Part shown: positions 1-64,000 of the stretch, in pieces | Layout of the letters: the number at the start of each line of letters is the position of its first letter | Numbering within the stretch: position 1 is the first letter of the stretch | IMG/VR virus record: IMGVR_UViG_3300021387_000090 | Span: 32,001 to 96,000 of that record | Source of the DNA: a virus | Lineage: Duplodnaviria; Caudoviricetes | DNA: 64,000 nucleotides | Strand: one strand, 5' to 3' | Notes under the pieces: model-generated | What the model was told of the DNA's origin: nothing | The model's database searches: none | Seen by the model: the letters and a program-made list of their open reading frames with translations, nothing else | Position numbers and translations under genes: made by a program

Positions 1-1100
1 TAACCAAAGAAGAATTATTTTTATCCACAAATCAGAATAAAGCCCAAGATTCTATATATTTAAAAGTGGGCGGTGGAAGAAATTGTATTTCTGTATTTGG
101 TAATAAAGCAGACGATTCAGCGGCAGTAGGGAATCATATACATTTAGGATGGCTTAATCATATTGATGATGTAACTGGTCAAAAGGAAAGTGATTATACT
201 TATGCGGGTTGGGGTGTTTATTGTTCAACAGATTTAAATTTGATTAGTAATTCCATTGTAAAAATTCATTTGTCGAGTGGTAGTAACAGTATATTAGATA
301 CAGAGTATATTAGACTTTCAAGGCTTACTGGTGTTATGATTGGTTCAAATGTTGACGTAGAAATAAATAGCAATAAAGACGTAAGTATAAGTGGTACAAA
401 TAATGTATCTGTATCAAGTGACAAAAATGCTTCATTGCATGGAACTACTACCTCTATTTCTGGAAATACAATTAATCTTAGTGCTTCAAAAGAATTGTCA
501 ATAGATTCTTTATATACGGGTCTTATTAGCTTTTCTAGTAATTATTTAGACACAAATACATTACAAAACAGAAAAATAGAAATCGCCATTGATGGTGATA
601 AGCAATCACTTCGTCCTAGATTAAATGCAACGTCATCTGTTACTGGCTATTATTTAGGAACTGCTAATTTTCGGTGGGATACAATTTACGCAAAAAATAG
701 TACTATATCCACATCCGATCAAAAGGATAAAGATATTTTAGGTGATATTCCTTTCGCTAAACAATTGATTATGTCTTTACAACCTAAAACTTATATGTGG
801 AAAGATGGAGATCATAGGCGAACTCGTATGGGGTTTGTTGCACAGGATGTAGCTTCTTCATGTAAAAATATGAACGAGAATCTTGCGCTATTTACGGCTT
901 CATATATACCAGATCCTGAGTTAGGTGAAAATGATCCTATTTTGGATCAGGACTATTTTGGCGAAAATGTAGATGATAATAAATTAATATGGGGCTTATC
1001 TTATCATGAATTTATTGCCCCTATGGTTGCTGTGATTCAACAGCAACAACAAGATATTGATACTTTAAAGCAAGAAATAAAACTCCTTAAAGGAGAATAA
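1..1100 (+). CDS. Tail fibre/spike protein, C-terminal part, with peptidase S74-type intramolecular chaperone domain (5'-truncated by window edge)
   Basis: Frame is open from position 3 to the stop at 1100. C-terminus has LGTANFRWDTIY..SDQKDK, W-K, GFVAQD and a terminal coiled coil, typical of S74 chaperones. Confidence 0.8.
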   Translation, partial: TKEELFLSTNQNKAQDSIYLKVGGGRNCISVFGNKADDSAAVGNHIHLGWLNHIDDVTGQKESDYTYAGWGVYCSTDLNLISNSIVKIHLSSGSNSILDTEYIRLSRLTGVMIGSNVDVEINSNKDVSISGTNNVSVSSDKNASLHGTTTSISGNTINLSASKELSIDSLYTGLISFSSNYLDTNTLQNRKIEIAIDGDKQSLRPRLNATSSVTGYYLGTANFRWDTIYAKNSTISTSDQKDKDILGDIPFAKQLIMSLQPKTYMWKDGDHRRTRMGFVAQDVASSCKNMNENLALFTASYIPDPELGENDPILDQDYFGENVDDNKLIWGLSYHEFIAPMVAVIQQQQQDIDTLKQEIKLLKGE

Positions 1101-1103
1101 TTA

Positions 1104-1523
1104 ATGGAACAAAAGGAGGAAAATACCATGGAATTAAAGGGTGTTAGAATTTTAGAGATTAATGATGTTTTCGGAAAGATTGCAAATGCTGATGTTGATA
1201 TTAAAACAGCTATTTGTATAGCTAATAATCTTAAGGTTCTTGAAACGCCTGTGAAGATTTTACGGGATAAGCAGAGAGATTTACTTGATAAGTACGGTGA
1301 GAAGGATGCCGATGGTAATCTTGTAGAAGTAGACAATGGTATCAGGATTACCAATATGGCTGAATTTGTGCCTCAGATGGAAGAGATCATGGGTACGGAT
1401 ATTGAAGTAGATCTGAAGAAAATTAAATTATCAGCATTGGAAAATATAAAGATTTCAGCAAATGATATTCGTGTTTTGAATGGAATCATTGAAGATGAGG
1501 AAGACACCAAAACCGAAGAATAA
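1104..1523 (+). CDS. Putative tail fibre assembly chaperone (DUF1617-like)
   Basis: Acidic 139-aa ORF directly after the fibre gene; LLDKYGEKDADG motif. Confidence 0.5.
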   Translation: MEQKEENTMELKGVRILEINDVFGKIANADVDIKTAICIANNLKVLETPVKILRDKQRDLLDKYGEKDADGNLVEVDNGIRITNMAEFVPQMEEIMGTDIEVDLKKIKLSALENIKISANDIRVLNGIIEDEEDTKTEE

Positions 1524-1542
1524 AGAAAGGGTTAAATAAATT

Positions 1543-2352
1543 ATGTATGCTACAGATTTTGAATTTGATGGCAAACGGCTGTCTGACTTTGGATATGTCA
1601 TAGCGTCTTTTGATGATAGCGGTGACGGGGCAGCAATGTCGGGTGCGAACATTAGTCTGTCCACATCTTCAAGTCTGGGGAATGAGCGTTTTGATTTATT
1701 TAATGTGACCTACAATGAGCCATATACTATTACTTTTACAATCATGAAAGATCCGTGTATATCTGGCGATCAAGAAGATATGTATTTATCTCCTATTGAA
1801 GTATCTGCTTTACAAAGATGGTTATGTAGGAAAAATCATTATTGTAAATTTAAAATAGATCAAGACGAATATGAAAACATATATTGGATGGGTACATTTA
1901 CAAGCCAACAGTATGTTATGAATGGGCATATTATTGGTTTGGAATTAACCTTTACTGCTGATAGTCCTTATGGACATATTGATAAAATAAATTTGGATTA
2001 TACCGTTTCTGCAAATGGAAATTTTGTAGTTGTGGATGCTTCGGAAGAAGAAGGGTATATTTATCCGAATTTGGTAATCAAATTAAATTCAGCAGGAAAT
2101 TTAACAATTACGAATTCTAGAGATACAAAAATCACAAGGATAAATAATTGTACAGCGAATGAAACTATCACAATTGATGGTGAGCATTTAATTATAAAGA
2201 CTTCAGTGTCTGGTCACGATCTTGGGAAAGATTTCAATTATATTTTCCCAAGGATCATAAACACTGTTGAAGACGTAACTAATACATTTAATAGTAATCT
2301 TGCATGTTCTGTTAAGATGACTTACGCTCCAGCTATTAAGACTGGTATTTAA
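1543..2352 (+). CDS. Distal tail (Dit-like) protein
   Basis: N-terminal DFEFDGKRLSDFG, internal LTFTADSPYG and C-terminal FPR..N.F pattern of siphophage Dit-like proteins; tail module context. Confidence 0.65.
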   Translation: MYATDFEFDGKRLSDFGYVIASFDDSGDGAAMSGANISLSTSSSLGNERFDLFNVTYNEPYTITFTIMKDPCISGDQEDMYLSPIEVSALQRWLCRKNHYCKFKIDQDEYENIYWMGTFTSQQYVMNGHIIGLELTFTADSPYGHIDKINLDYTVSANGNFVVVDASEEEGYIYPNLVIKLNSAGNLTITNSRDTKITRINNCTANETITIDGEHLIIKTSVSGHDLGKDFNYIFPRIINTVEDVTNTFNSNLACSVKMTYAPAIKTGI

Positions 2353-2368
2353 GAAAGTAGGTGAGAAC

Positions 2369-3334
2369 ATGATTGTAACACATAATATTAATTTGGATCT
2401 AAGATCTGAATATATGTTAGGAATTAAAATACCACAGTATACTAAAGATTCACATAAATTAGTGGTTACTGTAAGCGATAATGGGACACCGAAGACTTTT
2501 AATATCAGTAATGAAACAGCTAAGTTTAAAGCGAATACTCCGGGTGAACATTATTATTATTTGGATACTACATTGACTGCAAATAATATTACTATCACTT
2601 TACCAAAAGAGATAAGCGCTTTTGCAGGACGAGTTCAAGCTTTGTTTGAGATCAGTAATAGCGCAGAAAATAGTATCCAAGCTACTATGAAGTTCTATAT
2701 TATAGTAACTCCTAGTGCTTATGATGAAGATGCTGTAGTAAACTCTGATATTTTTACATCATTAACACAACGATTAAATCAAGTAGATGCTTTAATTACA
2801 ACAGCGAATACTAAATTAGCCTCTTTAAACCGCTCAATTAATGAAATGAATACGTTATTAACAACCACTGAAAGAAATGTAACACAAAAAATGGCTGAAG
2901 TCGATACTACTGTTTCAAATAAAATGTCTAGCGTTGATAATACTATTACTGCTAAAATGTCTTCTGTGGATACTACTGTTTCAAATAAAATGGATGCTGT
3001 GGATACTGTAGTAGATAATAAATTAGACAGTTATGATACAGCAATTGCTGATAAGATTGCAGATGTTAATACTACTTTAACGGACGCTGAAACTGCCGTT
3101 GACAATAAACTAGATGAAATAGATGCCACAGCAACTCAGAGATTATCAGCTTTCGATACGCAAGTACAAAATAAGCTTGACAATATTGATACTTTGGTTC
3201 AAGCAAAGACAGCAGAAATGGACGCTCTATTAGCAGAACTTGATAGTACAACCACAAGTTTAGATTGGCTCAATAGTACAGATAAAATAATTGATTCTAA
3301 AATTGTTGATAGAGGGGTGAATGATAATGAATGA
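2369..3334 (+). CDS. BppU-like baseplate protein with 11-aa coiled-coil repeats
   Basis: BppU-like N-terminal beta domain followed by repeated KMxxVDxTV/I units. Confidence 0.6.
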   Translation: MIVTHNINLDLRSEYMLGIKIPQYTKDSHKLVVTVSDNGTPKTFNISNETAKFKANTPGEHYYYLDTTLTANNITITLPKEISAFAGRVQALFEISNSAENSIQATMKFYIIVTPSAYDEDAVVNSDIFTSLTQRLNQVDALITTANTKLASLNRSINEMNTLLTTTERNVTQKMAEVDTTVSNKMSSVDNTITAKMSSVDTTVSNKMDAVDTVVDNKLDSYDTAIADKIADVNTTLTDAETAVDNKLDEIDATATQRLSAFDTQVQNKLDNIDTLVQAKTAEMDALLAELDSTTTSLDWLNSTDKIIDSKIVDRGVNDNE

Positions 3335-3929
3335 ACAGACTAGATTTTTTACGACTCAAAAATATAAAATTGCTGGGAATGTTGCAACGGGAGTTATTAA
3401 CGAAAATGATTTTGTTATAACAACTGATACACATGAGTTATATTTTGTAGATTCTCAGAAAAATATTATTCCTATTACAACAACTAAGGAATTAATTGGA
3501 TTAGAGAATGTCACTAATACTAGGCAGATAAATGGTCGAGCCTCTGGTACTGTACCAAATCATGTTGTGGTATGGGGTGCAAACGGTTACACCGTAGAAG
3601 ATAGTGGATTTACTATTGCGTCCAATGTTCCCGCAAATGCAAAATTTACAGATACAACCTATGGACTTGCTACTATTTATGGTAGTGGATTAATGTCTGG
3701 GTTTGATAAAGAAAAATTGAACGGTATTGAAGAAGGTGCAAAGGCCAATGTACGTTCAGATTGGAACGCTACAACTGGTGATGCAGTTATTTTAAATAAG
3801 CCCACTATTCCTACTGATAATGCAGAATTGACTAATGGTGCTGGGTATATTACACAGGAGCAAGCATCTGCTTTAATTACAGAAATTATTGAAAATATGA
3901 ATGGTGATAATTTGGAGTATGGATCTTAA
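3321..3929 (+). CDS. Tail fibre-related structural protein
   Basis: GLMSxxDKEKLNGIEEGA, SDWNATTGDA and LTNGAGYIT fibre motifs. Confidence 0.55.
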   Translation: MIMNEQTRFFTTQKYKIAGNVATGVINENDFVITTDTHELYFVDSQKNIIPITTTKELIGLENVTNTRQINGRASGTVPNHVVVWGANGYTVEDSGFTIASNVPANAKFTDTTYGLATIYGSGLMSGFDKEKLNGIEEGAKANVRSDWNATTGDAVILNKPTIPTDNAELTNGAGYITQEQASALITEIIENMNGDNLEYGS

Positions 3930-3949
3930 CTAGATAAGGAGGTGGTTAA

Positions 3950-6631
3950 ATGTCTCAAAAGGTATTAATTACTAAACAAAAATTAGATGATTTAGCGAAC
4001 GCCATCGCTTATAAAAGTGGAAGATCAGGTGCAATGACTATAAATGAAATGAGTAATGTCGTTGCAGATATTAAAACTAATCCAGAGTTACAAGAAAAAA
4101 GCGTATCACCTACTGAATCAACTATTATAGTAACTGCTGATAATGGATATGATGGATTATCAGAAGTCACAGTGAATGGAATAAATTCAGAATATGTTGG
4201 AAGTAACATACCTAGAAGAACTATTACTGATTTAAATGGAGAATATGAAAATAGCGAATATCATGTAAATGTGCCAAATGGATATTATGCAAACGATCTT
4301 GCTTATGAAGTGGCATCTGGTGTTGAAGGAACGCCTAGTGCTATAAAAGGGGAAGTAGATAATCATATTATAACTATTACGCCCTCTGTAACTAATACCG
4401 AAGGATATATTTTAGGAGGGACAAAGAGTGGTAGTGCTGTAACTGTTAGTGTAGATGAATTGGTATCTGGCACTCAAACTGTTAATGAAAATGGAACGTA
4501 TGATGTAATCTCTTTGGCTGAAATGGTTGTAGATGTTGAAGCAAGCAGCGATGAAGCTTCAATTGTTGATGGAATAGCAATGAAAGCTTATAGTAATGCA
4601 ATTGGAAGAAGTGCGAGTTTTGTTGCTGATGAAGTATTTATGTCTAATAGTATAATAACTATTGCTAGTTTTCCTTTAGCATCTGATATTGGAGTGAGCG
4701 CATTTTGGAGTTGTCCAAATTTACAAAAAGTGGATTGCGCCTCTGTTATGCATATTAGAAGTAGTGCTTTTGAATATTGTTCGAACTTGAGTACAATAAA
4801 TGTTCCAAATGTTCGTTATATAGATCAAGAATGCTTCTATGGTTGTTCTTTATTATCCGAAATAAGCTTTCCAAATTTGTTAAGTGCTGGGGGTAATGCT
4901 TTTGGATATTGTAATAACTTATCATCTGTAAACCTTCCAATGTTAACCAGTGCGGAAGCAGGACTATTTAATGGATGTAGGAATTTAAGTAATTTAACTC
5001 TTCCTGCACTAACCACAATACCATCATATTTTGCAAATTATAATTCGGGGCTTATGTCCATCTCATTCCCCGCAGCTTCATATATTGGAGCAAGTGCCTT
5101 TACTCAAGATAGCAATTTAACAAACATAAATATACCTATTACTACTTATATTGGTTCGTCTGCGTTCGCATATTGTTCAAAATTAACAGAAATAAATTTT
5201 TCAATGGTCACACAAATAGGAGAAGCCGCATTTTATCAATGTTCTGCATTAACAACTGCTAGTTTACCGATTGTTGAAACAATTGAAACAGGTGCTTTTA
5301 GTGCTTGTTATCAATTGTCAAACATTTATATGCCTTTGGTAAATTATATTGGTGATTATGCTTTTGCTAACTGTATGCAATTAACATCTTTTAACGGCCC
5401 CCAAGTTTCAACTATTAGAGATTTTGCTTTTGCGGGTTGTTCCAATTTAACGAGTGTTAATCTTCCAAATGTTTCGGGAATACCCAGTAGTTGTTTTCAA
5501 CAATGTTCTAAGTTGGAAACGGTGAATTTATCTACGGGTTACGGTATAGGGGATTATGCATTTGCTGGGTGTCGAAGTTTAACTTCTATATTTGCTCCGA
5601 ATTTAGCATATATTGGAAGTTGGGCATTTCGAGATTGTATTAACTTATCAGTTGCTGATTTTTCATCAGTTACTCAAATTTCCAGTTATGCATTTATGTA
5701 TTGTAATAATTTAACCACTGTTAGTTTTCCTCTTTTAAGTGAATTGAAATCAAGTGTTTTTGCTGATTGTTATAATTTAACAAATATAAATTTACCAAAC
5801 CTTGAATCAATTGGAGATCGTGCTTTTAGTGGTTGCTCTTCATTAAAAAATGTGTCATTTCCTTCTGTATCATATGTAGGCATTGCTGCTTTTGGTTCGT
5901 GCTTGTCTCTAGTTAGTGTAAATCTTCCTGTAGCTACTACAATTAGCAATGCAGCCTTTAATGGGTGCCGAAATTTAACAACGGTAAGCTTGCCCATGGT
6001 TACGGCGCTTGGTTCCAAAGTGTTTCAAGGTTGCTCTAATTTGTCTACGTTGTCTTTCCCGGCTCTTACGACAATTAGTGGTAATACATTCATAGGAAAT
6101 CAAGATATTGTTAATCTGGACTTTTCGATAGTTACAACAATTTCTAGTTATGCTTTTCAGGGATGTACAAAATTATCAAAGATAGTTGCACCTCTTTTAA
6201 CACTAATTGGGTCATTTGGTTTTAGTAACTGTATTAATTTAAACGATCTATCTTTCCCGGCATTAACAACTATTAGTGCAAGTGCTTTTGCTTATTGTTT
6301 TGCACTTAGTAATGTAAATTTCCCCAAAGTTACGACTATTTATAATAATGCCTTTGAACATTGTTCAAGTTTAACAGAGATTAGTCTTCCCACTGTTCAG
6401 TATATTGGAACAGGCGTTTTTAGTCAATGTCAGAATCTTATTTCAGTAAATTTAGTAGGTATATCTTCAGTTCCTACTCTTGCTAATATTAATGTTTTTC
6501 AATCTACGCCAATGAGTATATCTATATATACAAGTGGTTATGGTAGTATTTATGTTCCAGCAAGTTTATATTCTAATTTCCTGACCGCTCAATATTGGTC
6601 ATATTATAGCAACAGAATGGTTTCTGTTTAA
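3950..6631 (+). CDS. BspA-type leucine-rich repeat (LRR_5) protein
   Basis: More than 20 repeats of about 22 aa matching IGxxAFxxCxxLxxVxLP; C-terminal IYVPASLYSNF..W cap. Confidence 0.9.
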   Translation: MSQKVLITKQKLDDLANAIAYKSGRSGAMTINEMSNVVADIKTNPELQEKSVSPTESTIIVTADNGYDGLSEVTVNGINSEYVGSNIPRRTITDLNGEYENSEYHVNVPNGYYANDLAYEVASGVEGTPSAIKGEVDNHIITITPSVTNTEGYILGGTKSGSAVTVSVDELVSGTQTVNENGTYDVISLAEMVVDVEASSDEASIVDGIAMKAYSNAIGRSASFVADEVFMSNSIITIASFPLASDIGVSAFWSCPNLQKVDCASVMHIRSSAFEYCSNLSTINVPNVRYIDQECFYGCSLLSEISFPNLLSAGGNAFGYCNNLSSVNLPMLTSAEAGLFNGCRNLSNLTLPALTTIPSYFANYNSGLMSISFPAASYIGASAFTQDSNLTNINIPITTYIGSSAFAYCSKLTEINFSMVTQIGEAAFYQCSALTTASLPIVETIETGAFSACYQLSNIYMPLVNYIGDYAFANCMQLTSFNGPQVSTIRDFAFAGCSNLTSVNLPNVSGIPSSCFQQCSKLETVNLSTGYGIGDYAFAGCRSLTSIFAPNLAYIGSWAFRDCINLSVADFSSVTQISSYAFMYCNNLTTVSFPLLSELKSSVFADCYNLTNINLPNLESIGDRAFSGCSSLKNVSFPSVSYVGIAAFGSCLSLVSVNLPVATTISNAAFNGCRNLTTVSLPMVTALGSKVFQGCSNLSTLSFPALTTISGNTFIGNQDIVNLDFSIVTTISSYAFQGCTKLSKIVAPLLTLIGSFGFSNCINLNDLSFPALTTISASAFAYCFALSNVNFPKVTTIYNNAFEHCSSLTEISLPTVQYIGTGVFSQCQNLISVNLVGISSVPTLANINVFQSTPMSISIYTSGYGSIYVPASLYSNFLTAQYWSYYSNRMVSV

Positions 6632-6659
6632 AATATTGTGAATACGAGGATAATCAAAG

Positions 6660-7631
6660 ATGAAATTACAAATATTAATTCCACATTATAAGGAAAATCC
6701 AGAAGAAATTAAACCACTTCTTGATTCTATTGCTCTTCAGCAGTCAATAGACTTCAAGGAGGTTGGTATAATTATTGCATATGATGGTGAAGAGGCTACT
6801 CCTCTTCCTGTTTGGGATAATTATCCATTTGAGGTAAAACATCTGCATATGCCGCACCAAGGAGTCAGCGCTACGAGAAACGCCGCTCTTGATGCGGCTA
6901 CAGCAGACTATGTTATGTTTTGCGATGCTGATGATATGTTTTGTCATGTGTGTGGTCTTTATATTATATTTAATGAAATGAAGACTGGATTTGATACACT
7001 GGTAAGTGTGTTTATTGAGGAAACAAGACACCCAGAAACGAAAGAACCTATGTATATCAATCATGATATGGACTCTACTTTTGTTCATGGCAAAGTTCAT
7101 AGAAGGGCATATCTGATTGATCGAAATATTAGATTCAATCCAAAACTTACAATTCATGAAGATAGTTATTTTAATATATTGGCACAAAATTTAACTGATA
7201 ATGCTAAATATTGTCCTACGCCTTTTTATCTTTGGAAGTGGCGTGATGCGAGTGTGTGTAGGCATGATAAAAATTACATTTTAAAGACTTACAATAATAT
7301 GCTTGATTCTAATGATGCTTTGGTTAACGAGTTTATGCTTCGTGGTAAAGCGGATAAAGCAAAGTTTTATGTAGGTTTTATGATTTTTGATGCTTATTAC
7401 ACAATGAATAAAAAGGAATGGATTGATCAAGAAAATCAAAAATACCGTAATGCAGTTGAATTGCGATTCTCTGAATACTTTAAAAAATATAAAAGTAAAT
7501 GGAATCAAATTTCAGAAACAGATAAAATGATGATCTCTAATGGAGTTAGAACTAGATCTGTTTCTGAAGGTATGCCAATGGAGAGTATTACAATCAATGC
7601 ATGGTTGGAACATATTGAGCATATAAAATAA
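6660..7631 (+). CDS. Family 2 glycosyltransferase
   Basis: ILIPHY, GVSATRNAAL, FCDADD (DxD) and HED motifs. Confidence 0.9.
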   Translation: MKLQILIPHYKENPEEIKPLLDSIALQQSIDFKEVGIIIAYDGEEATPLPVWDNYPFEVKHLHMPHQGVSATRNAALDAATADYVMFCDADDMFCHVCGLYIIFNEMKTGFDTLVSVFIEETRHPETKEPMYINHDMDSTFVHGKVHRRAYLIDRNIRFNPKLTIHEDSYFNILAQNLTDNAKYCPTPFYLWKWRDASVCRHDKNYILKTYNNMLDSNDALVNEFMLRGKADKAKFYVGFMIFDAYYTMNKKEWIDQENQKYRNAVELRFSEYFKKYKSKWNQISETDKMMISNGVRTRSVSEGMPMESITINAWLEHIEHIK

Positions 7632-7680
7632 CTATTTATTTGTATGAAGCAAAAATAATATAAAAAAGGAGGGATGATAA

Positions 7681-10600
7681 GTGCCTTCTAATTTTAGTGA
7701 TTTATTAAATAATGGAATTGTCAGCAATGATGAAGTAACCCCAACAGTTAATAGTAATAGATTAATGGCGGCTACAGATACTATTGCTGATGATACTGAA
7801 GAATGGACTAGAATAGTGAATGGTGTATATGAGTGGTATGATGAGTACACTGATGATCAAGGGCTGTCTACGGTTGATGCGAACAAACTTGTAACATTAG
7901 CGCCCAATCAAACCAATATCACGCAAGAAAGCAATTCACAATATATCAGTTTTAGAATGCAAAGATATTATGATGGCGTTGATCTTACTCAGATGACCAT
8001 TCGTTTTTATATCGTTAATTCTAAGAATGAGGGATATATTCTGCCAGCTTGTAATGTGTCGTATAATCAGAATTATATTAAATTTCATATGCTTGTAAAC
8101 GATGCTATGACACAAGTTGCTGGCACATTGAAATTTGAAATACAGGCTAGTGGTACGACTTCTGCGGGTACATACCGCTGGAAGACGAGATCTAATTCTC
8201 AATTAACTGTATTAGAAGCGTTATCTTATGATGATTTAATTGAGCCTAGTGATGGTTGGCAATCTTATCTGATTCAAATTGATAATGCAGTATCACAGGC
8301 TGAGACTGCTGCGCATACTGCTGAACAAGCGGTTGAATCTGTATCTGAAAAATTAGATGAATTTGATCAAGAAAAAGATAATGTAACTGCTGCTGTTGAG
8401 GAGAATGTCCGAAATGACATGAACGATACTATTGCCAATGCGCTTAGTACTGCACTAGATGATTATTATACGAAAGATGAAGTAGACAGTAAAGCTACAA
8501 ATCTTACTGTTAACTATAATACTAGCACTCATGTAATGACTTTCTTAGATAATGGTACACAATTCGCAGAATATGATTTGTCACAAGATCCTTCTCAGAC
8601 ATGGACATCTAATTTTAGAGAAAATGCTATTGCATCTGATATTCAATCTGCTATTAATACCGCTTTAAATAATTATTATACTAAAGCAGAAATTGATGAC
8701 AGCTTATTAACCATTAATTCTGCAATCGATGCATTAGAAGCGAAGTTGGATGGTGACGATTATTATACTGCGTCTGAAGTAGATGCTAAAGTAGCAACAA
8801 AAGCGGATTCTTCTACCGTTACAGCTATCCAAAATCAAATGAATGAAATTGCTTCTACAGCAAATTCAAATAAATCTAATATTACAACTATTGGTACTAA
8901 GATAGCTGAGTTAGAAGACGCAATTGCTGATATTGATACTTCCGAGTCTGCTATTAAGTATTATATCACTTATGATACTGATGATAGCTTAAGTGATGCT
9001 GAGAAATATATGCTGACTCTTTGGACATATGAAGGGGATGAATTTGTTCGTTCTAATGCCACTGCTGTTTGTGCAGTAAAGGTTGTCGGAGGTGGTGGAG
9101 GTGGACAATCTTCCTCTTCTACTATTACAATCTCCTATATTACAACGACTCCTGTTATTGTAAGGACGGGATCCAATATTGTATTACAATATCATTATCG
9201 TTCTGTAGATACTTCTGGGGTAGATATTGGTGGTACTGCTACATGGAGAATTGGCAACACTATTATTGGTACTCAAGTATTGACATCTAATACAGATAAT
9301 GAATTTGATGTAACGAATTTTGTTTCTTTGGGTACACAAAAAGTAACCTTAAGTATTACAGATGATAATGGTACTCTTGCTACTCGTGTTTGGACAGTAC
9401 AAGTTGTAGATGTACGATTGGAATCTAGTTTTAATGATACTTTTACTTATCCTATGGGGCCAATAAGTTTTGACTATACACCTTATGGAAGTATTAGTAA
9501 AGTGGTTCATTTCAAACTTGATGGTAATGAAATTGGAACTGTAACAACAACCTCTTCTGGTTTGCCAATGGGATTTGATATTCCTACACAAACTCATGGG
9601 GCGCATTTGTTGGATGCTTATATTACAGCAACAATTAGTGGAACTGATATTGAAACGGATCATATTTATAAAGATATTATTTGGTATAATGAGAATTCTA
9701 CTATTCCTGTAATTGGTGTTAATACACAAAATATTACTGCACAACAGTATGATACCAATAATATTACTTATACGGTATATGATCCTAATACAGAAACTCC
9801 TACTGTAACTTTTGCAGTTGACGGTGAACCTATTGCTACAAATATTGTAACGAATGGTGCGCATATTTGGAGTTATAAAGGTACTGTAGTTGGTAATCAT
9901 GTTTTAACTATTACTTGTCGTGATGTTATTAAAACTATTAATCTTACTGTCACAAAATTAGATATTGATATTGAACCTATTACCGCTAATTTGCAATTGG
10001 ATTTTAATCCTACTGGAATGAGTAATAACAGTGCTGATCGTTTGTGGTCAAATGGTACTTATCATATGTCAGTATCAGATAATTTTGATTGGGTAAATGG
10101 TGGATATCAGCTTGATGAAAACGGTGATCAATATTTTGGTATTAAAGCGGGAACTACTGCAACTTTTGATTACAAATTATTTGGTGATGATGCTAAACGT
10201 AATGGTAAGGAATTCAAGTTGGTCTTTAAAGTAGCAAATGTACGGGATATTGACACTACATGGATGTCTTGTATGGGAACAACTGGTACTGCTAATGTGG
10301 GTATATATATGAAGCCTCATGAGGCATATATTAATTCAAGTACCAATACTTTAATGTCTCCCATTGCCGAGGAGGACATTATTGAGTTTGAATTTAATAT
10401 AGCTAAAGATACTGCCAACATTCCTATGGTTATGACTTATGAAGATGGTGTAGCCCTTCGTCCTAAAGTGTATGGTTCTGATGATTCTTTTACTCAAGAT
10501 ACGCCTACGGATATTGTATTTGGATCTACTGAGTGCGATATTCGAATTTATAGAATGAAATGCTATAACTCTTCTCTTTCTGACAGTAATATTTTAACGA

Positions 10601-13600
10601 ACTTTATTGCTGATGCTAGAAATGCTGAAGAAATGGTAAATCGTTATGATCGTAACCAAATTTATGATGAGAATAACAATTTGACCCCTGATAGCGTTGC
10701 AGAAGCTTGTCCTCAATTAAGAGTGATAAAAATTGATTGTCCTCATTTTACTAACGATAAAAAAGATAAAGTAGCAGACACTACCATCGAGTATATCTAT
10801 CGTGATGGTGATCCTGTATTGGATAACTGGATTGCTACTGGTGCTTCGCACAGCGGACAGGGGACAACTAGTAATGAGTATGCTGCTGCTGGACGAAATT
10901 TGGATCTGATAATGAATACAGATACTACGGTGATTACACTTGGTGATGGAACTACAACTGCAAGTAAGATTAGTTTAACTCGTACTTCAGTGCCTGTTAA
11001 CTACTTAAATGTGAAGGTGAATATTGCCAGTTCTGAAAATGCTAACAATGCTTTGTTACAAAAGAGATACGACAGATACTTACCATATGTAAGTGAGCCT
11101 AAAAAAGCAGATCCTAAAGTAAAGAACACGATGGAGTTTTATAACTGTGTAATCTTTGTGCGTGAGAACGATTCTGATCTTACTACTCATAGAGAATATG
11201 ATGATACTGATTGGCATTTTTATGCTATTGGCAATGTTGGTGATTCTAAGAAGACAGATAAAACTCGTGTTGTAGACTCTTCTGACCCTAAAGAATTCTG
11301 TGTGGAAATAATGGATAATACTTTCCCGAATTCGACATTCCCCGGTGGTACAGAAGCCTTAGCAAACTTGGACGCTGACACCTTTAGTGAAAAGACTGGT
11401 GAAACTTATGGTCTTCGGTATGAGTATAAGAATATAACCACCGAAGAACATGAAGCTAATCTTGAAGCTTTTAGAGATTTCTATAGATTTGTAGTTAATT
11501 CAACAGATCAGGAATTCCATGATAATCTTGGAGATTATTTCGTGTTAGATTCTGCTCTTTATTTCTATCTTTATACTCTGCAATGGACAATGATTGATAA
11601 CCGTGCAAAGAACACTTTCTGGTGGAGACATAAATGTGAAGATGGTGAATATAGATTTGAATTCTGGGGATACGATTTTGACTCGGGCCTCGGAATCAAC
11701 AATTCGGGCGAGATGACAATGCCTTATGGCAGAGAAGATATGGATTATCGAACAGAAGGAGATCCTAATTCTGGGTATATCTTTAACGCCGCTGAATCCA
11801 CATTCTTCTGTCGTGTGAGAGATTTGTTCCAGACTGAACTACAAGCCATGTATCTGACTTGTGAATCAAACAATGCTTGGAATCCCGAAAGTATGATTCA
11901 AGAGTTTGATAATTGGCAAGCACAATTCCCTGAAGAATTATGGAGATTAGATATTACCAATAAATATATCAATTCTTATCTTGGAAAGGGTAGATTCTAC
12001 TCTGCTACACCTCGTTTCTTAACTACCATGATGAATGGACGTAAGAAATATCATAGACGGCAGTTTATCAGGGATCAAGTAATGTATATGGCAACTAAAT
12101 GGTATGGTAGTTATGCTACGTCTGATCAGATCATGTTTAGATGTAACACACCCACATCTGCTGTTGTTTCTCCTGATTATACTCTGCATTTGACACCTTA
12201 CGCAGATATGTATTTGTCTGTAATGTTTGGTGCGACTTCTAGAAAACAGGTTCGTGCAAAAGCTGGCATTGAATATACTATTACTTGTCCTCTTACAACG
12301 ATGGATGATACAGCGGTGCTGATTTATGGCGCCTCTAGGATTCAATCTGTGGGTGATTTAAGTACTTGTTATGTACATGATAATGATTTCTCAAAAGCCG
12401 TAAAGCTTCGTTCTTTGACAATTGGTAGTACTATAGAGGGATACAACAATGTATTCTTGACTACTCTTAATTTAGGTAATAATGCGTTATTACAAACTCT
12501 TGACATTAGAAATAATCCTAATCTGACAGGAACTTTAAATCTGTCTGGATGCCCTAGCCTAGAAACTTTACAGGCTACTGGAACAAGTTTGACTGGTGTT
12601 ATATTTGCAGATGGTGGTAAAATTAAGACAGCTTATTTACCTGCAATAAATTCTTTGACAATAAAGAATTTGTTATATTTAACCACTTTGTCATTAGCGG
12701 GGTATAATAATTTGTCAAGGATTGTGGCAGAAAATTGCCCTACTGTTGATCTAATTGCAATTATTACGAACGCCACTGCATTAACAAGATTAAGGGCTAC
12801 ACAGGTTGATTGGACAGTAGTTGACAATTGGTTGAAACCATTATTGAATCTTTCAGGCGTGGATGCGTCTGGTTATGATACAACGAAATCTGTATTAACT
12901 GGTACTGCTCATTTAGCGGCTACAGATACCTTTACTCTGAATGAATATAACACACAATGGCCTGATTTGGTTATTGATGTACCACCTTCAGCAGTATTAC
13001 AAGCCTATACCGTAACCTTTAAGAATCCTGAAATAGATCCTGAAAAAAAGGTTCTTGATGTACAACATATTATTGAAGGTGAGAATGCTGTAGATCCTAT
13101 TACTCGTGCGGTTAATCCTATTGCTATTCCCACTATGGTTGTTTATCTGGAAGATGGAAAAACCATTGCTAAAGACTATACATTTACTGGATGGGATTTA
13201 GCATTAACCAATATTAGGAGTAATCGTACAATTACAGCAGTTTATGATGAATCAGAACATCAATATACTGTACGGTTTTTAGATTTGGATAATACTGTAT
13301 TAGAAACTATTCAAGCACCTTACGGCTCTAGTGTTGAATATTCTGGTACAACGCCTGTATACACCAAGCAAGAGTCCTCTTATGTATATAATTTATTTGA
13401 GGGTTGGGATAGTTATCCTATTGTAACAGGAGACATTGATATTAAGGCAAAATATCAAACTTATCGTTATAACGAAGAAGAATTGAATAATATGAGTTTA
13501 TCACAAATGACCCCTACTCAAATTTATTCCATCCTTCAGAACAAACGGAGTGGTGCATTACCAATAACCATTAATTCTAAAGATAGTATTAGTTTTAAGG

Positions 13601-14763
13601 TAGGTATTGATTATGAATATGATAATGTTGAGTCTGTAGAACTCTTCCAAACTGAAAGAACTTTTAACGGCACATCGAATGATTATTATGATACAGAAAT
13701 TGCTTTATTAGATAATGATTCTGATTGGACGTTGGTTATTGATTATAAATGGGATTCTACTGCTGCAAATAATAGCGTTTTATTCCAATGTTATCAAGGC
13801 TATGGTTCTAATGGTTTTAGATTTAGAAATACAAGTGGCTATAAGGTCATTTGGGGAACTAATAATTTATCTGTAGGTGCTGTAAATACTAGAGATATGA
13901 TCGTATTACGACATCTTGCTGGCAATAATACATTGCATATTTATTCTGGTAATCTGCCTAATGAAACTATTTTCTATAATACATTATCTGCGACTCGAAG
14001 CGTAACAACCAATAATGCAACTCTTGTATTTGGGGCTTCTATCGATGATGATGGTGCTGTGAGTTCTTATGCTAAAGGGACTATTTATTCTGCCAAACTT
14101 TATTATGCTGATCTTGGCGATAAAGCTTGTCGAGATATGGTATTATGGCCTAGAGAAACTATTACCGCTGAAATGGCGGGATTTAGAAGATATTACTTGG
14201 CTGATGGTTCTGGTGCAAGAAGCAATATGACTTTCTTAGGTAGTCATTTGCTGTCCAACCCTATGAATGTAATGTCTGGGGGAAGTAATGTGGGTGGATG
14301 GCTTGTTACTCCTAATAGAAGAATTTTAAACAATAGATTCTATAATGCTATTCCTATTTTATGGAGACAGTTAATTAAGCAAGTTCAGATTTCTGCCAAT
14401 ACAGGACACATTGAAACAGCAACTAACGAAACAAATGCGGAAGTAACTACAGGTGCATGTTACATTGCTCTTCCGTCTATTTTATCATTAAATGCTAACT
14501 ATGATCGAATACCATATAACTTGGAAGCGGGTGAGCCTGATGCTTATGGTAATTATACCATCGATTATGTTCTTACCAACGAAAATAGAATGAGATATTA
14601 TCCTGACGGAACTTTAGGAAAATATGCTACAAGATCTGCCATGCCTAATTATAACTATACATGGTTTTATATTGTAGGCACTGATAATTATTATGCCGCT
14701 GGTTCTGAAGATTATTGGTCACCTTCAGGTGATATGGGTATATGTATCGAGTTTTCAATTTAA
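7681..14763 (+). CDS. Giant tail-associated protein: BppU-like N-terminus, CotH-kinase-like core, LRR, B-repeat-like Ig domains, C-terminal CLec/DUF6273-like domain
   Basis: 2360-aa ORF. Contains IDNRAKN...YDFDSGLG (CotH-like), LxxLxLxxNxxL repeats, YTFTGWD/FEGWD B-repeat-like motifs and a terminal YATRSA...GICIEFSI. Confidence 0.7.
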
Positions 14764-14772
14764 TATATTATT

Positions 14773-14802
14773 TCAAGGCGTATCTTTTATGATACGCCTT
14801 GA
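14773..14802 (+). terminator. Perfect 12-bp hairpin after the giant tail gene (terminator or DGR-type cis hairpin)
   Basis: TCAAGGCGTATC-ttttat-GATACGCCTTGA; only a weak U tail. Confidence 0.55.
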
Positions 14803-14826
14803 CTTGTTATAAAGGAGATTGACCCT

Positions 14827-15159
14827 ATGATTAAGTATTTTAAAATTATTTGGAATCGTAATGTAATTGATTTATTGCATTATGATGAATTAGTTGGGCC
14901 AACATATATCAAATTTCAAGAGGTTCATGGAATCCCACTGCGATGTGGGAAAGTGGATGCTCAAGGATTTCTATCTGATTATGATAAGATTTATAATACA
15001 AGTGATTTGTTGCCATTTCCTTCTAATAATATGTATCCTACTGTTACCTTAGAAGAAATTTCTGAAAATGAATATAATGGTATTAAGAGTAAAGATTTTA
15101 AAACCGCTCAACAAATTAGGGAAGATTTCTTAATAGAGTTGTTAGAAAGGGGTTTTTGA
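14827..15159 (+). CDS. Hypothetical protein, possible tail assembly chaperone
   Basis: 110-aa ORF with AGGAG RBS, preceding an XkdX-like small gene. Confidence 0.55.
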   Translation: MIKYFKIIWNRNVIDLLHYDELVGPTYIKFQEVHGIPLRCGKVDAQGFLSDYDKIYNTSDLLPFPSNNMYPTVTLEEISENEYNGIKSKDFKTAQQIREDFLIELLERGF

Positions 15160-15160
15160 T

Positions 15161-15313
15161 ATGGAAAAAGACGTTATTAAATATGATGATACTGTCATTA
15201 CTCTTAAATCCTTGTACGAACAAAAGCGAATTGATAAAACAAAAGTCCAACTATTATTTGCAAGTAAAAAAATTACGTTGGAAGAATATGAATATATAAT
15301 TAACGAGAAATAA
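15161..15313 (+). CDS. XkdX-like small protein (50 aa, not in ORF track)
   Basis: Hand translation MEKDVIKY...KKITLEEYEYIINEK; KITxEEYxxI resembles the XkdX family signature. Confidence 0.6.
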   Translation: MEKDVIKYDDTVITLKSLYEQKRIDKTKVQLLFASKKITLEEYEYIINEK

Positions 15314-15329
15314 GAAAGGAGGATGTACT

Positions 15330-16010
15330 ATGAATACATATCTGTTTCAAAATGATAACAGTATCATTCTTACAGAGTCTACTGGTGCAATTACAGAACG
15401 TAGTAATTCTGTTGATACATTAAGAATTGTCGTACCTAAATTATATAATGAGACATTCGATATGAGTGAATTCAGTGGGCTTTTTGAATACAAACTGCCT
15501 ATTAGTAATGCATCTGGTCTGTTCGAATTGGTACTTGCAGATGATAATTATAAAGAAGATTATTTATTGTATACCCTTCCTGATACTGTATTAACTACTG
15601 ATCTTACTAAAGAAGTTGGGAATGTTGAATTTAGTTTAACATTCGCAAAAGCTGAATTAGATGAAGAGGGCAATACGATTGAAAGGATCCGTCAAAGTGC
15701 TGGTCATGCAATTTTAAAGATTATTCCTATTGCAAGTTGGTTAACTCCTTCTGATAAAGAGATATCTACGCTTGCTTCAATGTATATTGAAAATAAGAAA
15801 GTTGCTCTGGCTCTTGCTGATCTTGCCGCTACATTGGGCAATACCAAATTAGATGATTTAGTTGTAAATACTGATGATAATAGATTGTATGGTACGGCAA
15901 ATGGTGCTATTACTGGTGAGGGCGTTGATTTAGCAACACTGAATCAAATCTTAGTTAGACTTGGTGGTTCTGCTGCGGATAATGGTAATATTCATATTCA
16001 GCAAATCTAA
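15330..16010 (+). CDS. BppU-like / baseplate adaptor protein
   Basis: 226-aa ORF, AGGAGG RBS, LTKEVGNVEFSLTF BppU-like segment. Confidence 0.5.
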   Translation: MNTYLFQNDNSIILTESTGAITERSNSVDTLRIVVPKLYNETFDMSEFSGLFEYKLPISNASGLFELVLADDNYKEDYLLYTLPDTVLTTDLTKEVGNVEFSLTFAKAELDEEGNTIERIRQSAGHAILKIIPIASWLTPSDKEISTLASMYIENKKVALALADLAATLGNTKLDDLVVNTDDNRLYGTANGAITGEGVDLATLNQILVRLGGSAADNGNIHIQQI

Positions 16011-16024
16011 AGGAAGGTGATTTT

Positions 16025-16918
16025 ATGGCAATGGACTATAGATCACATTCTAGATTTTTCTTCACGGATTATCGAAGAATACAAGATGCAATAAATGCAG
16101 GAACAATTAATCAATGGGACATTGTATTATGTTCTGATACACAAGAAATGCTTCTTGTCGGTGAAAATTTTGATTTAATTCCTATTCATTCTAAGGTATA
16201 TCGATTTGTTAGTGTATCTGATGCTGAAACATATCTAAACACTGCAACAGATAGTTATCAAGGTCAGATTGTTTCAATTCTTGATACAACATCTGGTACA
16301 TATAAAGCTTATATGGTAAATGGCAGCACAGGACATTATTATGTTACTGCTATCAGTGTTTATAATGCCTCAGATATTAATTACAACGAAATTGGAAATC
16401 GTCCTATAGAACAATTATATGGAGACATTGAGCATCCTGTAGTGCTTTCATCTTTAGAAAATGGATTTTATAAAGTCCATGGTGCATATAAAGTAAGCAC
16501 TAAATTAATTACAATTTTTCAAAGTGATGGGAATCATGTTATTGTAGTAAATCATAACGAACCTGAGTCTGAAGAAAATACTGAAACTACTAGTATTAAA
16601 GTAATTACAGATGCCTCAATAACAGATTATATTGTCAATAACACTGACACTGTTATTGAGAGAAATAATTATGCTACAAAGCAATGGGTTGAATCTCAGG
16701 GATATATTACTGATGCTGACTTTGATGCAAAAATTCAAGCATTGGATATTATGACCAGAGAAAATGCCGAAGCGTATATTCAAGAATTAATTCGTGAAGG
16801 TGTGGAAAATATAGTAACTGAAATGTTTGATGATCAATTTAACGAAAGATTTGACACAAGATTAGATATAAAGATGCAAGCAGAAGATAATAGTTCTATC
16901 CAAAACTTGTTTAATTAA
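16025..16918 (+). CDS. Hypothetical tail structural protein
   Basis: 297-aa ORF; N-terminal DIVLCSDTQEML..IPI resembles the N-terminus of 3321..3929. Confidence 0.5.
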   Translation: MAMDYRSHSRFFFTDYRRIQDAINAGTINQWDIVLCSDTQEMLLVGENFDLIPIHSKVYRFVSVSDAETYLNTATDSYQGQIVSILDTTSGTYKAYMVNGSTGHYYVTAISVYNASDINYNEIGNRPIEQLYGDIEHPVVLSSLENGFYKVHGAYKVSTKLITIFQSDGNHVIVVNHNEPESEENTETTSIKVITDASITDYIVNNTDTVIERNNYATKQWVESQGYITDADFDAKIQALDIMTRENAEAYIQELIREGVENIVTEMFDDQFNERFDTRLDIKMQAEDNSSIQNLFN

Positions 16919-16954
16919 ATCCTCAAGCTTAATTAAGTAGAAGGAGGTAACTAT

Positions 16955-17587
16955 ATGGCTAAATATATTTCGTTAGATAATCTAACTACATATGATGGTC
17001 TAATAAAACAATTGATAACAACGACACATGCGCAGTCTATTCAAACTGTAGCATTGTCTAATGATAACACACAACTTTTATTTTATAAAGAGTCTGAACC
17101 GCTGAGTGCGGGTGCATCTCCTGCTTATAGTATTACAATTCCTCATCAAAGCTTGGATGCATTAATGCGGAAAGTAATTTCTGCTACGAGTGGGAACATT
17201 GCTGTTTTTGATGCTAATGGTGCGGTGATTGATGGTAATGTCGCATTAAACGATCTCGTTACCGAAACAGAGGTGCAAACTATTGTTAACCAAGCAGTAG
17301 CCGCCGCTAATATGATTCAGGCTCAAATTGTAGAAACATTGCCCGATCCTGCAACTGCGAGTTCAAATATTATTTATCTGATTAAAGATAATGCATCAGG
17401 TGCTGATGATAAGTATAAAGAATATATGCTTATTAGTGGTACAATGACAATGATTGGGGACACAGGAGTCGATCTGACTGGCTATGCTACTGAACAGTAT
17501 GTAAATGACCGTATTGCGGCTTTGAATATTCCTGACATTCAAGCGGCAACTACTGCGGAAATTCAGGCGTTATTTACGACACCTTAA
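16955..17587 (+). CDS. Hypothetical tail fibre-associated protein
   Basis: KYISLDNLTTY N-terminus; IVETLP..IIYLI..KYKEYM..IGDT.VDLTGYAT fibre motif. Confidence 0.55.
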   Translation: MAKYISLDNLTTYDGLIKQLITTTHAQSIQTVALSNDNTQLLFYKESEPLSAGASPAYSITIPHQSLDALMRKVISATSGNIAVFDANGAVIDGNVALNDLVTETEVQTIVNQAVAAANMIQAQIVETLPDPATASSNIIYLIKDNASGADDKYKEYMLISGTMTMIGDTGVDLTGYATEQYVNDRIAALNIPDIQAATTAEIQALFTTP

Positions 17588-17631
17588 TTTAAGGAATAAT
17601 TAAGAATATTATAAGAAAGGAGGATTCTCAT

Positions 17632-17916
17632 ATGGCAAGTTCTGCGGATGCCAACAAATATATTAATCTTCCGGGGTTAGAAACATATACTGAGGAAATC
17701 AAGAAATTAATTCGACAAATGATTAATGAATCCTCTGATGATTTTGAAATAGTTACTGCGGATACTTATTTAGAGTTCCCACTTATTGGTAACGAAGATA
17801 AATTATATATCGACTCTGGGGCAAATAAGACTTATAGATGGGATGATACGAATTTAAAGTATTATTGTGTTGGAAGTGATTATGATGATATTTCTCAGAT
17901 CGATGGAACTTTTTAA
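17632..17916 (+). CDS. Small tail-associated protein
   Basis: KYINLPGLETY N-terminus like the preceding gene; FPLIGNEDKLYID..TYRW motif. Confidence 0.55.
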   Translation: MASSADANKYINLPGLETYTEEIKKLIRQMINESSDDFEIVTADTYLEFPLIGNEDKLYIDSGANKTYRWDDTNLKYYCVGSDYDDISQIDGTF

Positions 17917-17933
17917 AGAAAGGAGTATGAACG

Positions 17934-19535
17934 ATGGCTAATACTACTCTCAAGTCAAGAATAGTTTTATGTTCAAAAACTTCTACACAATGGGCACAAT
18001 CAGCTAATGCGTCTCTCGTACCGTTAAAGGGTGAGATCTGTGTAGAAACATTTACTGATGCCGCCCCAAAAATAAAAATTGGTGATGGTACAACTACTTT
18101 TGCCAATTTGCCATATGCAACTTTAACAGAAGCTGAAATTCGTTCTATTGTTAATCAGGCCGCATATAATTTGCAACCCGCTACTTCAAGTGTACTTGGT
18201 GGCGTAATGATTGGTTCTAATGTTGATGTTGCCTCTAATGGTACGATTAGTATTAAAGATGCTTCAACCTCTCAAAAGGGTGTTGTTCAATTGAATGATG
18301 CTATTAATAGTACATCTACTACGCAAGCTGCCACTGCGAATGCTGCTAAGAAAGCTTATGATCGTGGTAGTACTGGTATTACTAATGCGGCAACAGCACA
18401 AGCGGCAGCAGAAGCGGCTCAACAGGCGGCTGATCAGGCTCAAGATACCGCTGATGCCAAGATTGGCAGTGTTACTTTAAGTGGTGGCACTAATAACGGC
18501 ACTTTGAAATTAACTGTTGATGGTACTGCTACAGACAACATTGCCGTTACAGGGCTTGGGTCTGCAGCCTATACTGCGACTACTGCTTATGCTACTTCGG
18601 CTCAAGGTACAAAAGCTGATAATGCTATGCCGAAGTCTGGTGGTACTTTTACAGGCGCTGTAACACTGAATGCAGATCCTACCGCCAATCTTGGTGCGGC
18701 TACTAAGCAGTATGTTGATACGCAGATTACAAGTAAAATTAGCGCATCCGATGCTATGGTGTTTAAAGGCACTTTAGGTAGTGGTGGTACTGTAACCGCT
18801 GTTCCCACGACTGGTGTAGTTAAGGGCGATACTTATAAGGTTATTACGGCTGGCACATGGGCGGGTTCAGCTTGCAAAGTTGGTGATCTGTTAATCGCTT
18901 TAAATAGTGGTGCAATTACTGCTAATACAGATAACTGGGCCTATGTACCTTCTGGCGATGAGGCCATTACTACTATTAAATATAGTACCACAACACAGAA
19001 CTTAACGACATCTGCTCAGACTGGTGCTATCACCGTTGGTGAAGCCGCCACAAAGCAAGTCGATACAAGTATTTCTGCGGCTTCTACTTCCACTAAACTG
19101 CCCACATCAGCGGCTGTTGCAAGTTTTGTCGAGGGTAAGGGATACGTTACTACAGACAACAAAGTAACTAATACTCTGAACACTACTACAAAAGCATACG
19201 TCACTGGTACGACTAGTGCTACAACTAATACTGGTGGACAGGTATTTGATACTGGCGTTTATCTTGATACTACAGCAGGTACTTTACATGCTACTAAAAT
19301 GACAGCTACTACATTTGAAGGTGGATTAACTGGTAAAGCAACATCTGCGGGTGCGGCAGATACAGCGGGGAAATTAGCCTCAAGTGTGAATGTAAAAGCA
19401 ACTGGAAAAGCTAGTGGTTCTACAACAACTTTTGATGGTTCTAGTGAATTGCAAGTAAATATTACGTCTTTTGACTCCGCAGGATTAACTCAAACTAGCG
19501 GAGACTATTTAATTCTAGACGGCAATTTTGGTTAA
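17934..19535 (+). CDS. Tail fibre protein with Mtd_N/hyaluronidase-N-like domain
   Basis: W...PLKGE..KIKIGDGTT.F..LPY N-terminus; ASTSQKGVVQL, SGGTFTG and AATKQYVD fibre repeats. Confidence 0.75.
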   Translation: MANTTLKSRIVLCSKTSTQWAQSANASLVPLKGEICVETFTDAAPKIKIGDGTTTFANLPYATLTEAEIRSIVNQAAYNLQPATSSVLGGVMIGSNVDVASNGTISIKDASTSQKGVVQLNDAINSTSTTQAATANAAKKAYDRGSTGITNAATAQAAAEAAQQAADQAQDTADAKIGSVTLSGGTNNGTLKLTVDGTATDNIAVTGLGSAAYTATTAYATSAQGTKADNAMPKSGGTFTGAVTLNADPTANLGAATKQYVDTQITSKISASDAMVFKGTLGSGGTVTAVPTTGVVKGDTYKVITAGTWAGSACKVGDLLIALNSGAITANTDNWAYVPSGDEAITTIKYSTTTQNLTTSAQTGAITVGEAATKQVDTSISAASTSTKLPTSAAVASFVEGKGYVTTDNKVTNTLNTTTKAYVTGTTSATTNTGGQVFDTGVYLDTTAGTLHATKMTATTFEGGLTGKATSAGAADTAGKLASSVNVKATGKASGSTTTFDGSSELQVNITSFDSAGLTQTSGDYLILDGNFG

Positions 19536-19596
19536 TTAATAATAAAGGAAGAAAAAGGAATAATATGAACATAACATTTTTGAATGATAAGACAAT

Positions 19597-19690
19597 AAGA
19601 GGTGAGATTATAAAAACAATTTCACCTCTTTTTAATTTATGAAAAATCAAAGAAGTTTTGAAAATCCTTAATTCCTCAAACTTCTTTTTT
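19597..19690 (+). terminator. Two tandem terminator-like hairpins between fibre genes
   Basis: AAGAGGTGAGATT/AATTTCACCTCTT + TTT (19597-19633) and AAAGAAGTTT/AAACTTCTTT + TTT (19649-19690). Confidence 0.5.
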
Positions 19691-19730
19691 ATATATAAAC
19701 GAACGTATAAAAATGAAAGGAGGATGACAC

Positions 19731-22700
19731 ATGGCTGATACGACACTTAAAGTACGCATGACTGCAGCAAGAAAAACTGAGTCAGAGTGGAACGTTACTA
19801 CAATCATTCCCAAAGAGAATGAGGTACTTTACACCAAGGGCGGGTTACACGATGGCGAATATAAGATCGGGGATGGAACCCATAGATGGTCTGATCTTGA
19901 TTACATAAAACCATCTTATACTTATCCCGAATTAGAACCATTGATGACCAAAACCTACAATAATGTAATTTGTACGGCAAATTCAGATCCTGCAGGATAT
20001 TTATATTTTATGACCATAAAACCTAATAATTATAATACGGCTTGGACAATAAGATATAGAGTCCATGCTACTATAGCGGGTGTTACTGGTGGATATCAAG
20101 ATTCAGAAGTACTTATAGAAGGAACACGAAACACTTATTTGGCATATAGTACTTATAATGCAGTTAATAATACTTCTTATAGGCCCTATTATTATCATAT
20201 GTATTTTGCCGCTAATGAAACAGGACAAGCAAATAATTATCCTCATCTACTTGGCTTTAGATTTCAATCATCTTATAATCCTGCGACAACGGCAAATTCT
20301 CGTACTATTGTAATTGAAATTTTAGAATATAAAAATTGTACCCTGACTTTTTTAGATACTATGAAGTTATTCGCTGATATGCCGGGGTCTAATTCTACTA
20401 ACTATGGTAATACCAGTAGTGGAGCAAACGCAACTCGTTATAGTTTTGATGGTACGACTCAGGGTTGGACATTTGTTGGAGATAGAAATACTTATCCATA
20501 TTTATTATCAGCTTATTACACAAGACCTTATGCGGGTGTAAATGGTACAAAACAATATAGTTTAGCTATGGAAGATTCTGTTGGGAGGCTTCAAAGTTTT
20601 ACTACTACGCATGGTACAGGAACAAGTAAAGCAAAAAACACACAAGGTTTTAGACTTGGTAGAATGTATTATCTTAATTCTTCTGGCAATTATACGGAAG
20701 GACAACAATTTGGTAATGATGTATCAAGAGTATTCCAATCTGATATGGACTTACGGTATTCAACTAATTGTGGAACAACTCTAACTGCATTTAAGCCTGT
20801 ATATATAGTAGGTACTGTTAACCCTATTACTAATCTATTTTATTTAGATGATACATGGTGGACACAAACATTGCCCACATCTGAAGACGGTAAAATATAT
20901 ATTTATATTGGTTGTCCTTATGATACTTATCGCTTAACTTTTGAAGGTTATCACGATCCTGTTTGGTATAAAGATGGGGCGATAAGACCTTTTTATGGAA
21001 ATACATTAAATGTTGAGCAATTACAGGAAATGAGAGATAGCGTCATAGAAGATTCCACTCCCTATTTATTTAGACCTTCTGCTAATGGGAATAATATCGG
21101 AGATAGAGAATACCCGGAAATTATTGGCGGTACGGTGGCGTGGAATCAGCATGTTACTTTTTCTCAGGCAACTTATACCGAAAAAGGGCTTACAATCAAA
21201 AGAAATGCAGATGGAACTATTGAAATAAGCGGAACAGCAACTGAAGATTGGTACAGCAATATCGGAAATACGGTAACTTCTTTTCTCAACCATAAGATTT
21301 TGATAAAAGGATGCCCGTCGGGAGGTTCTTCTTCGACATATTCAATGCGTGATGGATACACAGCAGGTGACAAATATAAAGATTTTGGCGACGGTAATAT
21401 CGTTGTCGGTAAAGCAAATTTCATCATTCAGATTATAGTGGGAAGAGGAACAGCATTGTCTACACCGATTATCTTTAAACCGCAAGCATTCGACCTCACC
21501 GCCATGTTCGGCACATCCATCGCAGACCAAGCCTACGCAATGGAGCAGGCAACAGCCAAGAGTGGAATTGCATGGCTTAAGTCGATGGGATTTTTTACCG
21601 CAGACTACTACCCGTATGATGCCGGGACGCTGAAGAGCGTGGAGGGGTTGGCATCGCACGATATGATTGGGTTTAATCAGTGGGATGAAGAGTGGGAAAG
21701 CGGATATTATGACGCAAACGGTCAACCTGTGACAAATTCCTTAACCATTCGTTCAAAAAATTACATTGAAGTAATGCCCGACACAGCATATTTTTTTAAA
21801 GCAACAAGCGGAACAAACAACCGAATTTGTTATTTTGACGTAGACAAAAATTTTATTTACAGAACCGATTTGCGTACGCCTGATACCGCATTCACGACTC
21901 CGACTAATTGCCGGTTCGTCATGTTCCATAATGACGGCACAACCTACAGCAACGACATCTGCATCAACCTCTCCGACCCCGCCAAAAACGGTACATACGA
22001 ACCATACGAAAAGCACAGCTACCCTCTCGACAGCACACTCACGCTCCGGGGTATTCCGAAACTGGTTGACGGGAAGTTGCAGCATGATGGGGATAGGTAT
22101 GCGAGTGATGGGACGGTGACGAGAAGGTATGGCGTGGTGGTGTATGACGGATCAGCAGACGAAACATGGGTTTATGAATCCTCAAATAGGCATTTTTACA
22201 TTGGTCTTGACAACGTAAAGCGGTCAAATGACTATGAAAAGTGCATGGTGTCCAACATCAAGGTCGCATCGAAGGCTTATTCGTGGAGTGCTGATGCAGT
22301 CCCGATGGTGTCTGCGTATGGAAACACTTCGGCGTATCCCGGCAAAAACTGGATATATATTAAACCGAACACTGATTCCGTGACAGATGTTGCGACATTT
22401 AGAACATGGCTTTCTGCCAACCCTGTTACGGTTGTCTACGAACTCGCCACCCCCACAACTGAAACAGCACAGCCTTTCCAGTCTCCACAAATTGTAGATG
22501 ATTTCGGGACAGAAGAGTATGTTATCGCTAATACTGTGGATGTACCGATTCCTGTTGGGCATAATACGAAATACGAATTAAAAACAGGTATCACAACTCA
22601 TGGCGAAGTGGTTGACGCTGGAGTACTGAATTCTTTTTATACTATGATTAAAAATGAATTTGTTTCTACTAAGGGTGACATTATGACTGGCCCTTTGACA

Positions 22701-25103
22701 TTAGATGCAGATCCCACTTTAGCAATGCAACCTGCAACTAAAAAATATGTAGATCAAAAAATAGGGACTGCATATGAGTCAAAAGATGCTGAACAAAATG
22801 GAACCGAAGTATCTCTCGTAACGACTGGTGAAAAATATAATTGGAATCAAAAGACAACTACAAGTTTTACTCCTACATTAAGTACTGGAACTAAAATCGG
22901 GACAATTACTATTAATGGAACTGCAACAGACTTATATTGTCAGACAAATACAAACATATTAACTGGTGTGAAAGGTAGTGCTGAATCTACTTATAGAACT
23001 GGCAATGTGAATTTAACGCCTGTGAATATTGGTGCGCTTGCGCTTACTGGTGGGACGCTGACAGGAAGTGTTACTATTGGGCAAACTACTGATACTGCTG
23101 TAAGAACTATGGCAGTGCAGAATTCGCTTAGTAATGTAGCATTAGCTGTCGGTGGGGATGGAAAACACGGTATTTTTTCGAACACTAAGGGCGATTGGCT
23201 GCTGTATGCAACGAAAGACGCAAATAGTACTAATTCAACACTTTATGTACCAAGACCACTTAGCGTTTCTGGACTTACTAGTGTAAGTAACAATGTCATA
23301 GCTACAGCAAGCGACACGAGTGAGCGGTATTTTCGAGCGGTTAACAGTAACGGATCTATCGAACTAAACGCATCAGCCGGGAACAAGGGCGTGTATGATC
23401 GTAGCGGTGGAAGATGGATCATGTATCTAGCTACCAATAGTGCGGCAGACACGGCGGTAATAATACCGAGAGGTTTGCAAGTTGGCGAAGCCGGGATAAA
23501 TGGGTACATTGAACTGTACCATGCTACCCCCTATATTGATTTTCATTATGGTAGAAGTACCGCAGATTATACAACAAGACTCATTGAAAATGCATCTGGT
23601 GTACTGACAATTGAAGGAAGGCTTTATAATTCAAGAGTACCGGGTTCTTGGGTTGCTGCAATAAAAACCGCAGCATTAACAGTTAATATGGCTTCAACTA
23701 CAAGCACAAGTGCAGCTATAAGTGGTATGACCATAAGAACTAAAAATGGTTATATTAGTTTAGATACTATTCCAACTACTGATGATAATTTATATATACA
23801 TTATATTTCCACCGCTAATTATAATGCAGGAACTAATACAGTTTCTGCGGCGAAAGTAAGTTGTAATATTACAGGTCATGCCGATGGCGATCTTCCTTTA
23901 ACAGGTGGGTCATTGACAGGAAACCTTTTTGTCAGCGCTTCAGACACCAGTGAGCGACAAGTTAGCATATCTAATTCTTTAGGACACGTATATCTCGATG
24001 TAAGTACCTCTGGTAATCATGGTTTATATTCTGGCACAAAAGGCGGTTGGATCATTTATTGTACTAAGGATGCTAGCTCAACGAATTCATGGGCATACAT
24101 ACCTAGAGCATTAAATGTATCAGGTCATATACATTCTAGTAATGAAATTCATTCTGGTGGTAAATCCACATCTCAGGACGGTCACGCTGGTGCAATTTTA
24201 AGTGGCGGTGGTCATTTATATTTACAACAAGGCGCTACGGGGAGCAATATCTACTTCATTTGGGGGGCTGGTAAAACAATAACGTCAAGAATTTACGAAT
24301 CTGCAAGTGGGACCCTTACAGCAAGCGGAAATTGGGATGTTGGGGGAAAAATACATGCAACTGGTAATATTACTTCCACAGCTCATGTATCTTGCGGTGG
24401 TAAAGAAAGTGGAGGAGATGGAAATCCTGGTTGTTTTATGAATAATGGTGGTTCTTTCTTTATTACTGGGCCAGCAAATAGCGGAGGCACAATTTTCTTC
24501 CACTATAATAAAGCTACCTCAAATACATCCAAAATATATGAATCATCATCTGGAACTATTAAAGTTGATGCATATTTATGGGGGAAGAACTCTAGTGGTG
24601 GATCGCATATAGTTGTTACTACAGTAGATACAGATAATCAGAAAGTAGCGTACTTGTCTACTAATACAACCGCATTGTATGTAAATGCAAGACATGGTGG
24701 TTCTTCTTATGCTAATAAGAGTGTCACCCTTTCTTCCTCTGATGTTCGTTTAAAAACCAATATCGCAGATTCTACTATCAATGCTTTAGACGTTATAAAC
24801 AAGATCCGTATCAGAGAATTTGATTGGACAGATGAACGTGAAGATAAGCATCAAGTCATTGGTATGGTTGCTGATGAGATCGAGAAACTGGATAAGAAGT
24901 TTGCGGTCGGTGGTGGATATACTGAAGATGGGTGCATGAATATCAAGAGTGTAGATACTTTCTATTTGACTGGGTATTTGACAAAAGGTATTCAGGAATT
25001 GAATGGAAAGGTTGACGGTCACGATGATAGGATTGCCGCATTAGAGAGGGAAAATAAAGAACTGCGGAAAGAGATTGAAGAATTGAAAAAAGAAATAGCT
25101 TAA
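19731..25103 (+). CDS. Large mosaic tail fibre / receptor-binding protein with C-terminal S74 chaperone
   Basis: 1790 aa. Mtd_N-like KIGDG..W..L.Y start, internal duplicated modules (ASDTSER x2, RIYESASGT/KIYESSSGT), terminal SDVRLK..FDW..GMVADE and coiled coil. Confidence 0.85.
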   Translation: MADTTLKVRMTAARKTESEWNVTTIIPKENEVLYTKGGLHDGEYKIGDGTHRWSDLDYIKPSYTYPELEPLMTKTYNNVICTANSDPAGYLYFMTIKPNNYNTAWTIRYRVHATIAGVTGGYQDSEVLIEGTRNTYLAYSTYNAVNNTSYRPYYYHMYFAANETGQANNYPHLLGFRFQSSYNPATTANSRTIVIEILEYKNCTLTFLDTMKLFADMPGSNSTNYGNTSSGANATRYSFDGTTQGWTFVGDRNTYPYLLSAYYTRPYAGVNGTKQYSLAMEDSVGRLQSFTTTHGTGTSKAKNTQGFRLGRMYYLNSSGNYTEGQQFGNDVSRVFQSDMDLRYSTNCGTTLTAFKPVYIVGTVNPITNLFYLDDTWWTQTLPTSEDGKIYIYIGCPYDTYRLTFEGYHDPVWYKDGAIRPFYGNTLNVEQLQEMRDSVIEDSTPYLFRPSANGNNIGDREYPEIIGGTVAWNQHVTFSQATYTEKGLTIKRNADGTIEISGTATEDWYSNIGNTVTSFLNHKILIKGCPSGGSSSTYSMRDGYTAGDKYKDFGDGNIVVGKANFIIQIIVGRGTALSTPIIFKPQAFDLTAMFGTSIADQAYAMEQATAKSGIAWLKSMGFFTADYYPYDAGTLKSVEGLASHDMIGFNQWDEEWESGYYDANGQPVTNSLTIRSKNYIEVMPDTAYFFKATSGTNNRICYFDVDKNFIYRTDLRTPDTAFTTPTNCRFVMFHNDGTTYSNDICINLSDPAKNGTYEPYEKHSYPLDSTLTLRGIPKLVDGKLQHDGDRYASDGTVTRRYGVVVYDGSADETWVYESSNRHFYIGLDNVKRSNDYEKCMVSNIKVASKAYSWSADAVPMVSAYGNTSAYPGKNWIYIKPNTDSVTDVATFRTWLSANPVTVVYELATPTTETAQPFQSPQIVDDFGTEEYVIANTVDVPIPVGHNTKYELKTGITTHGEVVDAGVLNSFYTMIKNEFVSTKGDIMTGPLTLDADPTLAMQPATKKYVDQKIGTAYESKDAEQNGTEVSLVTTGEKYNWNQKTTTSFTPTLSTGTKIGTITINGTATDLYCQTNTNILTGVKGSAESTYRTGNVNLTPVNIGALALTGGTLTGSVTIGQTTDTAVRTMAVQNSLSNVALAVGGDGKHGIFSNTKGDWLLYATKDANSTNSTLYVPRPLSVSGLTSVSNNVIATASDTSERYFRAVNSNGSIELNASAGNKGVYDRSGGRWIMYLATNSAADTAVIIPRGLQVGEAGINGYIELYHATPYIDFHYGRSTADYTTRLIENASGVLTIEGRLYNSRVPGSWVAAIKTAALTVNMASTTSTSAAISGMTIRTKNGYISLDTIPTTDDNLYIHYISTANYNAGTNTVSAAKVSCNITGHADGDLPLTGGSLTGNLFVSASDTSERQVSISNSLGHVYLDVSTSGNHGLYSGTKGGWIIYCTKDASSTNSWAYIPRALNVSGHIHSSNEIHSGGKSTSQDGHAGAILSGGGHLYLQQGATGSNIYFIWGAGKTITSRIYESASGTLTASGNWDVGGKIHATGNITSTAHVSCGGKESGGDGNPGCFMNNGGSFFITGPANSGGTIFFHYNKATSNTSKIYESSSGTIKVDAYLWGKNSSGGSHIVVTTVDTDNQKVAYLSTNTTALYVNARHGGSSYANKSVTLSSSDVRLKTNIADSTINALDVINKIRIREFDWTDEREDKHQVIGMVADEIEKLDKKFAVGGGYTEDGCMNIKSVDTFYLTGYLTKGIQELNGKVDGHDDRIAALERENKELRKEIEELKKEIA

Positions 25104-25130
25104 TATGCATAAGAAAGGAGGTTTGATAAA

Positions 25131-26591
25131 ATGTCAGAAGTAACTATTGATGCACGAATATTAATGAATTGTCATACTGAGGCAGAATGGCAGACAACAA
25201 ATCCCATACCGAAAAACCGGGAATTATGCATTTCGACAGATAAAAATTATGGTCTTTATAAGATAGGCGATGGCGTACATACTTGGTCACAACTACCTTA
25301 TGTTTTACAAGATTTTGCAACGGGCACTACCCAAAACAAGACTACTGCGAATGATTATAACCTTTTATTTACTTCAAATGAAGTTTTGGAGGGTGAGTAT
25401 CAACCTACTAGTACATCAGGTGATTTAAGATTCCACACCTATATAAAAGGTAATTTAACAAAGGGTAGCCTTATTGCCAAAGGATACGAAGATGCGTACT
25501 ACACTGATACATATACTCCTGTGTCTGATGATCCTTTAGAAGTCTTGCCACCTATAACTCAAAATACATATTTTCCTGTAGCAGTAAGTTCTTTAATGAA
25601 TGAACAAAAAACTGGTAGTTCAAATGAAAAAGATCGAGTAGGTGTGCTTACGCTTAAAAATGGAAATGTAGACAATGCTTCTTCTATGGCATCTTCTCAG
25701 ATAATTGCAACTACAAATGGTGGCGTAAAAATTAGTGAAAACCAAGGTAGTACAAGTGGTGTCACTATAAGAAATAATGGTACTATTACATTAACGGATT
25801 CCAATGGTAACACTCTTCCAATCTCTGTACCTGCGTCAGATGCTTCAACTGTATACCTTCGTGGTGATGGTACTTGGAGTACTGTTAGTGGAGGTAGTGG
25901 ATCTTCTTTACAAAATCTTGTAGATGGTTCTGCTACTGGTTCTGTAAGAGGGATAGGTACAACAGCAGAAAGTGATACTTATACTATTGGTTCATATGCT
26001 TTTTCAGAGGGTTATTACACAAAAGCTTCAGGTAATTACAGCCATGCGGAGGGAGAATATACTACTTCTCAACGCAAATCTCAAACAACTATAGGTAGAT
26101 ATAATATTTTAGATACAACAAATTCTGAGATTTTTAATTATGGTTCTTATGCATTTATCATAGGAAATGGTACAGCAGATGATGCCAGATCAAATGCTTT
26201 AACTGTAGATTGGGACGGTAATGTCACTGCAACCACTTTTGTGCAGTCCTCAGATAAACGACTTAAAGATAACATTGAAAGTCTTGACAATAATTACGAG
26301 CGATTCTTTATGAATCTTCAACCATCTACATTTACTTTAAAACAAGATGAAACCAATAAAACACACATTGGCTTTATTGCACAAGATGTTGAGCAAGCTT
26401 TAATTAATTCAGAGTTAACAAAAGATGATTTTGCTGGATTAGTTACACAAGAAAACGGGGAGGATGAAAGTTATTATTTGTGTTATGATGAGTTTATCTC
26501 CTTAAATACACATATGATACAGAAACTATATCAACGGATTGAACAGCTTGAAGATAGAATCAAAGAGTTGGAATCCTCAACTGCTAAATAA
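25131..26591 (+). CDS. Tail fibre/spike protein with YadA-like head repeats and S74 chaperone
   Basis: KIGDGVHTWSQLPY N-terminus; SEGYYTKASGNYSHAEG repeats; SDKRLK..GFIAQD. Confidence 0.8.
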   Translation: MSEVTIDARILMNCHTEAEWQTTNPIPKNRELCISTDKNYGLYKIGDGVHTWSQLPYVLQDFATGTTQNKTTANDYNLLFTSNEVLEGEYQPTSTSGDLRFHTYIKGNLTKGSLIAKGYEDAYYTDTYTPVSDDPLEVLPPITQNTYFPVAVSSLMNEQKTGSSNEKDRVGVLTLKNGNVDNASSMASSQIIATTNGGVKISENQGSTSGVTIRNNGTITLTDSNGNTLPISVPASDASTVYLRGDGTWSTVSGGSGSSLQNLVDGSATGSVRGIGTTAESDTYTIGSYAFSEGYYTKASGNYSHAEGEYTTSQRKSQTTIGRYNILDTTNSEIFNYGSYAFIIGNGTADDARSNALTVDWDGNVTATTFVQSSDKRLKDNIESLDNNYERFFMNLQPSTFTLKQDETNKTHIGFIAQDVEQALINSELTKDDFAGLVTQENGEDESYYLCYDEFISLNTHMIQKLYQRIEQLEDRIKELESSTAK

Positions 26592-26602
26592 GGAGACAAA
26601 TT

Positions 26603-27097
26603 ATGAACGGATTAATATCACAAATAATGGCATCAAGTTCGCCATTCGTAATTATCATCTTATCTGTCCTCATAACATTTTTATTAATTAAAGAATTATA
26701 TTCAGCACTTAAATGGATCAAAGATCGGTTTGATGGATATCATAATATTCAAAACAATAAAGAAAACGCCGCTGAAGAGATCGAACAAAGGATTAAAACT
26801 TTAGAAGATCATGATGAGTGGCAGTATAAAAAGCTGAATGAATTAGGCGATCAAGTACAAGAAATTATTGGCTTAACTAAAGAAATTCAAGCCACACAGT
26901 CGAAGATGATTATAGACACTTACAAGGGGTCGATTTTTAGGATTTACCATGACGCTTCTAAAAATAAATATATATCTCAAACGGAACTCGATAGATTTAT
27001 TGATCTTTGCTCAATCTATAAAGCCGCTGGTGGAGATGGTGTAGTAGATGAAAAGATTTATCCAGAGGTCATGGCTCTACCTATCAACAACGGTTAA
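26603..27097 (+). CDS. Holin-like membrane protein
   Basis: N-terminal transmembrane helix, coiled coil and C-terminal YKAAGGDG motif; lysis module position. Confidence 0.55.
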   Translation: MNGLISQIMASSSPFVIIILSVLITFLLIKELYSALKWIKDRFDGYHNIQNNKENAAEEIEQRIKTLEDHDEWQYKKLNELGDQVQEIIGLTKEIQATQSKMIIDTYKGSIFRIYHDASKNKYISQTELDRFIDLCSIYKAAGGDGVVDEKIYPEVMALPINNG

Positions 27098-27127
27098 AAG
27101 GAATAAAACATAAAGGAGGATACAATT

Positions 27128-27538
27128 ATGTTAGAAACAATTTTAGGTATCGTAATTAAGAATGTATTAGAAATTGTAGCTGCGGTTATTTCTGTATTGG
27201 TCGCAGGTATCGTTATTCCATGGATTAAGACTGAAATGGTTCCTTTCTTGAAAGAAAAGAGATTGTACAACATTGTATCAATTGGTGTCAATGCTGCTGA
27301 AAAGCTTGCTGAAGGTACTGAGATGAGCGGTCTTGATAAGAAAGCATATGTTATTCATTATCTGCAAAGCAAAGGTATTATGATTACAGAAGAAGTTGAG
27401 GCTTTTATTGAGTCTGCTTGTTATGATTTAGATCTGATTGCAGACGCAGGAAAGAAAGCTTTTGATGAAAATGATGATATCGAAGGTGACGAGCCTGAAG
27501 ACTTAGACATTGATAATACAGAACTGGTAATGGGTTGA
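27128..27538 (+). CDS. Holin (LL-H-like family)
   Basis: TM helix then GVNAAEK..G.DKK.YV..L..IESA pattern. Confidence 0.75.
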   Translation: MLETILGIVIKNVLEIVAAVISVLVAGIVIPWIKTEMVPFLKEKRLYNIVSIGVNAAEKLAEGTEMSGLDKKAYVIHYLQSKGIMITEEVEAFIESACYDLDLIADAGKKAFDENDDIEGDEPEDLDIDNTELVMG

Positions 27539-27551
27539 TAATAATAGAATT

Positions 27552-27580
27552 AAGAGAGGCTGAAAAGCCTCTCTTCTTTC
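27552..27580 (+). terminator. Intrinsic terminator
   Basis: AAGAGAGGCT-GAAA-AGCCTCTCTT followed by CTTTC. Confidence 0.7.
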
Positions 27581-27670
27581 TTACAAAATTTATCTATACT
27601 TATTTATTCTAATTGAACAAACAACTTAAATTCTTAATTCTATATCTATGAAAGAAAGGAGCGTGACAGT

Positions 27671-28624
27671 ATGGCTATCACAGAAAAAGATATTACTATT
27701 TGTGGTCATGGTGGCGGTAGACCTTCTCTTAAAGTAATGACAAATTATTTTCAAACCAGATATAATTCTATTGCTCCAAACGGAAAGCATAAAGGAATTA
27801 TAGTGGTTAGACGTTTAAAAGGAATGACAGATAAGAAGCGTCAGGAATTTCATGATGCTTATAAGATTATTTTAGGCAGAAACTATTATAGCCAAGATAG
27901 GCGGTATTATGTTTACACTAAATATAGAGATGGGTATTATTATAGCGATTGTTCTTCTAGTTATTGCGCAGCTTTAAAGCGTATTGGATATAATATTAGT
28001 CTGTTGAGTACAGCGGGTATTTATTGGTCTGATTTGTTTGAGGATGTTCCTGTTAAAATCGAGAATGGACATATCATGAATCCTGAAATTTTAAAGGTTG
28101 GAGATGCATTATTGTTTGTGGGGAATGATCCTTCTAGGCCCCGTCAAATCGGGCATATCGAATCTGTCTACGAAATTAAAGGAAAAGTAGTTTATAAGGA
28201 AGATTCTTCTACTACCACACCTACTACAACAACATCTTCCTCTACTTCGACAGCTACCTCTACTTCTTATCTTGGCATTGTAACTGCGTCTGCGTTGAAT
28301 GTACGTTCTGATGCGGGGACTAACAACAGTATTGTAAAAACGGTCAAGAATGGGCAGCCTGTCTATATAACGAAAGTAAAGGATGGATGGGGCTATATTG
28401 GATATGGTTGGGTAAGTTTGAAGTATATTTCAAAGAAGTCTTCTATTACTGGTAAGGTAACCGCATCTGCATTGAATGTCCGTAAGGCTCCTATTAACGG
28501 AGATATTAAAAGGGCTATTAAGAACGGTACGAAGGTTACGATCACCAAATTCAACGAAGAAAATACTTGGGCTTATGACTCAATTACAAAAGGTTGGGTA
28601 AGCCTGAAGTTCATCAAGTTTTAA
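27671..28624 (+). CDS. Endolysin: NlpC/P60-like cysteine peptidase plus two SH3b domains
   Basis: YSDCSS (catalytic Cys), GDALLF, GHIE (His); S/T-rich linker; two VTASALNVR...GWVSLK SH3b repeats. Confidence 0.8.
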   Translation: MAITEKDITICGHGGGRPSLKVMTNYFQTRYNSIAPNGKHKGIIVVRRLKGMTDKKRQEFHDAYKIILGRNYYSQDRRYYVYTKYRDGYYYSDCSSSYCAALKRIGYNISLLSTAGIYWSDLFEDVPVKIENGHIMNPEILKVGDALLFVGNDPSRPRQIGHIESVYEIKGKVVYKEDSSTTTPTTTTSSSTSTATSTSYLGIVTASALNVRSDAGTNNSIVKTVKNGQPVYITKVKDGWGYIGYGWVSLKYISKKSSITGKVTASALNVRKAPINGDIKRAIKNGTKVTITKFNEENTWAYDSITKGWVSLKFIKF

Positions 28625-28638
28625 GGAGGGAACAGGAA

Positions 28639-29505
28639 ATGAGTTTGACTAAAGACGAATTGAATGTTCTGATCAATATTATAGGGGCTGTAGAGACTGG
28701 AGGACAGGTATATGGTGCTGGACGCTATGACGATTTTACTCCAGCCTACGCAAATTCCTATTCTGAGCATGGAATTACCATTGGTAAGTACCAACACTAT
28801 GCCAACGAAGCTAAAGCATTGCTTTTACGCATCCAGAAAGCTGATTCTAATCTTTTTAACAAACTAGATACGGAAGGTATAGGGTCTGATCTAAGAGTCC
28901 GTAATTGGGGCTATTACAAGATCCTGAAAGGATCCGCTAAAGCCAAGTGTATCCAGAAGATCATCTCAACTGAAGTTGGGAAACGTGTTCAGGATGAAAT
29001 GGTAGCAGAGCAAATGCAGACTTTTGCTGCTGAAGCTGAAAGACTCGGCGTAACAGATCATCAAGCCCAATGTATGGTATGTAACTACAGACATCAGGGC
29101 GGGTTGGGTGCTGTCAAACGTATTCTTGCCAAAGCCGAAAAGCCTTATACACTTGACAGTTTATACGAAGCAAGCAAGTCTGATACTGGCAATCAGGTTG
29201 GAGCATATAAAACCAGACAAAAATTTGTATACGAATCTCTGAAGAAATATTGGCCTGAAGAAGAAGAGCCTGTTCGTAGGTTCGGAAAGGACTTTAAGAG
29301 GTTCTTCAAAGTATCTGGCACAAGCGCGTTGAATTATAGAGAAGACGCTGGCAAGCAGTATCCTGTATTGGGGGTTTTACAAGAAGACGATCTGGTTTCC
29401 TGTACTGGATGGTTTAAAAAAGTGAATGGTGTGAAATGGTTAGAGATTAATCGTGACGGTAAAATAGGATATGCTTCTTCAAAATATCTCACTAAGATAG
29501 GCTAA
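28639..29505 (+). CDS. Second endolysin: lysozyme-like domain plus SH3b (start moved to ATG 28639)
   Basis: AGGAGG RBS before ATG 28639; AVETGG..ITIGKYQ lysozyme-like motifs; LNYR..GYASSKYL SH3b. Confidence 0.7.
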   Translation: MSLTKDELNVLINIIGAVETGGQVYGAGRYDDFTPAYANSYSEHGITIGKYQHYANEAKALLLRIQKADSNLFNKLDTEGIGSDLRVRNWGYYKILKGSAKAKCIQKIISTEVGKRVQDEMVAEQMQTFAAEAERLGVTDHQAQCMVCNYRHQGGLGAVKRILAKAEKPYTLDSLYEASKSDTGNQVGAYKTRQKFVYESLKKYWPEEEEPVRRFGKDFKRFFKVSGTSALNYREDAGKQYPVLGVLQEDDLVSCTGWFKKVNGVKWLEINRDGKIGYASSKYLTKIG

Positions 29506-29509
29506 AATT

Positions 29510-29551
29510 AAAAAGGGGTATTACATTGATAAAATGTAATACCCCTTTTTT
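29510..29551. terminator. Bidirectional intrinsic terminator at the convergence of the two transcription arms
   Basis: A5-GGGGTATTACATT...AATGTAATACCCC-T6. Confidence 0.9.
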
Positions 29552-29560
29552 GCTCTAAAC

Positions 29561-29830
29561 TTATTTCAACAATTCTTCCAGTTGCTCTAAAGTTACACCT
29601 TTCGCCTTTATAAATTTAGCGATCTTCTTTTGTTCTTCTTCTTGTTGTTTACGCAATTCTGCGTTATCTAATAATTCTAATTCTTCTTTTAATCCTTTAA
29701 TAGTTTCTTTCGCATCAAGCAATTTTTTCTCAAGACTCGCAGCCTTATTCTCCATAATTTCAATTTTGGCAAGTAAGGCAGTCTTCTTATCTCTTCTGAT
29801 TCTTTTCTTAGTCTCTTCTTCAAGTGCCAT
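29561..29830 (-). CDS. 89-aa coiled-coil protein, moron-like
   Basis: AAGGAGG RBS, own consensus promoter and a terminator. Confidence 0.8.
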   Translation of the reverse strand: MALEEETKKRIRRDKKTALLAKIEIMENKAASLEKKLLDAKETIKGLKEELELLDNAELRKQQEEEQKKIAKFIKAKGVTLEQLEELLK

Positions 29831-29856
29831 AAGGCAAGCCCTCCTTTATGTCTTTG

Positions 29857-29885
29857 ATTATAGAAGAGATCTGTAATAATGTCAA
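29857..29885 (-). promoter_or_regulatory. Consensus sigmaA/sigma70 promoter
   Basis: TTGACA-17 nt-TATAAT on the minus strand. Confidence 0.9.
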
Positions 29886-29894
29886 GAATAAAAT

Positions 29895-29950
29895 TAAAGT
29901 ACATACATAAAATCATAAACCATCGCTTATGGTTTTATGTATGTACTTTA
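29895..29950. repeat. 24-bp near-perfect inverted repeat with 8-nt loop
   Basis: TAAAGTACATACATAAAATCATAA / TTATGGTTTTATGTATGTACTTTA (23 of 24 Watson-Crick pairs). Confidence 0.9.
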
Positions 29951-30000
29951 TTAAGAATGCCAAGGCTACTTCCTCCTTTCTATTTTGTCATTTTTCTTAT

Positions 30001-30214
30001 TTGAGTCACAATGACCCAAATAAGACCTATAAAACGACTCAAGTAATTTAAAAAAGCATTGTAAATAAAGGAGTTTTAAGGGGATTAAAATCGTTCGAAT
30101 CCCTTCTGGCGTATTAGAATTATACAAATATGGGTTGATTTTCAAGCCATTTCAAGGGTTTTTAAGGGTTTTCTATCACTTGCTTATGATTTTCCTGACC
30201 CAACAGTGACTCAG
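30001..30214 (+). mobile_element. attP-like site: tRNA 3'-end core (30093-30113) flanked by arm-type repeats
   Basis: GTTCGAATCCCTTCTGGCGTA is a T-loop plus acceptor 3' strand. TGACYCAA-like repeats at 30001(-), 30012, 30035, 30196 and 30207. Directly downstream of the integrase. Confidence 0.75.
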
Positions 30215-30223
30215 CCCATTTTG

Positions 30224-31480
30224 TTAATAATTTATGGCGTTACCAATGGTGTCTTTAGCTTCGATACTCTCAGTAACATTAAAGCGATAGAATTTTTTCG
30301 TTGTTTCTATATCTGTGTGCCCCATTTGGTTAATGATCAGAGTCTCATCTACATGATTTTGAAATAATGTAGAAGCATAGGTTTTTCGAGCCTTATGCAT
30401 GGCTCTTGGTTCAATGCCAACCGCTACACAGATTCGCTTTAATTTGTTGCTGAGAGTATCTGCTTTTATACGATTTCCGTCTTTACTAGTAAAGACATAT
30501 TCAGTATCAGGATTGATTTCTCGCAGACGTTTCATAATCTGTTGAGCCTGTGAAGTAAGAATTACATCTCTTACACCAGCTTTTGTTTTAGGGACATCTC
30601 GTACTTGATAATGATATCCATCTTCATCTCTAAAACACTCTTCAGTACGATGGACATACACAGAACCATCAAATACATCTTCCCACTTCAAAGCAACAAT
30701 TTCACCGATCCTCATACCAGTATAAAAACCTAGCAGAATACCATAGCTAATCACTGACTCAGCATGAACATCAATATATCTCTTGATTTTTTCGATCTCT
30801 TCTTTATTAAAGATTTGTTTTTTTAACACAGGATCTGCAAAATATGAACGAAGATTCAAGCTTTTAAAAAACAATTCTGGAGAAAAATTTAATTTGTGAG
30901 ATCTTCCATAATAGTTTAAAGCACCCCGAAGAATCGTTCTTAATCCACTATAAGCTTTTGCAGTAAGATCAAGAGTATCGATCCTCTCCAAAATAAAATC
31001 TTCTAATTCAATCTCTGTCAAAGTCCCAACGTCCTTATTAAACATTTCAGTGTCATCAAAAAACCTGTGAAAATCAAGAGTGTATCGATTTGCTGTTTGC
31101 AGTTTAAATTTATTACGCTTTTTTCCCATTTGAATTTTATAATCAATCCATTCAGGAATGAGTTCACCAATAATAGTTTTGGTACGGCGCTTATAAAATT
31201 CAATAATTAAATCTTCTAATTCTTCTTTAGTTTTTTTTCGTTTCTTCACCCTCTTTTCTGATCCATCATCGCTCGGCAAATAAGTCATCCAACATCCTGT
31301 TGAACTATTTGTAATAGCGTACTTGTGCATTGAGAGATAATATTCTCTTTCAGCTTTTTCCATAATTTCAGTAGCCTTGGCATCTGTAATTATACCATTT
31401 TTTGAGGATAAAATCAAATCATTCTTTAATTCTCCCAATAGATTTTTTGTCTCGTCTCTAGCATTAAAATAATCGTTCAA
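30224..31480 (-). CDS. int: Tyrosine integrase
   Basis: GMRIGE (R), PKT (K), HKAR (HxxR), MGH and TKKFY (Y) catalytic residues. Confidence 0.93.
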   Translation of the reverse strand: MNDYFNARDETKNLLGELKNDLILSSKNGIITDAKATEIMEKAEREYYLSMHKYAITNSSTGCWMTYLPSDDGSEKRVKKRKKTKEELEDLIIEFYKRRTKTIIGELIPEWIDYKIQMGKKRNKFKLQTANRYTLDFHRFFDDTEMFNKDVGTLTEIELEDFILERIDTLDLTAKAYSGLRTILRGALNYYGRSHKLNFSPELFFKSLNLRSYFADPVLKKQIFNKEEIEKIKRYIDVHAESVISYGILLGFYTGMRIGEIVALKWEDVFDGSVYVHRTEECFRDEDGYHYQVRDVPKTKAGVRDVILTSQAQQIMKRLREINPDTEYVFTSKDGNRIKADTLSNKLKRICVAVGIEPRAMHKARKTYASTLFQNHVDETLIINQMGHTDIETTKKFYRFNVTESIEAKDTIGNAINY

Positions 31481-31495
31481 ACAATCACCACCTAA

Positions 31496-31807
31496 TTACT
31501 CTGTCTTTTCTAATTGCTTCTTTTCTCGCCATTTTCGTAAAGCTTCCCCAGCATTAGGATTGCCACCTTTTCCAGTTTTCACACTATTTCTCAACGAAAA
31601 TAACTTCTTAGGCGCTTTGTATTTTTTAGCTACAATCTTATTTTCTTGATCTCGAATCGTTTCAATTAATTCCCAAGTATCAGGATATTCTTTAACTTTA
31701 CGATCAAGTTTTGTCATCTGAGTAGAATCTGATGTATAAACGATCATGTAATCATCAGAACGCATGAAATTAACAAGTGTTTCCTGCTCATTTACTGGAA
31801 TCGACAT
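31496..31807 (-). CDS. Hypothetical protein
   Basis: 103-aa ORF with AGGAG RBS. Confidence 0.7.
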   Translation of the reverse strand: MSIPVNEQETLVNFMRSDDYMIVYTSDSTQMTKLDRKVKEYPDTWELIETIRDQENKIVAKKYKAPKKLFSLRNSVKTGKGGNPNAGEALRKWREKKQLEKTE

Positions 31808-31830
31808 TTTATTTACTCCTATTTGTAGTA

Positions 31831-31857
31831 GAAAGGGGCCATGTATTAATGACCCCT
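31831..31857 (-). terminator. Intrinsic terminator after dut
   Basis: Minus strand GGGGTCAT-taatac-ATGGCCCC-TTTC. Confidence 0.6.
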
Positions 31858-31873
31858 CATATTTAAATTGTAT

Positions 31874-32308
31874 TTACTGCACTCCCGTACTTCCAAAGCC
31901 ACCTCTGGTTGCATTACTATCTAGATTATCAACGGTCTTAAAGAATATTTCTGGCTGAATTTTCTGGATTCTAAACTGGCAGATTCTATCGTTTTTATGA
32001 ATCTCTGTATCACGAGTGGCATATACAGAAAGCATCCAATGATCATCACTTCCGCAATATGAGTTGTCAATAATACCAATTCCATTAGCGACTATAAGCC
32101 CAGTATTTTTAAACAGACTGCTTCTTGCTGCAACAATGGCCTCATAACCTTCTGGTAACTGCATACTTACGCCAAGATCAATCAATTTATGCTCACCTGC
32201 TTTGATCTCTATATTTTCTGCTGATCGAAGATCTGTCCAATTACCTTTGCTAATACTCTTAATACGCTCCAACTCGTCATCATGATACATAATTTTGATA
32301 ATCTGCAT
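31874..32308 (-). CDS. dut: Trimeric dUTPase (start moved to ATG 32308)
   Basis: DL, ARSS, GIIDNSY, RICQ and RGGFGSTG motifs; AGAGGA RBS before MQIIK. Confidence 0.93.
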   Translation of the reverse strand: MQIIKIMYHDDELERIKSISKGNWTDLRSAENIEIKAGEHKLIDLGVSMQLPEGYEAIVAARSSLFKNTGLIVANGIGIIDNSYCGSDDHWMLSVYATRDTEIHKNDRICQFRIQKIQPEIFFKTVDNLDSNATRGGFGSTGVQ

Positions 32309-32454
32309 TTTATTTCTTCCTCTTTTTATAATTTTCACAAGGCTCGATGTGCTGACCAAATATCCATTTTCGATCTCGATCAGTACAATATACACTTTCA
32401 ATTTTATTGTCTTTGAATACTTCACAGTATTCACATCCCTCACATTTAGCTGAA

Positions 32455-32643
32455 TTACTTATTGTTTTTCTTTTCATCTTGCTCTTTTCTCCATTCAGCT
32501 ATAGCCTTCGCCTGTTCTTCGTCATCATATTTTTGTCTTGAGGGATATTCCATATCAGCTTTTTCATTACTGACATGACCTATCCAAAAAAGCAGCGCCA
32601 AGACAAACCATACAATGAAAAATAGAATGATATATCTAAGCAA
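32455..32643 (-). CDS. Small membrane protein (probable TTG start 32643)
   Basis: AGGAG RBS; hydrophobic YIILFFIVWFVLALLFW helix. Confidence 0.55.
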   Translation of the reverse strand: MLRYIILFFIVWFVLALLFWIGHVSNEKADMEYPSRQKYDDEEQAKAIAEWRKEQDEKKNNK

Positions 32644-33004
32644 TTCTCTTTCTCCTTTTATGTGTAACAATACCTTTATAACCTTTTCGCCACAAGATAC
32701 CTTTTGTACATAACATATCCATGTACTTATTATATCTGGCAACGACTTGAGTATAAATCTTATTATTTAATCTTGTTTCATTGCAATAAAAAGGTACATA
32801 ATATTGTTTTGAATCATGTCTTTTCACTGTCAAAAACATGTGCGGTTCAACATCTTCAAAATCTATTTCTAAGTCAAGACAAACGACATCTTTATATAGC
32901 CATTTGCGAATATAGAAATGAGAATAATATTGTTCGAAACCATTCCGCAATAATTTTTCACGGGTTATTTTCTTACTAATCTCATATTTATTTGGAACAA
33001 TCAT
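32636..33004 (-). CDS. Hypothetical protein
   Basis: 122-aa ORF tightly packed in the operon. Confidence 0.65.
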   Translation of the reverse strand: MIVPNKYEISKKITREKLLRNGFEQYYSHFYIRKWLYKDVVCLDLEIDFEDVEPHMFLTVKRHDSKQYYVPFYCNETRLNNKIYTQVVARYNKYMDMLCTKGILWRKGYKGIVTHKRRKRIA

Positions 33005-33313
33005 TTATTCATCTACCGCCTCTACATTTTTCATAACTATCTGTATAACTCTATTTTCAAGTTGTTCTTTAATGGCAGTCTCAAATAACCGTTTGAAAGT
33101 GTAACCATTAAGTAAATGTGTAATTTGTTCTTTTAAATAATTCCCGCTTGAACATTCAGCATCTAAAGAAGCAAGTCTTTGATCCAAGGCTCTGTCTATT
33201 TTATTCTTGAGTTCTTCCTTCACCATCTCTTTAATAGCGCCCTGATTCAATCCTGCATCAGCAAGTAGCTGACTAATTTGTAATCGTAATTCTCTTTTTT
33301 CATCGTATGTCAT
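33005..33313 (-). CDS. Hypothetical protein
   Basis: 102-aa ORF with AAGGA RBS. Confidence 0.65.
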   Translation of the reverse strand: MTYDEKRELRLQISQLLADAGLNQGAIKEMVKEELKNKIDRALDQRLASLDAECSSGNYLKEQITHLLNGYTFKRLFETAIKEQLENRVIQIVMKNVEAVDE

Positions 33314-33367
33314 TTGATTATTGTCCTTTACATAGTTAAAGCTTTATATTACAATTAAGACGAGATA

Positions 33368-33408
33368 GGGAATCCTGACTCAAGGTATGATCTTGAGTCA
33401 GGCATCCC
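33368..33408. repeat. Palindrome with 11-bp arms and 7-bp spacer
   Basis: CCTGACTCAAG-gtatgat-CTTGAGTCAGG (33374-33402), extended by GGGA/TCCC. Confidence 0.85.
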
Positions 33409-33428
33409 AAAAAAGATCTGTCGGCCTT

Positions 33429-33914
33429 TTAACTAATTTGTTCAGCATACTGATTATCAGACGCTAAGTTAATGCCAAGAACTTCATCGTAATGGGGATT
33501 TTGATTAGGGATATAACGTCCGTATTTTATAATGATATTGTCAAAATTCTTTAATAAATTGATATAGTCAAATTTTTTCAATTCTTCTTTAGTATATCCT
33601 GTATAAATCACAACATCATCATTACAATGATACTGATTTCTCAGCCAAATCAAAAAATTATTTAACTCTCCAAAAGAATCAATTGGTTCTAAGCCTTGAC
33701 AAATTATAGCGTCTGTTATTGGATTATTTAAATATCTTTTAATGATCGTTTCACATGATACATCAATAATTTTTTCTTTTAACAAAGGACTGTTTTGACA
33801 TATAGCTTGCCCATAATCTTTGTCACATTTTAATGAGCAAAACGGAAACTCAATTATCATAGATGGTTTTTTATAATTGATAAAATCCTCATCAATAATA
33901 TTTATTATTCTCAC
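33429..33914 (-). CDS. nrdG: Anaerobic ribonucleotide reductase activase (GTG start overlapping nrdD stop)
   Basis: CSLKC...CQN radical SAM variant, GLEP, IYTGY, IKYGRY, LASDNQ; adjacent to nrdD. Confidence 0.85.
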   Translation of the reverse strand: MRIINIIDEDFINYKKPSMIIEFPFCSLKCDKDYGQAICQNSPLLKEKIIDVSCETIIKRYLNNPITDAIICQGLEPIDSFGELNNFLIWLRNQYHCNDDVVIYTGYTKEELKKFDYINLLKNFDNIIIKYGRYIPNQNPHYDEVLGINLASDNQYAEQIS

Positions 33915-36811
33915 TGCATAATTCCGTCCTTTGAGAGAACATTCATCCATTTACGCTTATCAAATTCTTTACGTCTAATTTTTTGATAACCTGAAACAGG
34001 TGTATAGAAACCGACTACGCGACTATAGGTGTCGGCAATAGATTTGCCACATACTGGGCAAGTCTTTTCACTAATAAAAGCGTGACCCTCTTCACATACA
34101 CTAATTTTGGTTGTAAATGCAAAGTAGATCACCCCTTGAGAAGCTACATAATTAAGCATCTCCCATGCAGTTTCTTCATTAGGGAATCTATTTTCAATAT
34201 CAATATGGGCGATACATCCACCCCCACATTTAGCATCAAATAAAGATCCTAATCTACATTTTTCTTGAATAGTGCATTTTTCCATTAAGGGGATCCATTG
34301 ATTGGAATAAATAAAGTATTTATCATTTTCAAACAATAAATTATCTGCCTGACAAATTACTCCCGCACAATTTTCAGCAGGAATCATTTCAATATTAAAA
34401 GTAAAATCACATTCAAAATTATCTTTTACTTCATTCATTGTATCTAAGATTTGTGTGGTAAATTCAACAGCTTCGTCTGAATAAGATTTACATCCAAACT
34501 CATCTGTATTAATTAAACCGAACATATCCATTACTTCATACATTCCAATACCGCCAATGGTACAGAACTGTTTATCTAATTCAACGGCCCCATCTTGATA
34601 ATTAGGAAGTAATCCCTTTTCAATATTTCGTTTTAAAATATAACGCATAGAAGACAACGCTTTGCAATCAAGAAGAACCCTCTTCTTTAGAATATCAATA
34701 TACTTCTTTTTATTAAGGTCACTCTCATATGCAATTCTTACTAAATTAATTGTACTTACTCTGCAAGACCCTACAGATAACGCAGTACCACCAATACTAT
34801 TAATAAAAGCATCGAGTTTTGTTGTATCACTAAGTAATCTACAACAATTACTTAATACACCAACATTGTCACTAACAAAGAAATTAGAATCTGACCACTT
34901 AATATTATGTGCTGAACACCATTTGGCAAAATCTTCATCAACGAATTTACCATTTTGGAACAATAAGCTATATGTTAATCCTTTATGTTCATCATGAGTC
35001 GTTAATTCATGACCGTTTATAACAAACCGCTCTATGTCACCATAGAGAGCAGACTATATCATATTCTTTAATTCTATTACCGATTAAAGAACCCCAGCAC
35101 TTCCATCCACTTGGATGTACTCTACTCAGTTATTTACTTAATATTTCTATTAAGAAATCTTTTCGATAGTCGTTGCGCTTTCCCATCTATATGGGCTTAG
35201 TTCATGATTGTCTGTATAATGTATTTTCCAATGGCAGTTATGGCAAAGAACTACCAAATTGGATTCGTCCATCAGATCTTTATTATTAACTATTTGATCA
35301 TAAACGGAATTAATATCTCCATCATAATCATTTTTAATAAAATCTTCAAAAAGTAATTTAAAAGGCTTAATATGATGAGTTTCTAAATTTCCTCCTCTTT
35401 TACCACAACATTGACAAGTATAATTTTTTTCACGAATCAAACGTTTTGATATTGTTTTAAAAATTCCTCTTGCTACACGTTTTTCATCTTCGTAACCTTT
35501 ATAATTAGGATTATTATCTCCTGTAAATCGACCTATTAAAGATTCACTAATTTTATTTCTTTGTTCAATATCATCTATTTTCCCGTGTCTATCCTTTATT
35601 CCTTGTCTATTAAGAAGAATAGTAACATCTGATCTTGAGACACCTAACCTCTCAGCTATTTCGTAATCATATAAACCTTGATTATGTAGTTCCAAAACTT
35701 GCTGCCTACGATTCATTTCATATTTATGTAAGCCTAATTGATTAAGTTTTTTACCAACCGTACTTTTTGTATATCCTGTAATATCACTTATTTCTTGATA
35801 TGATAAATTTTGATTAAATAAATCAATTAATACCTCATCTGCCACTTTTTTAATTTTTATTACCTATCTTTCTTTGCCATTTTATAAATACAGACTTCCC
35901 ATGAATTCACTGGGTTTTCATAATAAATCACTTTATTATGCCGCTATATAATTAACGGGATATGTAAACATCTGAATACTTCTAGTTTCATCTACCACTC
36001 TCATGAATTCTTTTTGCGCTTCAATTAAATCTTCAATATGATCTATCGCCATTTCCCCGTCAGGAAAAACGATTCCACCAAAAAGAGATTCAAGGTATGG
36101 TCTGTCAAAAATTGAAATATTTGTAAAAGCACTCTGATCAATTCTCAAGAACGGTTGGTTTAGTCTAAAAATTAATTTTTGGCACTGCTGTCTCCAGTAA
36201 TATTTCGGATCCTTAATATAATATCCAGTTTGAACATCTTTATACCAAAACCACCAGCCCCAAATTAACACATTAGGCATACCCACAGCGCCAGATTGCC
36301 TATTTGAGAGGAATGAAACGAATTCAATAACGTCATCTATATATGTCGTTAAATGTTTAGGCGGCTCATTGTTGTAATTGTTTAAAAAGAATAATCCTTC
36401 GGTTGCTAATCTCGTAAAATCATCTGCCCAACAATAGGGAAAATAACTAGCTGTTGTACTATCATTTAAATAAAACGCTCGACTAAACTCTGCTTCAAGC
36501 CATTGTTTGGCTGTGCGTAATCCCCATTGTTTTTTAATCGTTGAGAAAATTTTATTTAACCCAAATAATTTATCTTCACTCTTACCTTTTTCAGTCATAA
36601 AGCTACGAATATCTTTATTTCTTGCATTAGCATTTGGATCAATACTCTTATCTGCAAGCGCACCTTTATCAACAAAGTTATCAATAAATTCAGAAAAATC
36701 TAATTGACTAGGATGAAGACCATTAATATATTCAAAGTCTTCACCATATTTTTTCTTTAAATCCTCTAAACATCTTTCGAAATCTTTTGTAAGTTTTAAT
36801 TCAATATCCAT
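33911..36811 (-). CDS. nrdD: Class III anaerobic ribonucleotide reductase, two exons: join(36811..35955, 34979..33911), 641 aa
   Basis: Splicing restores MFTYPV-LTYSLLFQ in frame. SNCCRL, IPAE, CPVCG zinc site and YSRVVGFY glycyl-radical loop present. Confidence 0.9.
34980..35954 (-). mobile_element. Group I intron (975 nt) in nrdD
   Basis: Exon CCGU pairs with intron GCGG (P1, U-G at the splice site). Terminal omega-G at 34980. GCAACGACTA and GATATAGTC P7 elements. P9-like CTCTATG-GTGA-CATAGAG. Confidence 0.9.
35150..35845 (-). CDS. Intron-encoded HNH homing endonuclease with N-terminal HTH domains
   Basis: Two HTH-like segments, GDNNPNYKG, CQCCG, ETHHIKP, NLVVLCHNCH; ORF end (ESATTIE) overlaps the intron core. 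Confidence 0.9.
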   Translation of the reverse strand: MADEVLIDLFNQNLSYQEISDITGYTKSTVGKKLNQLGLHKYEMNRRQQVLELHNQGLYDYEIAERLGVSRSDVTILLNRQGIKDRHGKIDDIEQRNKISESLIGRFTGDNNPNYKGYEDEKRVARGIFKTISKRLIREKNYTCQCCGKRGGNLETHHIKPFKLLFEDFIKNDYDGDINSVYDQIVNNKDLMDESNLVVLCHNCHWKIHYTDNHELSPYRWESATTIEKIS

Positions 36812-36817
36812 TTACAA

Positions 36818-37018
36818 TTACCTCTCATTCACCCAATCTACAGCCTCCTTGAACATCAATCCTTTACCATCAATTTCAAGAACTGGTGCAGATCGCCACC
36901 CTTTCGCAATCATCTCATCAACATCATTATTCTCCTTATACTCAATTCCTTTTTCATCCAGCTTCGTTTTTAAAACATTACATTTTGGACAATGTGTACT
37001 ATAAAAAACTATACTCAT
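36818..37018 (-). CDS. Glutaredoxin-like (NrdH-type) protein
   Basis: CPKC active site and SAPVL cis-Pro motif; directly upstream of nrdD. Confidence 0.85.
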   Translation of the reverse strand: MSIVFYSTHCPKCNVLKTKLDEKGIEYKENNDVDEMIAKGWRSAPVLEIDGKGLMFKEAVDWVNER

Positions 37019-37188
37019 TCCCCTACCTCCTTTTCCATAAACATTTCAAATATCTTTTCATACATCTCTTGTAGACAATCCTCACACAAATAAAGAATAG
37101 TATCATTTACAGTAATTCTATACTCATTTGTTTTTAATAATTCTCCACAATTATCACAAGGAACCATCTCTACTTTTTCAATCTTCAT
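37015..37188 (-). CDS. Small zinc-finger protein (57 aa, not in ORF track)
   Basis: Hand translation has CDNC...CEDC; GAGG RBS; stop overlaps the next ATG. Confidence 0.65.
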   Translation of the reverse strand: MKIEKVEMVPCDNCGELLKTNEYRITVNDTILYLCEDCLQEMYEKIFEMFMEKEVGE

Positions 37189-37230
37189 AAGATAACTACC
37201 TCGCTATTTATATGATTTTTAAAACGCCTT

Positions 37231-37638
37231 TTATGTGTAATAGGTAACGATATATGCCATTGCGTCTTCAGCAGTATCAAATACACACTGACAATCAACA
37301 TACAGCCAACTATATACATTCTGATTACCAAAACCGATTACAGGGATTTCATGATCAATAGCATACTGCACTTCTTGGCAAGTCCCACAGGATGAAGCGC
37401 TATTATTGAGATTAACAAGAACTACATCGACCTTTTTAATCCTTGACAAATAGTACTGCTTTACTTGCTTATCATTTTGATGCCACATTTTTGAATATCT
37501 AAAATAAGTAAGCGGATTAATTAATTCAATTCCCAGAGCCTCATCATCCCAATCTCTTTTTAGAGCCTCCCGCCAACCCATCCCTTCATCAATTTCATGT
37601 TTACATGGGCCAGCTAAATAAATTTTAAAATTCTGCAT
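37231..37638 (-). CDS. Nucleoside 2-deoxyribosyltransferase-like protein
   Basis: KIYLAGP, INP, DVVLVNL and SCGTCQEVQYA (GTxxE) motifs. Confidence 0.8.
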   Translation of the reverse strand: MQNFKIYLAGPCKHEIDEGMGWREALKRDWDDEALGIELINPLTYFRYSKMWHQNDKQVKQYYLSRIKKVDVVLVNLNNSASSCGTCQEVQYAIDHEIPVIGFGNQNVYSWLYVDCQCVFDTAEDAMAYIVTYYT

Positions 37639-37642
37639 ATTT

Positions 37643-37957
37643 CTACCTCGCATCATTTTGTTCTTCTTCTTTGGTTTCAGTAAGTTCCATATATGTCATA
37701 ATCAAATAATTACACATATCTAAAATGGTATCTTCTATAGATTCATTTCTTACTTTTTGATCTGTTCCTTGTGTCAATGTTTTTAATCTATTCCACTTAT
37801 CTGATAATCGTACCATAGCAGCTGTAATGCCCCATTCTTTGAAGCTAAGTCCAAAAGAATCTCCATAGTCATTGTTTTTATTGGCATATATTGAATTCAG
37901 CATAAAACATATTTGTCTATGTCTCAGAACTTTACCTTTTATATCTTCAATATCCAT
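37643..37957 (-). CDS. DUF1599 / Nmad1-like all-alpha NTP pyrophosphatase-fold protein
   Basis: KNNDYGDSF, RLSDKWNR, ESIEDTILDMCNY. Confidence 0.8.
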   Translation of the reverse strand: MDIEDIKGKVLRHRQICFMLNSIYANKNNDYGDSFGLSFKEWGITAAMVRLSDKWNRLKTLTQGTDQKVRNESIEDTILDMCNYLIMTYMELTETKEEEQNDAR

Positions 37958-38211
37958 TAAAAATCCCCATTAGTCTTTCTGGCCTCTTTTTCTTTGGCCT
38001 TTTGTTCAGATAACTTTTCCAATTCATAATTAAATAAATGTGTTGCAATCTGAATTATCTTTTGCAGGTCTTGCATACCATCGTTTTGTTTCCAAGTACA
38101 AGATAATTTAATAAGATCTCCTGTATCTATGGCTTCAATCCCTTTTAAGTCAGATGTAAAATATTCCATTACATCCATCAAGTCTATCTTTTCTACCATT
38201 TCGGCCTCCAA
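37957..38211 (-). CDS. Hypothetical protein
   Basis: ORF in the packed minus-strand operon. Confidence 0.6.
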   Translation of the reverse strand: MEAEMVEKIDLMDVMEYFTSDLKGIEAIDTGDLIKLSCTWKQNDGMQDLQKIIQIATHLFNYELEKLSEQKAKEKEARKTNGDF

Positions 38212-38314
38212 TCATCATCGTTATAGTCATTACTATTATGTTCAAGCAAAGCACCTATCATAACGCCAAACGAAAAACTAAATAGCATGAGACTTATTAT
38301 TAAGCACATCATTT

Positions 38315-38932
38315 TTATTCCTCCATAATTTCTTTAATATACGGAAGATCCTTTAAGATTCCTATGAACTGATTCCATTCTGTCAATTTATGTCCAGTTC
38401 TTTGCTTGATCATCGTGACCACATTTTCGTAGTTCATAGTTACTGTTCTTTTCTGATTATAAGAAGATGGAAGTAACTGTATTAACCCCCTCCAATATCT
38501 TTTATCTTTTGTTTCCAAATAGTATTTTCTCAACATTTCACAATCTGCAACAACATTAATAAAACAATCATTCATACTAATTCCTTCATCTGCTATATCA
38601 AACTCTTCTGTTGAAAAATCAGATAATGTGATTGGTTTACTTGTGATTTTATGCATAGTAGAACAAGAATTAGCAACAGTTCCAATTTTATAAGTGTCGA
38701 ATTCTTTCCACCAGTAAAGCGGAGCAGTAATGTCCATACTGACGAATATCTGACGAAGATATTTACGGTGAGAGGGGTCACCTCCTTTATATAATCTCTT
38801 CATAAGGTCTAAATCCTTTGTTCCAATAACAGCTGTTGTACTGTCACTCTTATCCCAACTATTCATAGGGTTTCTCATTCCTCTAATAGCGTGTTCAAAT
38901 CCCCACACATCTGTATTTTCTACTTTAATCAT
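38315..38932 (-). CDS. Divergent ThyX/Thy1-like protein
   Basis: AIRGMRNP, HRKYLR, APLYWWKEFDTY, NSCSTMH, LLPSSY, RTGHKLTEW. ThyX-like layout but lacks the canonical RHR motif. Confidence 0.6.
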   Translation of the reverse strand: MIKVENTDVWGFEHAIRGMRNPMNSWDKSDSTTAVIGTKDLDLMKRLYKGGDPSHRKYLRQIFVSMDITAPLYWWKEFDTYKIGTVANSCSTMHKITSKPITLSDFSTEEFDIADEGISMNDCFINVVADCEMLRKYYLETKDKRYWRGLIQLLPSSYNQKRTVTMNYENVVTMIKQRTGHKLTEWNQFIGILKDLPYIKEIMEE

Positions 38933-39239
38933 TTTTATTCCTCTCTTCCGTAAAATTTACCGTTTCATTATCAGCAACTGTTACATCATAATCTTCAGGA
39001 ATTTTATCAAGTTTTACTTTTTTACCATCGATACGCAAATCCAATGTTACGGGAATTACGGCTGTGCTATCATTCTCGCCTAACTCAACGAATTCTGACA
39101 CAGCTTGTAGAATCCAATCAGATAACTGAGTACAATTACGTTTCAGATTATCAATATTTGTACCCCCTTGTTCAAGTGCCTGATCAGGATCTAATTCAAA
39201 ATGAGTAATTACAGAATATTCAGCATCAAATGTAATCAT
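38925..39239 (-). CDS. Hypothetical protein
   Basis: 104-aa ORF, GGAGG RBS. Confidence 0.65.
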   Translation of the reverse strand: MITFDAEYSVITHFELDPDQALEQGGTNIDNLKRNCTQLSDWILQAVSEFVELGENDSTAVIPVTLDLRIDGKKVKLDKIPEDYDVTVADNETVNFTEERNKND

Positions 39240-39269
39240 AATTTCGTCCTCCGTAATTTTACTATAGAA

Positions 39270-39470
39270 TTAATCGCAACTATCTCCTCTAAACCATCTT
39301 ATGTAATACTTACCTTTGGTATGATACTTAAAGGGTGAATAAAAACCATATCCCGCTATAGGATAAGATCGATTAGCATAATTTTCTATCCATTCATAAG
39401 CTTTTTTAGGATCCATGTGTTCCAATGCTCTATACTCTTCTAAGGATATCTCTCTCGTCTCTGAAACCAT
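39270..39470 (-). CDS. Hypothetical protein
   Basis: 66-aa ORF, GGAGG RBS. Confidence 0.6.
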   Translation of the reverse strand: MVSETREISLEEYRALEHMDPKKAYEWIENYANRSYPIAGYGFYSPFKYHTKGKYYIRWFRGDSCD

Positions 39471-40052
39471 TTAGTCCTCCACCAAATAAACATCATAATA
39501 GCCTGTAATCAAATAACATTCATCAGTTGTGTAGCAAGCTACATCAACAACACCAGATCCCACGCCACGATCTTCTACAACATATTCTCCAAGTCCATCT
39601 ATATATATTCGTGTGCCAAAAGCCAAATCCTTCATGGCTACTGTTCTACCGGGCTCGCCAACCACACCAGATGCTGTGACACCATCTGATCTACCACCAT
39701 TCTCAGATGCAGCAAACATTCGATATCCTGTAATTTTATAATTACCCAAATATTCATAATCTGGAGCAAAGGGTTCGTCATCAGTTACATAGTCAGAATG
39801 AATATATCCTTCTTGGTTCTCATATTCGCACAATAACCATTCTTCATTGTATTTTCTATTCTCAATAATCTTTATTGAAGTCTTTCGAGTCAATACCTCT
39901 ATAATATTATCTTCTTTGATTTCTGGAGAATTTCGAAAATTAACCCGTGTTGTTGTATACATAATATTATCTGTATTGGATTCCTCTGCGTATATAATAG
40001 ATGGGATAGAAAAGGATAGAATAATTGTCAATACTAATAATCTTTTTATCAT
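39471..40052 (-). CDS. Exported SH3b + 3D-domain cell wall protein
   Basis: Signal-peptide-like N-terminus; VNFR..GYIHSDY SH3b; TASG, FGTRIYI, VEDRG, VDV 3D motifs. Confidence 0.85.
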   Translation of the reverse strand: MIKRLLVLTIILSFSIPSIIYAEESNTDNIMYTTTRVNFRNSPEIKEDNIIEVLTRKTSIKIIENRKYNEEWLLCEYENQEGYIHSDYVTDDEPFAPDYEYLGNYKITGYRMFAASENGGRSDGVTASGVVGEPGRTVAMKDLAFGTRIYIDGLGEYVVEDRGVGSGVVDVACYTTDECYLITGYYDVYLVED

Positions 40053-40066
40053 CTTTCATCTCCTAT

Positions 40067-40095
40067 ATCATAGCACAATTCTGATAATCGTGCAA
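40067..40095 (-). promoter_or_regulatory. Probable sigmaA promoter with extended -10
   Basis: TTGCAC-17 nt (ending TGTGC)-TATGAT upstream of the 3D-domain gene. Confidence 0.55.
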
Positions 40096-40128
40096 GTCTA
40101 AAACTATGTTATCTTTGTATATTCTATG

Positions 40129-42393
40129 CTAAAACACCAACTTAGGATGTGCAACTTCGTCTAGCAACTTTTGCAGATGTGTTTGCTTTTTACTTACTGC
40201 TTCATTTCCCGTGGCATACCGAAGTGCATTTGTTTGAACAATAAGATCACAAGATTCCACAGCTCTAGTAATAGCTGTATATACCAATTCTCTAGTCAAC
40301 AGAGAATAAGCAGAAAAATCAAGTCCAATAATCACATGCTTGGCTTGTGATCCTTGATATTTATGAATTGTAATTGCATATCCTAGTTCCAAACCATTCC
40401 AAAATTCTTTAGGGATCTTAACTATACCAATGCTTAAGAATTCAGCCGTAATCTCTTCTTCTTCCAAATCAATATTTTTAATAACGCCAATACTACCATT
40501 ATAAATAATAGGATCAAGCTTATAGTTATTAGATGTATTGATAACCTTATCTCCTTCTCGTAACACATAAGGCTTACCATTACTGTATAAAGTGATTTCA
40601 TGCTTCTTTCTCTCCATGGGATTAACCAATTCTTGAATAGCGTTATTTAATTCATAAGTACAAGCCGAACCTTTGGTTTTAATAGCCACTAGAATTTGTG
40701 TCTGCATCATATCAAAATTTGGTTTTGCCATTGCTGTAGAATATGCTTCCATAATTTTATAATAAGTATTACTGGCATCAGAATATGCAGTAATTTTAAG
40801 ATCTTTTAATTGACCTCGAATGTCAGATCCTGTCCAATCTTTTTCAATAATTTGTTGACCAGAACGAATTCTAAAAGCTTCAGAAATAATACCAGAAGCC
40901 TCAGCTTGACGATGAATTTTTTTCAACATAACCGTTTCAATTTCTGGTGAAGCAATCATATCATGGGCTATATTTCCCGCACCAATCGCCTCAAGCTGTC
41001 CATGATCACCTAAACAAATTAATTTAGCACCAGACGGAATTGCTCTCAGTAATTGATAGAACAAAGTTGTATTTACCATTGAAATCTCATCTAAAATATA
41101 AATCTCATAAGGTAGCGGGTTTCCATCATGATAATAAAAGAGTTGCTTGGCTTCAGGAAAATAATTGGGATATCCTAATAGTCTATGAATAGTGAATCCT
41201 TGTTCGCCAGTAATCTCTGATAATCTTGAAGCTGCTCTGCCAGATAAGGCACACTGAACATAGGAATGCCCTTTTAACACCTCCAAAATACCAGAAACCA
41301 ATGAAGATTTACCTGTACCCGCCATGCCAGAAATAAGTATTACATTAGCCTGTAATGCACGATAAATTCCGTCTAGCTGTTCATCTGTATAATTCCACCC
41401 TTGTGCTTTTTCCAGTATTCTAACTTTATCTCGCCAATTTTCCCAATCTTCAGCACCAATAAAAGGCTCCGCATCTCTTAAACGAATCAATTCCTCTGCA
41501 ACACGTTTTTCTTCATCATAATAGAATTTCAACCCTATACAAGTTTTATCTTCTGAATACCATAATTTATAAGATATACTATGAATAGCTTCAGTAATTT
41601 TTTCATCAGGCACTTCATCCCCAATTTCGTCTAAAATAGCACCCAATAATTCATCTGTTGTAATCCATGATGCACCACTTTCTCCTGCTTGCTTTAAATA
41701 TTTTTGAATATATGCAGCAATGCGTCTAGGATCAAAATCACTAATACCGCCTTCTCTGGCAATTTGATCTGCTCTTGCCCATCCAATGCCATCGACTTCA
41801 TCAGCAAGTACATAAGGATTCGCTTTTACTTTTTCAATAACAAGGTCAGGAGATTGATATCGTTGAATTAATCTTGCAATCATATTATTGGTTAGATTGT
41901 ATTCGGATAGTTCAGTAAAAATACGACCCAAATAAAGGTTTGTATGAAATTTATTAATCATTTCATTAGCAGTGTACATTCCCACACCCTTAACTTGAAC
42001 CAAACTTTTACTATCTTTTGATTCTAAAACCTGATATGGATCTTCAAGTGTTTTATATAAATTATTTATTTGTTTTGGTGTAAAAATGGATGACAAAAAT
42101 TTCTTTTGCCCTTCTTTATCATTCTTATCAAAAACAATAGCAGAATACATACGGACAACTTCGTATTGTTTACCCCATTTTTTATCATCCACCAAATCTG
42201 CGGTAACATTATACATACTTCCGGGTTTGGGATCTGGCATATTACCTTTTAAAATAAGACTGTTATATTCATCTGTTATTGGCGTTCCTGAATTTACGGT
42301 ATCAATCGATACCTCAATAATCCCCCAAGAATCTTTGAAATATCTAATTCTTTCTACGGAACAAAGAATCTCAATCCTGTTTTTATTGTCCAT
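40129..42393 (-). CDS. recD2: RecD2-like SF1B helicase
   Basis: N-terminal OB/HhH region, GMAGTGKS, DEISM, GDHGQL, HRQA, YAITIHKYQGS, YTAITRA. Confidence 0.93.
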   Translation of the reverse strand: MDNKNRIEILCSVERIRYFKDSWGIIEVSIDTVNSGTPITDEYNSLILKGNMPDPKPGSMYNVTADLVDDKKWGKQYEVVRMYSAIVFDKNDKEGQKKFLSSIFTPKQINNLYKTLEDPYQVLESKDSKSLVQVKGVGMYTANEMINKFHTNLYLGRIFTELSEYNLTNNMIARLIQRYQSPDLVIEKVKANPYVLADEVDGIGWARADQIAREGGISDFDPRRIAAYIQKYLKQAGESGASWITTDELLGAILDEIGDEVPDEKITEAIHSISYKLWYSEDKTCIGLKFYYDEEKRVAEELIRLRDAEPFIGAEDWENWRDKVRILEKAQGWNYTDEQLDGIYRALQANVILISGMAGTGKSSLVSGILEVLKGHSYVQCALSGRAASRLSEITGEQGFTIHRLLGYPNYFPEAKQLFYYHDGNPLPYEIYILDEISMVNTTLFYQLLRAIPSGAKLICLGDHGQLEAIGAGNIAHDMIASPEIETVMLKKIHRQAEASGIISEAFRIRSGQQIIEKDWTGSDIRGQLKDLKITAYSDASNTYYKIMEAYSTAMAKPNFDMMQTQILVAIKTKGSACTYELNNAIQELVNPMERKKHEITLYSNGKPYVLREGDKVINTSNNYKLDPIIYNGSIGVIKNIDLEEEEITAEFLSIGIVKIPKEFWNGLELGYAITIHKYQGSQAKHVIIGLDFSAYSLLTRELVYTAITRAVESCDLIVQTNALRYATGNEAVSKKQTHLQKLLDEVAHPKLVF

Positions 42394-45300
42394 CCTTAAT
42401 CCTTTCTACTTGTACTTGAAGTGTTCCGTCATTATTTACTGCTTTAATTAAATTCAAAGTATGCTTATAAATAGTATCGTTATAAATCATAGGCCAAAAC
42501 TGATCATCTCTTCGAATACCCGCAACCAACAGAAGATTTCCACGTTTCAACCAACTTTCTTCCAATCTGGTTTTAGTTCCATTTTCATCAATCTTAGAGA
42601 TTGTTTTACTATAAAAAGCATAGTGGCCTTTATTCATTTTGACATTAACCAACCCATATTTGGTTAATAATGCCACGGTATGATGATTATTATCAGCGTT
42701 TAATACGGTTCCTGCAATTCTGGTAATATTATATTTGGGTATAGTTTTAGGCTCACCGTTGACATATCTAGTGTAAAACTCATAGGCCGTTGGCTCTGAA
42801 GGAAGATCAAAGAAATTTGAAATGCCATATTTTTGTTCATCAACATTCTCTAATTCATGCTCTGACTCATAATAGCAAAGTGATTCCATAGACCAATGAG
42901 AAGGTGTACCCTCACCATATTTCTCCCACATTTCAATAGACAAATTCCAATTGTATCTATTAATCGCTTCTGGACTTACAAACCACTCTCTTAATGGTTG
43001 CAAATATAGTTCACATTCTTTCTCAATTTTCTTTTCTGATACAACATAATGCCCATTCACCACATCTACAATACAATCCTCTGTAAAGAAATCATTATAT
43101 TTTTCTTGAGCGATATCATCCAAGATAAACCATCTATCATGATATCCTCTTTTGAGCATTTTTTTATCTGGATCAATGTAATTTTTATAGAATCCCTCAT
43201 CATCTAGAATATACTTTTTCATTGCCAACATTTTTACAGATCGTTCGTATTGCTCTGGAATAAGATGTGCTTCTTTCATCTTATTTAATTGTTGCATTGT
43301 AAGTTTTGTTACTGGCGTAATTAAATAGTTTTCAATAAACCAATCCAAAGTTTCTCGTCTATTCTTGTTATGTAATTCTGTAAAGCAACCCGCTTTGATT
43401 AGCTTCACCATTTGAGCGTTCTTTACAATACCAGTATCCAACATCTTTTTTGCAAAATCTTCCATAGAAGCATAAGGACGATTTGCAATAATCTGTTGAG
43501 ATAATTCTGTATTAATTCCATTAATGCCTTTAAGCCCGAAGATAATACGTTGATTTTCAATATCTGGTTTGAACCCAAATTCAGCAGAATTGATTAGAGG
43601 AAAAGATATCGGGACACCTTCATGCTGAACATTTGCAATAGCAATTCCAATTTTACCATAATTAGTAGAATCGTTCGCTTTTTCATCCAACGATCCAGAA
43701 TCAACAATAAGATTTGCCGTGTTCCAATATATAATGGGATATTTATATGCGAGGTTTAGTTCTTGTAAACCTATTATACTATAGGAAAGTGTATGGGACT
43801 TGTTAAAGCCATATCCACGCTGAGTATTTATTAATACTTTCCAAGTATAGTTTGTTAAGGCTTCAGACAATCCTTTTTTCTTAGCATTCTCAAAAAATTC
43901 TTCTTCAAGTTTATCGAAGTCTTTAGGATTTTTTTTCGCCACTGCTTTTCTTAGCCTATCACCCCACACAATATCAAAACCACCAATCTTAGGATGACTG
44001 GTAAGAAGCACTAGATATTCCTGCGCTTCGCAAATCCCGTATGATACACCAAGAATCTCTTTTAATATATCTTGCTCTTCTTCCGTCAACCCATAATCAT
44101 CCATTTCTTTATACCATTGCGTAATATCACTCTTAAAACGAGCAAACTTATCCAACGGCTGTTCAGCGCCTTTTTCTTGTGCCATAAGACGGATGACGGA
44201 ATTCAAGGTAGCAAGATCATCTACAGAATGAGGCTTGGAAAGAGCAATAGCCTTTTTCCCAGATTCCTTTTCCATCTGAAAAAATGAAAGAACCTTATGA
44301 TCCCATAGCATTTTCCACATTTCTTCAGAGGAACGCTCTAAAGTATAAACACCCAAGTATTTCTCGTAAGTTCCTCTTAAAGATCCTTGCCATTCAATTA
44401 CACCATCTTTAAGAAGCAAATCTAATTCAGCATGAATTTTTTCAAGAGCGTCAATTGCTAACAAATCAATTTTGATTAGCCCCATTTTTTCTGCACTATG
44501 AAGATCTGATTGCGTAACCACATCACCAGATTTCGTCCTCATCAAGGCTGTAGCTTCAGTAAGAGGCTTATCATATATGATAACCCCACCTGCATGTTGC
44601 CCGCATCCACAAACAAGTCCTTCAATTTTTTCTGCTGTTCGCCACAAATTGGGATGAGCATCCATTTCTCGCACAAATTCTGGAGAAGGTGGGTACTCTT
44701 CATTACCATAATACATGGTCTTTAATGATCTTGGCATACCACGATCAAACACAACAAGCGAAGCTATATAAGAAGCGGTATCGTTATCAATGCCAAGTCC
44801 TCTGGCAGCGGTAAGAATAGCGCTTCTACTTTTTTCTGTCTGCAAAGTAAGAACTTTTGATACTTTATCAGCGCCATAAGTATCTTTTAATGCTTGAATG
44901 ATATCATCCCGTTTTCCTCCCTCGACATCTGTATCAATATCAAGCACACTTGCACGATAGGGATTAAGAAATCTCCATGGATAAGTTTTAGTAGTTTCTC
45001 GCAAAGGATCAATTTGAGTGATGCCTAATAAATATAATAAACAAAAACCTACACCAGATCCTCTACCTGCACCGACTAAACTCCCCGTTTGCCATGCTAT
45101 ATTAATATAATCACGAACCTGCATCAGATAAGCAGACCAATGGACTTTCATTTTTTCAGATGATTTAATTAAATAACTCAAACACTCATTGACTGCTGCA
45201 TATCCTCTTTCAGTTTGATAATTAGAATGATTATCAATTGACTTCACCAATTCTCGTAGCATATGTCTATCACTGTCTACTGGTGAATTTAACTCTTTCA

Positions 45301-46306
45301 GAAGAGGGATGCTTTTTTCATATTTTTCAATCAGTTTATTATCTGGCTCAGTATCTTCTAATGGCAAGTAGGGAATTTCCAACTGTTTGGTAATTCCGAA
45401 CGGTTGAATCATTTCATAAACACGCAATGTATTATCTAGCCCTATCTGAACAGTTTGACTATCCAGATAACCATCCATATATGAATGGATTTCCTCGGGA
45501 CTCATTACATAAGTTGAAGCATAAAACTCATCAACTTCACGATCACCGTCCTGTGCATTTAGAAAAGCTTTATGAATATCTCGATCTTCTTTCTTTAGAT
45601 AATGCGCATCTGTTGTAATAATATATGGTGTATTTGTACTTTTGGCTAACAGTACTAATTTATTATTTACATATATCTGTTCTTCAGATTTTGATGGTTG
45701 AAGTTCTAGAAAAAAATACCCATCACCGAATAAATCTTTCATATTTTCAATCCATAATTTACAAGATTCCCAAATAGTATCTTTCTCTAATTCATTTGCC
45801 ACTCTATATTGCAAAATCCTTCTTGGCAAACTACCTCCAATACAAGCACTAGAACCAATTAAATGTCCTTTATACTTCTCTAATATTTCTTGTAAGTCAG
45901 AATAATATGTGGGGACACGATACATAACAGACATAAATGAATTATCAACCCATGCCTTAGTACTTAATTCTCGTAATCCTTTATATCCATATTCATCAAG
46001 CGCCACAAGAATAAAATGGGGATAAACATTATCTTTAGCATTCTCAGTGGTTACTGTACTGGGACAAAGATAAATTTCATTACCAAGCCCCAGTTTAAAA
46101 TCTTTCCAATCAGGATCTTCTTTATGTGATTCTACATATTCAATAGCAGATAAATGGGCGGTAAGAGATTCATGGTCTGTAATACACAAACCTTTTAATC
46201 CTAAATTATGAACGTATTGGATAAGTTCTGGAACTTTATTTGTGGAGTCCCGTAGTCTTAAATTACTACCTGTATCTGTATGATTATGTATACTAAAATA
46301 AGTCAT
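42383..46306 (-). CDS. dnaE: DNA polymerase III alpha subunit (family C)
   Basis: PHP domain (HNH, TDH, DAHY), GRGSG, DIDTD, HAGG, KIDLL, GYGFNKSH. Confidence 0.95.
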   Translation of the reverse strand: MTYFSIHNHTDTGSNLRLRDSTNKVPELIQYVHNLGLKGLCITDHESLTAHLSAIEYVESHKEDPDWKDFKLGLGNEIYLCPSTVTTENAKDNVYPHFILVALDEYGYKGLRELSTKAWVDNSFMSVMYRVPTYYSDLQEILEKYKGHLIGSSACIGGSLPRRILQYRVANELEKDTIWESCKLWIENMKDLFGDGYFFLELQPSKSEEQIYVNNKLVLLAKSTNTPYIITTDAHYLKKEDRDIHKAFLNAQDGDREVDEFYASTYVMSPEEIHSYMDGYLDSQTVQIGLDNTLRVYEMIQPFGITKQLEIPYLPLEDTEPDNKLIEKYEKSIPLLKELNSPVDSDRHMLRELVKSIDNHSNYQTERGYAAVNECLSYLIKSSEKMKVHWSAYLMQVRDYINIAWQTGSLVGAGRGSGVGFCLLYLLGITQIDPLRETTKTYPWRFLNPYRASVLDIDTDVEGGKRDDIIQALKDTYGADKVSKVLTLQTEKSRSAILTAARGLGIDNDTASYIASLVVFDRGMPRSLKTMYYGNEEYPPSPEFVREMDAHPNLWRTAEKIEGLVCGCGQHAGGVIIYDKPLTEATALMRTKSGDVVTQSDLHSAEKMGLIKIDLLAIDALEKIHAELDLLLKDGVIEWQGSLRGTYEKYLGVYTLERSSEEMWKMLWDHKVLSFFQMEKESGKKAIALSKPHSVDDLATLNSVIRLMAQEKGAEQPLDKFARFKSDITQWYKEMDDYGLTEEEQDILKEILGVSYGICEAQEYLVLLTSHPKIGGFDIVWGDRLRKAVAKKNPKDFDKLEEEFFENAKKKGLSEALTNYTWKVLINTQRGYGFNKSHTLSYSIIGLQELNLAYKYPIIYWNTANLIVDSGSLDEKANDSTNYGKIGIAIANVQHEGVPISFPLINSAEFGFKPDIENQRIIFGLKGINGINTELSQQIIANRPYASMEDFAKKMLDTGIVKNAQMVKLIKAGCFTELHNKNRRETLDWFIENYLITPVTKLTMQQLNKMKEAHLIPEQYERSVKMLAMKKYILDDEGFYKNYIDPDKKMLKRGYHDRWFILDDIAQEKYNDFFTEDCIVDVVNGHYVVSEKKIEKECELYLQPLREWFVSPEAINRYNWNLSIEMWEKYGEGTPSHWSMESLCYYESEHELENVDEQKYGISNFFDLPSEPTAYEFYTRYVNGEPKTIPKYNITRIAGTVLNADNNHHTVALLTKYGLVNVKMNKGHYAFYSKTISKIDENGTKTRLEESWLKRGNLLLVAGIRRDDQFWPMIYNDTIYKHTLNLIKAVNNDGTLQVQVERIKDGQ

Positions 46307-46329
46307 TTTACAACCACCTTTGTATAATA

Positions 46330-46398
46330 GTGAGGATTGACTATTCTATATTCTTATACGAATATTACCTCCCTATTCAGGAACCAGTCAATCCTCAC
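46330..46398 (-). promoter_or_regulatory. Three-way-junction RNA fold in the dnaE leader
   Basis: 13-bp closing stem GTGAGGATTGACT/AGTCAATCCTCAC enclosing hairpins TTCCT/AGGGA and ATATTC/GAATAT. Confidence 0.55.
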
Positions 46399-46408
46399 CC
46401 CGTGCTAA

Positions 46409-47341
46409 TTAAAGAAAATTTTTGACATATTGAAACATCGCCTGAACATCATTATCTAATTCGTCAATGCTATATCTTTTATCCAAAGGCTCCGTAGAAC
46501 TTTTCGCAAAAACATTATTAACCATATCAATATAAAAAGTCATGGTTCCGTCTTCGCCTTGAAAGAAGACATCCCAGATTTGTTTTGGTAAATGATCTTT
46601 TACATGAAGCTGTTCTATTGCGAGACAATCGAACGAAACTATTTTAAAATTATCAAACATTAAAGATAAGTTACGTTCAAGCATACCAATATTCCAATCA
46701 ACATCTCTGTCATATTGTGAATAATATTCATTTCCTCTACGAAGTTTCTTGTATCCTAAAATCAAAATTTTAAGATCTTTACCATGTTCCATTAAAACTT
46801 GAAGTTGATGTTCATTAAGAACTCCTGCAATTACATGAACAACTAAATTGGGGAATTCTTTAATTGCTGTAAAAAATTCTTCAGATGGATCTATAAGAGA
46901 TACACCAATTCCTCTAATCCTATGATGCCTTACAAGATAACGAATTAAATTAATGTTATCCATAAAGTGCTTTTGATTTACAGTAATATTGACAAATACG
47001 TGTTGGTAAGACAATTTATCCAAAAAGTCCAACAAATAAGGATGAGTAAAAATATTACCACCACCAAGAGCGATTTCTGTGTATGGTTTTAGTGTTTTAA
47101 CCCATTCAGCGGTCATAATATTGCCATGTTTTCCATTAGTCGTACTTCCTTCATGGCACATTTTGCATCCCATGTCACAACAATCAGTAATTTTAACGTC
47201 CAGATTTTCGGGATATTCAAAATCGAATTTATCATCCAACGAATATCGAATAACCGAACCATCATTAAAACGCTTTACAAAGACATTACCATTCGTATAC
47301 TCTGCAATTATATTTCTTATCACGCTCATATTTAATTCCAC
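46409..47341 (-). CDS. Radical SAM protein (start possibly ATG 47329)
   Basis: CDMGCKMC (CxxxCxxC), EIALGGGN, NITVN. Confidence 0.9.
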   Translation of the reverse strand: MELNMSVIRNIIAEYTNGNVFVKRFNDGSVIRYSLDDKFDFEYPENLDVKITDCCDMGCKMCHEGSTTNGKHGNIMTAEWVKTLKPYTEIALGGGNIFTHPYLLDFLDKLSYQHVFVNITVNQKHFMDNINLIRYLVRHHRIRGIGVSLIDPSEEFFTAIKEFPNLVVHVIAGVLNEHQLQVLMEHGKDLKILILGYKKLRRGNEYYSQYDRDVDWNIGMLERNLSLMFDNFKIVSFDCLAIEQLHVKDHLPKQIWDVFFQGEDGTMTFYIDMVNNVFAKSSTEPLDKRYSIDELDNDVQAMFQYVKNFL

Positions 47342-47889
47342 TTCTCAAAAATTTCGTAATCCTTTTCAGGAGTATTTTCTCTAAAATAAGCAATATCATC
47401 CATGTCACTATTGTCATTCGAAGTAAGGATCACACCATCGCCAAATAGATATCTTAAGAGTCTCTTTTCGTTACCAATAATGGCCTTAACAAAATTTATT
47501 AATTCATAGCCATGATCAATATATCCATTAGGCCAACCCGATGCGTCATAATCATCAGTATCAAATACAGCCTCAACACCATATTTACCCAACGTATCAT
47601 AGATCCAATTAATAGCTTCTTCTCTAAGTTTTAGATTTTCTTTATTTTCTTTGTTATCGTATTTGCCAAAAAATCCTCCCCCTGGATAAACTTCAAACAA
47701 TGCCTGATAGAGATAGGAGGCTTTTGAATCTACACCAAAATATACAATATGTTCCCAGCCATATTCACCATGATTAAAGTGGACAGTTAAAGGATTCAAA
47801 TCTTTTTCAATATTTTTCTTTGTGATTGAAATAGCGTGAACAGAACTACTATTAGTCTCCCATACACCCTTACGAATTGTTAATTTCAT
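47332..47889 (-). CDS. ETNSSS-motif protein A (185 aa)
   Basis: N-terminal MKLTIRKGVWETNSSSVHA; also EYGWE, GYIDH and NDN. Confidence 0.8.
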   Translation of the reverse strand: MKLTIRKGVWETNSSSVHAISITKKNIEKDLNPLTVHFNHGEYGWEHIVYFGVDSKASYLYQALFEVYPGGGFFGKYDNKENKENLKLREEAINWIYDTLGKYGVEAVFDTDDYDASGWPNGYIDHGYELINFVKAIIGNEKRLLRYLFGDGVILTSNDNSDMDDIAYFRENTPEKDYEIFEKWN

Positions 47890-47901
47890 TTTGTTCTCCT
47901 T

Positions 47902-48192
47902 TTAATAATCATAGCCAGAATAACCAAATACTTTTATTTCATCGCCAGATGGGGATATAAAATCTTCTTCAAAACCTTCATATCTTTCAATATAATCATA
48001 ATAATCATCAACAGATAAATAACGATCTTCATCTTCTTGTTCAAGTTTATTGGTTACAATTTTATCATCCCAAATATCATAATATGCTTCACCGTTCAAC
48101 CATTTATCATAATCAGATTTGTTACAAATACACAACGCATGAACAGAACTACTGTTAGTTTCCCAAACTCCATTTCGTATAGTAATCTTCAT
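47902..48192 (-). CDS. ETNSSS-motif protein B (96 aa)
   Basis: N-terminal MKITIRNGVWETNSSSVHA; acidic body ending FGYSGYDY. Confidence 0.8.
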   Translation of the reverse strand: MKITIRNGVWETNSSSVHALCICNKSDYDKWLNGEAYYDIWDDKIVTNKLEQEDEDRYLSVDDYYDYIERYEGFEEDFISPSGDEIKVFGYSGYDY

Positions 48193-48193
48193 A

Positions 48194-49237
48194 TTATTTC
48201 TCCTTAATAAGATAGTCGTTATTCAAAACTTTCATGGAGAGCCAACCAGAAATTTCTGTAGAATATACATGATTACTAATTGGACGAATTACAATTCCCT
48301 CTTTCTGCTGTCCAGATGAATACTTGCCCTTTGCTCTTTCAAGTAAATCTTCTACTGTATCATAAGAAAAGAATAAACTCTCTTCTTCAACAGGAACCAT
48401 ATTAAGGTCACAGTCATTACACAGCTTCTGAATCTCATATAGGCTATATCTTCTATCATTGACAAAATCAAGAACAGTAAATACATACCATTCTGGCCTC
48501 TTAAGTCCAAGACGGTTGCCCTGAATTCCGGGACCGCACCATTCTCCTTGAACAGCAATGTTCCGATACCCATATTTTTCTAAGGATTCAAAAATATTGT
48601 GTTCATGAGCATATTTCCACATTGCGCACTTATCGTCATCAGCCAATTCATTATTGCGTGAACATACACCATTATGATCGTAATAGTTATACATAGTAAC
48701 AGGACTACCGTCCATTTTAGTAGTAATGTAATAACCTTCACAAGATTTAAATTCGTCAATAAGTCTCGGATAAGATTGCACACGAAGTTCGTCTGTCTTA
48801 GGGACTCCAATGGAAGTGGGAAAGTCACTAATCACGGTTCCAGCAGCACTTGTATATTCTTCAATTTCCCACTTCTTAACTCCAAGAATATCAGTAACGT
48901 CATCACCAAGGAAATAATCACCTTCAGGCAGAATAGACATTGGCATAACCAATCCCTGAGAAATCTCGCCACGAAGCTTAACCGTTTTAAGTCTGAATCC
49001 CTCACCCATTAAATCGGTCTTTTTATAACTGCTATTCCGAAGGAATTCAAATTTCTCTTCTACAGGCAGAAAACTATCTACTTCAAAATATACACACCAA
49101 TCACCAACATGAAATTGTCCCTTCTGACAAACAACTTGCCATCCCAATACATGAACGAGTTCAATTCTATCAGCATCTTTAATAGGCGTTACATCATGTA
49201 CATACTGAATTGAGGCCAGCTTTCTTTTCGTACCCAT
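48194..49237 (-). CDS. ATP-dependent RNA ligase, DRB0094/Rnl2-like family
   Basis: RKLASIQ..ADRIE N-terminus, KLRGEISQGL, KMDG (adenylated Lys), QGEWCGPGIQGN, EGIV. Confidence 0.9.
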   Translation of the reverse strand: MGTKRKLASIQYVHDVTPIKDADRIELVHVLGWQVVCQKGQFHVGDWCVYFEVDSFLPVEEKFEFLRNSSYKKTDLMGEGFRLKTVKLRGEISQGLVMPMSILPEGDYFLGDDVTDILGVKKWEIEEYTSAAGTVISDFPTSIGVPKTDELRVQSYPRLIDEFKSCEGYYITTKMDGSPVTMYNYYDHNGVCSRNNELADDDKCAMWKYAHEHNIFESLEKYGYRNIAVQGEWCGPGIQGNRLGLKRPEWYVFTVLDFVNDRRYSLYEIQKLCNDCDLNMVPVEEESLFFSYDTVEDLLERAKGKYSSGQQKEGIVIRPISNHVYSTEISGWLSMKVLNNDYLIKEK

Positions 49238-49246
49238 CTTTTCTCC

Positions 49247-50104
49247 TTAATTTTCTTTGCTCTTCTGAATTGCCTTTGCAATAATATCAATCTGCTCCTG
49301 ATTCTGCTGTTCTTTACGCTTCTCTCTACGTTTTTTATTTTTAGCTTTTCTACGAGCAATAATAGCTTTACGCTCTTCTTCTTCGGCTTTCTTTTTATCT
49401 TCTTCTTTTAGCCAATTATTGTAAGCTTTAATGGCACGATCAAATTCTTTATTTGACTTATTAAATCTATGAATATATGCCTGTGCAATATATTCAATCC
49501 CTTCTATAGAATAATCCAAATTATAGTGCTTATTATTATATTTTGCCCACGCAAGAGCAAGTGCATATTTTAAATCAAATACATCAGGCTCTTTACATAC
49601 CTGCTTATAAATATGTGGTGTACCATCATAAATAGTGATTTCCACAACTCTGTTAGGAACAAGCACATTAATATTTGCAATAAAAGGCTCTGTACGAAGT
49701 GCGAGTGGTGAAAAATCCTTCGGCAAAGTATTCATTATGTTTTTATCGACACCTTTATGTTCTGTTTTATGTTCTGTTTTATATTCTGTATATTCTGGCG
49801 GTTTTATTGCAAATGTACAACATTTATCAGAATAAAAATATCGATTGGGTTCTGCATCTTTGGGTTCTGCATCTTGCGCTACAATAGATTTTATCCAGCC
49901 AGAACCAGTAAGTGTTCCTATTGTAGCTGTGGTGGTTGTTAAAGGTGTAATATTAAATTCATTGTTCGGATTAATTGTATTAGTAGTGAAATTGCCAATA
50001 TTTGAATATGCGTTAGTAATTGAAGATTCCATATCCTTACCTCTCTTTTCTACAAAATTCTTTAAACCATTCAAGCATTCTATCTTCTTCTGTATAAAAT
50101 CCAT
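49247..50104 (-). CDS. Hypothetical protein with basic coiled-coil C-terminus (likely start 50032)
   Basis: Long ORF with short tandem repeats (DAEP x2, KTEH x2). Confidence 0.6.
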   Translation of the reverse strand: MDFIQKKIECLNGLKNFVEKRGKDMESSITNAYSNIGNFTTNTINPNNEFNITPLTTTTATIGTLTGSGWIKSIVAQDAEPKDAEPNRYFYSDKCCTFAIKPPEYTEYKTEHKTEHKGVDKNIMNTLPKDFSPLALRTEPFIANINVLVPNRVVEITIYDGTPHIYKQVCKEPDVFDLKYALALAWAKYNNKHYNLDYSIEGIEYIAQAYIHRFNKSNKEFDRAIKAYNNWLKEEDKKKAEEEERKAIIARRKAKNKKRREKRKEQQNQEQIDIIAKAIQKSKEN

Positions 50105-50237
50105 CTACTTTATATGTCTGCGCTATCCATCCTAAAAAGTTCATTACCAATTGGCTCCAACGCCAATCAGGGAAACACTCCATATGTAGTTTTTTCATTT
50201 CATCATAAAAATTATCTAATCTATTTGGATCTCTCAT
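50037..50237 (-). CDS. Small phage protein (MRDPNR...PDWR type)
   Basis: 66 aa; MRDPNRL and FPDWRWSQL pattern; AGGAG RBS. Confidence 0.7.
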   Translation of the reverse strand: MRDPNRLDNFYDEMKKLHMECFPDWRWSQLVMNFLGWIAQTYKVDGFYTEEDRMLEWFKEFCRKER

Positions 50238-50240
50238 TTT

Positions 50241-51350
50241 TTATACTCCTGTTATGTTCATTGAACTCATCATTTTTAAGATGTTTATGTTTTGACGAAT
50301 ATTGTCAAACAATCTATTAATATCACCCTTATCCACTTCATCAGGAAAACTAATTCTGATTGTTCTAGCAGCTTCTTCATCGCTCAAACCAATAGCTTTT
50401 AGTACATGACTGGGTTCAGAATTATACGAATTACAAGCAGAACCTGCGGATACATACTCGCCCTGATCATGAAGCAACCCAATTAACTGTTGACCATCAA
50501 TTGGTTCTTTAATTGTAAGACTTAAAATATTATAAAGCCTCTGTGTAGGATGACCGTTTACAGTTGCAAAATCTTGACAATGTTCTACAGCGTATTCATA
50601 TACTTCTTTGAAATAATTCTGTTTTGAATAATCAATTAATTCAACTGCTTTAGCCAAACCCATAATATAAGGTACATTTTCTGTACCACCACGCATATTT
50701 CGTTCTTGTGAACCATATATTAGTGGACTTAGGTATTCCTGCGAATCTTCTTTTATATATATAAATCCAATTCCTTTTGGCGCTCCAATTTTATGGCCTG
50801 AAACGGACAAAGAGTCAACGCCTAATTCCTTTACATCTATCGGAATTTTTCCATACGCTTGAACAGCATCTGTATGGAAAAAAATCTGTCTATCATGTGC
50901 ATACTTTACCAATGTTTTAATATCTTGAACTGTACCAATTTCATTATTTGCCATAATTACGGCAATAATAGCAGAATCTAGGTATACATCATCTAACCAA
51001 CTAGCATATGAAATAACACCAAATTGATCATTGTATAATGTTTTACTAGAATCTCTTACGCCCACGTCAATCGAATGATGTTCCAAACATGATGTTGCAA
51101 CCATAACATCATAATCGTTAGAAACTACCCATGAATTCCCTTCACTACCACCAGAGGTAAAAAAGATCTCCTCTGGTTTTGCATTAATACTTTTTGCAAT
51201 TATTTCTCTGGCCCTTTCAACGTCTCTACGAATTTCTCTGGCAGGTTCATAGATTGCTGAAGGGTTATACCACTTATCTGTAAAATAAGGCATCATAGCC
51301 TTTAATACTTCAGGCTTCACAGGTGTGGTTGCCGCTGTATCCCAATACAT
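50241..51350 (-). CDS. iscS: Cysteine desulfurase (IscS/NifS family)
   Basis: DTAATT, FTSGGSE, NNEIG, DAVQ, SGHKIGAPKG (PLP Lys), SAGSAC (catalytic Cys). Confidence 0.92.
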   Translation of the reverse strand: MYWDTAATTPVKPEVLKAMMPYFTDKWYNPSAIYEPAREIRRDVERAREIIAKSINAKPEEIFFTSGGSEGNSWVVSNDYDVMVATSCLEHHSIDVGVRDSSKTLYNDQFGVISYASWLDDVYLDSAIIAVIMANNEIGTVQDIKTLVKYAHDRQIFFHTDAVQAYGKIPIDVKELGVDSLSVSGHKIGAPKGIGFIYIKEDSQEYLSPLIYGSQERNMRGGTENVPYIMGLAKAVELIDYSKQNYFKEVYEYAVEHCQDFATVNGHPTQRLYNILSLTIKEPIDGQQLIGLLHDQGEYVSAGSACNSYNSEPSHVLKAIGLSDEEAARTIRISFPDEVDKGDINRLFDNIRQNINILKMMSSMNITGV

Positions 51351-51361
51351 ATCTTCTCTCC

Positions 51362-51532
51362 TTATACAATTTCTTCTTCTTCACGAATACGCTTCTTAGA
51401 ATTACGGATATCACCTTGTCTAGTTTCTTTTTTCAAGCGTTCATGAAAAGTTTTTAACTGATAATCTAATTTAGCCATTGTGCTTGTCCACTTTGCATAG
51501 TCTGTATCTCTACCGGGGTGCTTCTTACTCAT
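51362..51532 (-). CDS. Small basic protein (56 aa, not in ORF track)
   Basis: Hand translation MSKKHPGRDTDYAKW...EEEEIV; GGAGG RBS; fills the intergenic gap. Confidence 0.6.
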   Translation of the reverse strand: MSKKHPGRDTDYAKWTSTMAKLDYQLKTFHERLKKETRQGDIRNSKKRIREEEEIV

Positions 51533-51542
51533 TTTGTTCCTC

Positions 51543-52517
51543 CTAAAAAATAATTTTTCTCTTTTCTATAACCTTGTTATTTGGATCCCAAACTTTATTT
51601 ACATCAAATGTTTTATTTGAAGGTGTCCATTTACTGTAATAATCACATAGGGTTTTGAATTCATGAGCATTTGGATTATTATTACAGAAATTACAATAAT
51701 AACAAAGGGGAGTGGGATTGGGACTCCAAAAACCAGACTTCTTGTTATCATCAATCTTATCAAAAATGTTAGTAAGTTTTTTAATAAGTCGTTTTTCCCA
51801 ACCCTTTGTCAGTGCCAACTGACTATCATCTATACAAATAAAACGATATAAACTTTCAATAGGTAATCGTCCAAATTCATTTAGAATTGCAAGAGCATAT
51901 ATTCCAAACTGTAAAGATGTTGCCAATTTTGAAGCATCATATGGTTTCTTAGATGTTTTATAATCAACGGTTCTATATACAATCCCATTTTTACAATCAA
52001 TCCTATCTATAAAACCATGTATAATTGCTCGATCATCCCAAACAAATTCAAAAGGCTTCTCAAAAGCTATTGGTTCCCATCCGTCATCCTGCTCCATTTC
52101 TTCTTGCATCACATCATGGAATCTTTCAACCTTCCAATCATAAGTATGTCCTTCAGAATCTGGAACACTCCACGTTTCCCAATATTTGGCTTTAAGGTCA
52201 TTTAATCCCAACAAATCGTTTTTTGTTTTTTCTGTAATTTCATGAAATCCATACTGTTCAAGGTCATAAAGTTTTTCATAATTTACAGCAGTGTGGGTTA
52301 ACATCAATCCTTTGTTTTCAAGAACTAAATGAAATAATGATCCCAATTCAAGTGCCAAACTTGTATCAGAACTATAATGTTGATCTTGATACTTAAATTG
52401 ATAAGCCATTGGACAATTTAAGTATTGCTCTAATTTTGAATAAGAAAAAGTTTCTAAATTCTTCTTATCCTTTTCAGTTACATTTCTTATATACGGTCTT
52501 AACAAATCTTCATTCAT
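51543..52517 (-). CDS. PD-(D/E)XK nuclease (RecB/Cas4/AddB-like) with Cys cluster
   Basis: SYSKL..CP, GFIDRID, VDYKT, QFGIY, CYYCNFC. Confidence 0.88.
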   Translation of the reverse strand: MNEDLLRPYIRNVTEKDKKNLETFSYSKLEQYLNCPMAYQFKYQDQHYSSDTSLALELGSLFHLVLENKGLMLTHTAVNYEKLYDLEQYGFHEITEKTKNDLLGLNDLKAKYWETWSVPDSEGHTYDWKVERFHDVMQEEMEQDDGWEPIAFEKPFEFVWDDRAIIHGFIDRIDCKNGIVYRTVDYKTSKKPYDASKLATSLQFGIYALAILNEFGRLPIESLYRFICIDDSQLALTKGWEKRLIKKLTNIFDKIDDNKKSGFWSPNPTPLCYYCNFCNNNPNAHEFKTLCDYYSKWTPSNKTFDVNKVWDPNNKVIEKRKIIF

Positions 52518-53682
52518 TCTTTTTCATTCCAATCTTCTTTATATCTTCTAATGTGATAACGTACTTCTCTTCCATTAATTCAAGAAGTATTTCTTTACCA
52601 CGATCTGTAGGGCTATCTTTAAATCCCAATCTATCTTTTTTATCTGCTACTATGCAGACCTTTACATAAGGAACCAAAGGTGCGACTTTCTTTAATTGCT
52701 TTTGCCACCAGACTTCAGCTTCAAAAGAATCTGCTTCATGATAATCACGATCTGGAGCATAAATTACTTCGCTAACCTTAAGTTCTTCTAATATAATTTT
52801 TATTTGTGTTAATGTTATCGCTGACCCACATGTTGCCACTGTAAAACTATCTTCACCAAAATAACTATAGCTTTGTAAGACAGATTTTTCTGCTTCAACG
52901 AGCATAATCTTTTTCTTTCGTAAGATAGCGTCTTTTACAACATGTAAACCATAAAGATTACTGCCAAGAGGATGAGATAATGTTTGCCCATTGATCTGAA
53001 GCGGAACATACTTACCAATAGCTTCAATATCTGCCTTATCTAAATACCTGCCCCGCACTCCAATAAGTCGATTATTACTATCAAAATGAGGAATCGTAAT
53101 TTGATTAGCCAAACCATAATATCCAATATCGAATCTACCTAATGCTTCTCGGCTAATATGATCATTAAGCCATTCCTCATGAGGAATATAACAAAAAATG
53201 TCTAAGACATTTTCATTAACCTCTGATAATGTTGGAACACTTTTTCTACGTTTTTGTGCAGAACGTATTCTATCTATCCAACTAAAATCTTCAACTTTAA
53301 CTTCATCCTGCTTAGATGTTGTAGCATATTCAAGTTTCCCAGTTACTTGTGCTATCCACCTTAAAGCTTTATACCATGTATACGTCTTGCCCTGTTGACG
53401 CATAGCTCGAATAACTAATTCAACAATATCATAGCTATCTGAGCAGGTATAACAATGGAACATTCCATGCCGCCGATTTTCATATTCAATACCGGGTTTA
53501 TGGTAATAAATAAGTTTGTATGGTGAATCTCCACCATGACAAATACAAGTACTAAAGCATGGATTACCCGCATTATCAATTTTATATTCAGGACTTCCCA
53601 GTAGTCCACAAATTTTAATAACATCATCTATAGTAAGCGAATCTAATATGTAATTTTTATCTAAATATTGCATACGACTCAC
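52510..53682 (-). CDS. DNA primase (zinc-binding + TOPRIM)
   Basis: CH...CYTC zinc finger, IPHF..IGVRGR, LYGL, VEAEKS, PDRD, KDSPTD. Confidence 0.85.
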   Translation of the reverse strand: MSRMQYLDKNYILDSLTIDDVIKICGLLGSPEYKIDNAGNPCFSTCICHGGDSPYKLIYYHKPGIEYENRRHGMFHCYTCSDSYDIVELVIRAMRQQGKTYTWYKALRWIAQVTGKLEYATTSKQDEVKVEDFSWIDRIRSAQKRRKSVPTLSEVNENVLDIFCYIPHEEWLNDHISREALGRFDIGYYGLANQITIPHFDSNNRLIGVRGRYLDKADIEAIGKYVPLQINGQTLSHPLGSNLYGLHVVKDAILRKKKIMLVEAEKSVLQSYSYFGEDSFTVATCGSAITLTQIKIILEELKVSEVIYAPDRDYHEADSFEAEVWWQKQLKKVAPLVPYVKVCIVADKKDRLGFKDSPTDRGKEILLELMEEKYVITLEDIKKIGMKKNE

Positions 53683-53686
53683 CTAC

Positions 53687-55342
53687 CTAAAATATTAATT
53701 TGTTATCTTCGTCAAATGGCAACTCGGGTTTTTCGTTCGTATCTTCATGGCTTTCTTCTAGTAAATCAGGATCGGTTTCAGCAATATTAATTCCCACACT
53801 ATTTTCTTTTACAATTGTATCGACTCTTTCAATCTGTGTGAGATCCATTGGCTGAAGTTCGAAATCAAAATCAGTAACAAAACAATCCTGAATTCTCATA
53901 GTGCCTAAATCAATATGGCTTAAAACAATGATACGAGATAGCTTACCTTGACGAACCTTATAACACCACTGCAACAAATTAATTTCAGGACATCCAATCT
54001 TATGTTTGGTAATTGCTTCTATTTTTTTCTTCTCAGCAGCGTTGGGTCTTGATGAAATAATACCAATATCTATTTTATTAGCAATAGCTTTGGAACCTTG
54101 CAAAACTGTATGGTCTTTATATCTAGCATCTATTGAATCAGCAGACAACTGAGTACCTGAAATAATAGCTATGTCTAATCTTTCAGCTAACGCTTTCATT
54201 CTAGTTGAAAAGATTAATAAGATCTGCCATTCCTGTAAACGCATACTTGACTTTTGATTTACTTCACTCGAAAGTCTCATGCTGTTTTGAAGGTAGTCGA
54301 AGATAAAAATCTCAACCTGATAAGTTAATACATACCGTTTAGCAATATTCTCAATATCTGTAATACTGTAATCATCACAATATATAAGATATAAAGGGCT
54401 TTCTGCAATATATCTGGCAGCTTCATGAACTCGTTCAAGTTCACCATCTTTATATTCACCCTCAAGAATATGCTCTTCGTTTACGCCTGAGACAGCGGCT
54501 AATACAATAGTCTGAAATTCTCTTAAACTACCTTCTGTACCTATGTATAAAGTAGGTACATTGTGTCCAGTATGAATAAACTTCTTTTCTTTTTGATCCC
54601 ATGTATAGGGCACAGCAAAATTGCAAGCATCCATGAGAAATTGTCTTGATTTGCCCACACCCGTACTTGCTGACCGTAAATAAAATTTACCTCTTCTAGC
54701 ACCTCGACATATGGCATTCAAAAAAGGACTTGTAAAACCATATCCCCAATCTGGCGTATCCAATAACTCATCGATCAAACTATCCATACCATCACCTGCC
54801 TGAATACTTTCTGAAAGCATTTCAGAACAATAATCCATTTTAGGTGATATCACGAATTCATTTTCGACAATATCGACAATATCCTTTTCAGAATAATTAT
54901 CAAATTTTTGTTTTTCTTGCTCTATTGTTTTTTCATCTACCGCCGCCCAATCATAAATCAATTTTCGAGTATCTAACCCCTTTGACTCATAATATCGCAG
55001 TAGTGATAACTTCTTCATTATGTGATAGAAGTAATCATAGTTTTCAAGACTGGCAATTTCTCTGGCATTGACCAAATACTCTAATCCATGATTATCCTGA
55101 AAAATTCTATATTGATCTTTATAATGGCTAAGATAAGAATCAATAGCAAATTCATCCAAATTCGTACACCCTTGTACATAAAGGTTGTACATTGCCACAT
55201 AAAGTAATTCATAAAATGGTTCACTCTTAAAATCTTGTCTACTAAGAGGATGATCCATGTCATCTATCAGAGAAGGATCTTGTTGAATGCATCCTAATAC
55301 ATTCAAGAAAGCCCTCTTATCAACAAGTCCTTCATAAGTCAT
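53687..55342 (-). CDS. dnaB: Replicative DnaB-like helicase
   Basis: RGAR, ASTGVGKS (Walker A), FDYLQ, TQLS, GSKAIANKID, KVRQG. Confidence 0.88.
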   Translation of the reverse strand: MTYEGLVDKRAFLNVLGCIQQDPSLIDDMDHPLSRQDFKSEPFYELLYVAMYNLYVQGCTNLDEFAIDSYLSHYKDQYRIFQDNHGLEYLVNAREIASLENYDYFYHIMKKLSLLRYYESKGLDTRKLIYDWAAVDEKTIEQEKQKFDNYSEKDIVDIVENEFVISPKMDYCSEMLSESIQAGDGMDSLIDELLDTPDWGYGFTSPFLNAICRGARRGKFYLRSASTGVGKSRQFLMDACNFAVPYTWDQKEKKFIHTGHNVPTLYIGTEGSLREFQTIVLAAVSGVNEEHILEGEYKDGELERVHEAARYIAESPLYLIYCDDYSITDIENIAKRYVLTYQVEIFIFDYLQNSMRLSSEVNQKSSMRLQEWQILLIFSTRMKALAERLDIAIISGTQLSADSIDARYKDHTVLQGSKAIANKIDIGIISSRPNAAEKKKIEAITKHKIGCPEINLLQWCYKVRQGKLSRIIVLSHIDLGTMRIQDCFVTDFDFELQPMDLTQIERVDTIVKENSVGINIAETDPDLLEESHEDTNEKPELPFDEDNKLIF

Positions 55343-55358
55343 TGGTTACTACTCTCCT

Positions 55359-56489
55359 TTATTTAATACTCTCTCGCTCTTTCCCAGTAGAGTAAAGAGT
55401 TTGAATTGAATTTAAATTATCATACATATAATCAGGAACAGCAATCTCATTCTTATGAGTAATCACAACTTTAAATTCTCGATCAAATGAATCTTTTCTT
55501 AATCTCTCTAAGAAATTATAATCCATTTGTCCATATCTAATTGTTCCCTGAAATTCATTAGGAATATTTGTTTCATCATAAAGCCCTATACTTAATTGCT
55601 TATCTTCTTTAAAATTAGGATCAATACCATGCCTTGTCAAATAAGTTCTTGTAACATAATAAGGTTCTGTATAAAAACCAAGTTTTTGTTCAAGCACTCG
55701 GACATTATCGAGTCCTGTGTTTGATGGAGTAGTATGGACGTTATCAGGATCGTCATTTAATAACAACCCTTGACCGTTTTCAAAAATCACTTCATCGTAT
55801 TTTTTAATGATCTCTGCATCGCACCACATAGTATGATTTAACATAAAATAGCAATCTTGAAGATATTTTTCAATAATAGCATCATTCTCTGTATAAAGGA
55901 TTTTACTCCAGTTTAAAATAACTTGATTGGATATTTCTTGATTTTCTTTATATCGTTTAAAATTATAATCAAAATAATTCTTTCTAATTTTAATCCAATC
56001 ACAAAACGACTTAATATCACCCCATGTGCAAACAGAAAAATCATTATATAATTTTACTGTTTGCCAAATACCCATGCCACAACTACCGTGTCGCTTTTCA
56101 CCACGACTTTCTTCTAGCATTTGATTTAAATACATCTCATACGGAGTGGTAATGCGACATTTTTTATCAATATAAACGTGAGAATAAAATCCCATTTTAT
56201 TTAATTCTTTATATTCCTGTACAAAAACCATAGGGTTTATAATAAAGAATTCTGAAAGATAAGTATCTGCACCTATAAAAGTACCAGACCCAAAATGACG
56301 AAAAGCATGTTTGATACCTTCAACTAAGGAGACGGTATGAGAGCGTTGTGGGCCACCATTATTTAAAACTACTAATGTCTTATAACCTTTTTGAATTGCT
56401 TGATTAGCAAGATAATCTGTAACTAACCCTTTTCCTTCGTCACCCGCATTCATCCCTACTACAACCTTTGATCTCACATCTATTCCCAT
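55359..56489 (-). CDS. Divergent adenylosuccinate synthetase (PurA-like)
   Basis: GDEGKG P-loop, HTV, HGSCGMG, FENGQGLLL, TPSNTG, RTYLTRHG, TN..N.FQG..RYG. Confidence 0.85.
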   Translation of the reverse strand: MGIDVRSKVVVGMNAGDEGKGLVTDYLANQAIQKGYKTLVVLNNGGPQRSHTVSLVEGIKHAFRHFGSGTFIGADTYLSEFFIINPMVFVQEYKELNKMGFYSHVYIDKKCRITTPYEMYLNQMLEESRGEKRHGSCGMGIWQTVKLYNDFSVCTWGDIKSFCDWIKIRKNYFDYNFKRYKENQEISNQVILNWSKILYTENDAIIEKYLQDCYFMLNHTMWCDAEIIKKYDEVIFENGQGLLLNDDPDNVHTTPSNTGLDNVRVLEQKLGFYTEPYYVTRTYLTRHGIDPNFKEDKQLSIGLYDETNIPNEFQGTIRYGQMDYNFLERLRKDSFDREFKVVITHKNEIAVPDYMYDNLNSIQTLYSTGKERESIK

Positions 56490-56507
56490 ATCGTCTCCTT
56501 TATTAAA

Positions 56508-57383
56508 TCACCAACTAATTTCACCTTGATTAATTACTGCCGAAGTGGAGGAAGTCCCATTATAATGATTAATAATTAAATCAATAATTATTTTAGCAAG
56601 ATCATCTATTTCCTCACAACAAACAACATTCTGATCGCCAATTATCTTCGCAAAAGTAGGTTTAATATTTTTATAATCATATATGCTTTCCTTATGATGG
56701 TTTACATGAATATGAAATACATCATATTTTTCCGACACTTCTCTATAAAGGTCTTTCGTATCAATGTCATTCTGCAAATCATCTCCAATTTTCGCAGCCA
56801 ATGTTTCTTTTGGAAGATAGGGATTTAATTGTTCATCGCCAATTGTAATAATAATTCCTTTTTGCCCACGCTTCCAACAATCAAGTTTAGTGTGTCTAGC
56901 TCCCATATACCATGCTACAGTATAGGATTCATATGAATTGCCTCCACCACCAAATTCAAAATACACTTTGTCCATTTGCTCTGCGATTCTAATATCGGAT
57001 TCAAACTGACTAATCTGAGTAGGATATCTGTCATAAGCAAGATCACCAATTCCCATGATACAAAATTCGACATCTATCAATTCCTTATACAAAGATTCCA
57101 TAATAATATTCAACTTTTTAGCTGCCTCAACCGCTGCATCGCCCATGCTACCAGTTACATCAAGCGCAATAATTACAGGCTTTGTTTCAGGATGCTCTTC
57201 TGTATCAAGGCATTCTCTCATTACTTGATAAGGGACCAAAGATTTATTAATTGATACCTGTTTGTAAATATCTTGAGTAGAATTTACACCCACAATAGAA
57301 CCAAGACTGTCAACTGTGGCTCCTGATTTTGTGCTTGTTGTGTAATTTATAAAGCTACTCCTCGTCCAAGATCCACTACCCAT
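56508..57383 (-). CDS. vWA-domain protein
   Basis: MIDAS-like LDVTGSM, QFESD, GGGNSYESY, IGDE; MGSGSW N-terminus. Confidence 0.82.
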   Translation of the reverse strand: MGSGSWTRSSFINYTTSTKSGATVDSLGSIVGVNSTQDIYKQVSINKSLVPYQVMRECLDTEEHPETKPVIIALDVTGSMGDAAVEAAKKLNIIMESLYKELIDVEFCIMGIGDLAYDRYPTQISQFESDIRIAEQMDKVYFEFGGGGNSYESYTVAWYMGARHTKLDCWKRGQKGIIITIGDEQLNPYLPKETLAAKIGDDLQNDIDTKDLYREVSEKYDVFHIHVNHHKESIYDYKNIKPTFAKIIGDQNVVCCEEIDDLAKIIIDLIINHYNGTSSTSAVINQGEISW

Positions 57384-58036
57384 TATTCCATCTCCTTGTC
57401 TTCTGATTCATCCTCTTCAGTTTCGTCCATACCTAGATCGAAATTCACATCTTCCAAATTAAACATACCATCAAATATATTACTGACATTCCCACCACTA
57501 AGCATCATTAAAGGAAGCATCCATCCCAGACTATCCGTCATGCCATTGGATGCATTACTACCTTTCACCATCTGTGACATTAACATATATTTCATAATGT
57601 TATTAACGCCACCTTTTTTAGAAAAATTATTGCCAAATAAGCTAACAATTTTTCCATAAAAATAGGTCGATCCCATAAACACATGACGTTCAGGAAGTAC
57701 GTTCTCAATAGTACTGTCTTCATAATTGATAACTGTAATCTTTGTTTTATCAATATTGATTACACAACGAGGTGTCCCATTTACAAGAATAATATCTCCT
57801 TTTTCTACTTTACTGGTTGGAATTAAAAAGAAGAAATCTTCACCAATATCAAATACAAAGTTACTCTGATTAGTAAGCCTACCAGTTTTTACATTATAAG
57901 ATTTATAACCATTACTTGTCTTAATAGCAATTTTCCCATTCATAGTCATACGGCACATACCGGGAGCAATTTTTCCAAACATTCCATTAAACATATTTGT
58001 CATATTCATATCCTTATTCTCCTTTTTTAATAACAA
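57383..58036 (-). CDS. Conserved hypothetical protein with Met-rich C-terminus
   Basis: Translationally coupled to the vWA gene. Confidence 0.7.
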   Translation of the reverse strand: MLLKKENKDMNMTNMFNGMFGKIAPGMCRMTMNGKIAIKTSNGYKSYNVKTGRLTNQSNFVFDIGEDFFFLIPTSKVEKGDIILVNGTPRCVINIDKTKITVINYEDSTIENVLPERHVFMGSTYFYGKIVSLFGNNFSKKGGVNNIMKYMLMSQMVKGSNASNGMTDSLGWMLPLMMLSGGNVSNIFDGMFNLEDVNFDLGMDETEEDESEDKEME

Positions 58037-58218
58037 GGGTTATAATCATCATAATTAAATCTTTCTTCACCATCTATATAATCATAAATGCCTGTCTCTA
58101 AACTCTGATGAAGTTCATCTGCCATATGTTCAATATCTTCAATACTTTTAGGTTCCAGTGATTCAATAAAATCTGCAATAAATATTTCAAAATCAATAAT
58201 ATTTTTATATGGAATCAT
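58027..58218 (-). CDS. Hypothetical protein
   Basis: 63-aa ORF coupled to the upstream gene. Confidence 0.6.
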   Translation of the reverse strand: MIPYKNIIDFEIFIADFIESLEPKSIEDIEHMADELHQSLETGIYDYIDGEERFNYDDYNPCY

Positions 58219-58811
58219 TTTACCTCTCCTATACTTGCGATATCTAATTCTTTTATTTTTCGTTTCTGTGGTTTTATCTGAATAATTTTCTTAGGGTAGT
58301 ATTTAGACCAATTAATTTTCTTGTTATTATCTTCAATATTCTTTAATTCTTGATTAAATTGTTCTGCTTCAGAATAATAATAGGGAATGATACCAACAAC
58401 GTCACCTTTTAATTCTTTTTGCAGAATTTCGTTAAGATAAACCAGTGTCTGATACATTCCCTCAAAAGTAAAATTATAATGATCTATATACCTTTCTGAA
58501 ACAGCTAATTGCTTTACAGACAGTTCTTCCTCTGGAATTAATGTTTTAAGATACGCATAATATTTTTTCTTTTTTGCGTACTCTTCTTCACTCATTCCGT
58601 CTTTAAGAAGCGCCTGTGGCTTTTGTTTTTTAACCGCTCCAGTTTTCTTCTTACCCTCCGCTTTAACAGCTAAAGTCGCCTTCTTTTGTTGATTAATTTC
58701 CTTCATGGCTGCATCAAAACAATGTTGATGAGCATATTTACCTTTATACGGCACACTAGACTCTGCAGGGGAGATATTCTCCCCGCAGAGTACGCATTTT
58801 CTTGGACGCAT
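58215..58811 (-). CDS. Zinc-binding protein, possibly replication-associated
   Basis: CVLC...HQHC N-terminus; GIIPYYY motif. Confidence 0.6.
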   Translation of the reverse strand: MRPRKCVLCGENISPAESSVPYKGKYAHQHCFDAAMKEINQQKKATLAVKAEGKKKTGAVKKQKPQALLKDGMSEEEYAKKKKYYAYLKTLIPEEELSVKQLAVSERYIDHYNFTFEGMYQTLVYLNEILQKELKGDVVGIIPYYYSEAEQFNQELKNIEDNNKKINWSKYYPKKIIQIKPQKRKIKELDIASIGEVK

Positions 58812-58813
58812 AA

Positions 58814-59884
58814 TTACAATAATCCTTGTAATTCATTCAGAATAACTTCTACAGCTTCCTGCTGTTTAGGGGTACAATTTGAAACTAAAGCGCCTTTACC
58901 AAGAACTGCTTCAACTACTTCCGTAAGCTTTTCTTTAGAACCGTATTTCTCAACAATCTTCATGCCAGTTTCCTGAACTTCTGTCATAAGATCATCAAAA
59001 TCCCGCTTTTCAGTTTCAAACATAGCGTCTCGTTCTTCTTTACTTACTGCCTTAATACCATCGGCTTTTTCCTGACGATCAATTGCATTATAGTAAGCCT
59101 GAATTAGATTATCTGCTGTAAAATCTTCAATCACAGGATCGAAGTATTCATTTCTTGTTCTAGCAAAATACTCATCAGTTCCTGCAAGCATTAAAGAAGA
59201 ATGAATAGGTTTCCCAGTATCGGGATCTACACCATTACCTTTTACATATCCAATCACATCACTGTGATTAAGGATGATAGGAAGCATTCTCTTTCTATCC
59301 CCAACAGGGAAGAATCTACCATCTTCATCTGCAATAGCGTGTAAGATAAAAATCACATAAAAACCGCTACCAATAATCTTAAGCATTGCAGACTCCCATT
59401 CAGCCTTTAAGTCACCCCAAAGGCCATAGCCACCATTGCCCTCTTTAATTTTATTAACACCTTCACTATTTGCTACATACTTCTCGCAATAAGAATAAAG
59501 GACTTCAACTTCATCTAAGATAAAGCCTTTATACTTCTTGTGCAGAGCGTCATAATTCTTAGGGTCTGAAACCGTTTTAACAAACTTCAAAAAATCACCC
59601 CAAGATTTAATAGACGTAAAAGCTACATTGTTCAGTCCACTTAATCCTGATTTACCAAAAGCCAAATATAAAGGATCTGGCATATCAACGGCTACGGGTG
59701 TCTTACCTAAACCGCCCAATCCGTACCAACAAGCAATGAAATTATCAAGTGATCTCGTTACTCTAGATACCTTGGCGTTTAAAATATCATCAAGCGAAAA
59801 GGCTGCAACTTTTTTAGTTTCTTCTACCAGTTCTTCAATTCCTACATTTTCGTTTTCTTGTTTCTCTTTTGCTTTAGTAGCCAT
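58814..59884 (-). CDS. AAA_24 / Sak4-like ATPase (single-strand annealing protein)
   Basis: YGLGGLGKT, ILDE, GYG, FILH, DVIGY. Confidence 0.8.
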   Translation of the reverse strand: MATKAKEKQENENVGIEELVEETKKVAAFSLDDILNAKVSRVTRSLDNFIACWYGLGGLGKTPVAVDMPDPLYLAFGKSGLSGLNNVAFTSIKSWGDFLKFVKTVSDPKNYDALHKKYKGFILDEVEVLYSYCEKYVANSEGVNKIKEGNGGYGLWGDLKAEWESAMLKIIGSGFYVIFILHAIADEDGRFFPVGDRKRMLPIILNHSDVIGYVKGNGVDPDTGKPIHSSLMLAGTDEYFARTRNEYFDPVIEDFTADNLIQAYYNAIDRQEKADGIKAVSKEERDAMFETEKRDFDDLMTEVQETGMKIVEKYGSKEKLTEVVEAVLGKGALVSNCTPKQQEAVEVILNELQGLL

Positions 59885-59918
59885 ATTCTATTTCACCTCG
59901 CTTCTATTCACTTTTAGA

Positions 59919-60803
59919 TTAAAATCCCAGATCAAGAGTTCTTCCACGACTAGCGCCACTAGGTTTTGCAGTTTTCTTCGCAGTAGCATTAGCCTGTTCT
60001 TTCTGGCTCTCAATGCGATTTTTTCTTTCCTGAATACAAGCTTTGATTACTTCAGCGTCATAAGGCTTTTCAGGCGTTACACCTTCTTCATAAGGTTCAC
60101 TGGCACCAGTAATAATAAGTTCATTCTTGTAACTAGTTCTGGTTTCAACCTTCGGCTTACCAATAGCTACAGGAATTTCAATAGTCTTAACAACACGATT
60201 GTTTACAACATCACCGAAAAATCTTACAGTCTGTCCTGCTTCAAATGTAGATTCAACAGCATCCGCAACCTCTGTATCTGCAACCAGAGTAAGAGGCTCA
60301 ATACCATTCTCATACATAGGAACCCAACCCTTAACCAAAATTCTTCCAGTTTCTTCACCATCAGTGGTCATTTCTGGAGTCATCTGAGAGATAAACATTT
60401 CTACATCAAATGTCGCATGATAATTGGCATCTGCAGGATTGGCAATTCTATTAAAGAAATTAGACTTATACGATACAATATCATTTCCGCTCTGTACGCT
60501 ATGATACAAATTCAGATCACCAATGGTACGAACAATATCTGCATCAGCTTCACCAACGGCAGCAATTGACTTATATTCATTCATCACAGTTTTAATTCCA
60601 GGATAGGCACGATTATCTGTATTCACTTTTGTCTTTTCTCGAATATTAATTGGGAACTGAATGAAATTTACGTCTGATGTCTTCAGAGTCAATTTACCTG
60701 AAATCATGTTCACTCCATCTTTCATCTCTTCTTTCAGATCCATATCCGAAAGGATACCTTCAACACTCACTTTTGCAATTGCCTGTCTAATATTTGTTTC
60801 CAT
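59919..60803 (-). CDS. Putative single-stranded DNA-binding protein
   Basis: Two OB-fold-like halves; position next to the Sak4-like gene; aromatic C-terminus (LDLGF). Confidence 0.55.
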   Translation of the reverse strand: METNIRQAIAKVSVEGILSDMDLKEEMKDGVNMISGKLTLKTSDVNFIQFPINIREKTKVNTDNRAYPGIKTVMNEYKSIAAVGEADADIVRTIGDLNLYHSVQSGNDIVSYKSNFFNRIANPADANYHATFDVEMFISQMTPEMTTDGEETGRILVKGWVPMYENGIEPLTLVADTEVADAVESTFEAGQTVRFFGDVVNNRVVKTIEIPVAIGKPKVETRTSYKNELIITGASEPYEEGVTPEKPYDAEVIKACIQERKNRIESQKEQANATAKKTAKPSGASRGRTLDLGF

Positions 60804-60840
60804 TCTTTAAAAACTCCTTTTTCTATGTATTTTCTAATCT

Positions 60841-61041
60841 TTAAAACCAACGAGTGTCTTTATTTATATCGAGGCTGGGATCCTCGTTATATTCTACAAT
60901 AATTATTTCATTGCATTCTGGACATTGACATAATTTAGTTGAATAGCCATATCCATTTTCATCCCACCATTGAGGTACTTCTTTTAAAATTATTTTTGTC
61001 TTACAACTTCGACATATTCGGACTCCTTGATCGCTTTTCAT
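60841..61041 (-). CDS. Small zinc-ribbon protein
   Basis: CRSC...CPEC. Confidence 0.7.
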   Translation of the reverse strand: MKSDQGVRICRSCKTKIILKEVPQWWDENGYGYSTKLCQCPECNEIIIVEYNEDPSLDINKDTRWF

Positions 61042-61083
61042 TCTCCATTATAAATCTCCTTTCTTAAGTTAGTCATGACATAA

Positions 61084-61158
61084 TACCCAGAATCGGATTT
61101 GAACCGATAAGCACGATATTTTGAGTATCGCAGGTCTGCCAGTTGCCGTCATCTGGGC
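61084..61158 (-). tRNA. tRNA-Leu(CAA) with short variable loop
   Basis: GCCCAGA/TCTGGGT acceptor, Leu-type D loop, CGATA-CTCAAAA-TATCG anticodon arm, 5-nt variable loop, ATCGG-TTCAAAT-CCGAT T arm. Confidence 0.85.
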
Positions 61159-61162
61159 AGGT

Positions 61163-61263
61163 GAGAAATAGAAATAAGGCCGTGTTAAAAAGGTATTGTT
61201 AGCGCTCCAATCGGGGTCGATTAAATGGTAAACCCGTTTCCCCATACCTCATCTCTATTTCTC
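61163..61263 (-). ncRNA. Unknown RNA closed by a 17-bp stem
   Basis: GAGAAATAGAGATGAGG pairs with CCTTATTTCTATTTCTC; two G-U pairs work only on the minus strand. Confidence 0.55.
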
Positions 61264-61279
61264 TTTGGTAGCTAACCAG

Positions 61280-61418
61280 TCGGAGTGATAGGATTCGAAC
61301 CTATAACACACAGTTCCTTGTTCCTATGAAGTAAGTGTTATACTGCTTCATTTTACATGAGAATAATAATAACACTCAAATATATTATACTGTTGCTCTA
61401 CCGTTAAGCTACACTCCG
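61280..61418 (-). ncRNA. tRNA-Pro-like scaffold with a 74-nt insert in place of the anticodon loop
   Basis: CGGAGTG/CACTCCG-A acceptor, intact D and T arms; ACAGT/ACTGT stem encloses 61315-61388. Confidence 0.8.
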
Positions 61419-61576
61419 TGGTGAGGTTAAAGTCCCTCAACTACACATATTACCAAGTTGGCCTATTGTCTTACATCCCTGTTCACCATTAATGTACATT
61501 AAAATATTCTATGACTACTAACGAAGCAAGTTTTTCAATACTGCGGATGGTATTCATTTGTTCTCGACCGCTATCA

Positions 61577-61649
61577 TCGGAATAGAGAGACTTGAACTCT
61601 CGCCTCATCGGTTAAAAGCCGATTACTCTACCAACTGAGTTATATTCCG
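61577..61649 (-). tRNA. tRNA-Lys(TTT)
   Basis: Full cloverleaf; ATCGG-CTTTTAA-CCGAT anticodon arm. Confidence 0.93.
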
Positions 61650-61658
61650 AAAATAAAT

Positions 61659-61681
61659 TATGGGTAAGGATTTGTACCTTA
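61659..61681 (-). other. Orphan T-arm plus acceptor 3' fragment
   Basis: TAAGG-TACAAAT-CCTTA-CCCATA; 19 of 20 nt identical to the T arm at 62192-62211. Confidence 0.6.
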
Positions 61682-61685
61682 TTAT

Positions 61686-61997
61686 TCATCCAGACTTATC
61701 TGTAAGTTCAAAAAATTTATAACCATGATACAAAAAATAAATATAATCCCAATTCGTATCATAATTATCATTACCGCACCAGTCTTCTCTGTTAATTTCT
61801 ATATCCAAAATTTTCGCAAGTTTTTCAAGATTAGTTATCTGAATTGCTTTTTCGTGAAATGTGTCAGCAACTGTAATTGATTCAAAGGATTTTCTTCTCA
61901 TTTTTTCGGCTTTAATCTGCATATTCAACCATTTATATGCGTTGTCCATTTCTCTCATTTTCATTCTTTCTCCAAATAATTTTTTGGTTAAACTCAT
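61686..61997 (-). CDS. Hypothetical protein inside the RNA island
   Basis: 103-aa ORF on the same strand as the island; no strong RBS seen. Confidence 0.55.
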   Translation of the reverse strand: MSLTKKLFGERMKMREMDNAYKWLNMQIKAEKMRRKSFESITVADTFHEKAIQITNLEKLAKILDIEINREDWCGNDNYDTNWDYIYFLYHGYKFFELTDKSG

Positions 61998-62105
61998 AAT
62001 AAATACAGGAATGAACTAACATTTGCAGTCTTCGCTAACATACCAGTCAATGTGTACTCATGAGGGGCATACCATTTTCCACTTGAGGCCCATATTCACT
62101 TATAT

Positions 62106-62182
62106 ACCGCACCGAAAGTTATCTACGGCTTTTACACTCGTAACTTTAATCCGTCGATTGTGCCCACGGCCATCCGTGCGGT
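62106..62182 (-). ncRNA. Unknown three-way-junction RNA
   Basis: Stems ACCGCAC/GTGCGGT, CCGT/ACGG and AAAGTTA/TAACTTT. Confidence 0.55.
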
Positions 62183-62185
62183 TTA

Positions 62186-62283
62186 TTATGCGGGTAAGGA
62201 TTTGCACCTTACATGAGCAAGTTATTTACCGTAATTTCACATGCTCTTACGGACTATGTGTCTATCTATTCCACCACCGCATA
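62186..62283 (-). ncRNA. tRNA-like scaffold carrying an H-type pseudoknot instead of an anticodon arm
   Basis: TATGCGG/CCGCATA acceptor, Leu-type D arm, GTAAGG-TGCAAAT-CCTTAC T arm; insert pairs CCGTAA/TTACGG and GAGCA/TGCTC. Confidence 0.75.
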
Positions 62284-62285
62284 AC

Positions 62286-62333
62286 GTAGTCTTTCCTACT
62301 GTCAGATCCCTCCACTTTGCACAAGTGAAGATC
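62286..62333 (-). ncRNA. Hairpin plus TGACA-GTAG-GAAAGA-CTAC, resembling the 3' end of c4 antisense RNAs
   Basis: Sequence seen directly; family resemblance recalled from the C4 consensus, not searched. Confidence 0.45.
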
Positions 62334-62532
62334 GGAACGACAGGAATCGAACCCGCAATCAAGTTATCAACTTGTAAGCCGTTTCAAACCTTTATTTTGA
62401 TACGAGGAATTAGTATCATTATCACGCTACCCTCGAATGGTTACAAGTCCTACGCTACCTTTTATAAGAACAAAGGGATGGTGATTAGCCAATTACATCT
62501 TCGTCCATGTCTTCCTATTCCATCACGTTCCG
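62332..62532 (-). ncRNA. tRNA-like scaffold with ~150-nt structured insert
   Basis: CGGAACG/CGTTCCG-A acceptor, ATGG-AATAGGAAGA-CAT D arm, GCGGG-TTCGATT-CCTGT T arm; insert 62357-62506. Confidence 0.75.
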
Positions 62533-62591
62533 AAGTGAGAGATGGGTAATTACATCCCTTATTGGTAGTCTCTCATTCAGTTTTCTACCAC

Positions 62592-62663
62592 AGCTGAAGG
62601 TGGGACTCGAACCCATGACCCTTCGCTTGCAAGGCGAATGTTCTCCCACTGAACTACAAGCCC
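62592..62663 (-). pseudogene. Chimeric tRNA-Ala(TGC) with largely unpaired acceptor stem
   Basis: D, anticodon (CTTGCAA) and T loops are normal, but 5' GGGCTTG does not form a proper stem with 3' CTTCAGC. Confidence 0.75.
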
Positions 62664-62668
62664 ATAAA

Positions 62669-62703
62669 AGTAGTTTTTTTATAGAAGATGCTACTAAACT
62701 TCT
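62669..62703 (-). ncRNA. preQ1-I riboswitch-like pseudoknot aptamer (variant)
   Basis: AGAAG-TTTAGTAGCAT-CTTCT-ATAAAAAAA-CTACT: 5-bp P1, A-rich L3, P2 AGTAG/CTACT. Confidence 0.55.
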
Positions 62704-62706
62704 TGT

Positions 62707-62770
62707 TATCCTTGTTGCACTACCTATAATTTTAAATGCCCAATGGACCATACCTCCATTCGATAGGATA
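62707..62770 (-). ncRNA. Unknown multibranch RNA
   Basis: TATCCT/AGGATA closing stem; AATGGA-GGTATGG-TCCATT hairpin. Confidence 0.4.
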
Positions 62771-62773
62771 AAA

Positions 62774-62847
62774 TACTTCTAAAAGGATTTGAACCTTTAT
62801 TTCTATTGATAAAATAGAAAGTCTAACCGAACTTAACTTATAGAAGT
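62774..62847 (-). tRNA. Atypical tRNA-Ile(TAT)-like gene
   Basis: ACTTCTA/TAGAAGT acceptor and normal T arm; loop TTTATCA gives anticodon TAT, but C37 and a 3-nt variable loop are non-canonical. Confidence 0.55.
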
Positions 62848-62854
62848 ACCAAAT

Positions 62855-62941
62855 AATAAAAATCTTACTCAACGCCTAGACATTATTAAGGGGTCTGCGT
62901 TGCCTTCTTCCTTATCCTCATCCACTCCTCAGATTTTTATT
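62855..62941 (-). ncRNA. RNA with an 11-bp closing stem and a single-stranded tract of four GGA motifs
   Basis: AATAAAAATCT/AGATTTTTATT encloses GAGGA-GTGGA-TGAGGA-TAAGGA and a CAACGC/GCGTTG hairpin. Confidence 0.5.
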
Positions 62942-63074
62942 AAATAAAATAATTAATTAATTAATTGAAGAGAAATCACACCTTTTTCTTCATATGGGGG
63001 TGTCTATTTAACATATAGATACGTTATCAGATATATCATTTCACTGATAAAAAGATTCACTTTGGGGAATCTAG

Positions 63075-63455
63075 TACGGGTAGTGGGACTTGAACCCACA
63101 CTCTCTTGCGAGAAACGGATTTTCTTACTACACTATGTCACCATAGCCATCTTAATGGATGTTGTAGTCTGGACTATGTTTTTACCATATCATTTCTGAC
63201 TTAGGTAGATGGTATATAGTCTCTACACATTTATAGATAGGGTTCGAGCGTCAATGATAACATGTTCATTCCGTCAGTCTCTCTTTTAAAAATAAACGAA
63301 CTAAAACGATTACTTCCCTATCTAATTTAGCTCGGCGTTCTCTTAGCCATTCACCGAATTAGCCATCTCCACTTATATCGTTTCCGATATAAGGCTCTCT
63401 TTTAATGTCTGCTAAGACGAAAGTCCGTTGCGTCTGCCTATTCCGCCATACCCGC
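63075..63455 (-). tRNA. tRNA-Leu(TAA) split by an intron: exons 63455..63421 and 63123..63075
   Basis: Joined exons give a canonical class II cloverleaf with ACGGA-CTT^AAAA-TCCGT and a long variable arm. Confidence 0.92.
63124..63420 (-). mobile_element. Group I intron (297 nt, no ORF) in the tRNA-Leu(TAA) anticodon
   Basis: Inserted after U34, ends in G; AATTCGGTGAA, GTAGAGACTA and CATAGTCC core elements; CTATG-GTGA-CATAG P9-like hairpin. Confidence 0.88.
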
Positions 63456-63541
63456 ATATTATTTACTGCCCCAACTCTTCCCAAAGACAGTATGTCATGC
63501 CCATGATCCACGACTTCCATTTCACTTCATTATATTTAACC

Positions 63542-63835
63542 TCAATCCTCTTTCCTTTTCATTAGCCACATTGTAGGCTTGACTTTCTGAAAACCACATT
63601 TCTCATAAACGTGGATCGCTCTACTGTTATCATCATTTACCCACAAGCAGTTAATGTCATAATCCTTAATAAACTTTTCAACAATCTCTGTCCCGTACCC
63701 TTTTCCTTGATAAGGCTCATAAATAGTCAGCCGTGACAACATCTTACCCTTAAGGTCAACTTCGGCTTCACCTATTTTTACGTCATCATCAAATAATTCA
63801 AATTCTTGATACAGTTCGTTCGTTTTATATCTCAT
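63542..63835 (-). CDS. GNAT-family acetyltransferase
   Basis: YQGKGYG (motif A), N.RAIHVYEKCGF (motif B). Confidence 0.88.
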   Translation of the reverse strand: MRYKTNELYQEFELFDDDVKIGEAEVDLKGKMLSRLTIYEPYQGKGYGTEIVEKFIKDYDINCLWVNDDNSRAIHVYEKCGFQKVKPTMWLMKRKED

Positions 63836-64000
63836 CGTCCCTCATCTCCCCCCGTATACGATGCAGGAAGTGGCATCCACGCAATTACATCTGCATTCAT
63901 GTACCAACTTTGACAATCACCATCACCATTCGTACATTCTTCGTACCAACCCTCTAAGCAATAGTAATCATCTAATTCTTCATTATATTCTTCACAACTA
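63832..64000 (-). CDS. DUF551-like protein, C-terminal fragment (runs off window)
   Basis: Open frame ending VIAWMPLPASY...; stop overlaps the GNAT ATG. Confidence 0.65.
   Translation of the reverse strand, partial: SCEEYNEELDDYYCLEGWYEECTNGDGDCQSWYMNADVIAWMPLPASYTGGDEGR

Follow-up and report, generated by a model that had tools for sequence, protein, structure and literature searches.

We describe a two-part system, encoded by phages, in which one family of divergent radical SAM (rSAM) enzymes is paired with proteins that carry a common tag at their N-terminus and are otherwise unrelated. This pairing is firmly supported. That the system as a whole consists of an enzyme and its clients, with the rSAM docking on the client tags and probably modifying them, has in our view about an even chance of being correct. 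The system was detected in a window of 64,000 nucleotides that spans bases 32001-96000 of an IMG/VR virus genome. This genome is 154,699 bp long and has direct repeats at its termini. A phage origin had been assumed in a preliminary description of the window, and this 154.7-kb virus genome with its terminal repeats bears it out.

On the minus strand, the genes for an unknown 285-aa protein, an RNA ligase, the tagged proteins B and A and a protein with a CxxxCxxC motif follow each other with spacings of 1-12 nt or with overlaps (Table 1). A single nucleotide lies between the RNA ligase stop and the B start. As previously reported, A and B are found directly upstream of the CxxxCxxC enzyme, whose open reading frame comes straight after A, and a cysteine desulfurase is located 2 kb further upstream. 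A megablast of the region against GenBank phages returned zero matches, and a scan for promoters and terminators gave no signal exceeding that of shuffled sequences.

Table 1. Features of the locus, with positions in the window and database matches
Feature	Position	Strand	Matches
Divergent radical SAM (rSAM) enzyme with CxxxCxxC	46409..47341	(-)	
Tagged protein A, 185 aa	47332..47889	(-)	
Tag of A, MKLTIRKGVWETNSSSVHA, first 19 codons	47833..47889	(-)	
Tagged protein B, 96 aa	47902..48192	(-)	
Tag of B, MKITIRNGVWETNSSSVHA, first 19 codons	48136..48192	(-)	
RNA ligase (PHA02142 OB-fold + RNA_ligase)	48194..49237	(-)	PF21189 5e-35, PF09414 8e-24, phrog_968 1.7e-73
Unknown protein, 285 aa	50104..49247	(-)	
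NifS/IscS-type cysteine desulfurase	50241..51350	(-)	PF00266 1.8e-56; NifS 7e-92

The shared start of the two tagged proteins reads MK(L/I)TIR(K/N)GVWETNSSSVHA, A opening with MKLTIRKGVWETNSSSVHA and B with MKITIRNGVWETNSSSVHA. Seventeen of the first 19 residues are identical, and the sequences part after residue 19. Ten of the 17 codons for identical residues differ synonymously, the other seven are the same, and 44 of the 57 nucleotides match. The residue and codon counts agree with the preliminary description, and its interpretation, a selection acting at the protein level, is supported. Beyond the tag the two proteins are unrelated, as had been proposed (hhalign probability 0.5%, with tag-less profiles of 75 sequences for A and 62 for B). 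The same comparison, together with a structural model of A in which tag residues 1-15 are predicted to be unstructured, speaks against one ordinary fold shared by both proteins as the source of the motif. A short aromatic-Gly-aromatic motif, GEFGW in A and FGxYGY in B, is their sole similarity past the tag. The entire 154,699-bp genome encodes only two tags, those of A and B.

Among tagged proteins in general, the N-terminal consensus is M-K-x-x-I-R-x-G-V-(F/W)-E-T-N-S-S-S-x-H, and the distance from the Met to the tag is always 9-10 residues. In a set of 420 unique proteins, R(-4) is conserved in 100%, H(+8) in 99% and F in 94%, the last at a site that our search pattern constrained loosely, to F/W/Y/L/I/M/V/C. 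Because Arg -4 and His +8 are conserved though both were outside the search pattern, the tag is far beyond chance. Only TNSSS is constant when the variants of Rhodothermus phage RM378, Thermus phage phiYS40 and Salmonella phage Arash are included; the tag His is retained in RM378 and Arash, and lost in phiYS40.

A lack of linkage between motif and rSAM across genomes had been named as a result that would refute the proposed modification system. The linkage holds both ways, whether the loci are anchored on the tag or on the rSAM. The enzyme was present in 77 of 82 tag-anchored phage loci, nearly always at most 1.5 kb away and on the same strand. The five remaining loci comprise two at a contig end, two from records that are 37-59% complete, and one in which the rSAM is 23 kb off, split by an insert. 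Conversely, all of the 80 rSAM-anchored loci contained tags, one to three each, upstream and on the same strand in every case, and the distance to the rSAM was at most 1 kb in 65/70. Prokaryotic genomes, searched with one genome per species, yielded 151 occurrences of the tag pattern, mostly in gut and rumen MAGs and including two cultured Lachnospiraceae. There, 41 of the 43 genome or MAG loci whose flanks were complete contained the rSAM alongside the tag, and the number of tags in a locus reached nine. In GenBank phages, tblastn retrieved A and the rSAM in an identical set of 24 records, 15 from Lak megaphages and nine from Ma-LMM01-like Microcystis phages. In Ma-LMM01 itself, the tagged gp130 is located 0.4 kb upstream of gp128, the rSAM, and in Lak-A1, read with TAG as Q, five consecutive tagged genes, orthologues of A and B among them, come after the rSAM. 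The trio in our window has the arrangement by which we define the module: an N-terminal RxGxFETNSSSxH tag at a distance of 9-10 residues from the Met, encoded next to a gene of the rSAM family on the same strand.

The CxxxCxxC protein is a divergent member of the radical SAM superfamily, with a bona fide rSAM core. It is 310 aa long if read from a GTG at 47341 and 306 aa from an ATG at 47329; the latter, 2 nt beyond the stop of A, is the likely start. It has the cluster motif (C55, C59, C62) and a GGG SAM-binding motif. The match to PF04055 (21.8 bits, E 2.4e-4) is below the gathering threshold of 29.5, and that to phrog_16999, “Fe-S oxidoreductase”, has an E-value of 1.1e-38. Homologues are numerous, with 2497 representatives (50% clustering) at E≤1e-3 and 580 at E≤1e-30. 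Compared with PDB sequences, the rSAM profile gave a weak match limited to the cluster-binding segment of solved rSAM enzymes, and PADLOC returned only a weak match to pVip. A role as NrdD activase was considered and rejected, as the score against NrdG3 was 17.4 bits (E 0.003) with a cut-off of 151.7. An NrdD gene interrupted by an HNH-like ORF occurs in another part of the window, and a weak NrdG-like gene adjoins it at 33429-33950.

An alignment of 34 rSAM homologues revealed the invariant motifs GGG, LGYK and FDNLA and three invariant cysteines only, those of the CxxxCxxC motif. No auxiliary-cluster cysteine was conserved outside this motif in the 34 sequences, and C239 of the window enzyme is replaced by Asn in most homologues. 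With three conserved cysteines, the enzyme therefore has no SPASM/Twitch cluster and no thiol hydrogen donor, which excludes simple copies of anSME, sactisynthase and PoyD chemistry and argues against reactions of these types.

The tagged proteins are of many kinds. Sorting of 424 unique sequences by their bodies resulted in 24 clusters, of which A (206 members) and B (145) are the largest, followed by C (20), D (8) and other small ones. Most bodies are small, acidic, fast-evolving and mutually unrelated, and a Pfam search with ten representatives of the other tagged families found no domain. B has a pI of 4.1, with 23 D+E and 11 Y among its 96 residues. It consists of the tag, a strand, the piece “SDYDKWLNGE”, an acidic, Tyr-rich middle and a C-terminal FGYSGY. 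A word-indexed search retrieved 25 homologues of B, and the retrieved loci contained 145 unique members. Many of the small body clusters have B's “EYxxWxxGE” piece beyond the tag strand.

In protein A, the N-terminal tag is attached to a folded domain marked by the invariant motifs GEFGW, GYIDH and NDN. The invariant residues of A are R6, E11-S16, H18, F38, G44, W45, GYIDH and NDN, and the polar motifs (GYIDH, NDN) suggest, from their conservation, that A may be an enzyme itself. None of its 754 homologues has a Pfam domain. The AF2 model of A is confident (pLDDT 88.9, pTM 0.87) apart from the tag, with a pLDDT of 53 for residues 1-10 and residues 1-15 modelled as coil. No fold neighbour for the model was found in the PDB (best Foldseek E 0.19, best VIA Z 3.1). 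The ESM Atlas returned only clusters of hypothetical viral proteins, plus a weak structural similarity to one Tad2-like cluster (TM 0.58/0.43), and a Tad2 match was absent from the Pfam and PDB fold searches. PADLOC gave no match for A or B.

The neighbours of the module point to the context in which it works. Across 83 loci, we found an AAA_33/KTI12-like P-loop kinase in 33, a cysteine desulfurase in 22, a dCMP deaminase in 19, an RNA ligase in 15, and a deoxyribosyltransferase-like protein as well as two further rSAM-like proteins in 14 each. RM378 and Arash likewise have an annotated RNA ligase close to their rSAM. The module thus sits in a block of replication, nucleotide and RNA-repair genes, in which no single neighbour is obligatory. 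The RNA ligase is a frequent neighbour, not an obligatory one, and the cysteine desulfurase is a loose companion, which could possibly supply Fe-S clusters to the rSAM. No protease or transporter was found among the 25 commonest neighbour clusters, ten of them annotated.

This context bears on the idea that the tag is a sorting signal, for example for targeting to the capsid, cut by the prohead protease after V-F-E. Such a signal would fit a tag that is short, strictly N-terminal and common to unrelated small proteins, and the “h-x-E” of the tag presumably resembles the sites of T4-type prohead proteases. The genes are nevertheless in the replication block and not in the head block, the conservation runs past the putative cut site to TNSSSxH, and a sorting signal leaves no place for the tight linkage and the fusion with an rSAM. 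We consider this idea very improbable.

In several cases tag and enzyme are joined in one chain. Three metagenomic rSAM homologues (P0158, P0161 and P0227) consist of the tag, an A-like domain and the rSAM, and their N-terminal domains are true homologues of A, with alignments of up to 170 residues. A search for extra fusions with residues 1-230 of P0158 retrieved P0161 only. The reverse order occurs in P0220, in which the rSAM comes first and an internal RRGVFETNSSGTHS after it, and two other homologues (P0149 and P0183) have intein-like inserts beside their catalytic motifs. Among cultured phages, gp146c of Salmonella phage Arash, annotated as a methyltransferase, is a tag-A-rSAM fusion, with the tag at position 12, GYGW at 37, IDH at 98, CxxxCxxC at 202, GGG at 243 and LGYK at 350; no second fusion of this kind was found in the phage collection searched. 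More distant rSAM homologues of RM378 and phiYS40 are encoded beside proteins with degenerate tags, xTNSSS(S/A), which open with MKAFIRFGLSTNSSSSHS (RM378) and MRRLKEVRLTSMTNSSSAS (phiYS40). The N-terminal hairpin of the window-type rSAM is missing in both of these enzymes, and is therefore not a universal docking site.

The fold comparison relied on the homologue P0158, which shares 45% identity with the window enzyme across its rSAM part. In its AlphaFold model, based on a checked alignment, the rSAM part has a pLDDT of 84-98 and the A part one of 35-79, the latter being modelled poorly because the alignment is shallow beyond residue 70. Foldseek matched the model to twelve PDB rSAM chains at E≤1e-3, indicating a partial TIM-barrel like that of solved rSAM enzymes. 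The closest folds were SkfB (3.4e-5), SuiB bound to SuiA (5e-5) and CteB (9e-5), with TM scores of 0.31-0.45, followed by DesII, AbmM, BtrN, EpeE and ChlB. Residues 1-10 have a pLDDT of 88 in this model, with a strand at E2-5, in contrast to 53 and coil for the same residues in free A. We read this as the first strand of the tag probably being docked, in the model, on the rSAM domain of the fusion. A direct physical contact between tag and rSAM is, all taken together, very likely.

Another possibility is that the tag acts within the protein that carries it, either as a metal- or ligand-binding loop or through a pyruvoyl-type self-processing of a serine, with the rSAM in the same pathway and the tag left untouched by it. 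Residues such as the invariant E, T, N, S, S, S and H typically serve in catalysis or metal binding, and the aromatic-Gly-aromatic piece common to A and B could pack against the tag. An intrinsic element of this kind would, though, have to serve at least 24 unrelated bodies, and the low-confidence coil of residues 1-15 in free A, with residues 1-10 predicted to be ordered only when the rSAM is present, does not favor it. Moreover, the 95-100% linkage to one enzyme family and the fusions are hard to explain without a direct interplay. A tag that works on its own therefore appears improbable.

As the main alternative, the rSAM could use the tagged proteins as exchangeable subunits or adaptors, with the tag helping to complete a composite active site or delivering a ligand. 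In that case, the actual substrate would be some nucleotide, nucleic acid or small molecule. The natural A-rSAM fusions are in favor of this alternative, as fusions typify subunits more than an enzyme and its substrate, which counts against our main reading. So are the invariant GEFGW, GYIDH and NDN of A in a confident novel fold, an rSAM without auxiliary cluster, and the neighboring AAA_33 kinase, dCMP deaminase, RNA ligase and deoxyribosyltransferase-like genes (33, 19, 15 and 14 loci). Less easily reconciled with subunits are the up to nine different tagged proteins per rSAM, the small, acidic, fast-evolving and unrelated bodies, which suit clients better, and the nearest folds, which are those of peptide maturases. 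On balance we regard it as unlikely that the tagged proteins are subunits, and favor the reading of them as clients, which is supported by the two-way linkage, the fusions, the conservation of the tag, the 24 unrelated bodies and the peptide-maturase-like folds.

If the tagged proteins are clients, the rSAM would recognize the invariant N-terminal peptide of the co-encoded A and B, and of up to nine such proteins elsewhere. The first residues of the tag (h-K-h-x-h-R) would dock on the enzyme as a beta strand, by which TNSSSxH would be brought to the [4Fe-4S]/SAM site. The 5'-deoxyadenosyl radical would most likely take a hydrogen from a Thr, Asn or Ser of the tag, and a covalent change, such as an oxidation, a cross-link or an epimerization, could result. 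The matured clients may then act early in infection, within the replication, nucleotide and RNA-repair gene block. A covalent modification inside TNSSSxH falls somewhat short of an even chance. Known leader-dependent systems mostly use the conserved piece as a handle, with the modified site elsewhere, which counts against the modification being located in TNSSSxH. A catalytic residue might be created by such a modification, as the preliminary description had suggested.

Several known systems resemble the module in part. As in anSME/AtsB, one rSAM would serve several folded proteins with a short, invariant, Ser-containing motif near the N-terminus; in anSME the modification makes a catalytic residue. 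However, anSME has a SPASM domain and two auxiliary clusters, whereas the phage enzyme has only three conserved cysteines. The anSME client motif, (C/S)-x-(P/A)-x-R, is part of a sulfatase fold, in contrast to the phage tag RxGVFETNSSSxH, and the phage clients are not sulfatases, belong to no Pfam family and, for A, have no fold match in the PDB. The rSAM maturases of RiPPs (SuiB-SuiA, SkfB, CteB, ChlB) are the best structural matches to the phage rSAM domain, and, as proposed for the phage enzyme, they can serve several precursors that share a conserved N-terminal segment bound as a beta strand. These maturases differ by their SPASM/Twitch clusters and an RRE domain, the phage enzyme having no auxiliary cysteines. 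The maturases act on short peptides that have a variable core and are encoded with proteases and exporters, whereas the phage clients have 92-405 aa, folded or conserved bodies, a conserved extreme N-terminus and replication genes around them. NrdG and PflA resemble the phage enzyme in being small rSAMs that lack auxiliary clusters, and, as the phage enzyme probably does, they act upon an entire partner protein. Unlike their partners, the tagged clients show no glycyl-radical motif, and the phage NrdD has its own weak NrdG-like neighbour.

Searches of the accessible literature found no published description of the ETNSSS tag-rSAM module or its chemistry. Other rSAM/SPASM peptide systems, not the tag-rSAM phage module, are the subject of Kaur et al. 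2020 (PMC7159879). Added or confirmed in this study are the A/B/rSAM trio with its codon evidence, the linkage counts, the four tag-A-rSAM fusions and the reverse order in P0220, and also the degenerate tags of thermophile phages, the missing auxiliary cysteines, the peptide-maturase folds and the ordering of the tag in the fusion model.

The module is very widespread, occurring in Lak megaphages, Microcystis cyanophages, thermophile, gut and rumen phages and one Salmonella phage, with no functional annotation on its parts. Experimental access is offered by the Arash fusion and by the tag-rSAM pairs of Ma-LMM01, RM378 and phiYS40. Should the tag be only a docking peptide, the module would still be a compact natural pair for recognition between an enzyme and its clients. 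It is doubtful, yet conceivable, that the module performs a previously unknown modification of Thr, Asn or Ser without an auxiliary cluster, and thus represents a new virus-encoded class of maturation that activates a large and rapidly diversifying set of effectors; these phage effectors would then possibly be counter-defence or host-takeover factors. With its invariant 18-residue tag, found on dozens of unrelated proteins and paired with one enzyme, the module gives clean and testable access to new radical chemistry, and also a way into a hidden layer of regulation of phage proteins.

The commonest neighbour of the module, the radical SAM gene with its tagged proteins, is an AAA_33/KTI12-like P-loop kinase, which lies directly upstream in many phages and may be a polynucleotide kinase partnering the RNA ligase. 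One phage group repeatedly carries two extra weak Radical_SAM-like genes, placed downstream of the module at a distance of approximately 5-6 kb. In Salmonella phage Arash, the database label of gp146c is "methyltransferase", but the protein actually consists of the tag, the body of tagged protein A (A-domain) and the radical SAM enzyme, and an RNA ligase is found 0.4 kb downstream. The family-less 285-aa protein, whose gene has the cysteine desulfurase on one side and the RNA ligase on the other, was found in only one relative, the closest (L003).

Some of the radical SAM genes are interrupted. Intein-like inserts adjoin the catalytic motifs in two homologues, directly after CxxxCxxC in P0183 and directly before the GGG motif in P0149. 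In one phage (L245/L246, genome of L014), a 1.4-kb insert splits the gene.

Features of the window and of the related loci (neighbour counts over 83 loci).
Feature	Position	Strand	Match or count
Giant ORF, 2360 aa	window 7681-14763	+	
Giant ORF, 1790 aa, PblB-type receptor-binding piece at its end	window 19731-25103	+	
Tyrosine-integrase-like gene	window 30224-31480	-	phrog_1, 1.3e-46
Weak NrdG-like gene, after split NrdD	window 33429-33950	-	
NrdD (anaerobic ribonucleotide reductase), two pieces	window 35936-36811 and 33911-34963	-	
231-aa ORF with HNH-like (IscB-type) piece, between NrdD halves	window 35150-35845	-	
285-aa protein, no family, Lys/Glu-rich C-terminus	window 49247-50104	-	
Adenylosuccinate-synthetase homologue, 376 aa	window 55359-56489	-	phrog_1211, 4e-50; PF00709, 1e-26
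AAA_33/KTI12-like P-loop kinase, ~300 aa	L013:6494-7438		33 loci
Weak Radical_SAM-like gene	L032:14152-14883		14 loci
Second weak Radical_SAM-like gene	L032:15246-16259		14 loci
gp146c, Salmonella phage Arash (tag + A-domain + radical SAM fusion)	L249:5452-6882		

The split of NrdD in the window is probably a homing-endonuclease insertion. In the window, from 18 to 25 kb, the G+C content is raised, at 0.38-0.42 versus about 0.33. The position of the tyrosine-integrase-like gene coincides with the strand switch and the GC-skew switch of the 154.7-kb genome, which carries terminal repeats.

The phage family matched by the adenylosuccinate-synthetase homologue is annotated as "2-aminooxy adenylosuccinate synthetase" (PurZ-like). 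No DatZ or MazZ partner for this gene was identified among the scanned neighbours. The phage of the window may carry 2-aminoadenine in place of adenine.

What the first reader, a model, noticed from the sequence alone, without database searches (positions are those of the whole stretch)
61084..63455. RNA island: tRNAs and tRNA scaffolds punctuating a string of structured non-coding cargos
Seen: in ~2.4 kb on one strand there are 5 tRNA or tRNA-derived genes and 3 elements that keep intact acceptor, D and T arms but replace the anticodon region with unrelated folds (about 45, 74 and 150 nt). Nearly every spacer also closes into its own structure (61163, 62106, 62286, 62536, 62669, 62707, 62855). 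Known: RNase P and RNase Z read the acceptor stem and elbow rather than the anticodon, which is why engineered tRNA scaffolds stabilise inserted RNAs. Inference: the phage uses natural tRNA scaffolds and tRNA punctuation to release a kit of small functional RNAs (decoys for anticodon nucleases or other defence sensors, protein sponges, aptamers) from one transcript. This is the best candidate for an undescribed system in the window.
Basis: partly seen in the sequence, partly recalled or inferred. Interest (0 to 1): 0.9.

Follow-up and report, generated by a model that had tools for sequence, protein, structure and literature searches.

The report
Phage tRNA-shaped RNA gene cluster
This 2.4-kb stretch of a 155-kb phage is a same-strand cluster of tRNA genes and non-decoding tRNA-shaped RNAs; one of them carries the phage's Ro60-binding (Y RNA) module where the anticodon loop should be, another belongs to a large unannotated phage RNA family, and none has a tested function.

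Summary
The core observation holds. All elements lie on the minus strand between 63455 and 61083:
- two ordinary tRNAs (Lys-UUU, Ile-UAU);
- a tRNA-Leu(UAA) split by a 297-nt group I intron at position 34/35;
- two aberrant tRNA-like genes (GCA with an unpaired acceptor stem; CAA with a poor D arm);
- three RNAs that keep acceptor, D and T arms but have no anticodon arm.

What I could add:
- The 140-nt element (61418-61279) carries, in permuted order, the helix-loop-helix module found in the Y-like RNAs beside this phage's Ro60 gene. The same design recurs in three other Ro60-encoding phage lineages, with compensatory changes. I read it as a circularly permuted, tRNA-ended Y RNA.
- The 98-nt element (62283-62186) belongs to a very large phage family built on a tRNA-Leu frame with a UGCAAAU T loop and variable cargo. 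Covariation is strong, and the family is absent from Rfam. This scan had already noted it on other DNA.
- The 204-nt element and a 100-nt hairpin have no relatives.
- Only two of nine spacer stretches fold better than shuffled sequence.

Expression, processing and Ro60 binding are inferred, not shown. Verdict: a new variant of known kinds (Y RNA tRNA mimics, T4 stable RNAs).

The parts
63074..63455 (-). tRNA-Leu(UAA) gene interrupted by a group I intron. Exon 1 is 63455-63421, the intron is 63420-63124 (297 nt), exon 2 is 63123-63074.
   Evidence: ARAGORN intron mode places the intron between anticodon positions 34 and 35. RF00028 matches the full model over 63430-63151 at 27.8 bits, E 3e-5, including the AGACUA/UAGUC core. 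Relatives G001 and G006 carry intronless tRNA-Leu(UAA). Huge phage LR756501 has a related 205-nt intron at the same site.
62773..62848 (-). tRNA-Ile(UAU), an ordinary tRNA with 25% G+C.
   Evidence: ARAGORN; Rfam tRNA 46.7 bits.
62592..62661 (-). tRNA-like gene with D, anticodon (GCA) and T arms, but an acceptor stem that does not pair.
   Evidence: Rfam tRNA 45.4 bits with non-standard pairs flagged in the acceptor. Not called by ARAGORN.
62330..62533 (-). 204-nt tRNA-framed RNA with no relatives. It has an 8-bp acceptor, a Leu/Ser-type D arm, a variable-arm-like hairpin, a normal T arm and A73. About 113-150 nt replace the anticodon arm, and GGTAGCGT occurs twice.
   Evidence: ARAGORN intron mode; sequence; constrained fold. 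No homologue in related phages or cultured phages. No tmRNA call.
62186..62283 (-). 98-nt member of the tRNA-Leu-frame / UGCAAAU T-loop family. It has a 7-bp acceptor, D arm GTG-GAATAGATAGA-CAC, 44 nt of cargo, a 6-bp T stem and A73.
   Evidence: Orthologue in G001 (L006:2251-2378) with a compensatory acceptor change and a different, longer cargo. Family covariation.
62106..62176 (-). Conserved hairpin element closed by ACCGCAC/GTGCGGT.
   Evidence: Fold z -2.4. The closing stem and 5' part are conserved in G001 while the interior differs by indels.
62050..62105 (-). Highly conserved block of unknown nature, nearly identical to G001.
   Evidence: Alignment A2.
61686..61997 (-). 103-aa ORF with no family, lying inside the RNA cluster.
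   Evidence: the ORF listing. No Pfam or PHROG match.
61655..61680 (-). Isolated T-arm plus acceptor-3' fragment resembling the 3' end of the 98-nt element (loop TACAAAT).
   Evidence: Sequence comparison.
61576..61650 (-). tRNA-Lys(UUU), an ordinary tRNA.
   Evidence: ARAGORN; Rfam tRNA 70.8 bits.
61279..61418 (-). tRNA-ended Y-like RNA: a complete acceptor, D arm, T arm and 5-bp 'anticodon' stem (ACAGT/ACTGT) enclosing 74 nt.
   Evidence: Rfam tRNA 51.5 bits with 72 nt skipped; fold z -2.3; orthologue L006:8140-8271.
61328..61377 (-). Ro60-binding-type module inside the 140-nt element, in permuted order: helix-2 3' strand, TTATTC, helix 1 (TCAT / loop GTAAA / ATGA), AGCAG, helix-2 5' strand, TTACTTC.
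   Evidence: The same motifs sit in normal order in the Y-like RNAs beside the Ro60 gene. Module parse. Cognate strands pair far better than non-cognate ones.
61163..61263 (-). About 100-nt RNA hairpin with a closing stem of about 18 bp, and no relatives.
   Evidence: MFE -40.6 kcal/mol, z -5.1, 0 of 200 shuffles as good. No homologue found.
61083..61159 (-). tRNA-Leu(CAA)-like gene with an aberrant D arm.
   Evidence: ARAGORN only. The Rfam tRNA model gives no match up to E 10.

Best explanation
The region is a same-strand tRNA and small-RNA gene cluster of a complete 154.7-kb phage. It probably belongs functionally with the phage's Ro60 (TROVE) locus, which lies about 5-9 kb away in this genome and is contiguous with the equivalent RNA genes in the closest relative.

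Contents:
- Decoding tRNAs: Lys-UUU, Ile-UAU, and Leu-UAA once its group I intron is removed.
- Aberrant tRNA derivatives.
- Three non-decoding RNAs built on a tRNA frame.

Inferred mechanism: the cluster is transcribed as one or a few precursors. Host RNase P and 3'-end enzymes cut at every acceptor stem. The tRNA frame gives each product a stable L-shaped body.

The 140-nt product is a Y RNA turned inside out. In YrlA-type Y RNAs the two RNA ends form the Ro60-binding helix and the tRNA-like acceptor stem is closed by a loop. Here the Ro60-binding helix is closed by a 5-nt loop and sits where the anticodon loop would be, and the ends lie in a normal 7-bp acceptor stem with A73. It would bind the phage Ro60 ring through the module and present a tRNA body with free, CCA-addable ends to whatever partner recognises tRNA shape.

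The 98-nt product is one of a very large family of phage RNAs that keep the upper half of tRNA-Leu and swap the lower half. Its partner is unknown.

Shown: the gene anatomy, the motif identity with the Ro60-adjacent RNAs, conservation and covariation, and the intron assignment.
Inferred: transcription, processing, Ro60 binding and any role in infection.
For: Ro60 gene:
- Pfam TROVE 24-26 bits, above the cut-off.
- Matches the Thermus phage Ro60 structures 9KOP and 9L5Y, E 6e-11.
- phrog_850, E 3e-43.

Y-like RNAs next to it:
- They read 5' NNYGA-AGCGG-helix-TTACTTC-[tRNA-like part]-helix'-TTATTC-TCRNN.
- Two of them match the published GNCGAAN0-1G motif (PMC4201824).

The 140-nt element:
- It has the same motifs in permuted order within a full tRNA body.
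- Across 21 distinct modules from 8 phage contigs, cognate strands pair at 7.2 of 8 positions (helix 2) and 3.9 of 4 (helix 1), against 4.4 and 1.8 for non-cognate strands. None of 10,000 partner shuffles reached the observed totals.

tRNA-ended versions elsewhere:
- G001, whose Ro60 is 76% identical, has one 2.5 kb downstream of Ro60.
- Two further phage contigs, L274 and L281, also have them, and both records encode Ro60 at 53% identity.
- Between this phage and G001 the acceptor, T and anticodon stems are all different yet fully paired, while the module motifs are nearly invariant.

Relative G006 (Ro60 64% identical):
- It has the unpermuted YrlA order instead (T arm, loop-closed acceptor, D arm) with the same module.
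- Those elements give sub-threshold hits of 26-30 bits to Rfam YrlA.

Published precedent: M. smegmatis YrlA is cut by RNase P in its acceptor loop and receives CCA (PMC4201824).

The 98-nt family:
- A pattern that fixed only the D loop and T loop found 110 distinct elements; 104 of them have 6-7 of 7 acceptor pairs, with 73 distinct acceptor strands.
- On 59 sequences, 97.3% of cells pair, 14 of 16 pairs change on both sides, and the covariation score is 0.678 against 0.194 for shuffles (0 of 500 as high) and at most 0.141 when partners are slid.

Transcription: no terminator-like site on the minus strand inside the island.
Against:
- Ro60 binding is inferred only from motif and neighbourhood. 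In the 140-nt element the motif reads UGAAGCAG rather than CGAAG.
- That element lies about 8.7 kb from the Ro60 gene, outside the 4-kb neighbourhood used to define YrlA.
- The Rfam YrlA model does not match anything in this genome above 16 bits.
- The pairing test is partly circular, because each partner was chosen as the best-pairing candidate at the expected place.
- tRNA-ended versions were found in only four lineages, two of them related to each other.
- The 204-nt element, the 100-nt hairpin, the GCA element without an acceptor stem and the CAA element have no comparative support and could be decaying.
- Promoter-like sites do not exceed chance, so a single transcript is not shown.
Confidence: 0.6

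Rival explanations
1. The odd elements are decaying tRNA pseudogenes and recombination scars in a fast-evolving tRNA island, with no function of their own.
For: - Several pieces look broken: the GCA element has no acceptor pairing, and the CAA element fails the Rfam model.
- There is an isolated T-arm fragment at 61680-61655 next to an ORF without family.
- The 204-nt element and the long hairpin have no homologue anywhere searched.
- Island content differs greatly between relatives.
Against: - The 98-nt and 140-nt elements keep every frame helix perfectly paired. Orthologues and paralogues show compensatory changes alongside invariant motifs, which decay would not give.
- The stretch from the 3' end of the 98-nt element through the adjacent hairpin is the best-conserved DNA in the island: 83% over about 150 nt, where the flanks gave only a few short matches of 22-48 nt in tRNA arms.
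Confidence: 0.15
2. The inserts are introns. After removal, the three frames become ordinary decoding tRNAs.
For: This is true for tRNA-Leu(UAA), where the group I model matches and relatives carry an intronless allele. ARAGORN's intron mode can force anticodons (AAG, UGA) onto two of the frames.
Against: - The inserts of 44, 74 and 113-150 nt are too short for a group I intron and give no match to any Rfam intron or ribozyme family.
- Removing them does not leave a plausible 7-nt loop with U33.
- In the 98-nt family there is no anticodon stem at all, and the T loop has G at position 55.
- The 74-nt insert is a conserved module shared with free-standing Y-like RNAs.
Confidence: 0.04
3. One reading: tRNAs and scaffolds punctuate a chain in which nearly every spacer is itself a functional structured RNA, released by RNase P and RNase Z.
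For: Two spacers are structured beyond shuffles (61263-61163, z -5.1; 62176-62106, z -2.4), and one of them is conserved. All elements share one strand with no internal terminator.
Against: Seven of the nine spacer stretches tested fold no better than shuffled sequence, and none of those seven is conserved in relatives. One 'spacer' holds a 103-aa ORF.
Confidence: 0.1
4. The 204-nt element is a small tmRNA-like or other trans-translation RNA.
For: The topology is similar: tRNA-like ends enclose a large internal domain.
Against: - ARAGORN's tmRNA search finds nothing.
- Pair 3-70 is G-C, not the G-U alanine identity pair.
- The D arm is complete and Leu-like.
- No Rfam tmRNA match up to E 10.
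Confidence: 0.02

Closest known systems
YrlA-type bacterial and phage Y RNAs (Rfam RF02553; Chen et al. 2014, PMC4201824)
   Same: - A Ro60-associated RNA made of a bulged Ro-binding helix with a GAAG-containing 5' strand, plus a tRNA-like domain with D and T arms and an acceptor stem.
- Encoded on the same strand as a Ro60 orthologue.
- The Ro helix occupies the anticodon-stem position.
- M. smegmatis YrlA is even opened by RNase P in its acceptor loop and receives CCA.
   Different: - Here the genetic break point is moved: the ends lie in the acceptor stem and the Ro helix is closed by a loop, so the gene reads like a tRNA with an insert.
- The motif is UGAAGCAG rather than GNCGAA.
- An invariant TTACTTC follows helix 2.
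- The Rfam model does not match.
- In this genome it lies about 8.7 kb from Ro60.
D. radiodurans Yrn1-type Y RNA (PMC4201824)
   Same: The phage's Ro60-adjacent Y-like RNAs have the Yrn1 order (D arm, anticodon-like arm, T arm), with the Ro helix at the acceptor position.
   Different: That architecture applies to the RNAs outside the window, not to the 140-nt element. The phage versions enclose near-complete tRNA cores with recognisable anticodon loops.
Bacteriophage T4 species 1 and species 2 stable RNAs (rnaC, rnaD)
   Same: - Small stable RNAs of unknown function encoded inside a phage tRNA cluster on the tRNA strand (annotation).
- rnaC ends in a T arm plus an acceptor-like 3' strand.
- rnaC repeats GAGTAGCGT twice, and the 204-nt element here repeats GGTAGCGT twice.
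   Different: There is no alignable similarity beyond that 7-mer, and the frames differ. T4 has no Leu-type D arm or UGCAAAU T loop. Homology is not established.
Unannotated tRNA-Leu-frame / UGCAAAU T-loop RNAs of phages and prophages
   Same: The 98-nt element has the family's D arm, its 6-bp T stem with UGCAAAU, the conserved ATG before the T stem, a 7-bp covarying acceptor and A73.
   Different: - Its D stem is G-U-G/C-A-C rather than GCG/CGC.
- Its cargo is among the shortest.
- Here and in G001 the family members sit in a Ro60-linked RNA island rather than upstream of the terminase genes, as in small prophages.
tRNA-Leu(UAA) group I introns (cyanobacterial / IC3 type; Rfam RF00028)
   Same: - The same host gene and the same insertion site between U34 and A35.
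- U before the 5' splice site and G at the 3' end.
- The GUAGAGACUA...CCUAAG...UAUGG core.
   Different: It scores below the Rfam gathering threshold (27.8 against 50 bits) and has about 60 nt of extra 3' hairpins. It is found in a phage.
Engineered tRNA scaffolds for recombinant RNA (established knowledge, not searched here)
   Same: A foreign fold is placed at the anticodon position of a tRNA body to gain stability and correct end processing.
   Different: These are natural, conserved genes, not constructs.

Membership tests
Y RNA (YrlA / Yrn1 class) - for the 140-nt element 61418-61279 | Encoded close to (within about 4 kb) and on the same strand as a Ro60 orthologue | tested here: inconclusive
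   Same strand, but about 8.7 kb from the Ro60 gene in this genome (genome 93279-93418 against 102127-103791). The orthologue in G001 lies 2.5 kb downstream of Ro60. All four lineages with this design encode Ro60.
Y RNA (YrlA / Yrn1 class) - for the 140-nt element | Bulged helix with the conserved 5'-strand motif GNCGAAN0-1G | tested here: inconclusive
   The element has AAUGAAGCAG: GAAG is kept, and C is replaced by U with a compensating partner. Two of the phage's Ro60-adjacent RNAs have the exact GGCGAAG / ACCGAAG.
Y RNA (YrlA / Yrn1 class) - for the 140-nt element | The 5' and 3' ends of the RNA pair to form the Ro-binding stem | tested here: not met
   Helix 1 is closed by the loop GTAAA, and the predicted ends are in the tRNA acceptor stem. 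This is the basis for calling it a permuted variant and not a member.
Y RNA (YrlA / Yrn1 class) - for the 140-nt element | tRNA-like domain with D and T arms | tested here: met
   Rfam tRNA 51.5 bits over all arms.
Y RNA (YrlA / Yrn1 class) - for the 140-nt element | Match to Rfam RF02553 at 69 bits or more | tested here: not met
   The best hit in the whole genome is 16.1 bits, at an ordinary tRNA.
Y RNA (YrlA / Yrn1 class) - for the 140-nt element | Physical binding to Ro60 | not testable with these tools
   Needs EMSA or co-immunoprecipitation.
Group I intron - for 63420-63124 | Conserved catalytic core (P3-P8, G-binding P7) recognised by RF00028 | tested here: inconclusive
   Full-length match, 27.8 bits, E 3e-5 for this search, below the 50-bit gathering score. 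The AGACUA and AUAGUC strands align.
Group I intron - for 63420-63124 | Splice-site rules and restoration of the host gene | tested here: met
   U precedes the 5' site and G ends the intron. Removal gives an 85-nt tRNA-Leu with loop CUUAAAA.
Group I intron - for 63420-63124 | Intronless alleles in relatives | tested here: met
   Intronless tRNA-Leu(UAA) in G001 and G006. Intron-bearing allele in LR756501.
Decoding tRNA - for the 98-, 140- and 204-nt elements | 5-bp anticodon stem with a 7-nt loop, U33 and an anticodon | tested here: not met
   No such arm in any of the three.
tRNA-Leu-frame / UGCAAAU T-loop phage RNA family - for 62283-62186 | D loop GGAAUAGNUAGA with a 3-bp stem, 6-bp T stem with loop UGCAAAU, 7-bp acceptor, variable cargo instead of anticodon and variable arms | tested here: met
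   Aligns in register with 58 other members. Helices are 96-99% paired, and 14 of 16 pairs covary.
tmRNA - for the 204-nt element | G3-U70 pair, tag reading frame, detection by ARAGORN or Rfam | tested here: not met
   Pair 3-70 is G-C. No tmRNA call and no Rfam match.
T4 rnaC / rnaD-like stable RNAs | Sequence or structure homology to T4 species 1 or 2 RNA | tested here: inconclusive
   Only a shared, internally repeated GTAGCGT 7-mer links rnaC and the 204-nt element. No alignment was attempted beyond inspection.

The most novel reading that the evidence does not exclude
The phage encodes Y RNAs with genuine tRNA ends, which can be cut by RNase P, tailed with CCA and possibly charged. These would couple its Ro60 ring to the machinery that handles tRNAs: defence anticodon nucleases, repair ligases, synthetases, EF-Tu or the ribosome. 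The neighbouring tRNA-Leu frames with swappable cargo would be a second, programmable set of tRNA-shaped baits or guides. Together the island and the Ro60 locus would form a counter-defence or RNA-surveillance toolkit based on tRNA mimicry. Its topological variants (Ro helix at the acceptor end, at the anticodon end with closed acceptor, at the anticodon end with open acceptor, or as a fifth arm on a complete tRNA) would be interchangeable solutions.
Probability: 0.2. Interest if true: 0.85.

Novelty: new variant of a known kind. Interest (0 to 1): 0.7.

Why it matters
Y RNAs are known to mimic tRNA, but what the tRNA-like half is for remains open (PMC4201824). Here the same Ro-binding module appears in at least three topologies in related phages, including one with real tRNA ends. 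That argues the L-shaped body with an accessible acceptor end is the functional surface. It also gives a compact set of natural variants to test with one Ro60 protein.

The second scaffold ties this island to a very large phage RNA family that is unannotated and absent from Rfam. Members occur in tractable phages of Enterococcus, Listeria, Leuconostoc, Lactobacillus and Bacillus, so its function can be tested by deletion.

In practice, tRNA finders either miss these genes or, in intron mode, report them as intron-bearing tRNAs with invented anticodons. Phage tRNA repertoires are therefore misread.

Tried and rejected
- Closer relatives through the adjacent 294-aa gene. Viral contigs gave two loci without a comparable island. 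Metagenome contigs gave five loci at 39-54% identity, one with an ordinary tRNA array at the same place and none with the odd elements.
- Homologues of the 204-nt element and of the long hairpin: none in G001, G006 or G007 or in 50,697 cultured phage records.
The three-part pattern was specific. One of its hits (L272/L283) proved to be two adjacent ordinary Y-like RNAs, not a permuted one, and was dropped.
No hit passed the helix and T-loop filter, so that scan says nothing about distribution.
- A Ro-type motif in the cargos of the tRNA-Leu-frame family: absent. TTACTTC occurs in 0 of 106 cargos and GTAGCG in 1 of 106, and no 6-mer is shared widely.
- The MAFFT pair alignment of the 140-nt element with its G001 orthologue slipped register in the acceptor and D arms. 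I compared the helices by parsing each sequence instead.
- Full-text searches for the frame sequences and for tRNA-ended Y RNAs found no description. The two Y RNA reviews are not held, so I cannot exclude a mention there.
- A tmRNA reading and an intron reading of the three scaffolds: rejected; see the rival explanations.

Full report
**What the DNA is.** The window is bases 32001-96000 of a single 154,699-bp virus record with direct terminal repeats, rated complete. The finding lies on the minus strand. It sits downstream of a small GNAT gene and upstream of replication and recombination-type genes: a Sak4-like annealing protein and a PurZ-like adenylosuccinate synthetase. Coordinates below are window coordinates, read on the minus strand from 63455 down to 63083... 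to 61083.

**Inventory.**
- ARAGORN in default mode finds three tRNAs: Leu-CAA 61159-61083, Lys-UUU 61650-61576 and Ile-UAU 62848-62773.
- The Rfam tRNA model confirms Lys (70.8 bits) and Ile (46.7 bits).
- It adds 62661-62592 (45.4 bits, anticodon loop with GCA, acceptor pairs flagged as non-standard) and 61418-61280 (51.5 bits, with 72 nt skipped inside the anticodon loop). It gives no match for the Leu-CAA call.
- With introns allowed, ARAGORN adds tRNA-Leu(UAA) 63455-63074 with a 297-nt insert after position 35, and a type-II frame 62533-62330.
- A further frame, 62283-62186, has a 7-bp acceptor, a Leu-type D arm and a 6-bp T stem with loop TGCAAAT around 44 nt of unrelated sequence.
- The statement that nearly every spacer is structured is not. 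Only 61278-61160 (z -5.1) and 62185-62100 (z -2.4) beat dinucleotide shuffles. The other seven stretches do not.

**The 297-nt insert is a group I intron.**
- Removing it restores an 85-nt tRNA-Leu with anticodon loop CUUAAAA. U precedes the 5' junction and G ends the insert.
- RF00028 matches over its full length at 27.8 bits (E 3e-5 for that search; the gathering score is 50), with the AGACUA and AUAGUC strands aligned.
- The closest relatives carry intronless tRNA-Leu(UAA) genes. A 735-kb uncultured phage has a 205-nt intron at the same site with the same core.
- This part is ordinary.

**The 140-nt element carries the phage's Ro60-binding module.** I checked it.
- The genome encodes a 554-aa TROVE protein: Pfam above the cut-off, E 6e-11 to the Thermus phage Ro60 structures 9KOP and 9L5Y, and phrog_850.
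- On the same strand around that gene lie at least five RNAs of the form NNYGA-AGCGG-(8-9 nt)-TTACTTC-[acceptor-less tRNA core]-(complement of the 8-9 nt)-TTATTC-TCRNN.
- Two of them carry the published bacterial Y RNA motif GNCGAAN0-1G (PMC4201824).
- The 74 nt inside the anticodon stem of the 140-nt element contain the same pieces in the opposite order: complement strand, TTATTC, TCAT, loop GTAAA, ATGA, AGCAG, 8-9 nt strand, TTACTTC.
- The module is thus a closed hairpin, and the RNA ends lie in a perfect 7-bp acceptor stem followed by A73.

**Is the module real?**
- I collected 21 distinct modules from eight phage contigs. Their helix strands are all different. Cognate strands pair at 7.2 of 8 and 3.9 of 4 positions, against 4.4 and 1.8 for non-cognate combinations. 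No partner shuffle out of 10,000 reached the observed totals.
- The test is partly circular, because each partner was picked as the best-pairing candidate at the expected place. The conserved single-stranded motifs and the uniform geometry do not depend on that choice.

**Is the tRNA-ended form conserved?**
- A three-part pattern found it in the closest relative G001 (Ro60 76% identical), 2.5 kb downstream of Ro60, and in two other contigs, L274 and L281. The records of both contigs also encode Ro60 at 53% identity.
- Between this phage and G001 the acceptor (CGGAGTG/CACTCCG against GGGGAGA/TCTCCCC), the T stem and the anticodon stem (ACAGT/ACTGT against TAAG/CTTA) are all replaced by other paired sequences. 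The module motifs and the 3' linker stay nearly identical.
- In L274 and L281 the module sits between the D arm and a hairpin at the anticodon-arm position. In three of the four copies (the two in L274 and one in L281) that hairpin has a normal-looking loop (CUUCUAA, CUUAAAA, CUGAAAA); in the fourth (L281a) the loop has 8 nt.

**Circular permutation.**
- Relative G006 (Ro60 64% identical) has the same module with open ends, followed by T arm, a 7-bp acceptor closed by a loop, and D arm. That is the YrlA order. Those elements give the only YrlA-model hits, at 26-30 bits, below threshold.
- Read around the circle, the order of parts in G006 and in the 140-nt element is the same; only the break point differs.
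- Chen et al. showed that M. smegmatis YrlA is opened by RNase P at exactly that acceptor position and receives CCA (PMC4201824). The phage element encodes that open-acceptor state directly.
- I found no paper describing such a form. Two reviews are not held.
- On membership, the element fails two defining features of YrlA (ends in the Ro stem; the Rfam model). I therefore file it as a variant that works like a Y RNA, not as a member.

**The 98-nt element belongs to a very large family.**
- In G001 it has an orthologue with one compensatory acceptor change and a longer, different cargo. Two further paralogues lie within 700 nt, all 1-1.7 kb upstream of Ro60.
The rows fetched held 110 distinct elements with 73 different acceptor strands; 104 of them have 6-7 of 7 acceptor pairs, and A is the discriminator in 69.
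- On 59 aligned sequences, 97.3% of cells pair, 14 of 16 pairs change on both sides, and the covariation score is 0.678. Shuffles give 0.194 (0 of 500 as high), and slid partners give at most 0.141.
- The cargos share no motif.
- No Rfam family matches members.
- Members occur, unannotated, in cultured Leuconostoc, Enterococcus, Listeria, Lactobacillus, Weissella and Bacillus phages. In small prophages they often lie upstream of the terminase genes.
- In 4 of 118 fetched loci a phrog_850 (Ro60-like) gene follows within 0.5-1.6 kb on the same strand. That is a hint of a link, not a rule.
- Earlier follow-ups of this scan reached the same description on other DNA; my counts are independent of theirs.
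- The frame keeps features that I recall as LeuRS identity elements (A73, Leu-type D loop), while G55 in the T loop departs from all normal tRNAs. Whether it is charged is unknown.

**Elements with no relatives.**
- The 204-nt element has an 8-bp acceptor, a Leu-type D arm, a variable-arm-like hairpin, a normal T arm and A73. It has no homologue anywhere I searched, so its internal fold cannot be tested.
- It repeats GGTAGCGT twice. T4 species 1 RNA, a stable RNA of unknown function in the T4 tRNA cluster, repeats GAGTAGCGT twice. I record this as unexplained.
- The 100-nt hairpin 61263-61163 is thermodynamically striking but also has no relatives.
- The hairpin at 62176-62106 and the next 56 nt are the best-conserved DNA of the island, and I cannot say why.

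**Mechanism and limits.**
- All genes share one strand, and no terminator-like site lies between them.
- RNase P and the 3'-end enzymes recognise the acceptor and T arms (established knowledge). The likeliest mechanism is therefore co-transcription followed by tRNA-type processing into stable L-shaped RNAs, one of which recruits the phage Ro60.
- None of this is shown: there are no reads, no binding data, and promoter-like sites do not exceed chance.
- I put 0.6 on this reading as a whole. I rate the anatomy and the family assignments higher, and any specific role such as decoy or repair lower.

**Verdict.** The finding is real and richer than a tRNA array, but it is not a categorically new system. 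It combines an ordinary intron-bearing tRNA, a new topological variant of the Ro60/Y RNA partnership, and a member of a large, still unannotated phage family of tRNA-framed RNAs.

Noticed in passing
window 55359-56489 (-): 376-aa protein matching phrog_1211, annotated as 2-aminoadenine-pathway (PurZ-type) adenylosuccinate synthetase, E 4e-50. The phage may replace adenine in its DNA.
   Followed up: no
window 35030-35321 (-); also genome 141622-141880 (+), outside the window: Two further sub-threshold matches to the group I intron model RF00028 (40.2 and 43.4 bits, full length), so the phage probably carries several group I introns.
   Followed up: no
L285:4900-8000 (genome 100.9-104.0 kb, minus strand), outside the window: The Ro60 (TROVE) gene is flanked by at least five Y-like RNAs whose cargo is an acceptor-less or complete tRNA core (anticodon loops of Lys, Thr and others), in the D. 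radiodurans Yrn1 order. An integrase-like gene lies just upstream.
   Followed up: partly
L274:5367-5497 and 5980-6111 (+); L281:13546-13681 and 13038-13169 (-): In two other Ro60-encoding phages the Ro module is inserted between the D arm and an anticodon-arm-position hairpin. In three of the four copies the hairpin has a normal-looking 7-nt loop (CUUCUAA, CUUAAAA, CUGAAAA), giving a five-armed tRNA; the fourth (L281:13546-13681) has an 8-nt loop.
   Followed up: partly
window 62050-62105 (-): This block is nearly identical to relative G001 and is better conserved than the RNA genes around it. It contains an 11-codon ATG-to-TGA frame whose only difference is synonymous, and there is no Shine-Dalgarno sequence.
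   Followed up: partly
window 62430-62465 (-) and L408:2409-2547 (-) (T4 rnaC): The 204-nt element repeats GGTAGCGT twice, 20 nt apart. T4 species 1 stable RNA repeats GAGTAGCGT twice. The shared 7-mer in two phage tRNA-cluster RNAs is unexplained.
   Followed up: partly
L300:2617-4113 (-), L385, L379, L344: In 4 of 118 loci holding a tRNA-Leu-frame RNA, a phrog_850 protein (the same PHROG as this phage's Ro60; Pfam DUF2828 + DUF7788 in L300) is encoded 0.5-1.6 kb downstream on the same strand.
   Followed up: partly
L006:6167-6256 (+): The closest relative encodes a 90-nt type-II tRNA with anticodon UUA, which reads the UAA stop codon (ARAGORN 'tRNA-Stop', Rfam tRNA 36.8 bits). It lies beside its Y-like RNAs. 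No counterpart is seen in this genome.
   Followed up: no
window 61655-61680 and 61686-61997 (-): A lone T-arm plus acceptor fragment resembling the 3' end of the 98-nt element follows a 103-aa ORF without family. A possible 5' partner (TATGGG) lies about 400 nt upstream. This may be a frame split by an inserted gene.
   Followed up: partly

What the first reader, a model, noticed from the sequence alone, without database searches (positions are those of the whole stretch)
62332..62532. 201-nt tRNA-ended RNA with a 150-nt multi-domain insert
Seen: a perfect 7-bp acceptor, D arm and T arm around an insert with stems GATG/CATC, CCTTT/AAAGG, ACTTGTAA/TTACAAGT and TGATAC/GTATCA. The loop CCTC can pair with upstream GAGG (pseudoknot), and GGTAGCGT occurs twice. 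It has no group I core and no G3-U70 tmRNA identity. Inference: a novel structured RNA class; the duplicated 8-mer suggests two binding sites for one protein.
Basis: partly seen in the sequence, partly recalled or inferred. Interest (0 to 1): 0.75.

Follow-up and report, generated by a model that had tools for sequence, protein, structure and literature searches.

The report
Phage tRNA-like RNA, expanded anticodon loop
This is a real, conserved phage gene for a tRNA-shaped RNA whose anticodon loop holds a 113-base insert, so it probably cannot decode and instead acts as a tRNA-framed non-coding RNA of unknown role.

Summary
The feature is real. It lies on the minus strand (window 62532-62332) in a tRNA island of a 155-kb phage with terminal repeats.

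ARAGORN in intron mode reads it as a class II tRNA with a UGA triplet and 113 extra bases between positions 31 and 32.

I found four homologues in other phage or metagenome contigs:
- **Two long forms** (L014, L018) are about 92-94% identical to ours.
- **Two short forms** (L025, L026) carry only 34-36 extra bases.

On the five-sequence alignment:
- The acceptor and T stems covary: 7 pairs changed on both sides, and 0 of 500 shuffles reach this.
- The D arm, the insert core, the 7-nt loop and the variable arm are almost invariant.

The long forms differ from the short ones by a ~79-nt module set into a closing helix. The 61-nt core of that module also occurs free-standing between tRNAs in L016.

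It is not a group I intron, a BHB intron, a tmRNA or any Rfam family. It does not score as a Y RNA, although the phage encodes Ro60 and Y RNAs nearby.

Best reading: a non-decoding tRNA-like scaffold RNA, function unknown.

The scan had noted a look-alike stretch in another genome (e1-5779162).

The parts
62332..62532 (-). Whole tRNA-like RNA, from acceptor base 1 to the discriminator A (201 nt; 204 nt as ARAGORN calls it)
   Evidence: ARAGORN -i calls tRNA-Ser(tga) i(33,113). Homologues L014, L018, L025 and L026 begin and end at the same points, in unrelated flanks.
62526..62532 (-). Acceptor stem, 5' strand (CGGAACG)
   Evidence: 5 of 7 pairs changed on both sides in L025 (GAAAGCA/TGCTTTC).
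62333..62339 (-). Acceptor stem, 3' strand (CGTTCCG); the discriminator A is at 62332
   Evidence: The discriminator is A in four copies and G in L025.
62507..62523 (-). D arm of tRNA-Leu type (3-bp stem, loop AATAGGAAGA with G18G19)
   Evidence: The stem is invariant in 5 copies. The loop matches that of the phage's own tRNA-Leu(UAA) at 9 of 10 positions.
62502..62506 (-). Anticodon-stem remnant, 5' strand (GGACG); it follows the D stem directly, with no position 26
   Evidence: ARAGORN model. Invariant in all 5 copies, with a conserved A.G mismatch.
62389..62501 (-). 113-nt insert between tRNA positions 31 and 32
   Evidence: 11 of 113 columns vary, against 11 of 91 in the tRNA parts. The short forms carry 34-36 nt here.
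62477..62499 (-). Hairpin H1 (GATG, 15-nt loop, CATC), present in both long and short forms
   Evidence: L025 has GATG/TATT, so both changes give G.U. Both variable sites among the long copies (columns 45 and 46) lie in its loop.
62468..62476 (-). Closing helix P-a, 5' strand (CCTTTGTTC)
   Evidence: RNAalifold. P-a is present in the MFE and centroid folds of all 3 long copies. It is perfect in L014 and L018. In the short forms it is reduced to a CCT-loop-AGG hairpin.
62389..62397 (-). Closing helix P-a, 3' strand (AAATAAAGG), directly before the 7-nt loop
62399..62459 (-). Accessory module: stem P-b with two 1-nt bulges, bearing hairpins P-c and P-d
   Evidence: Absent from the short forms. 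Present free-standing in L016:988-1046, which keeps 17 of 21 predicted pairs. Its internal fold is not thermodynamically distinctive.
62382..62388 (-). 7-nt anticodon-loop remnant TTTGAAA (TTTGAGA in the four other copies)
62377..62381 (-). Anticodon-stem remnant, 3' strand (CGGCT)
62360..62374 (-). Class II variable arm (CAAGTT-GAT-AACTTG)
   Evidence: 6 bp. There is one A-U to G.U change, in L018.
62340..62356 (-). T arm (GCGGG-TTCGATT-CCTGT)
   Evidence: Two pairs changed on both sides and one on one side only; 100% of cells pair.

Best explanation
The gene encodes a non-decoding tRNA-like RNA. The body is a class II, tRNA-Leu-type frame with acceptor stem, D arm, variable arm and T arm.

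Its anticodon loop is expanded in two layers:
- **Core expansion** (about 35 nt): hairpin H1 plus a small hairpin.
- **Accessory module** (about 79 nt, long forms such as this one): set into that small hairpin, which turns it into a 9-bp closing helix.

Shown:
- The frame is under selection to pair.
- The anticodon-side region is under selection on its sequence.
- The insert is modular.
- The module's 61-nt core also exists outside a tRNA.

Inferred from what is established for tRNA-shaped substrates: the intact elbow and 7-bp acceptor let RNase P, RNase Z and the CCA-adding enzyme cut the RNA out of the island's transcript. The result would be a stable RNA of about 204 nt.

Speculative: the remodelled anticodon region is the working end. 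It may bind a protein or RNA that normally reads tRNA anticodon arms, acting as a decoy. Alternatively it may simply display the module, as a natural tRNA scaffold. LeuRS and SerRS do not read the anticodon, so charging of such a frame is not excluded.
For: - ARAGORN cloverleaf.
- Five homologues in five different flanking contexts, with boundaries at the tRNA ends.
- Compensatory changes in the acceptor stem (5 pairs) and T stem (2 pairs); 0 of 500 shuffles reach the observed values.
- The elbow nucleotides (U8, A14, G18G19, TTCGA) are invariant.
- The insert varies no more than the tRNA parts: 11 of 113 columns against 11 of 91. Only 1 change falls in columns 95-150.
- Every substitution in columns 58-145 lies in a loop or bulge, or keeps a pair.
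- The short forms join the two P-a strands by a 3-5 nt loop.
- The module recurs free-standing in L016.

Reasons it is unlikely to decode:
- There is no position 26.
- An A.G mismatch in the anticodon stem is conserved.
- The body is Leu-type while the triplet is UGA.
- The discriminator varies between A and G.
- The phage has a separate normal tRNA-Ser(UGA).
Against:
- There are only five homologues. The three long forms are 92-96% identical, so the helices inside the insert have almost no covariation.
- RNAalifold's fold was derived from the same sequences it is judged on.
- The module's fold is not more stable than shuffles in our copy (z = -0.1 to -0.5).
- The conserved 7-nt loop with U33 and a purine at 37 is what a decoding tRNA would keep.
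- No partner is known.
Confidence: 0.55

Rival explanations
1. The insert is an intron. It is removed, by itself or by a protein, to give a working tRNA-Ser(UGA).
For: - ARAGORN models it this way.
- A 7-nt loop with the UGA triplet and a flanking stem is conserved in all five copies.
- The same island holds a tRNA-Leu(UAA) with a 297-nt insert at the classical group I site. That insert is absent from the relative L006.
Against: - Rfam finds no Intron_gpI match even at E<=10.
- The base before the insert is G or C, not U. Williams 2020 (10.1101/2020.01.27.920355) finds U-1/omegaG in 98.5% of tRNA group I introns.
- Inserts of 113 nt, and of 34-36 nt in the short forms, are too small for a group I core.
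- No bulge-helix-bulge motif can be drawn.
- Promoters and ribosome-binding sites in related contigs are bacterial, and no protein-dependent tRNA splicing is known in bacteria (from knowledge).
- The spliced product would lack position 26, keep an A.G mismatch, and combine a Leu-type body with a Ser triplet.
- The insert core is more conserved than the acceptor and T stems.
- No insert-free allele was found.
Confidence: 0.12
2. It is a Y RNA variant. The insert carries one or two binding sites for the phage's Ro60 protein.
For: - The phage encodes a TROVE/Ro60 protein 7.6 kb away, flanked by five Y-like RNAs.
- The neighbouring tRNA (window 61279-61418) carries a permuted Y module in its anticodon loop.
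- L014's phage also has Ro60.
- By eye, TAGCG and TAATTCCTCG resemble the module's AGCGG and TTATTCTCG.
Against: - HMMs built from 13 Y-module strands score the true Y RNAs at 19-24 bits and the neighbouring tRNA at 13.2 bits. They find nothing in this RNA or its homologues.
- The GNCGAA(N)G motif of PMC4201824 is absent.
- The 8-mer copies are not conserved.
- The complete 73-kb phage that carries the short form has no TROVE gene.
- L006 and L007 have Ro60 but not this RNA.
Confidence: 0.1
3. It is a decaying tRNA pseudogene disrupted by junk DNA.
For: - The anticodon stem is imperfect.
- The cloverleaf is non-canonical.
- The Rfam tRNA model does not score it.
Against: - Five copies in different phages keep the stems through compensatory changes.
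- They keep the insert core almost invariant while the flanks are unrelated.
Confidence: 0.05
4. The conserved unit is a protein-coding gene on the opposite (+) strand.
For: An antisense frame is open across the element in all three long copies.
Against: - 15 codons change the amino acid, against 3 that are synonymous.
- Variable sites fall 8/8/6 over the three codon positions.
- The flanks that would hold the start and the stop are unrelated between copies.
Confidence: 0.01

Closest known systems
YrlA-type bacterial and phage Y RNAs (tRNA mimics bound by Ro60/Rsr; PMC4201824)
   Same: - A non-decoding RNA with true D arm, T arm and acceptor features.
- The anticodon side is replaced by something else.
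- It is encoded in the same phage as Ro60 and Y RNAs.
   Different: - There is no Ro60-binding motif.
- The ends lie at the acceptor stem, not in a Ro-binding helix.
- It occurs in a complete phage without Ro60.
Bacterial tRNA genes split by group I introns in the anticodon loop (10.1101/2020.01.27.920355)
   Same: - The insert lies at the edge of the anticodon loop.
- The last base of the insert is G.
- A probable example sits 540 bp away in tRNA-Leu(UAA).
   Different: - There is no catalytic core.
- There is no U at -1.
- The insert is far too short.
- The insert is more conserved than the exon stems.
Stable RNAs of unknown function in the phage T4 tRNA cluster (species 1 and 2, rnaC/rnaD). 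Recalled from memory, not tested here.
   Same: Small stable RNAs encoded among phage tRNA genes and released by tRNA-processing enzymes, with no known function.
   Different: No sequence comparison was made. Any relation is only an analogy.
Engineered 'tRNA scaffolds' for expressing RNA in bacteria. Recalled from memory.
   Same: A cargo RNA placed in the anticodon arm of a tRNA body, which supplies processing and stability.
   Different: Those are artificial. Here the arrangement is natural, and the cargo's function is unknown.

Membership tests
Canonical tRNA (Rfam RF00005) | 7-bp acceptor stem and T arm with a TTCRA loop | tested here: met
   both stems covary in five homologues.
Canonical tRNA (Rfam RF00005) | D arm with G18G19, U8 and A14 | tested here: met
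   Invariant in 5 copies.
Canonical tRNA (Rfam RF00005) | Continuous 5-bp anticodon stem with a 7-nt loop, and position 26 | tested here: not met
   The stem is interrupted by 113 nt (34-36 nt in the short forms). It has an A.G mismatch, and there is no base between the D stem and the anticodon stem.
Canonical tRNA (Rfam RF00005) | Score at or above the Rfam gathering threshold (29 bits) | tested here: not met
   No RF00005 match over 62332-62532, even at E<=10.
Group I intron in a tRNA | Catalytic core (P3-P8) detectable by a covariance model | tested here: not met
   No Intron_gpI match at E<=10. Caveat: the same model also misses the probable group I intron in the neighbouring tRNA-Leu.
Group I intron in a tRNA | U at -1 and G at the last intron position | tested here: not met
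   The -1 base is G (or C with the alternative cut). The last base is G.
Group I intron in a tRNA | Length of roughly 200 nt or more | tested here: not met
   113 nt here; 34-36 nt in L025 and L026.
Archaeal/eukaryal protein-spliced tRNA intron | Bulge-helix-bulge motif at the two junctions | tested here: not met
   By inspection of the junction sequences: the first insert bases cannot pair with the first bases after the insert.
Archaeal/eukaryal protein-spliced tRNA intron | Host with a tRNA splicing endonuclease | tested here: inconclusive
   Sigma-70-type promoters and AGGAG ribosome-binding sites in L006, L014, L016 and L004 point to a bacterial host. The phage proteome was not screened for an endonuclease.
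tmRNA | tRNA-Ala-like end with G3.U70, and a tag reading frame | tested here: not met
   ARAGORN finds no tmRNA in the window. Pair 3-70 is G-C.
Y RNA / YrlA | Ro60-binding helix with a GNCGAA(N0-1)G 5' strand | tested here: not met
   nhmmer with HMMs of 13 local Y modules gives no hit in this RNA or its homologues.
Y RNA / YrlA | Encoded within about 4 kb of a Ro60 gene (criterion of PMC4201824) | tested here: not met
   It is 7.6 kb from Ro60 in this phage. There is no TROVE gene in the complete phage G006.
Y RNA / YrlA | tRNA-like domain | tested here: met

The most novel reading that the evidence does not exclude
These phages may use tRNA bodies as natural scaffolds. In this reading, exchangeable RNA modules are displayed in an expanded anticodon loop.

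Observations in its favour:
- The same frame occurs with and without the 79-nt module.
- The module's core occurs free-standing elsewhere.
- Neighbouring frames carry a Ro60-binding module or unrelated cargo.

This would be a new class of phage non-coding RNA. Candidate roles are decoys for host factors that read tRNA anticodon arms (such as anticodon nucleases or modification enzymes), or chargeable tRNAs that do not decode.
Probability: 0.3. Interest if true: 0.8.

Novelty: new variant of a known kind. Interest (0 to 1): 0.58.

Why it matters
Phage tRNA clusters are usually read as codon-usage or anti-defence supplements. This island shows tRNA-shaped genes that almost certainly do not decode.

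If the frames are scaffolds or decoys, they would be a new route by which phages deploy small RNAs. They would also give a natural precedent for engineered tRNA scaffolds.

There is a practical point too. Gene callers either miss these genes or label them as intron-containing tRNA-Ser, and that label is probably wrong.

Tried and rejected
**Family and reading tests that failed**
- Rfam at gathering threshold and at E<=10 on the window and on L014-L016 found only plain tRNAs.
- Y RNA reading: by eye the insert resembles the local Ro60-binding module, but strand HMMs give no hit. I dropped it as the main reading.
- Resemblance of parts of the insert to the 3' end of 16S rRNA: seen by eye only. 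There is no SSU match, so I dropped it.
- Antisense ORF: open in all three long copies, but the substitution pattern is not that of a coding gene.
- BHB motif: cannot be drawn.

**Searches that found no further copy**
- INPHARED phages, near and distant modes: no relative of the insert.
- Synteny through the neighbouring ORFs found no new copy of the RNA.
- Exact insert 21-mer in IMG/VR: none.
- T-arm/acceptor pattern in IMG/VR: none.
- Gapped module pattern in GTDB genomes: one chance hit, in a Chloroflexia MAG.
- BLAST of the insert against its own genome and the related loci: no second copy.
- Whole records of the Ro60-bearing relatives L006/L007 and of L002/L003: no copy.

**Other dead ends**
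- Promoter and terminator scan of the island: no more sites than in shuffles.

Full report
**Context**

The window is bases 32001-96000 of a 154,699-bp IMG/VR virus record with direct terminal repeats. It has about 34% G+C. Its genes include DnaB, a primase, a Sak4-like protein and a PurZ-like enzyme.

The finding lies on the minus strand in a 2.4-kb island of tRNA and tRNA-like genes.

**What the sequence holds**

ARAGORN without introns and the Rfam tRNA model both skip 62332-62532.

ARAGORN in intron mode calls window 62330-62533(-) a 91-nt class II tRNA with the triplet UGA. It places a 113-nt insert between positions 31 and 32. The cloverleaf has these parts:
- a 7-bp acceptor stem, CGGAACG/CGTTCCG, with discriminator A;
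- a 3-bp D stem whose loop, AATAGGAAGA, is almost the same as that of the phage's own tRNA-Leu(UAA);
- a stem GGACG/CGGCT with an A.G mismatch and no position 26;
- a loop TTTGAAA;
- a variable arm CAAGTT-GAT-AACTTG;
- a normal T arm.

The 204-nt RNA as a whole folds no better than shuffles (z = -0.61).

**Homologues**

No close phage is in INPHARED. Neighbouring ORFs gave either an identical contig or contigs without the island.

That prompted pattern scans, which found:
- **L014:7157-7360**, a long form in IMG/VR.
- **L015**, a metagenome copy cut by its contig end. Its full-length twin is **L018:211-413**.
- **L025:2761-2885** and **L026:3217-3337**, two short forms in IMG/VR.

In all five contigs the flanks are unrelated. 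Similarity begins and ends at the tRNA ends.

**What the comparison shows**

Among the three long copies, 11 of 91 tRNA columns vary and 11 of 113 insert columns vary. Six of the insert changes sit in one 11-nt stretch, and only one falls in columns 95-150.

On the five-sequence alignment A5:
- 96.7% of cells pair in the structure I tested.
- 7 pairs changed on both sides: 5 in the acceptor stem and 2 in the T stem. No shuffle out of 500 reaches these values.
- The D arm, GGACG, hairpin H1, the 7-nt loop, CGGCT and the variable arm hardly vary.

So the frame needs only to pair, while the anticodon side is constrained in sequence.

**Fold of the insert**

RNAalifold instead pairs columns 58-66 with 137-145, giving helix P-a. 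This helix is perfect in L014 and L018. It appears in the minimum-energy and centroid folds of all three long copies.

P-a encloses a stem, P-b, that bears two hairpins, P-c and P-d. All nine substitutions in columns 58-145 lie in loops or bulges, or keep a pair.

That fold was derived from the same three sequences, so two independent checks matter more:
- In the short forms the two P-a strands are joined directly, as CCCT-GAA-AGG and TCCT-GGGAG-AGG. The ~79 nt between them are absent.
- The 61-nt core of the module recurs free-standing in L016, right after a tRNA-Met. There it keeps 17 of 21 predicted pairs, including one pair changed on both sides.

H1 is supported by two C-to-U changes opposite G in L025.

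The inner fold of the module remains weakly supported (z = -0.1 to -1.5).

The second GGTAGCGT is GGTATCGT in L014, and the first is GGTTCTGT in L016. The short forms lack both copies.

**What it is not**

- **Group I intron.** There is no core by Rfam and the -1 base is G or C. The length is 113 nt, or 34-36 nt in the short forms. By the criteria of Williams 2020 it fails.
- **BHB intron.** The junctions cannot form the motif. Promoters and ribosome-binding sites in the related contigs look bacterial.
- **tmRNA.** ARAGORN finds none.
- **Antisense gene.** The antisense frame is open but not under coding selection.

**The Ro60 lead**

Earlier notes pointed to a Ro60 locus. I confirmed several parts of this:
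- A TROVE protein lies at G000 102127-103791.
- Five flanking Y-like RNAs share an outer helix, AGCGG, an inner stem, TTACTTC, a tRNA-like cargo and TTATTC. Their 5' strand fits the GNCGAA(N)G motif of PMC4201824.
- The neighbouring tRNA (window 61279-61418) and L006:14140-14271 carry this module, permuted, in the anticodon loop.

For the RNA in question the lead fails:
- HMMs of the module's two strands recover the true members at 13-24 bits. They find nothing in this RNA, L014 or L018.
- L014's phage has Ro60. The complete 73-kb phage with the short form has no TROVE gene.
- The Ro60-bearing relatives L006 and L007 lack this RNA.

**Reading**

The best-supported account is a non-decoding tRNA-like RNA: a Leu-type class II frame whose anticodon loop carries a conserved core expansion plus an optional module.

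Processing by RNase P and RNase Z into a ~204-nt species is inferred from the intact frame, not shown. What the anticodon side binds is unknown. A decoy or scaffold role is speculation.

Related frames with the same acceptor sequence but other anticodon regions exist in L006 and L020. A second family of Leu-type frames, with a TGCAAAT T loop and unrelated cargo, sits next door (window 62186-62283; L006, L014, L023). The phenomenon is therefore wider than this one gene.

**Limits**

There are five homologues and no expression data. All collection scans are spent, and there is no statistical covariation inside the insert.

Noticed in passing
window 63074-63455 (-): tRNA-Leu(UAA) with a 297-nt insert exactly at CTT/AAAA, the classical group I site, ending in G. 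R- and S-like elements (GAGACTAT and ATAGTCC) can form P7. The Rfam Intron_gpI model does not detect it, even at E<=10. The relative L006:7539-7622 has the same tRNA uninterrupted.
   Followed up: partly
window 61279-61418 (-); L006:14140-14271: A tRNA frame whose anticodon loop carries a circularly permuted copy of the phage's Ro60-binding Y-RNA module, conserved between two phages. It scores 13.2 bits with the 5'-strand HMM.
   Followed up: yes
L004:4400-8200 (G000 100400-104200): A Ro60/TROVE gene (554 aa) flanked by five Y-like RNAs whose cargo is a set of tRNA-like D, anticodon and T arms. The outer helix covaries (GA..TC to GT..AC). Relatives L006 and L024 have the same arrangement.
   Followed up: partly
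window 62186-62283 (-); L006 ~8240-8385, 8505-8605, 8845-8945; L014 6683-6865; L023 401-512: A second family of Leu-type tRNA frames with a TGCAAAT T loop and a covarying acceptor stem (ATGCGG/CCGCAT against ATGTGG/CCACAT). The middle part is unrelated in each copy, 48 to about 130 nt long, with no anticodon.
   Followed up: partly
window 62052-62227 (-) = L006:8339-8495: A 176-nt non-coding block, 83.5% identical between two phages whose Ro60 proteins are 76% identical. It has no Rfam match and may be another structured RNA.
   Followed up: no
L018:413-417, L020:1679-1684, L021:66-72, L022:29-34, L023:512-518: tRNA-like frames end 2-3 nt before the ATG of an Nlig-Ia-like small ORF (PF22745), with no room for a ribosome-binding site. 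tRNA processing there would leave a nearly leaderless mRNA.
   Followed up: no
window 55359-56489 (-): The ORF matches phrog_1211, annotated as 2-aminooxy adenylosuccinate synthetase (PurZ-like, E = 4e-50). The phage may replace adenine with 2-aminoadenine in its DNA.
   Followed up: no
window 62592-62661 (-): A tRNA with anticodon loop CTTGCAA (Ala, TGC) found by Rfam at 45.4 bits but missed by ARAGORN. Its acceptor stem has several mismatches.
   Followed up: no
L006:9094-9165; L020:1596-1679: Frames with the same acceptor as this RNA (CGGAACN/NGTTCCG-A) but a class I D arm. One has an anticodon arm with a 3-nt loop. The other has a 15-nt loop that reads as Phe(GAA) plus 8 extra bases at the same 31/32 site.
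   Followed up: partly
window 38470-38487 (-) (G000 70470-70487): An isolated 10.2-bit match to the 5'-strand HMM of the Y module, far from the Ro60 locus.
   Followed up: no
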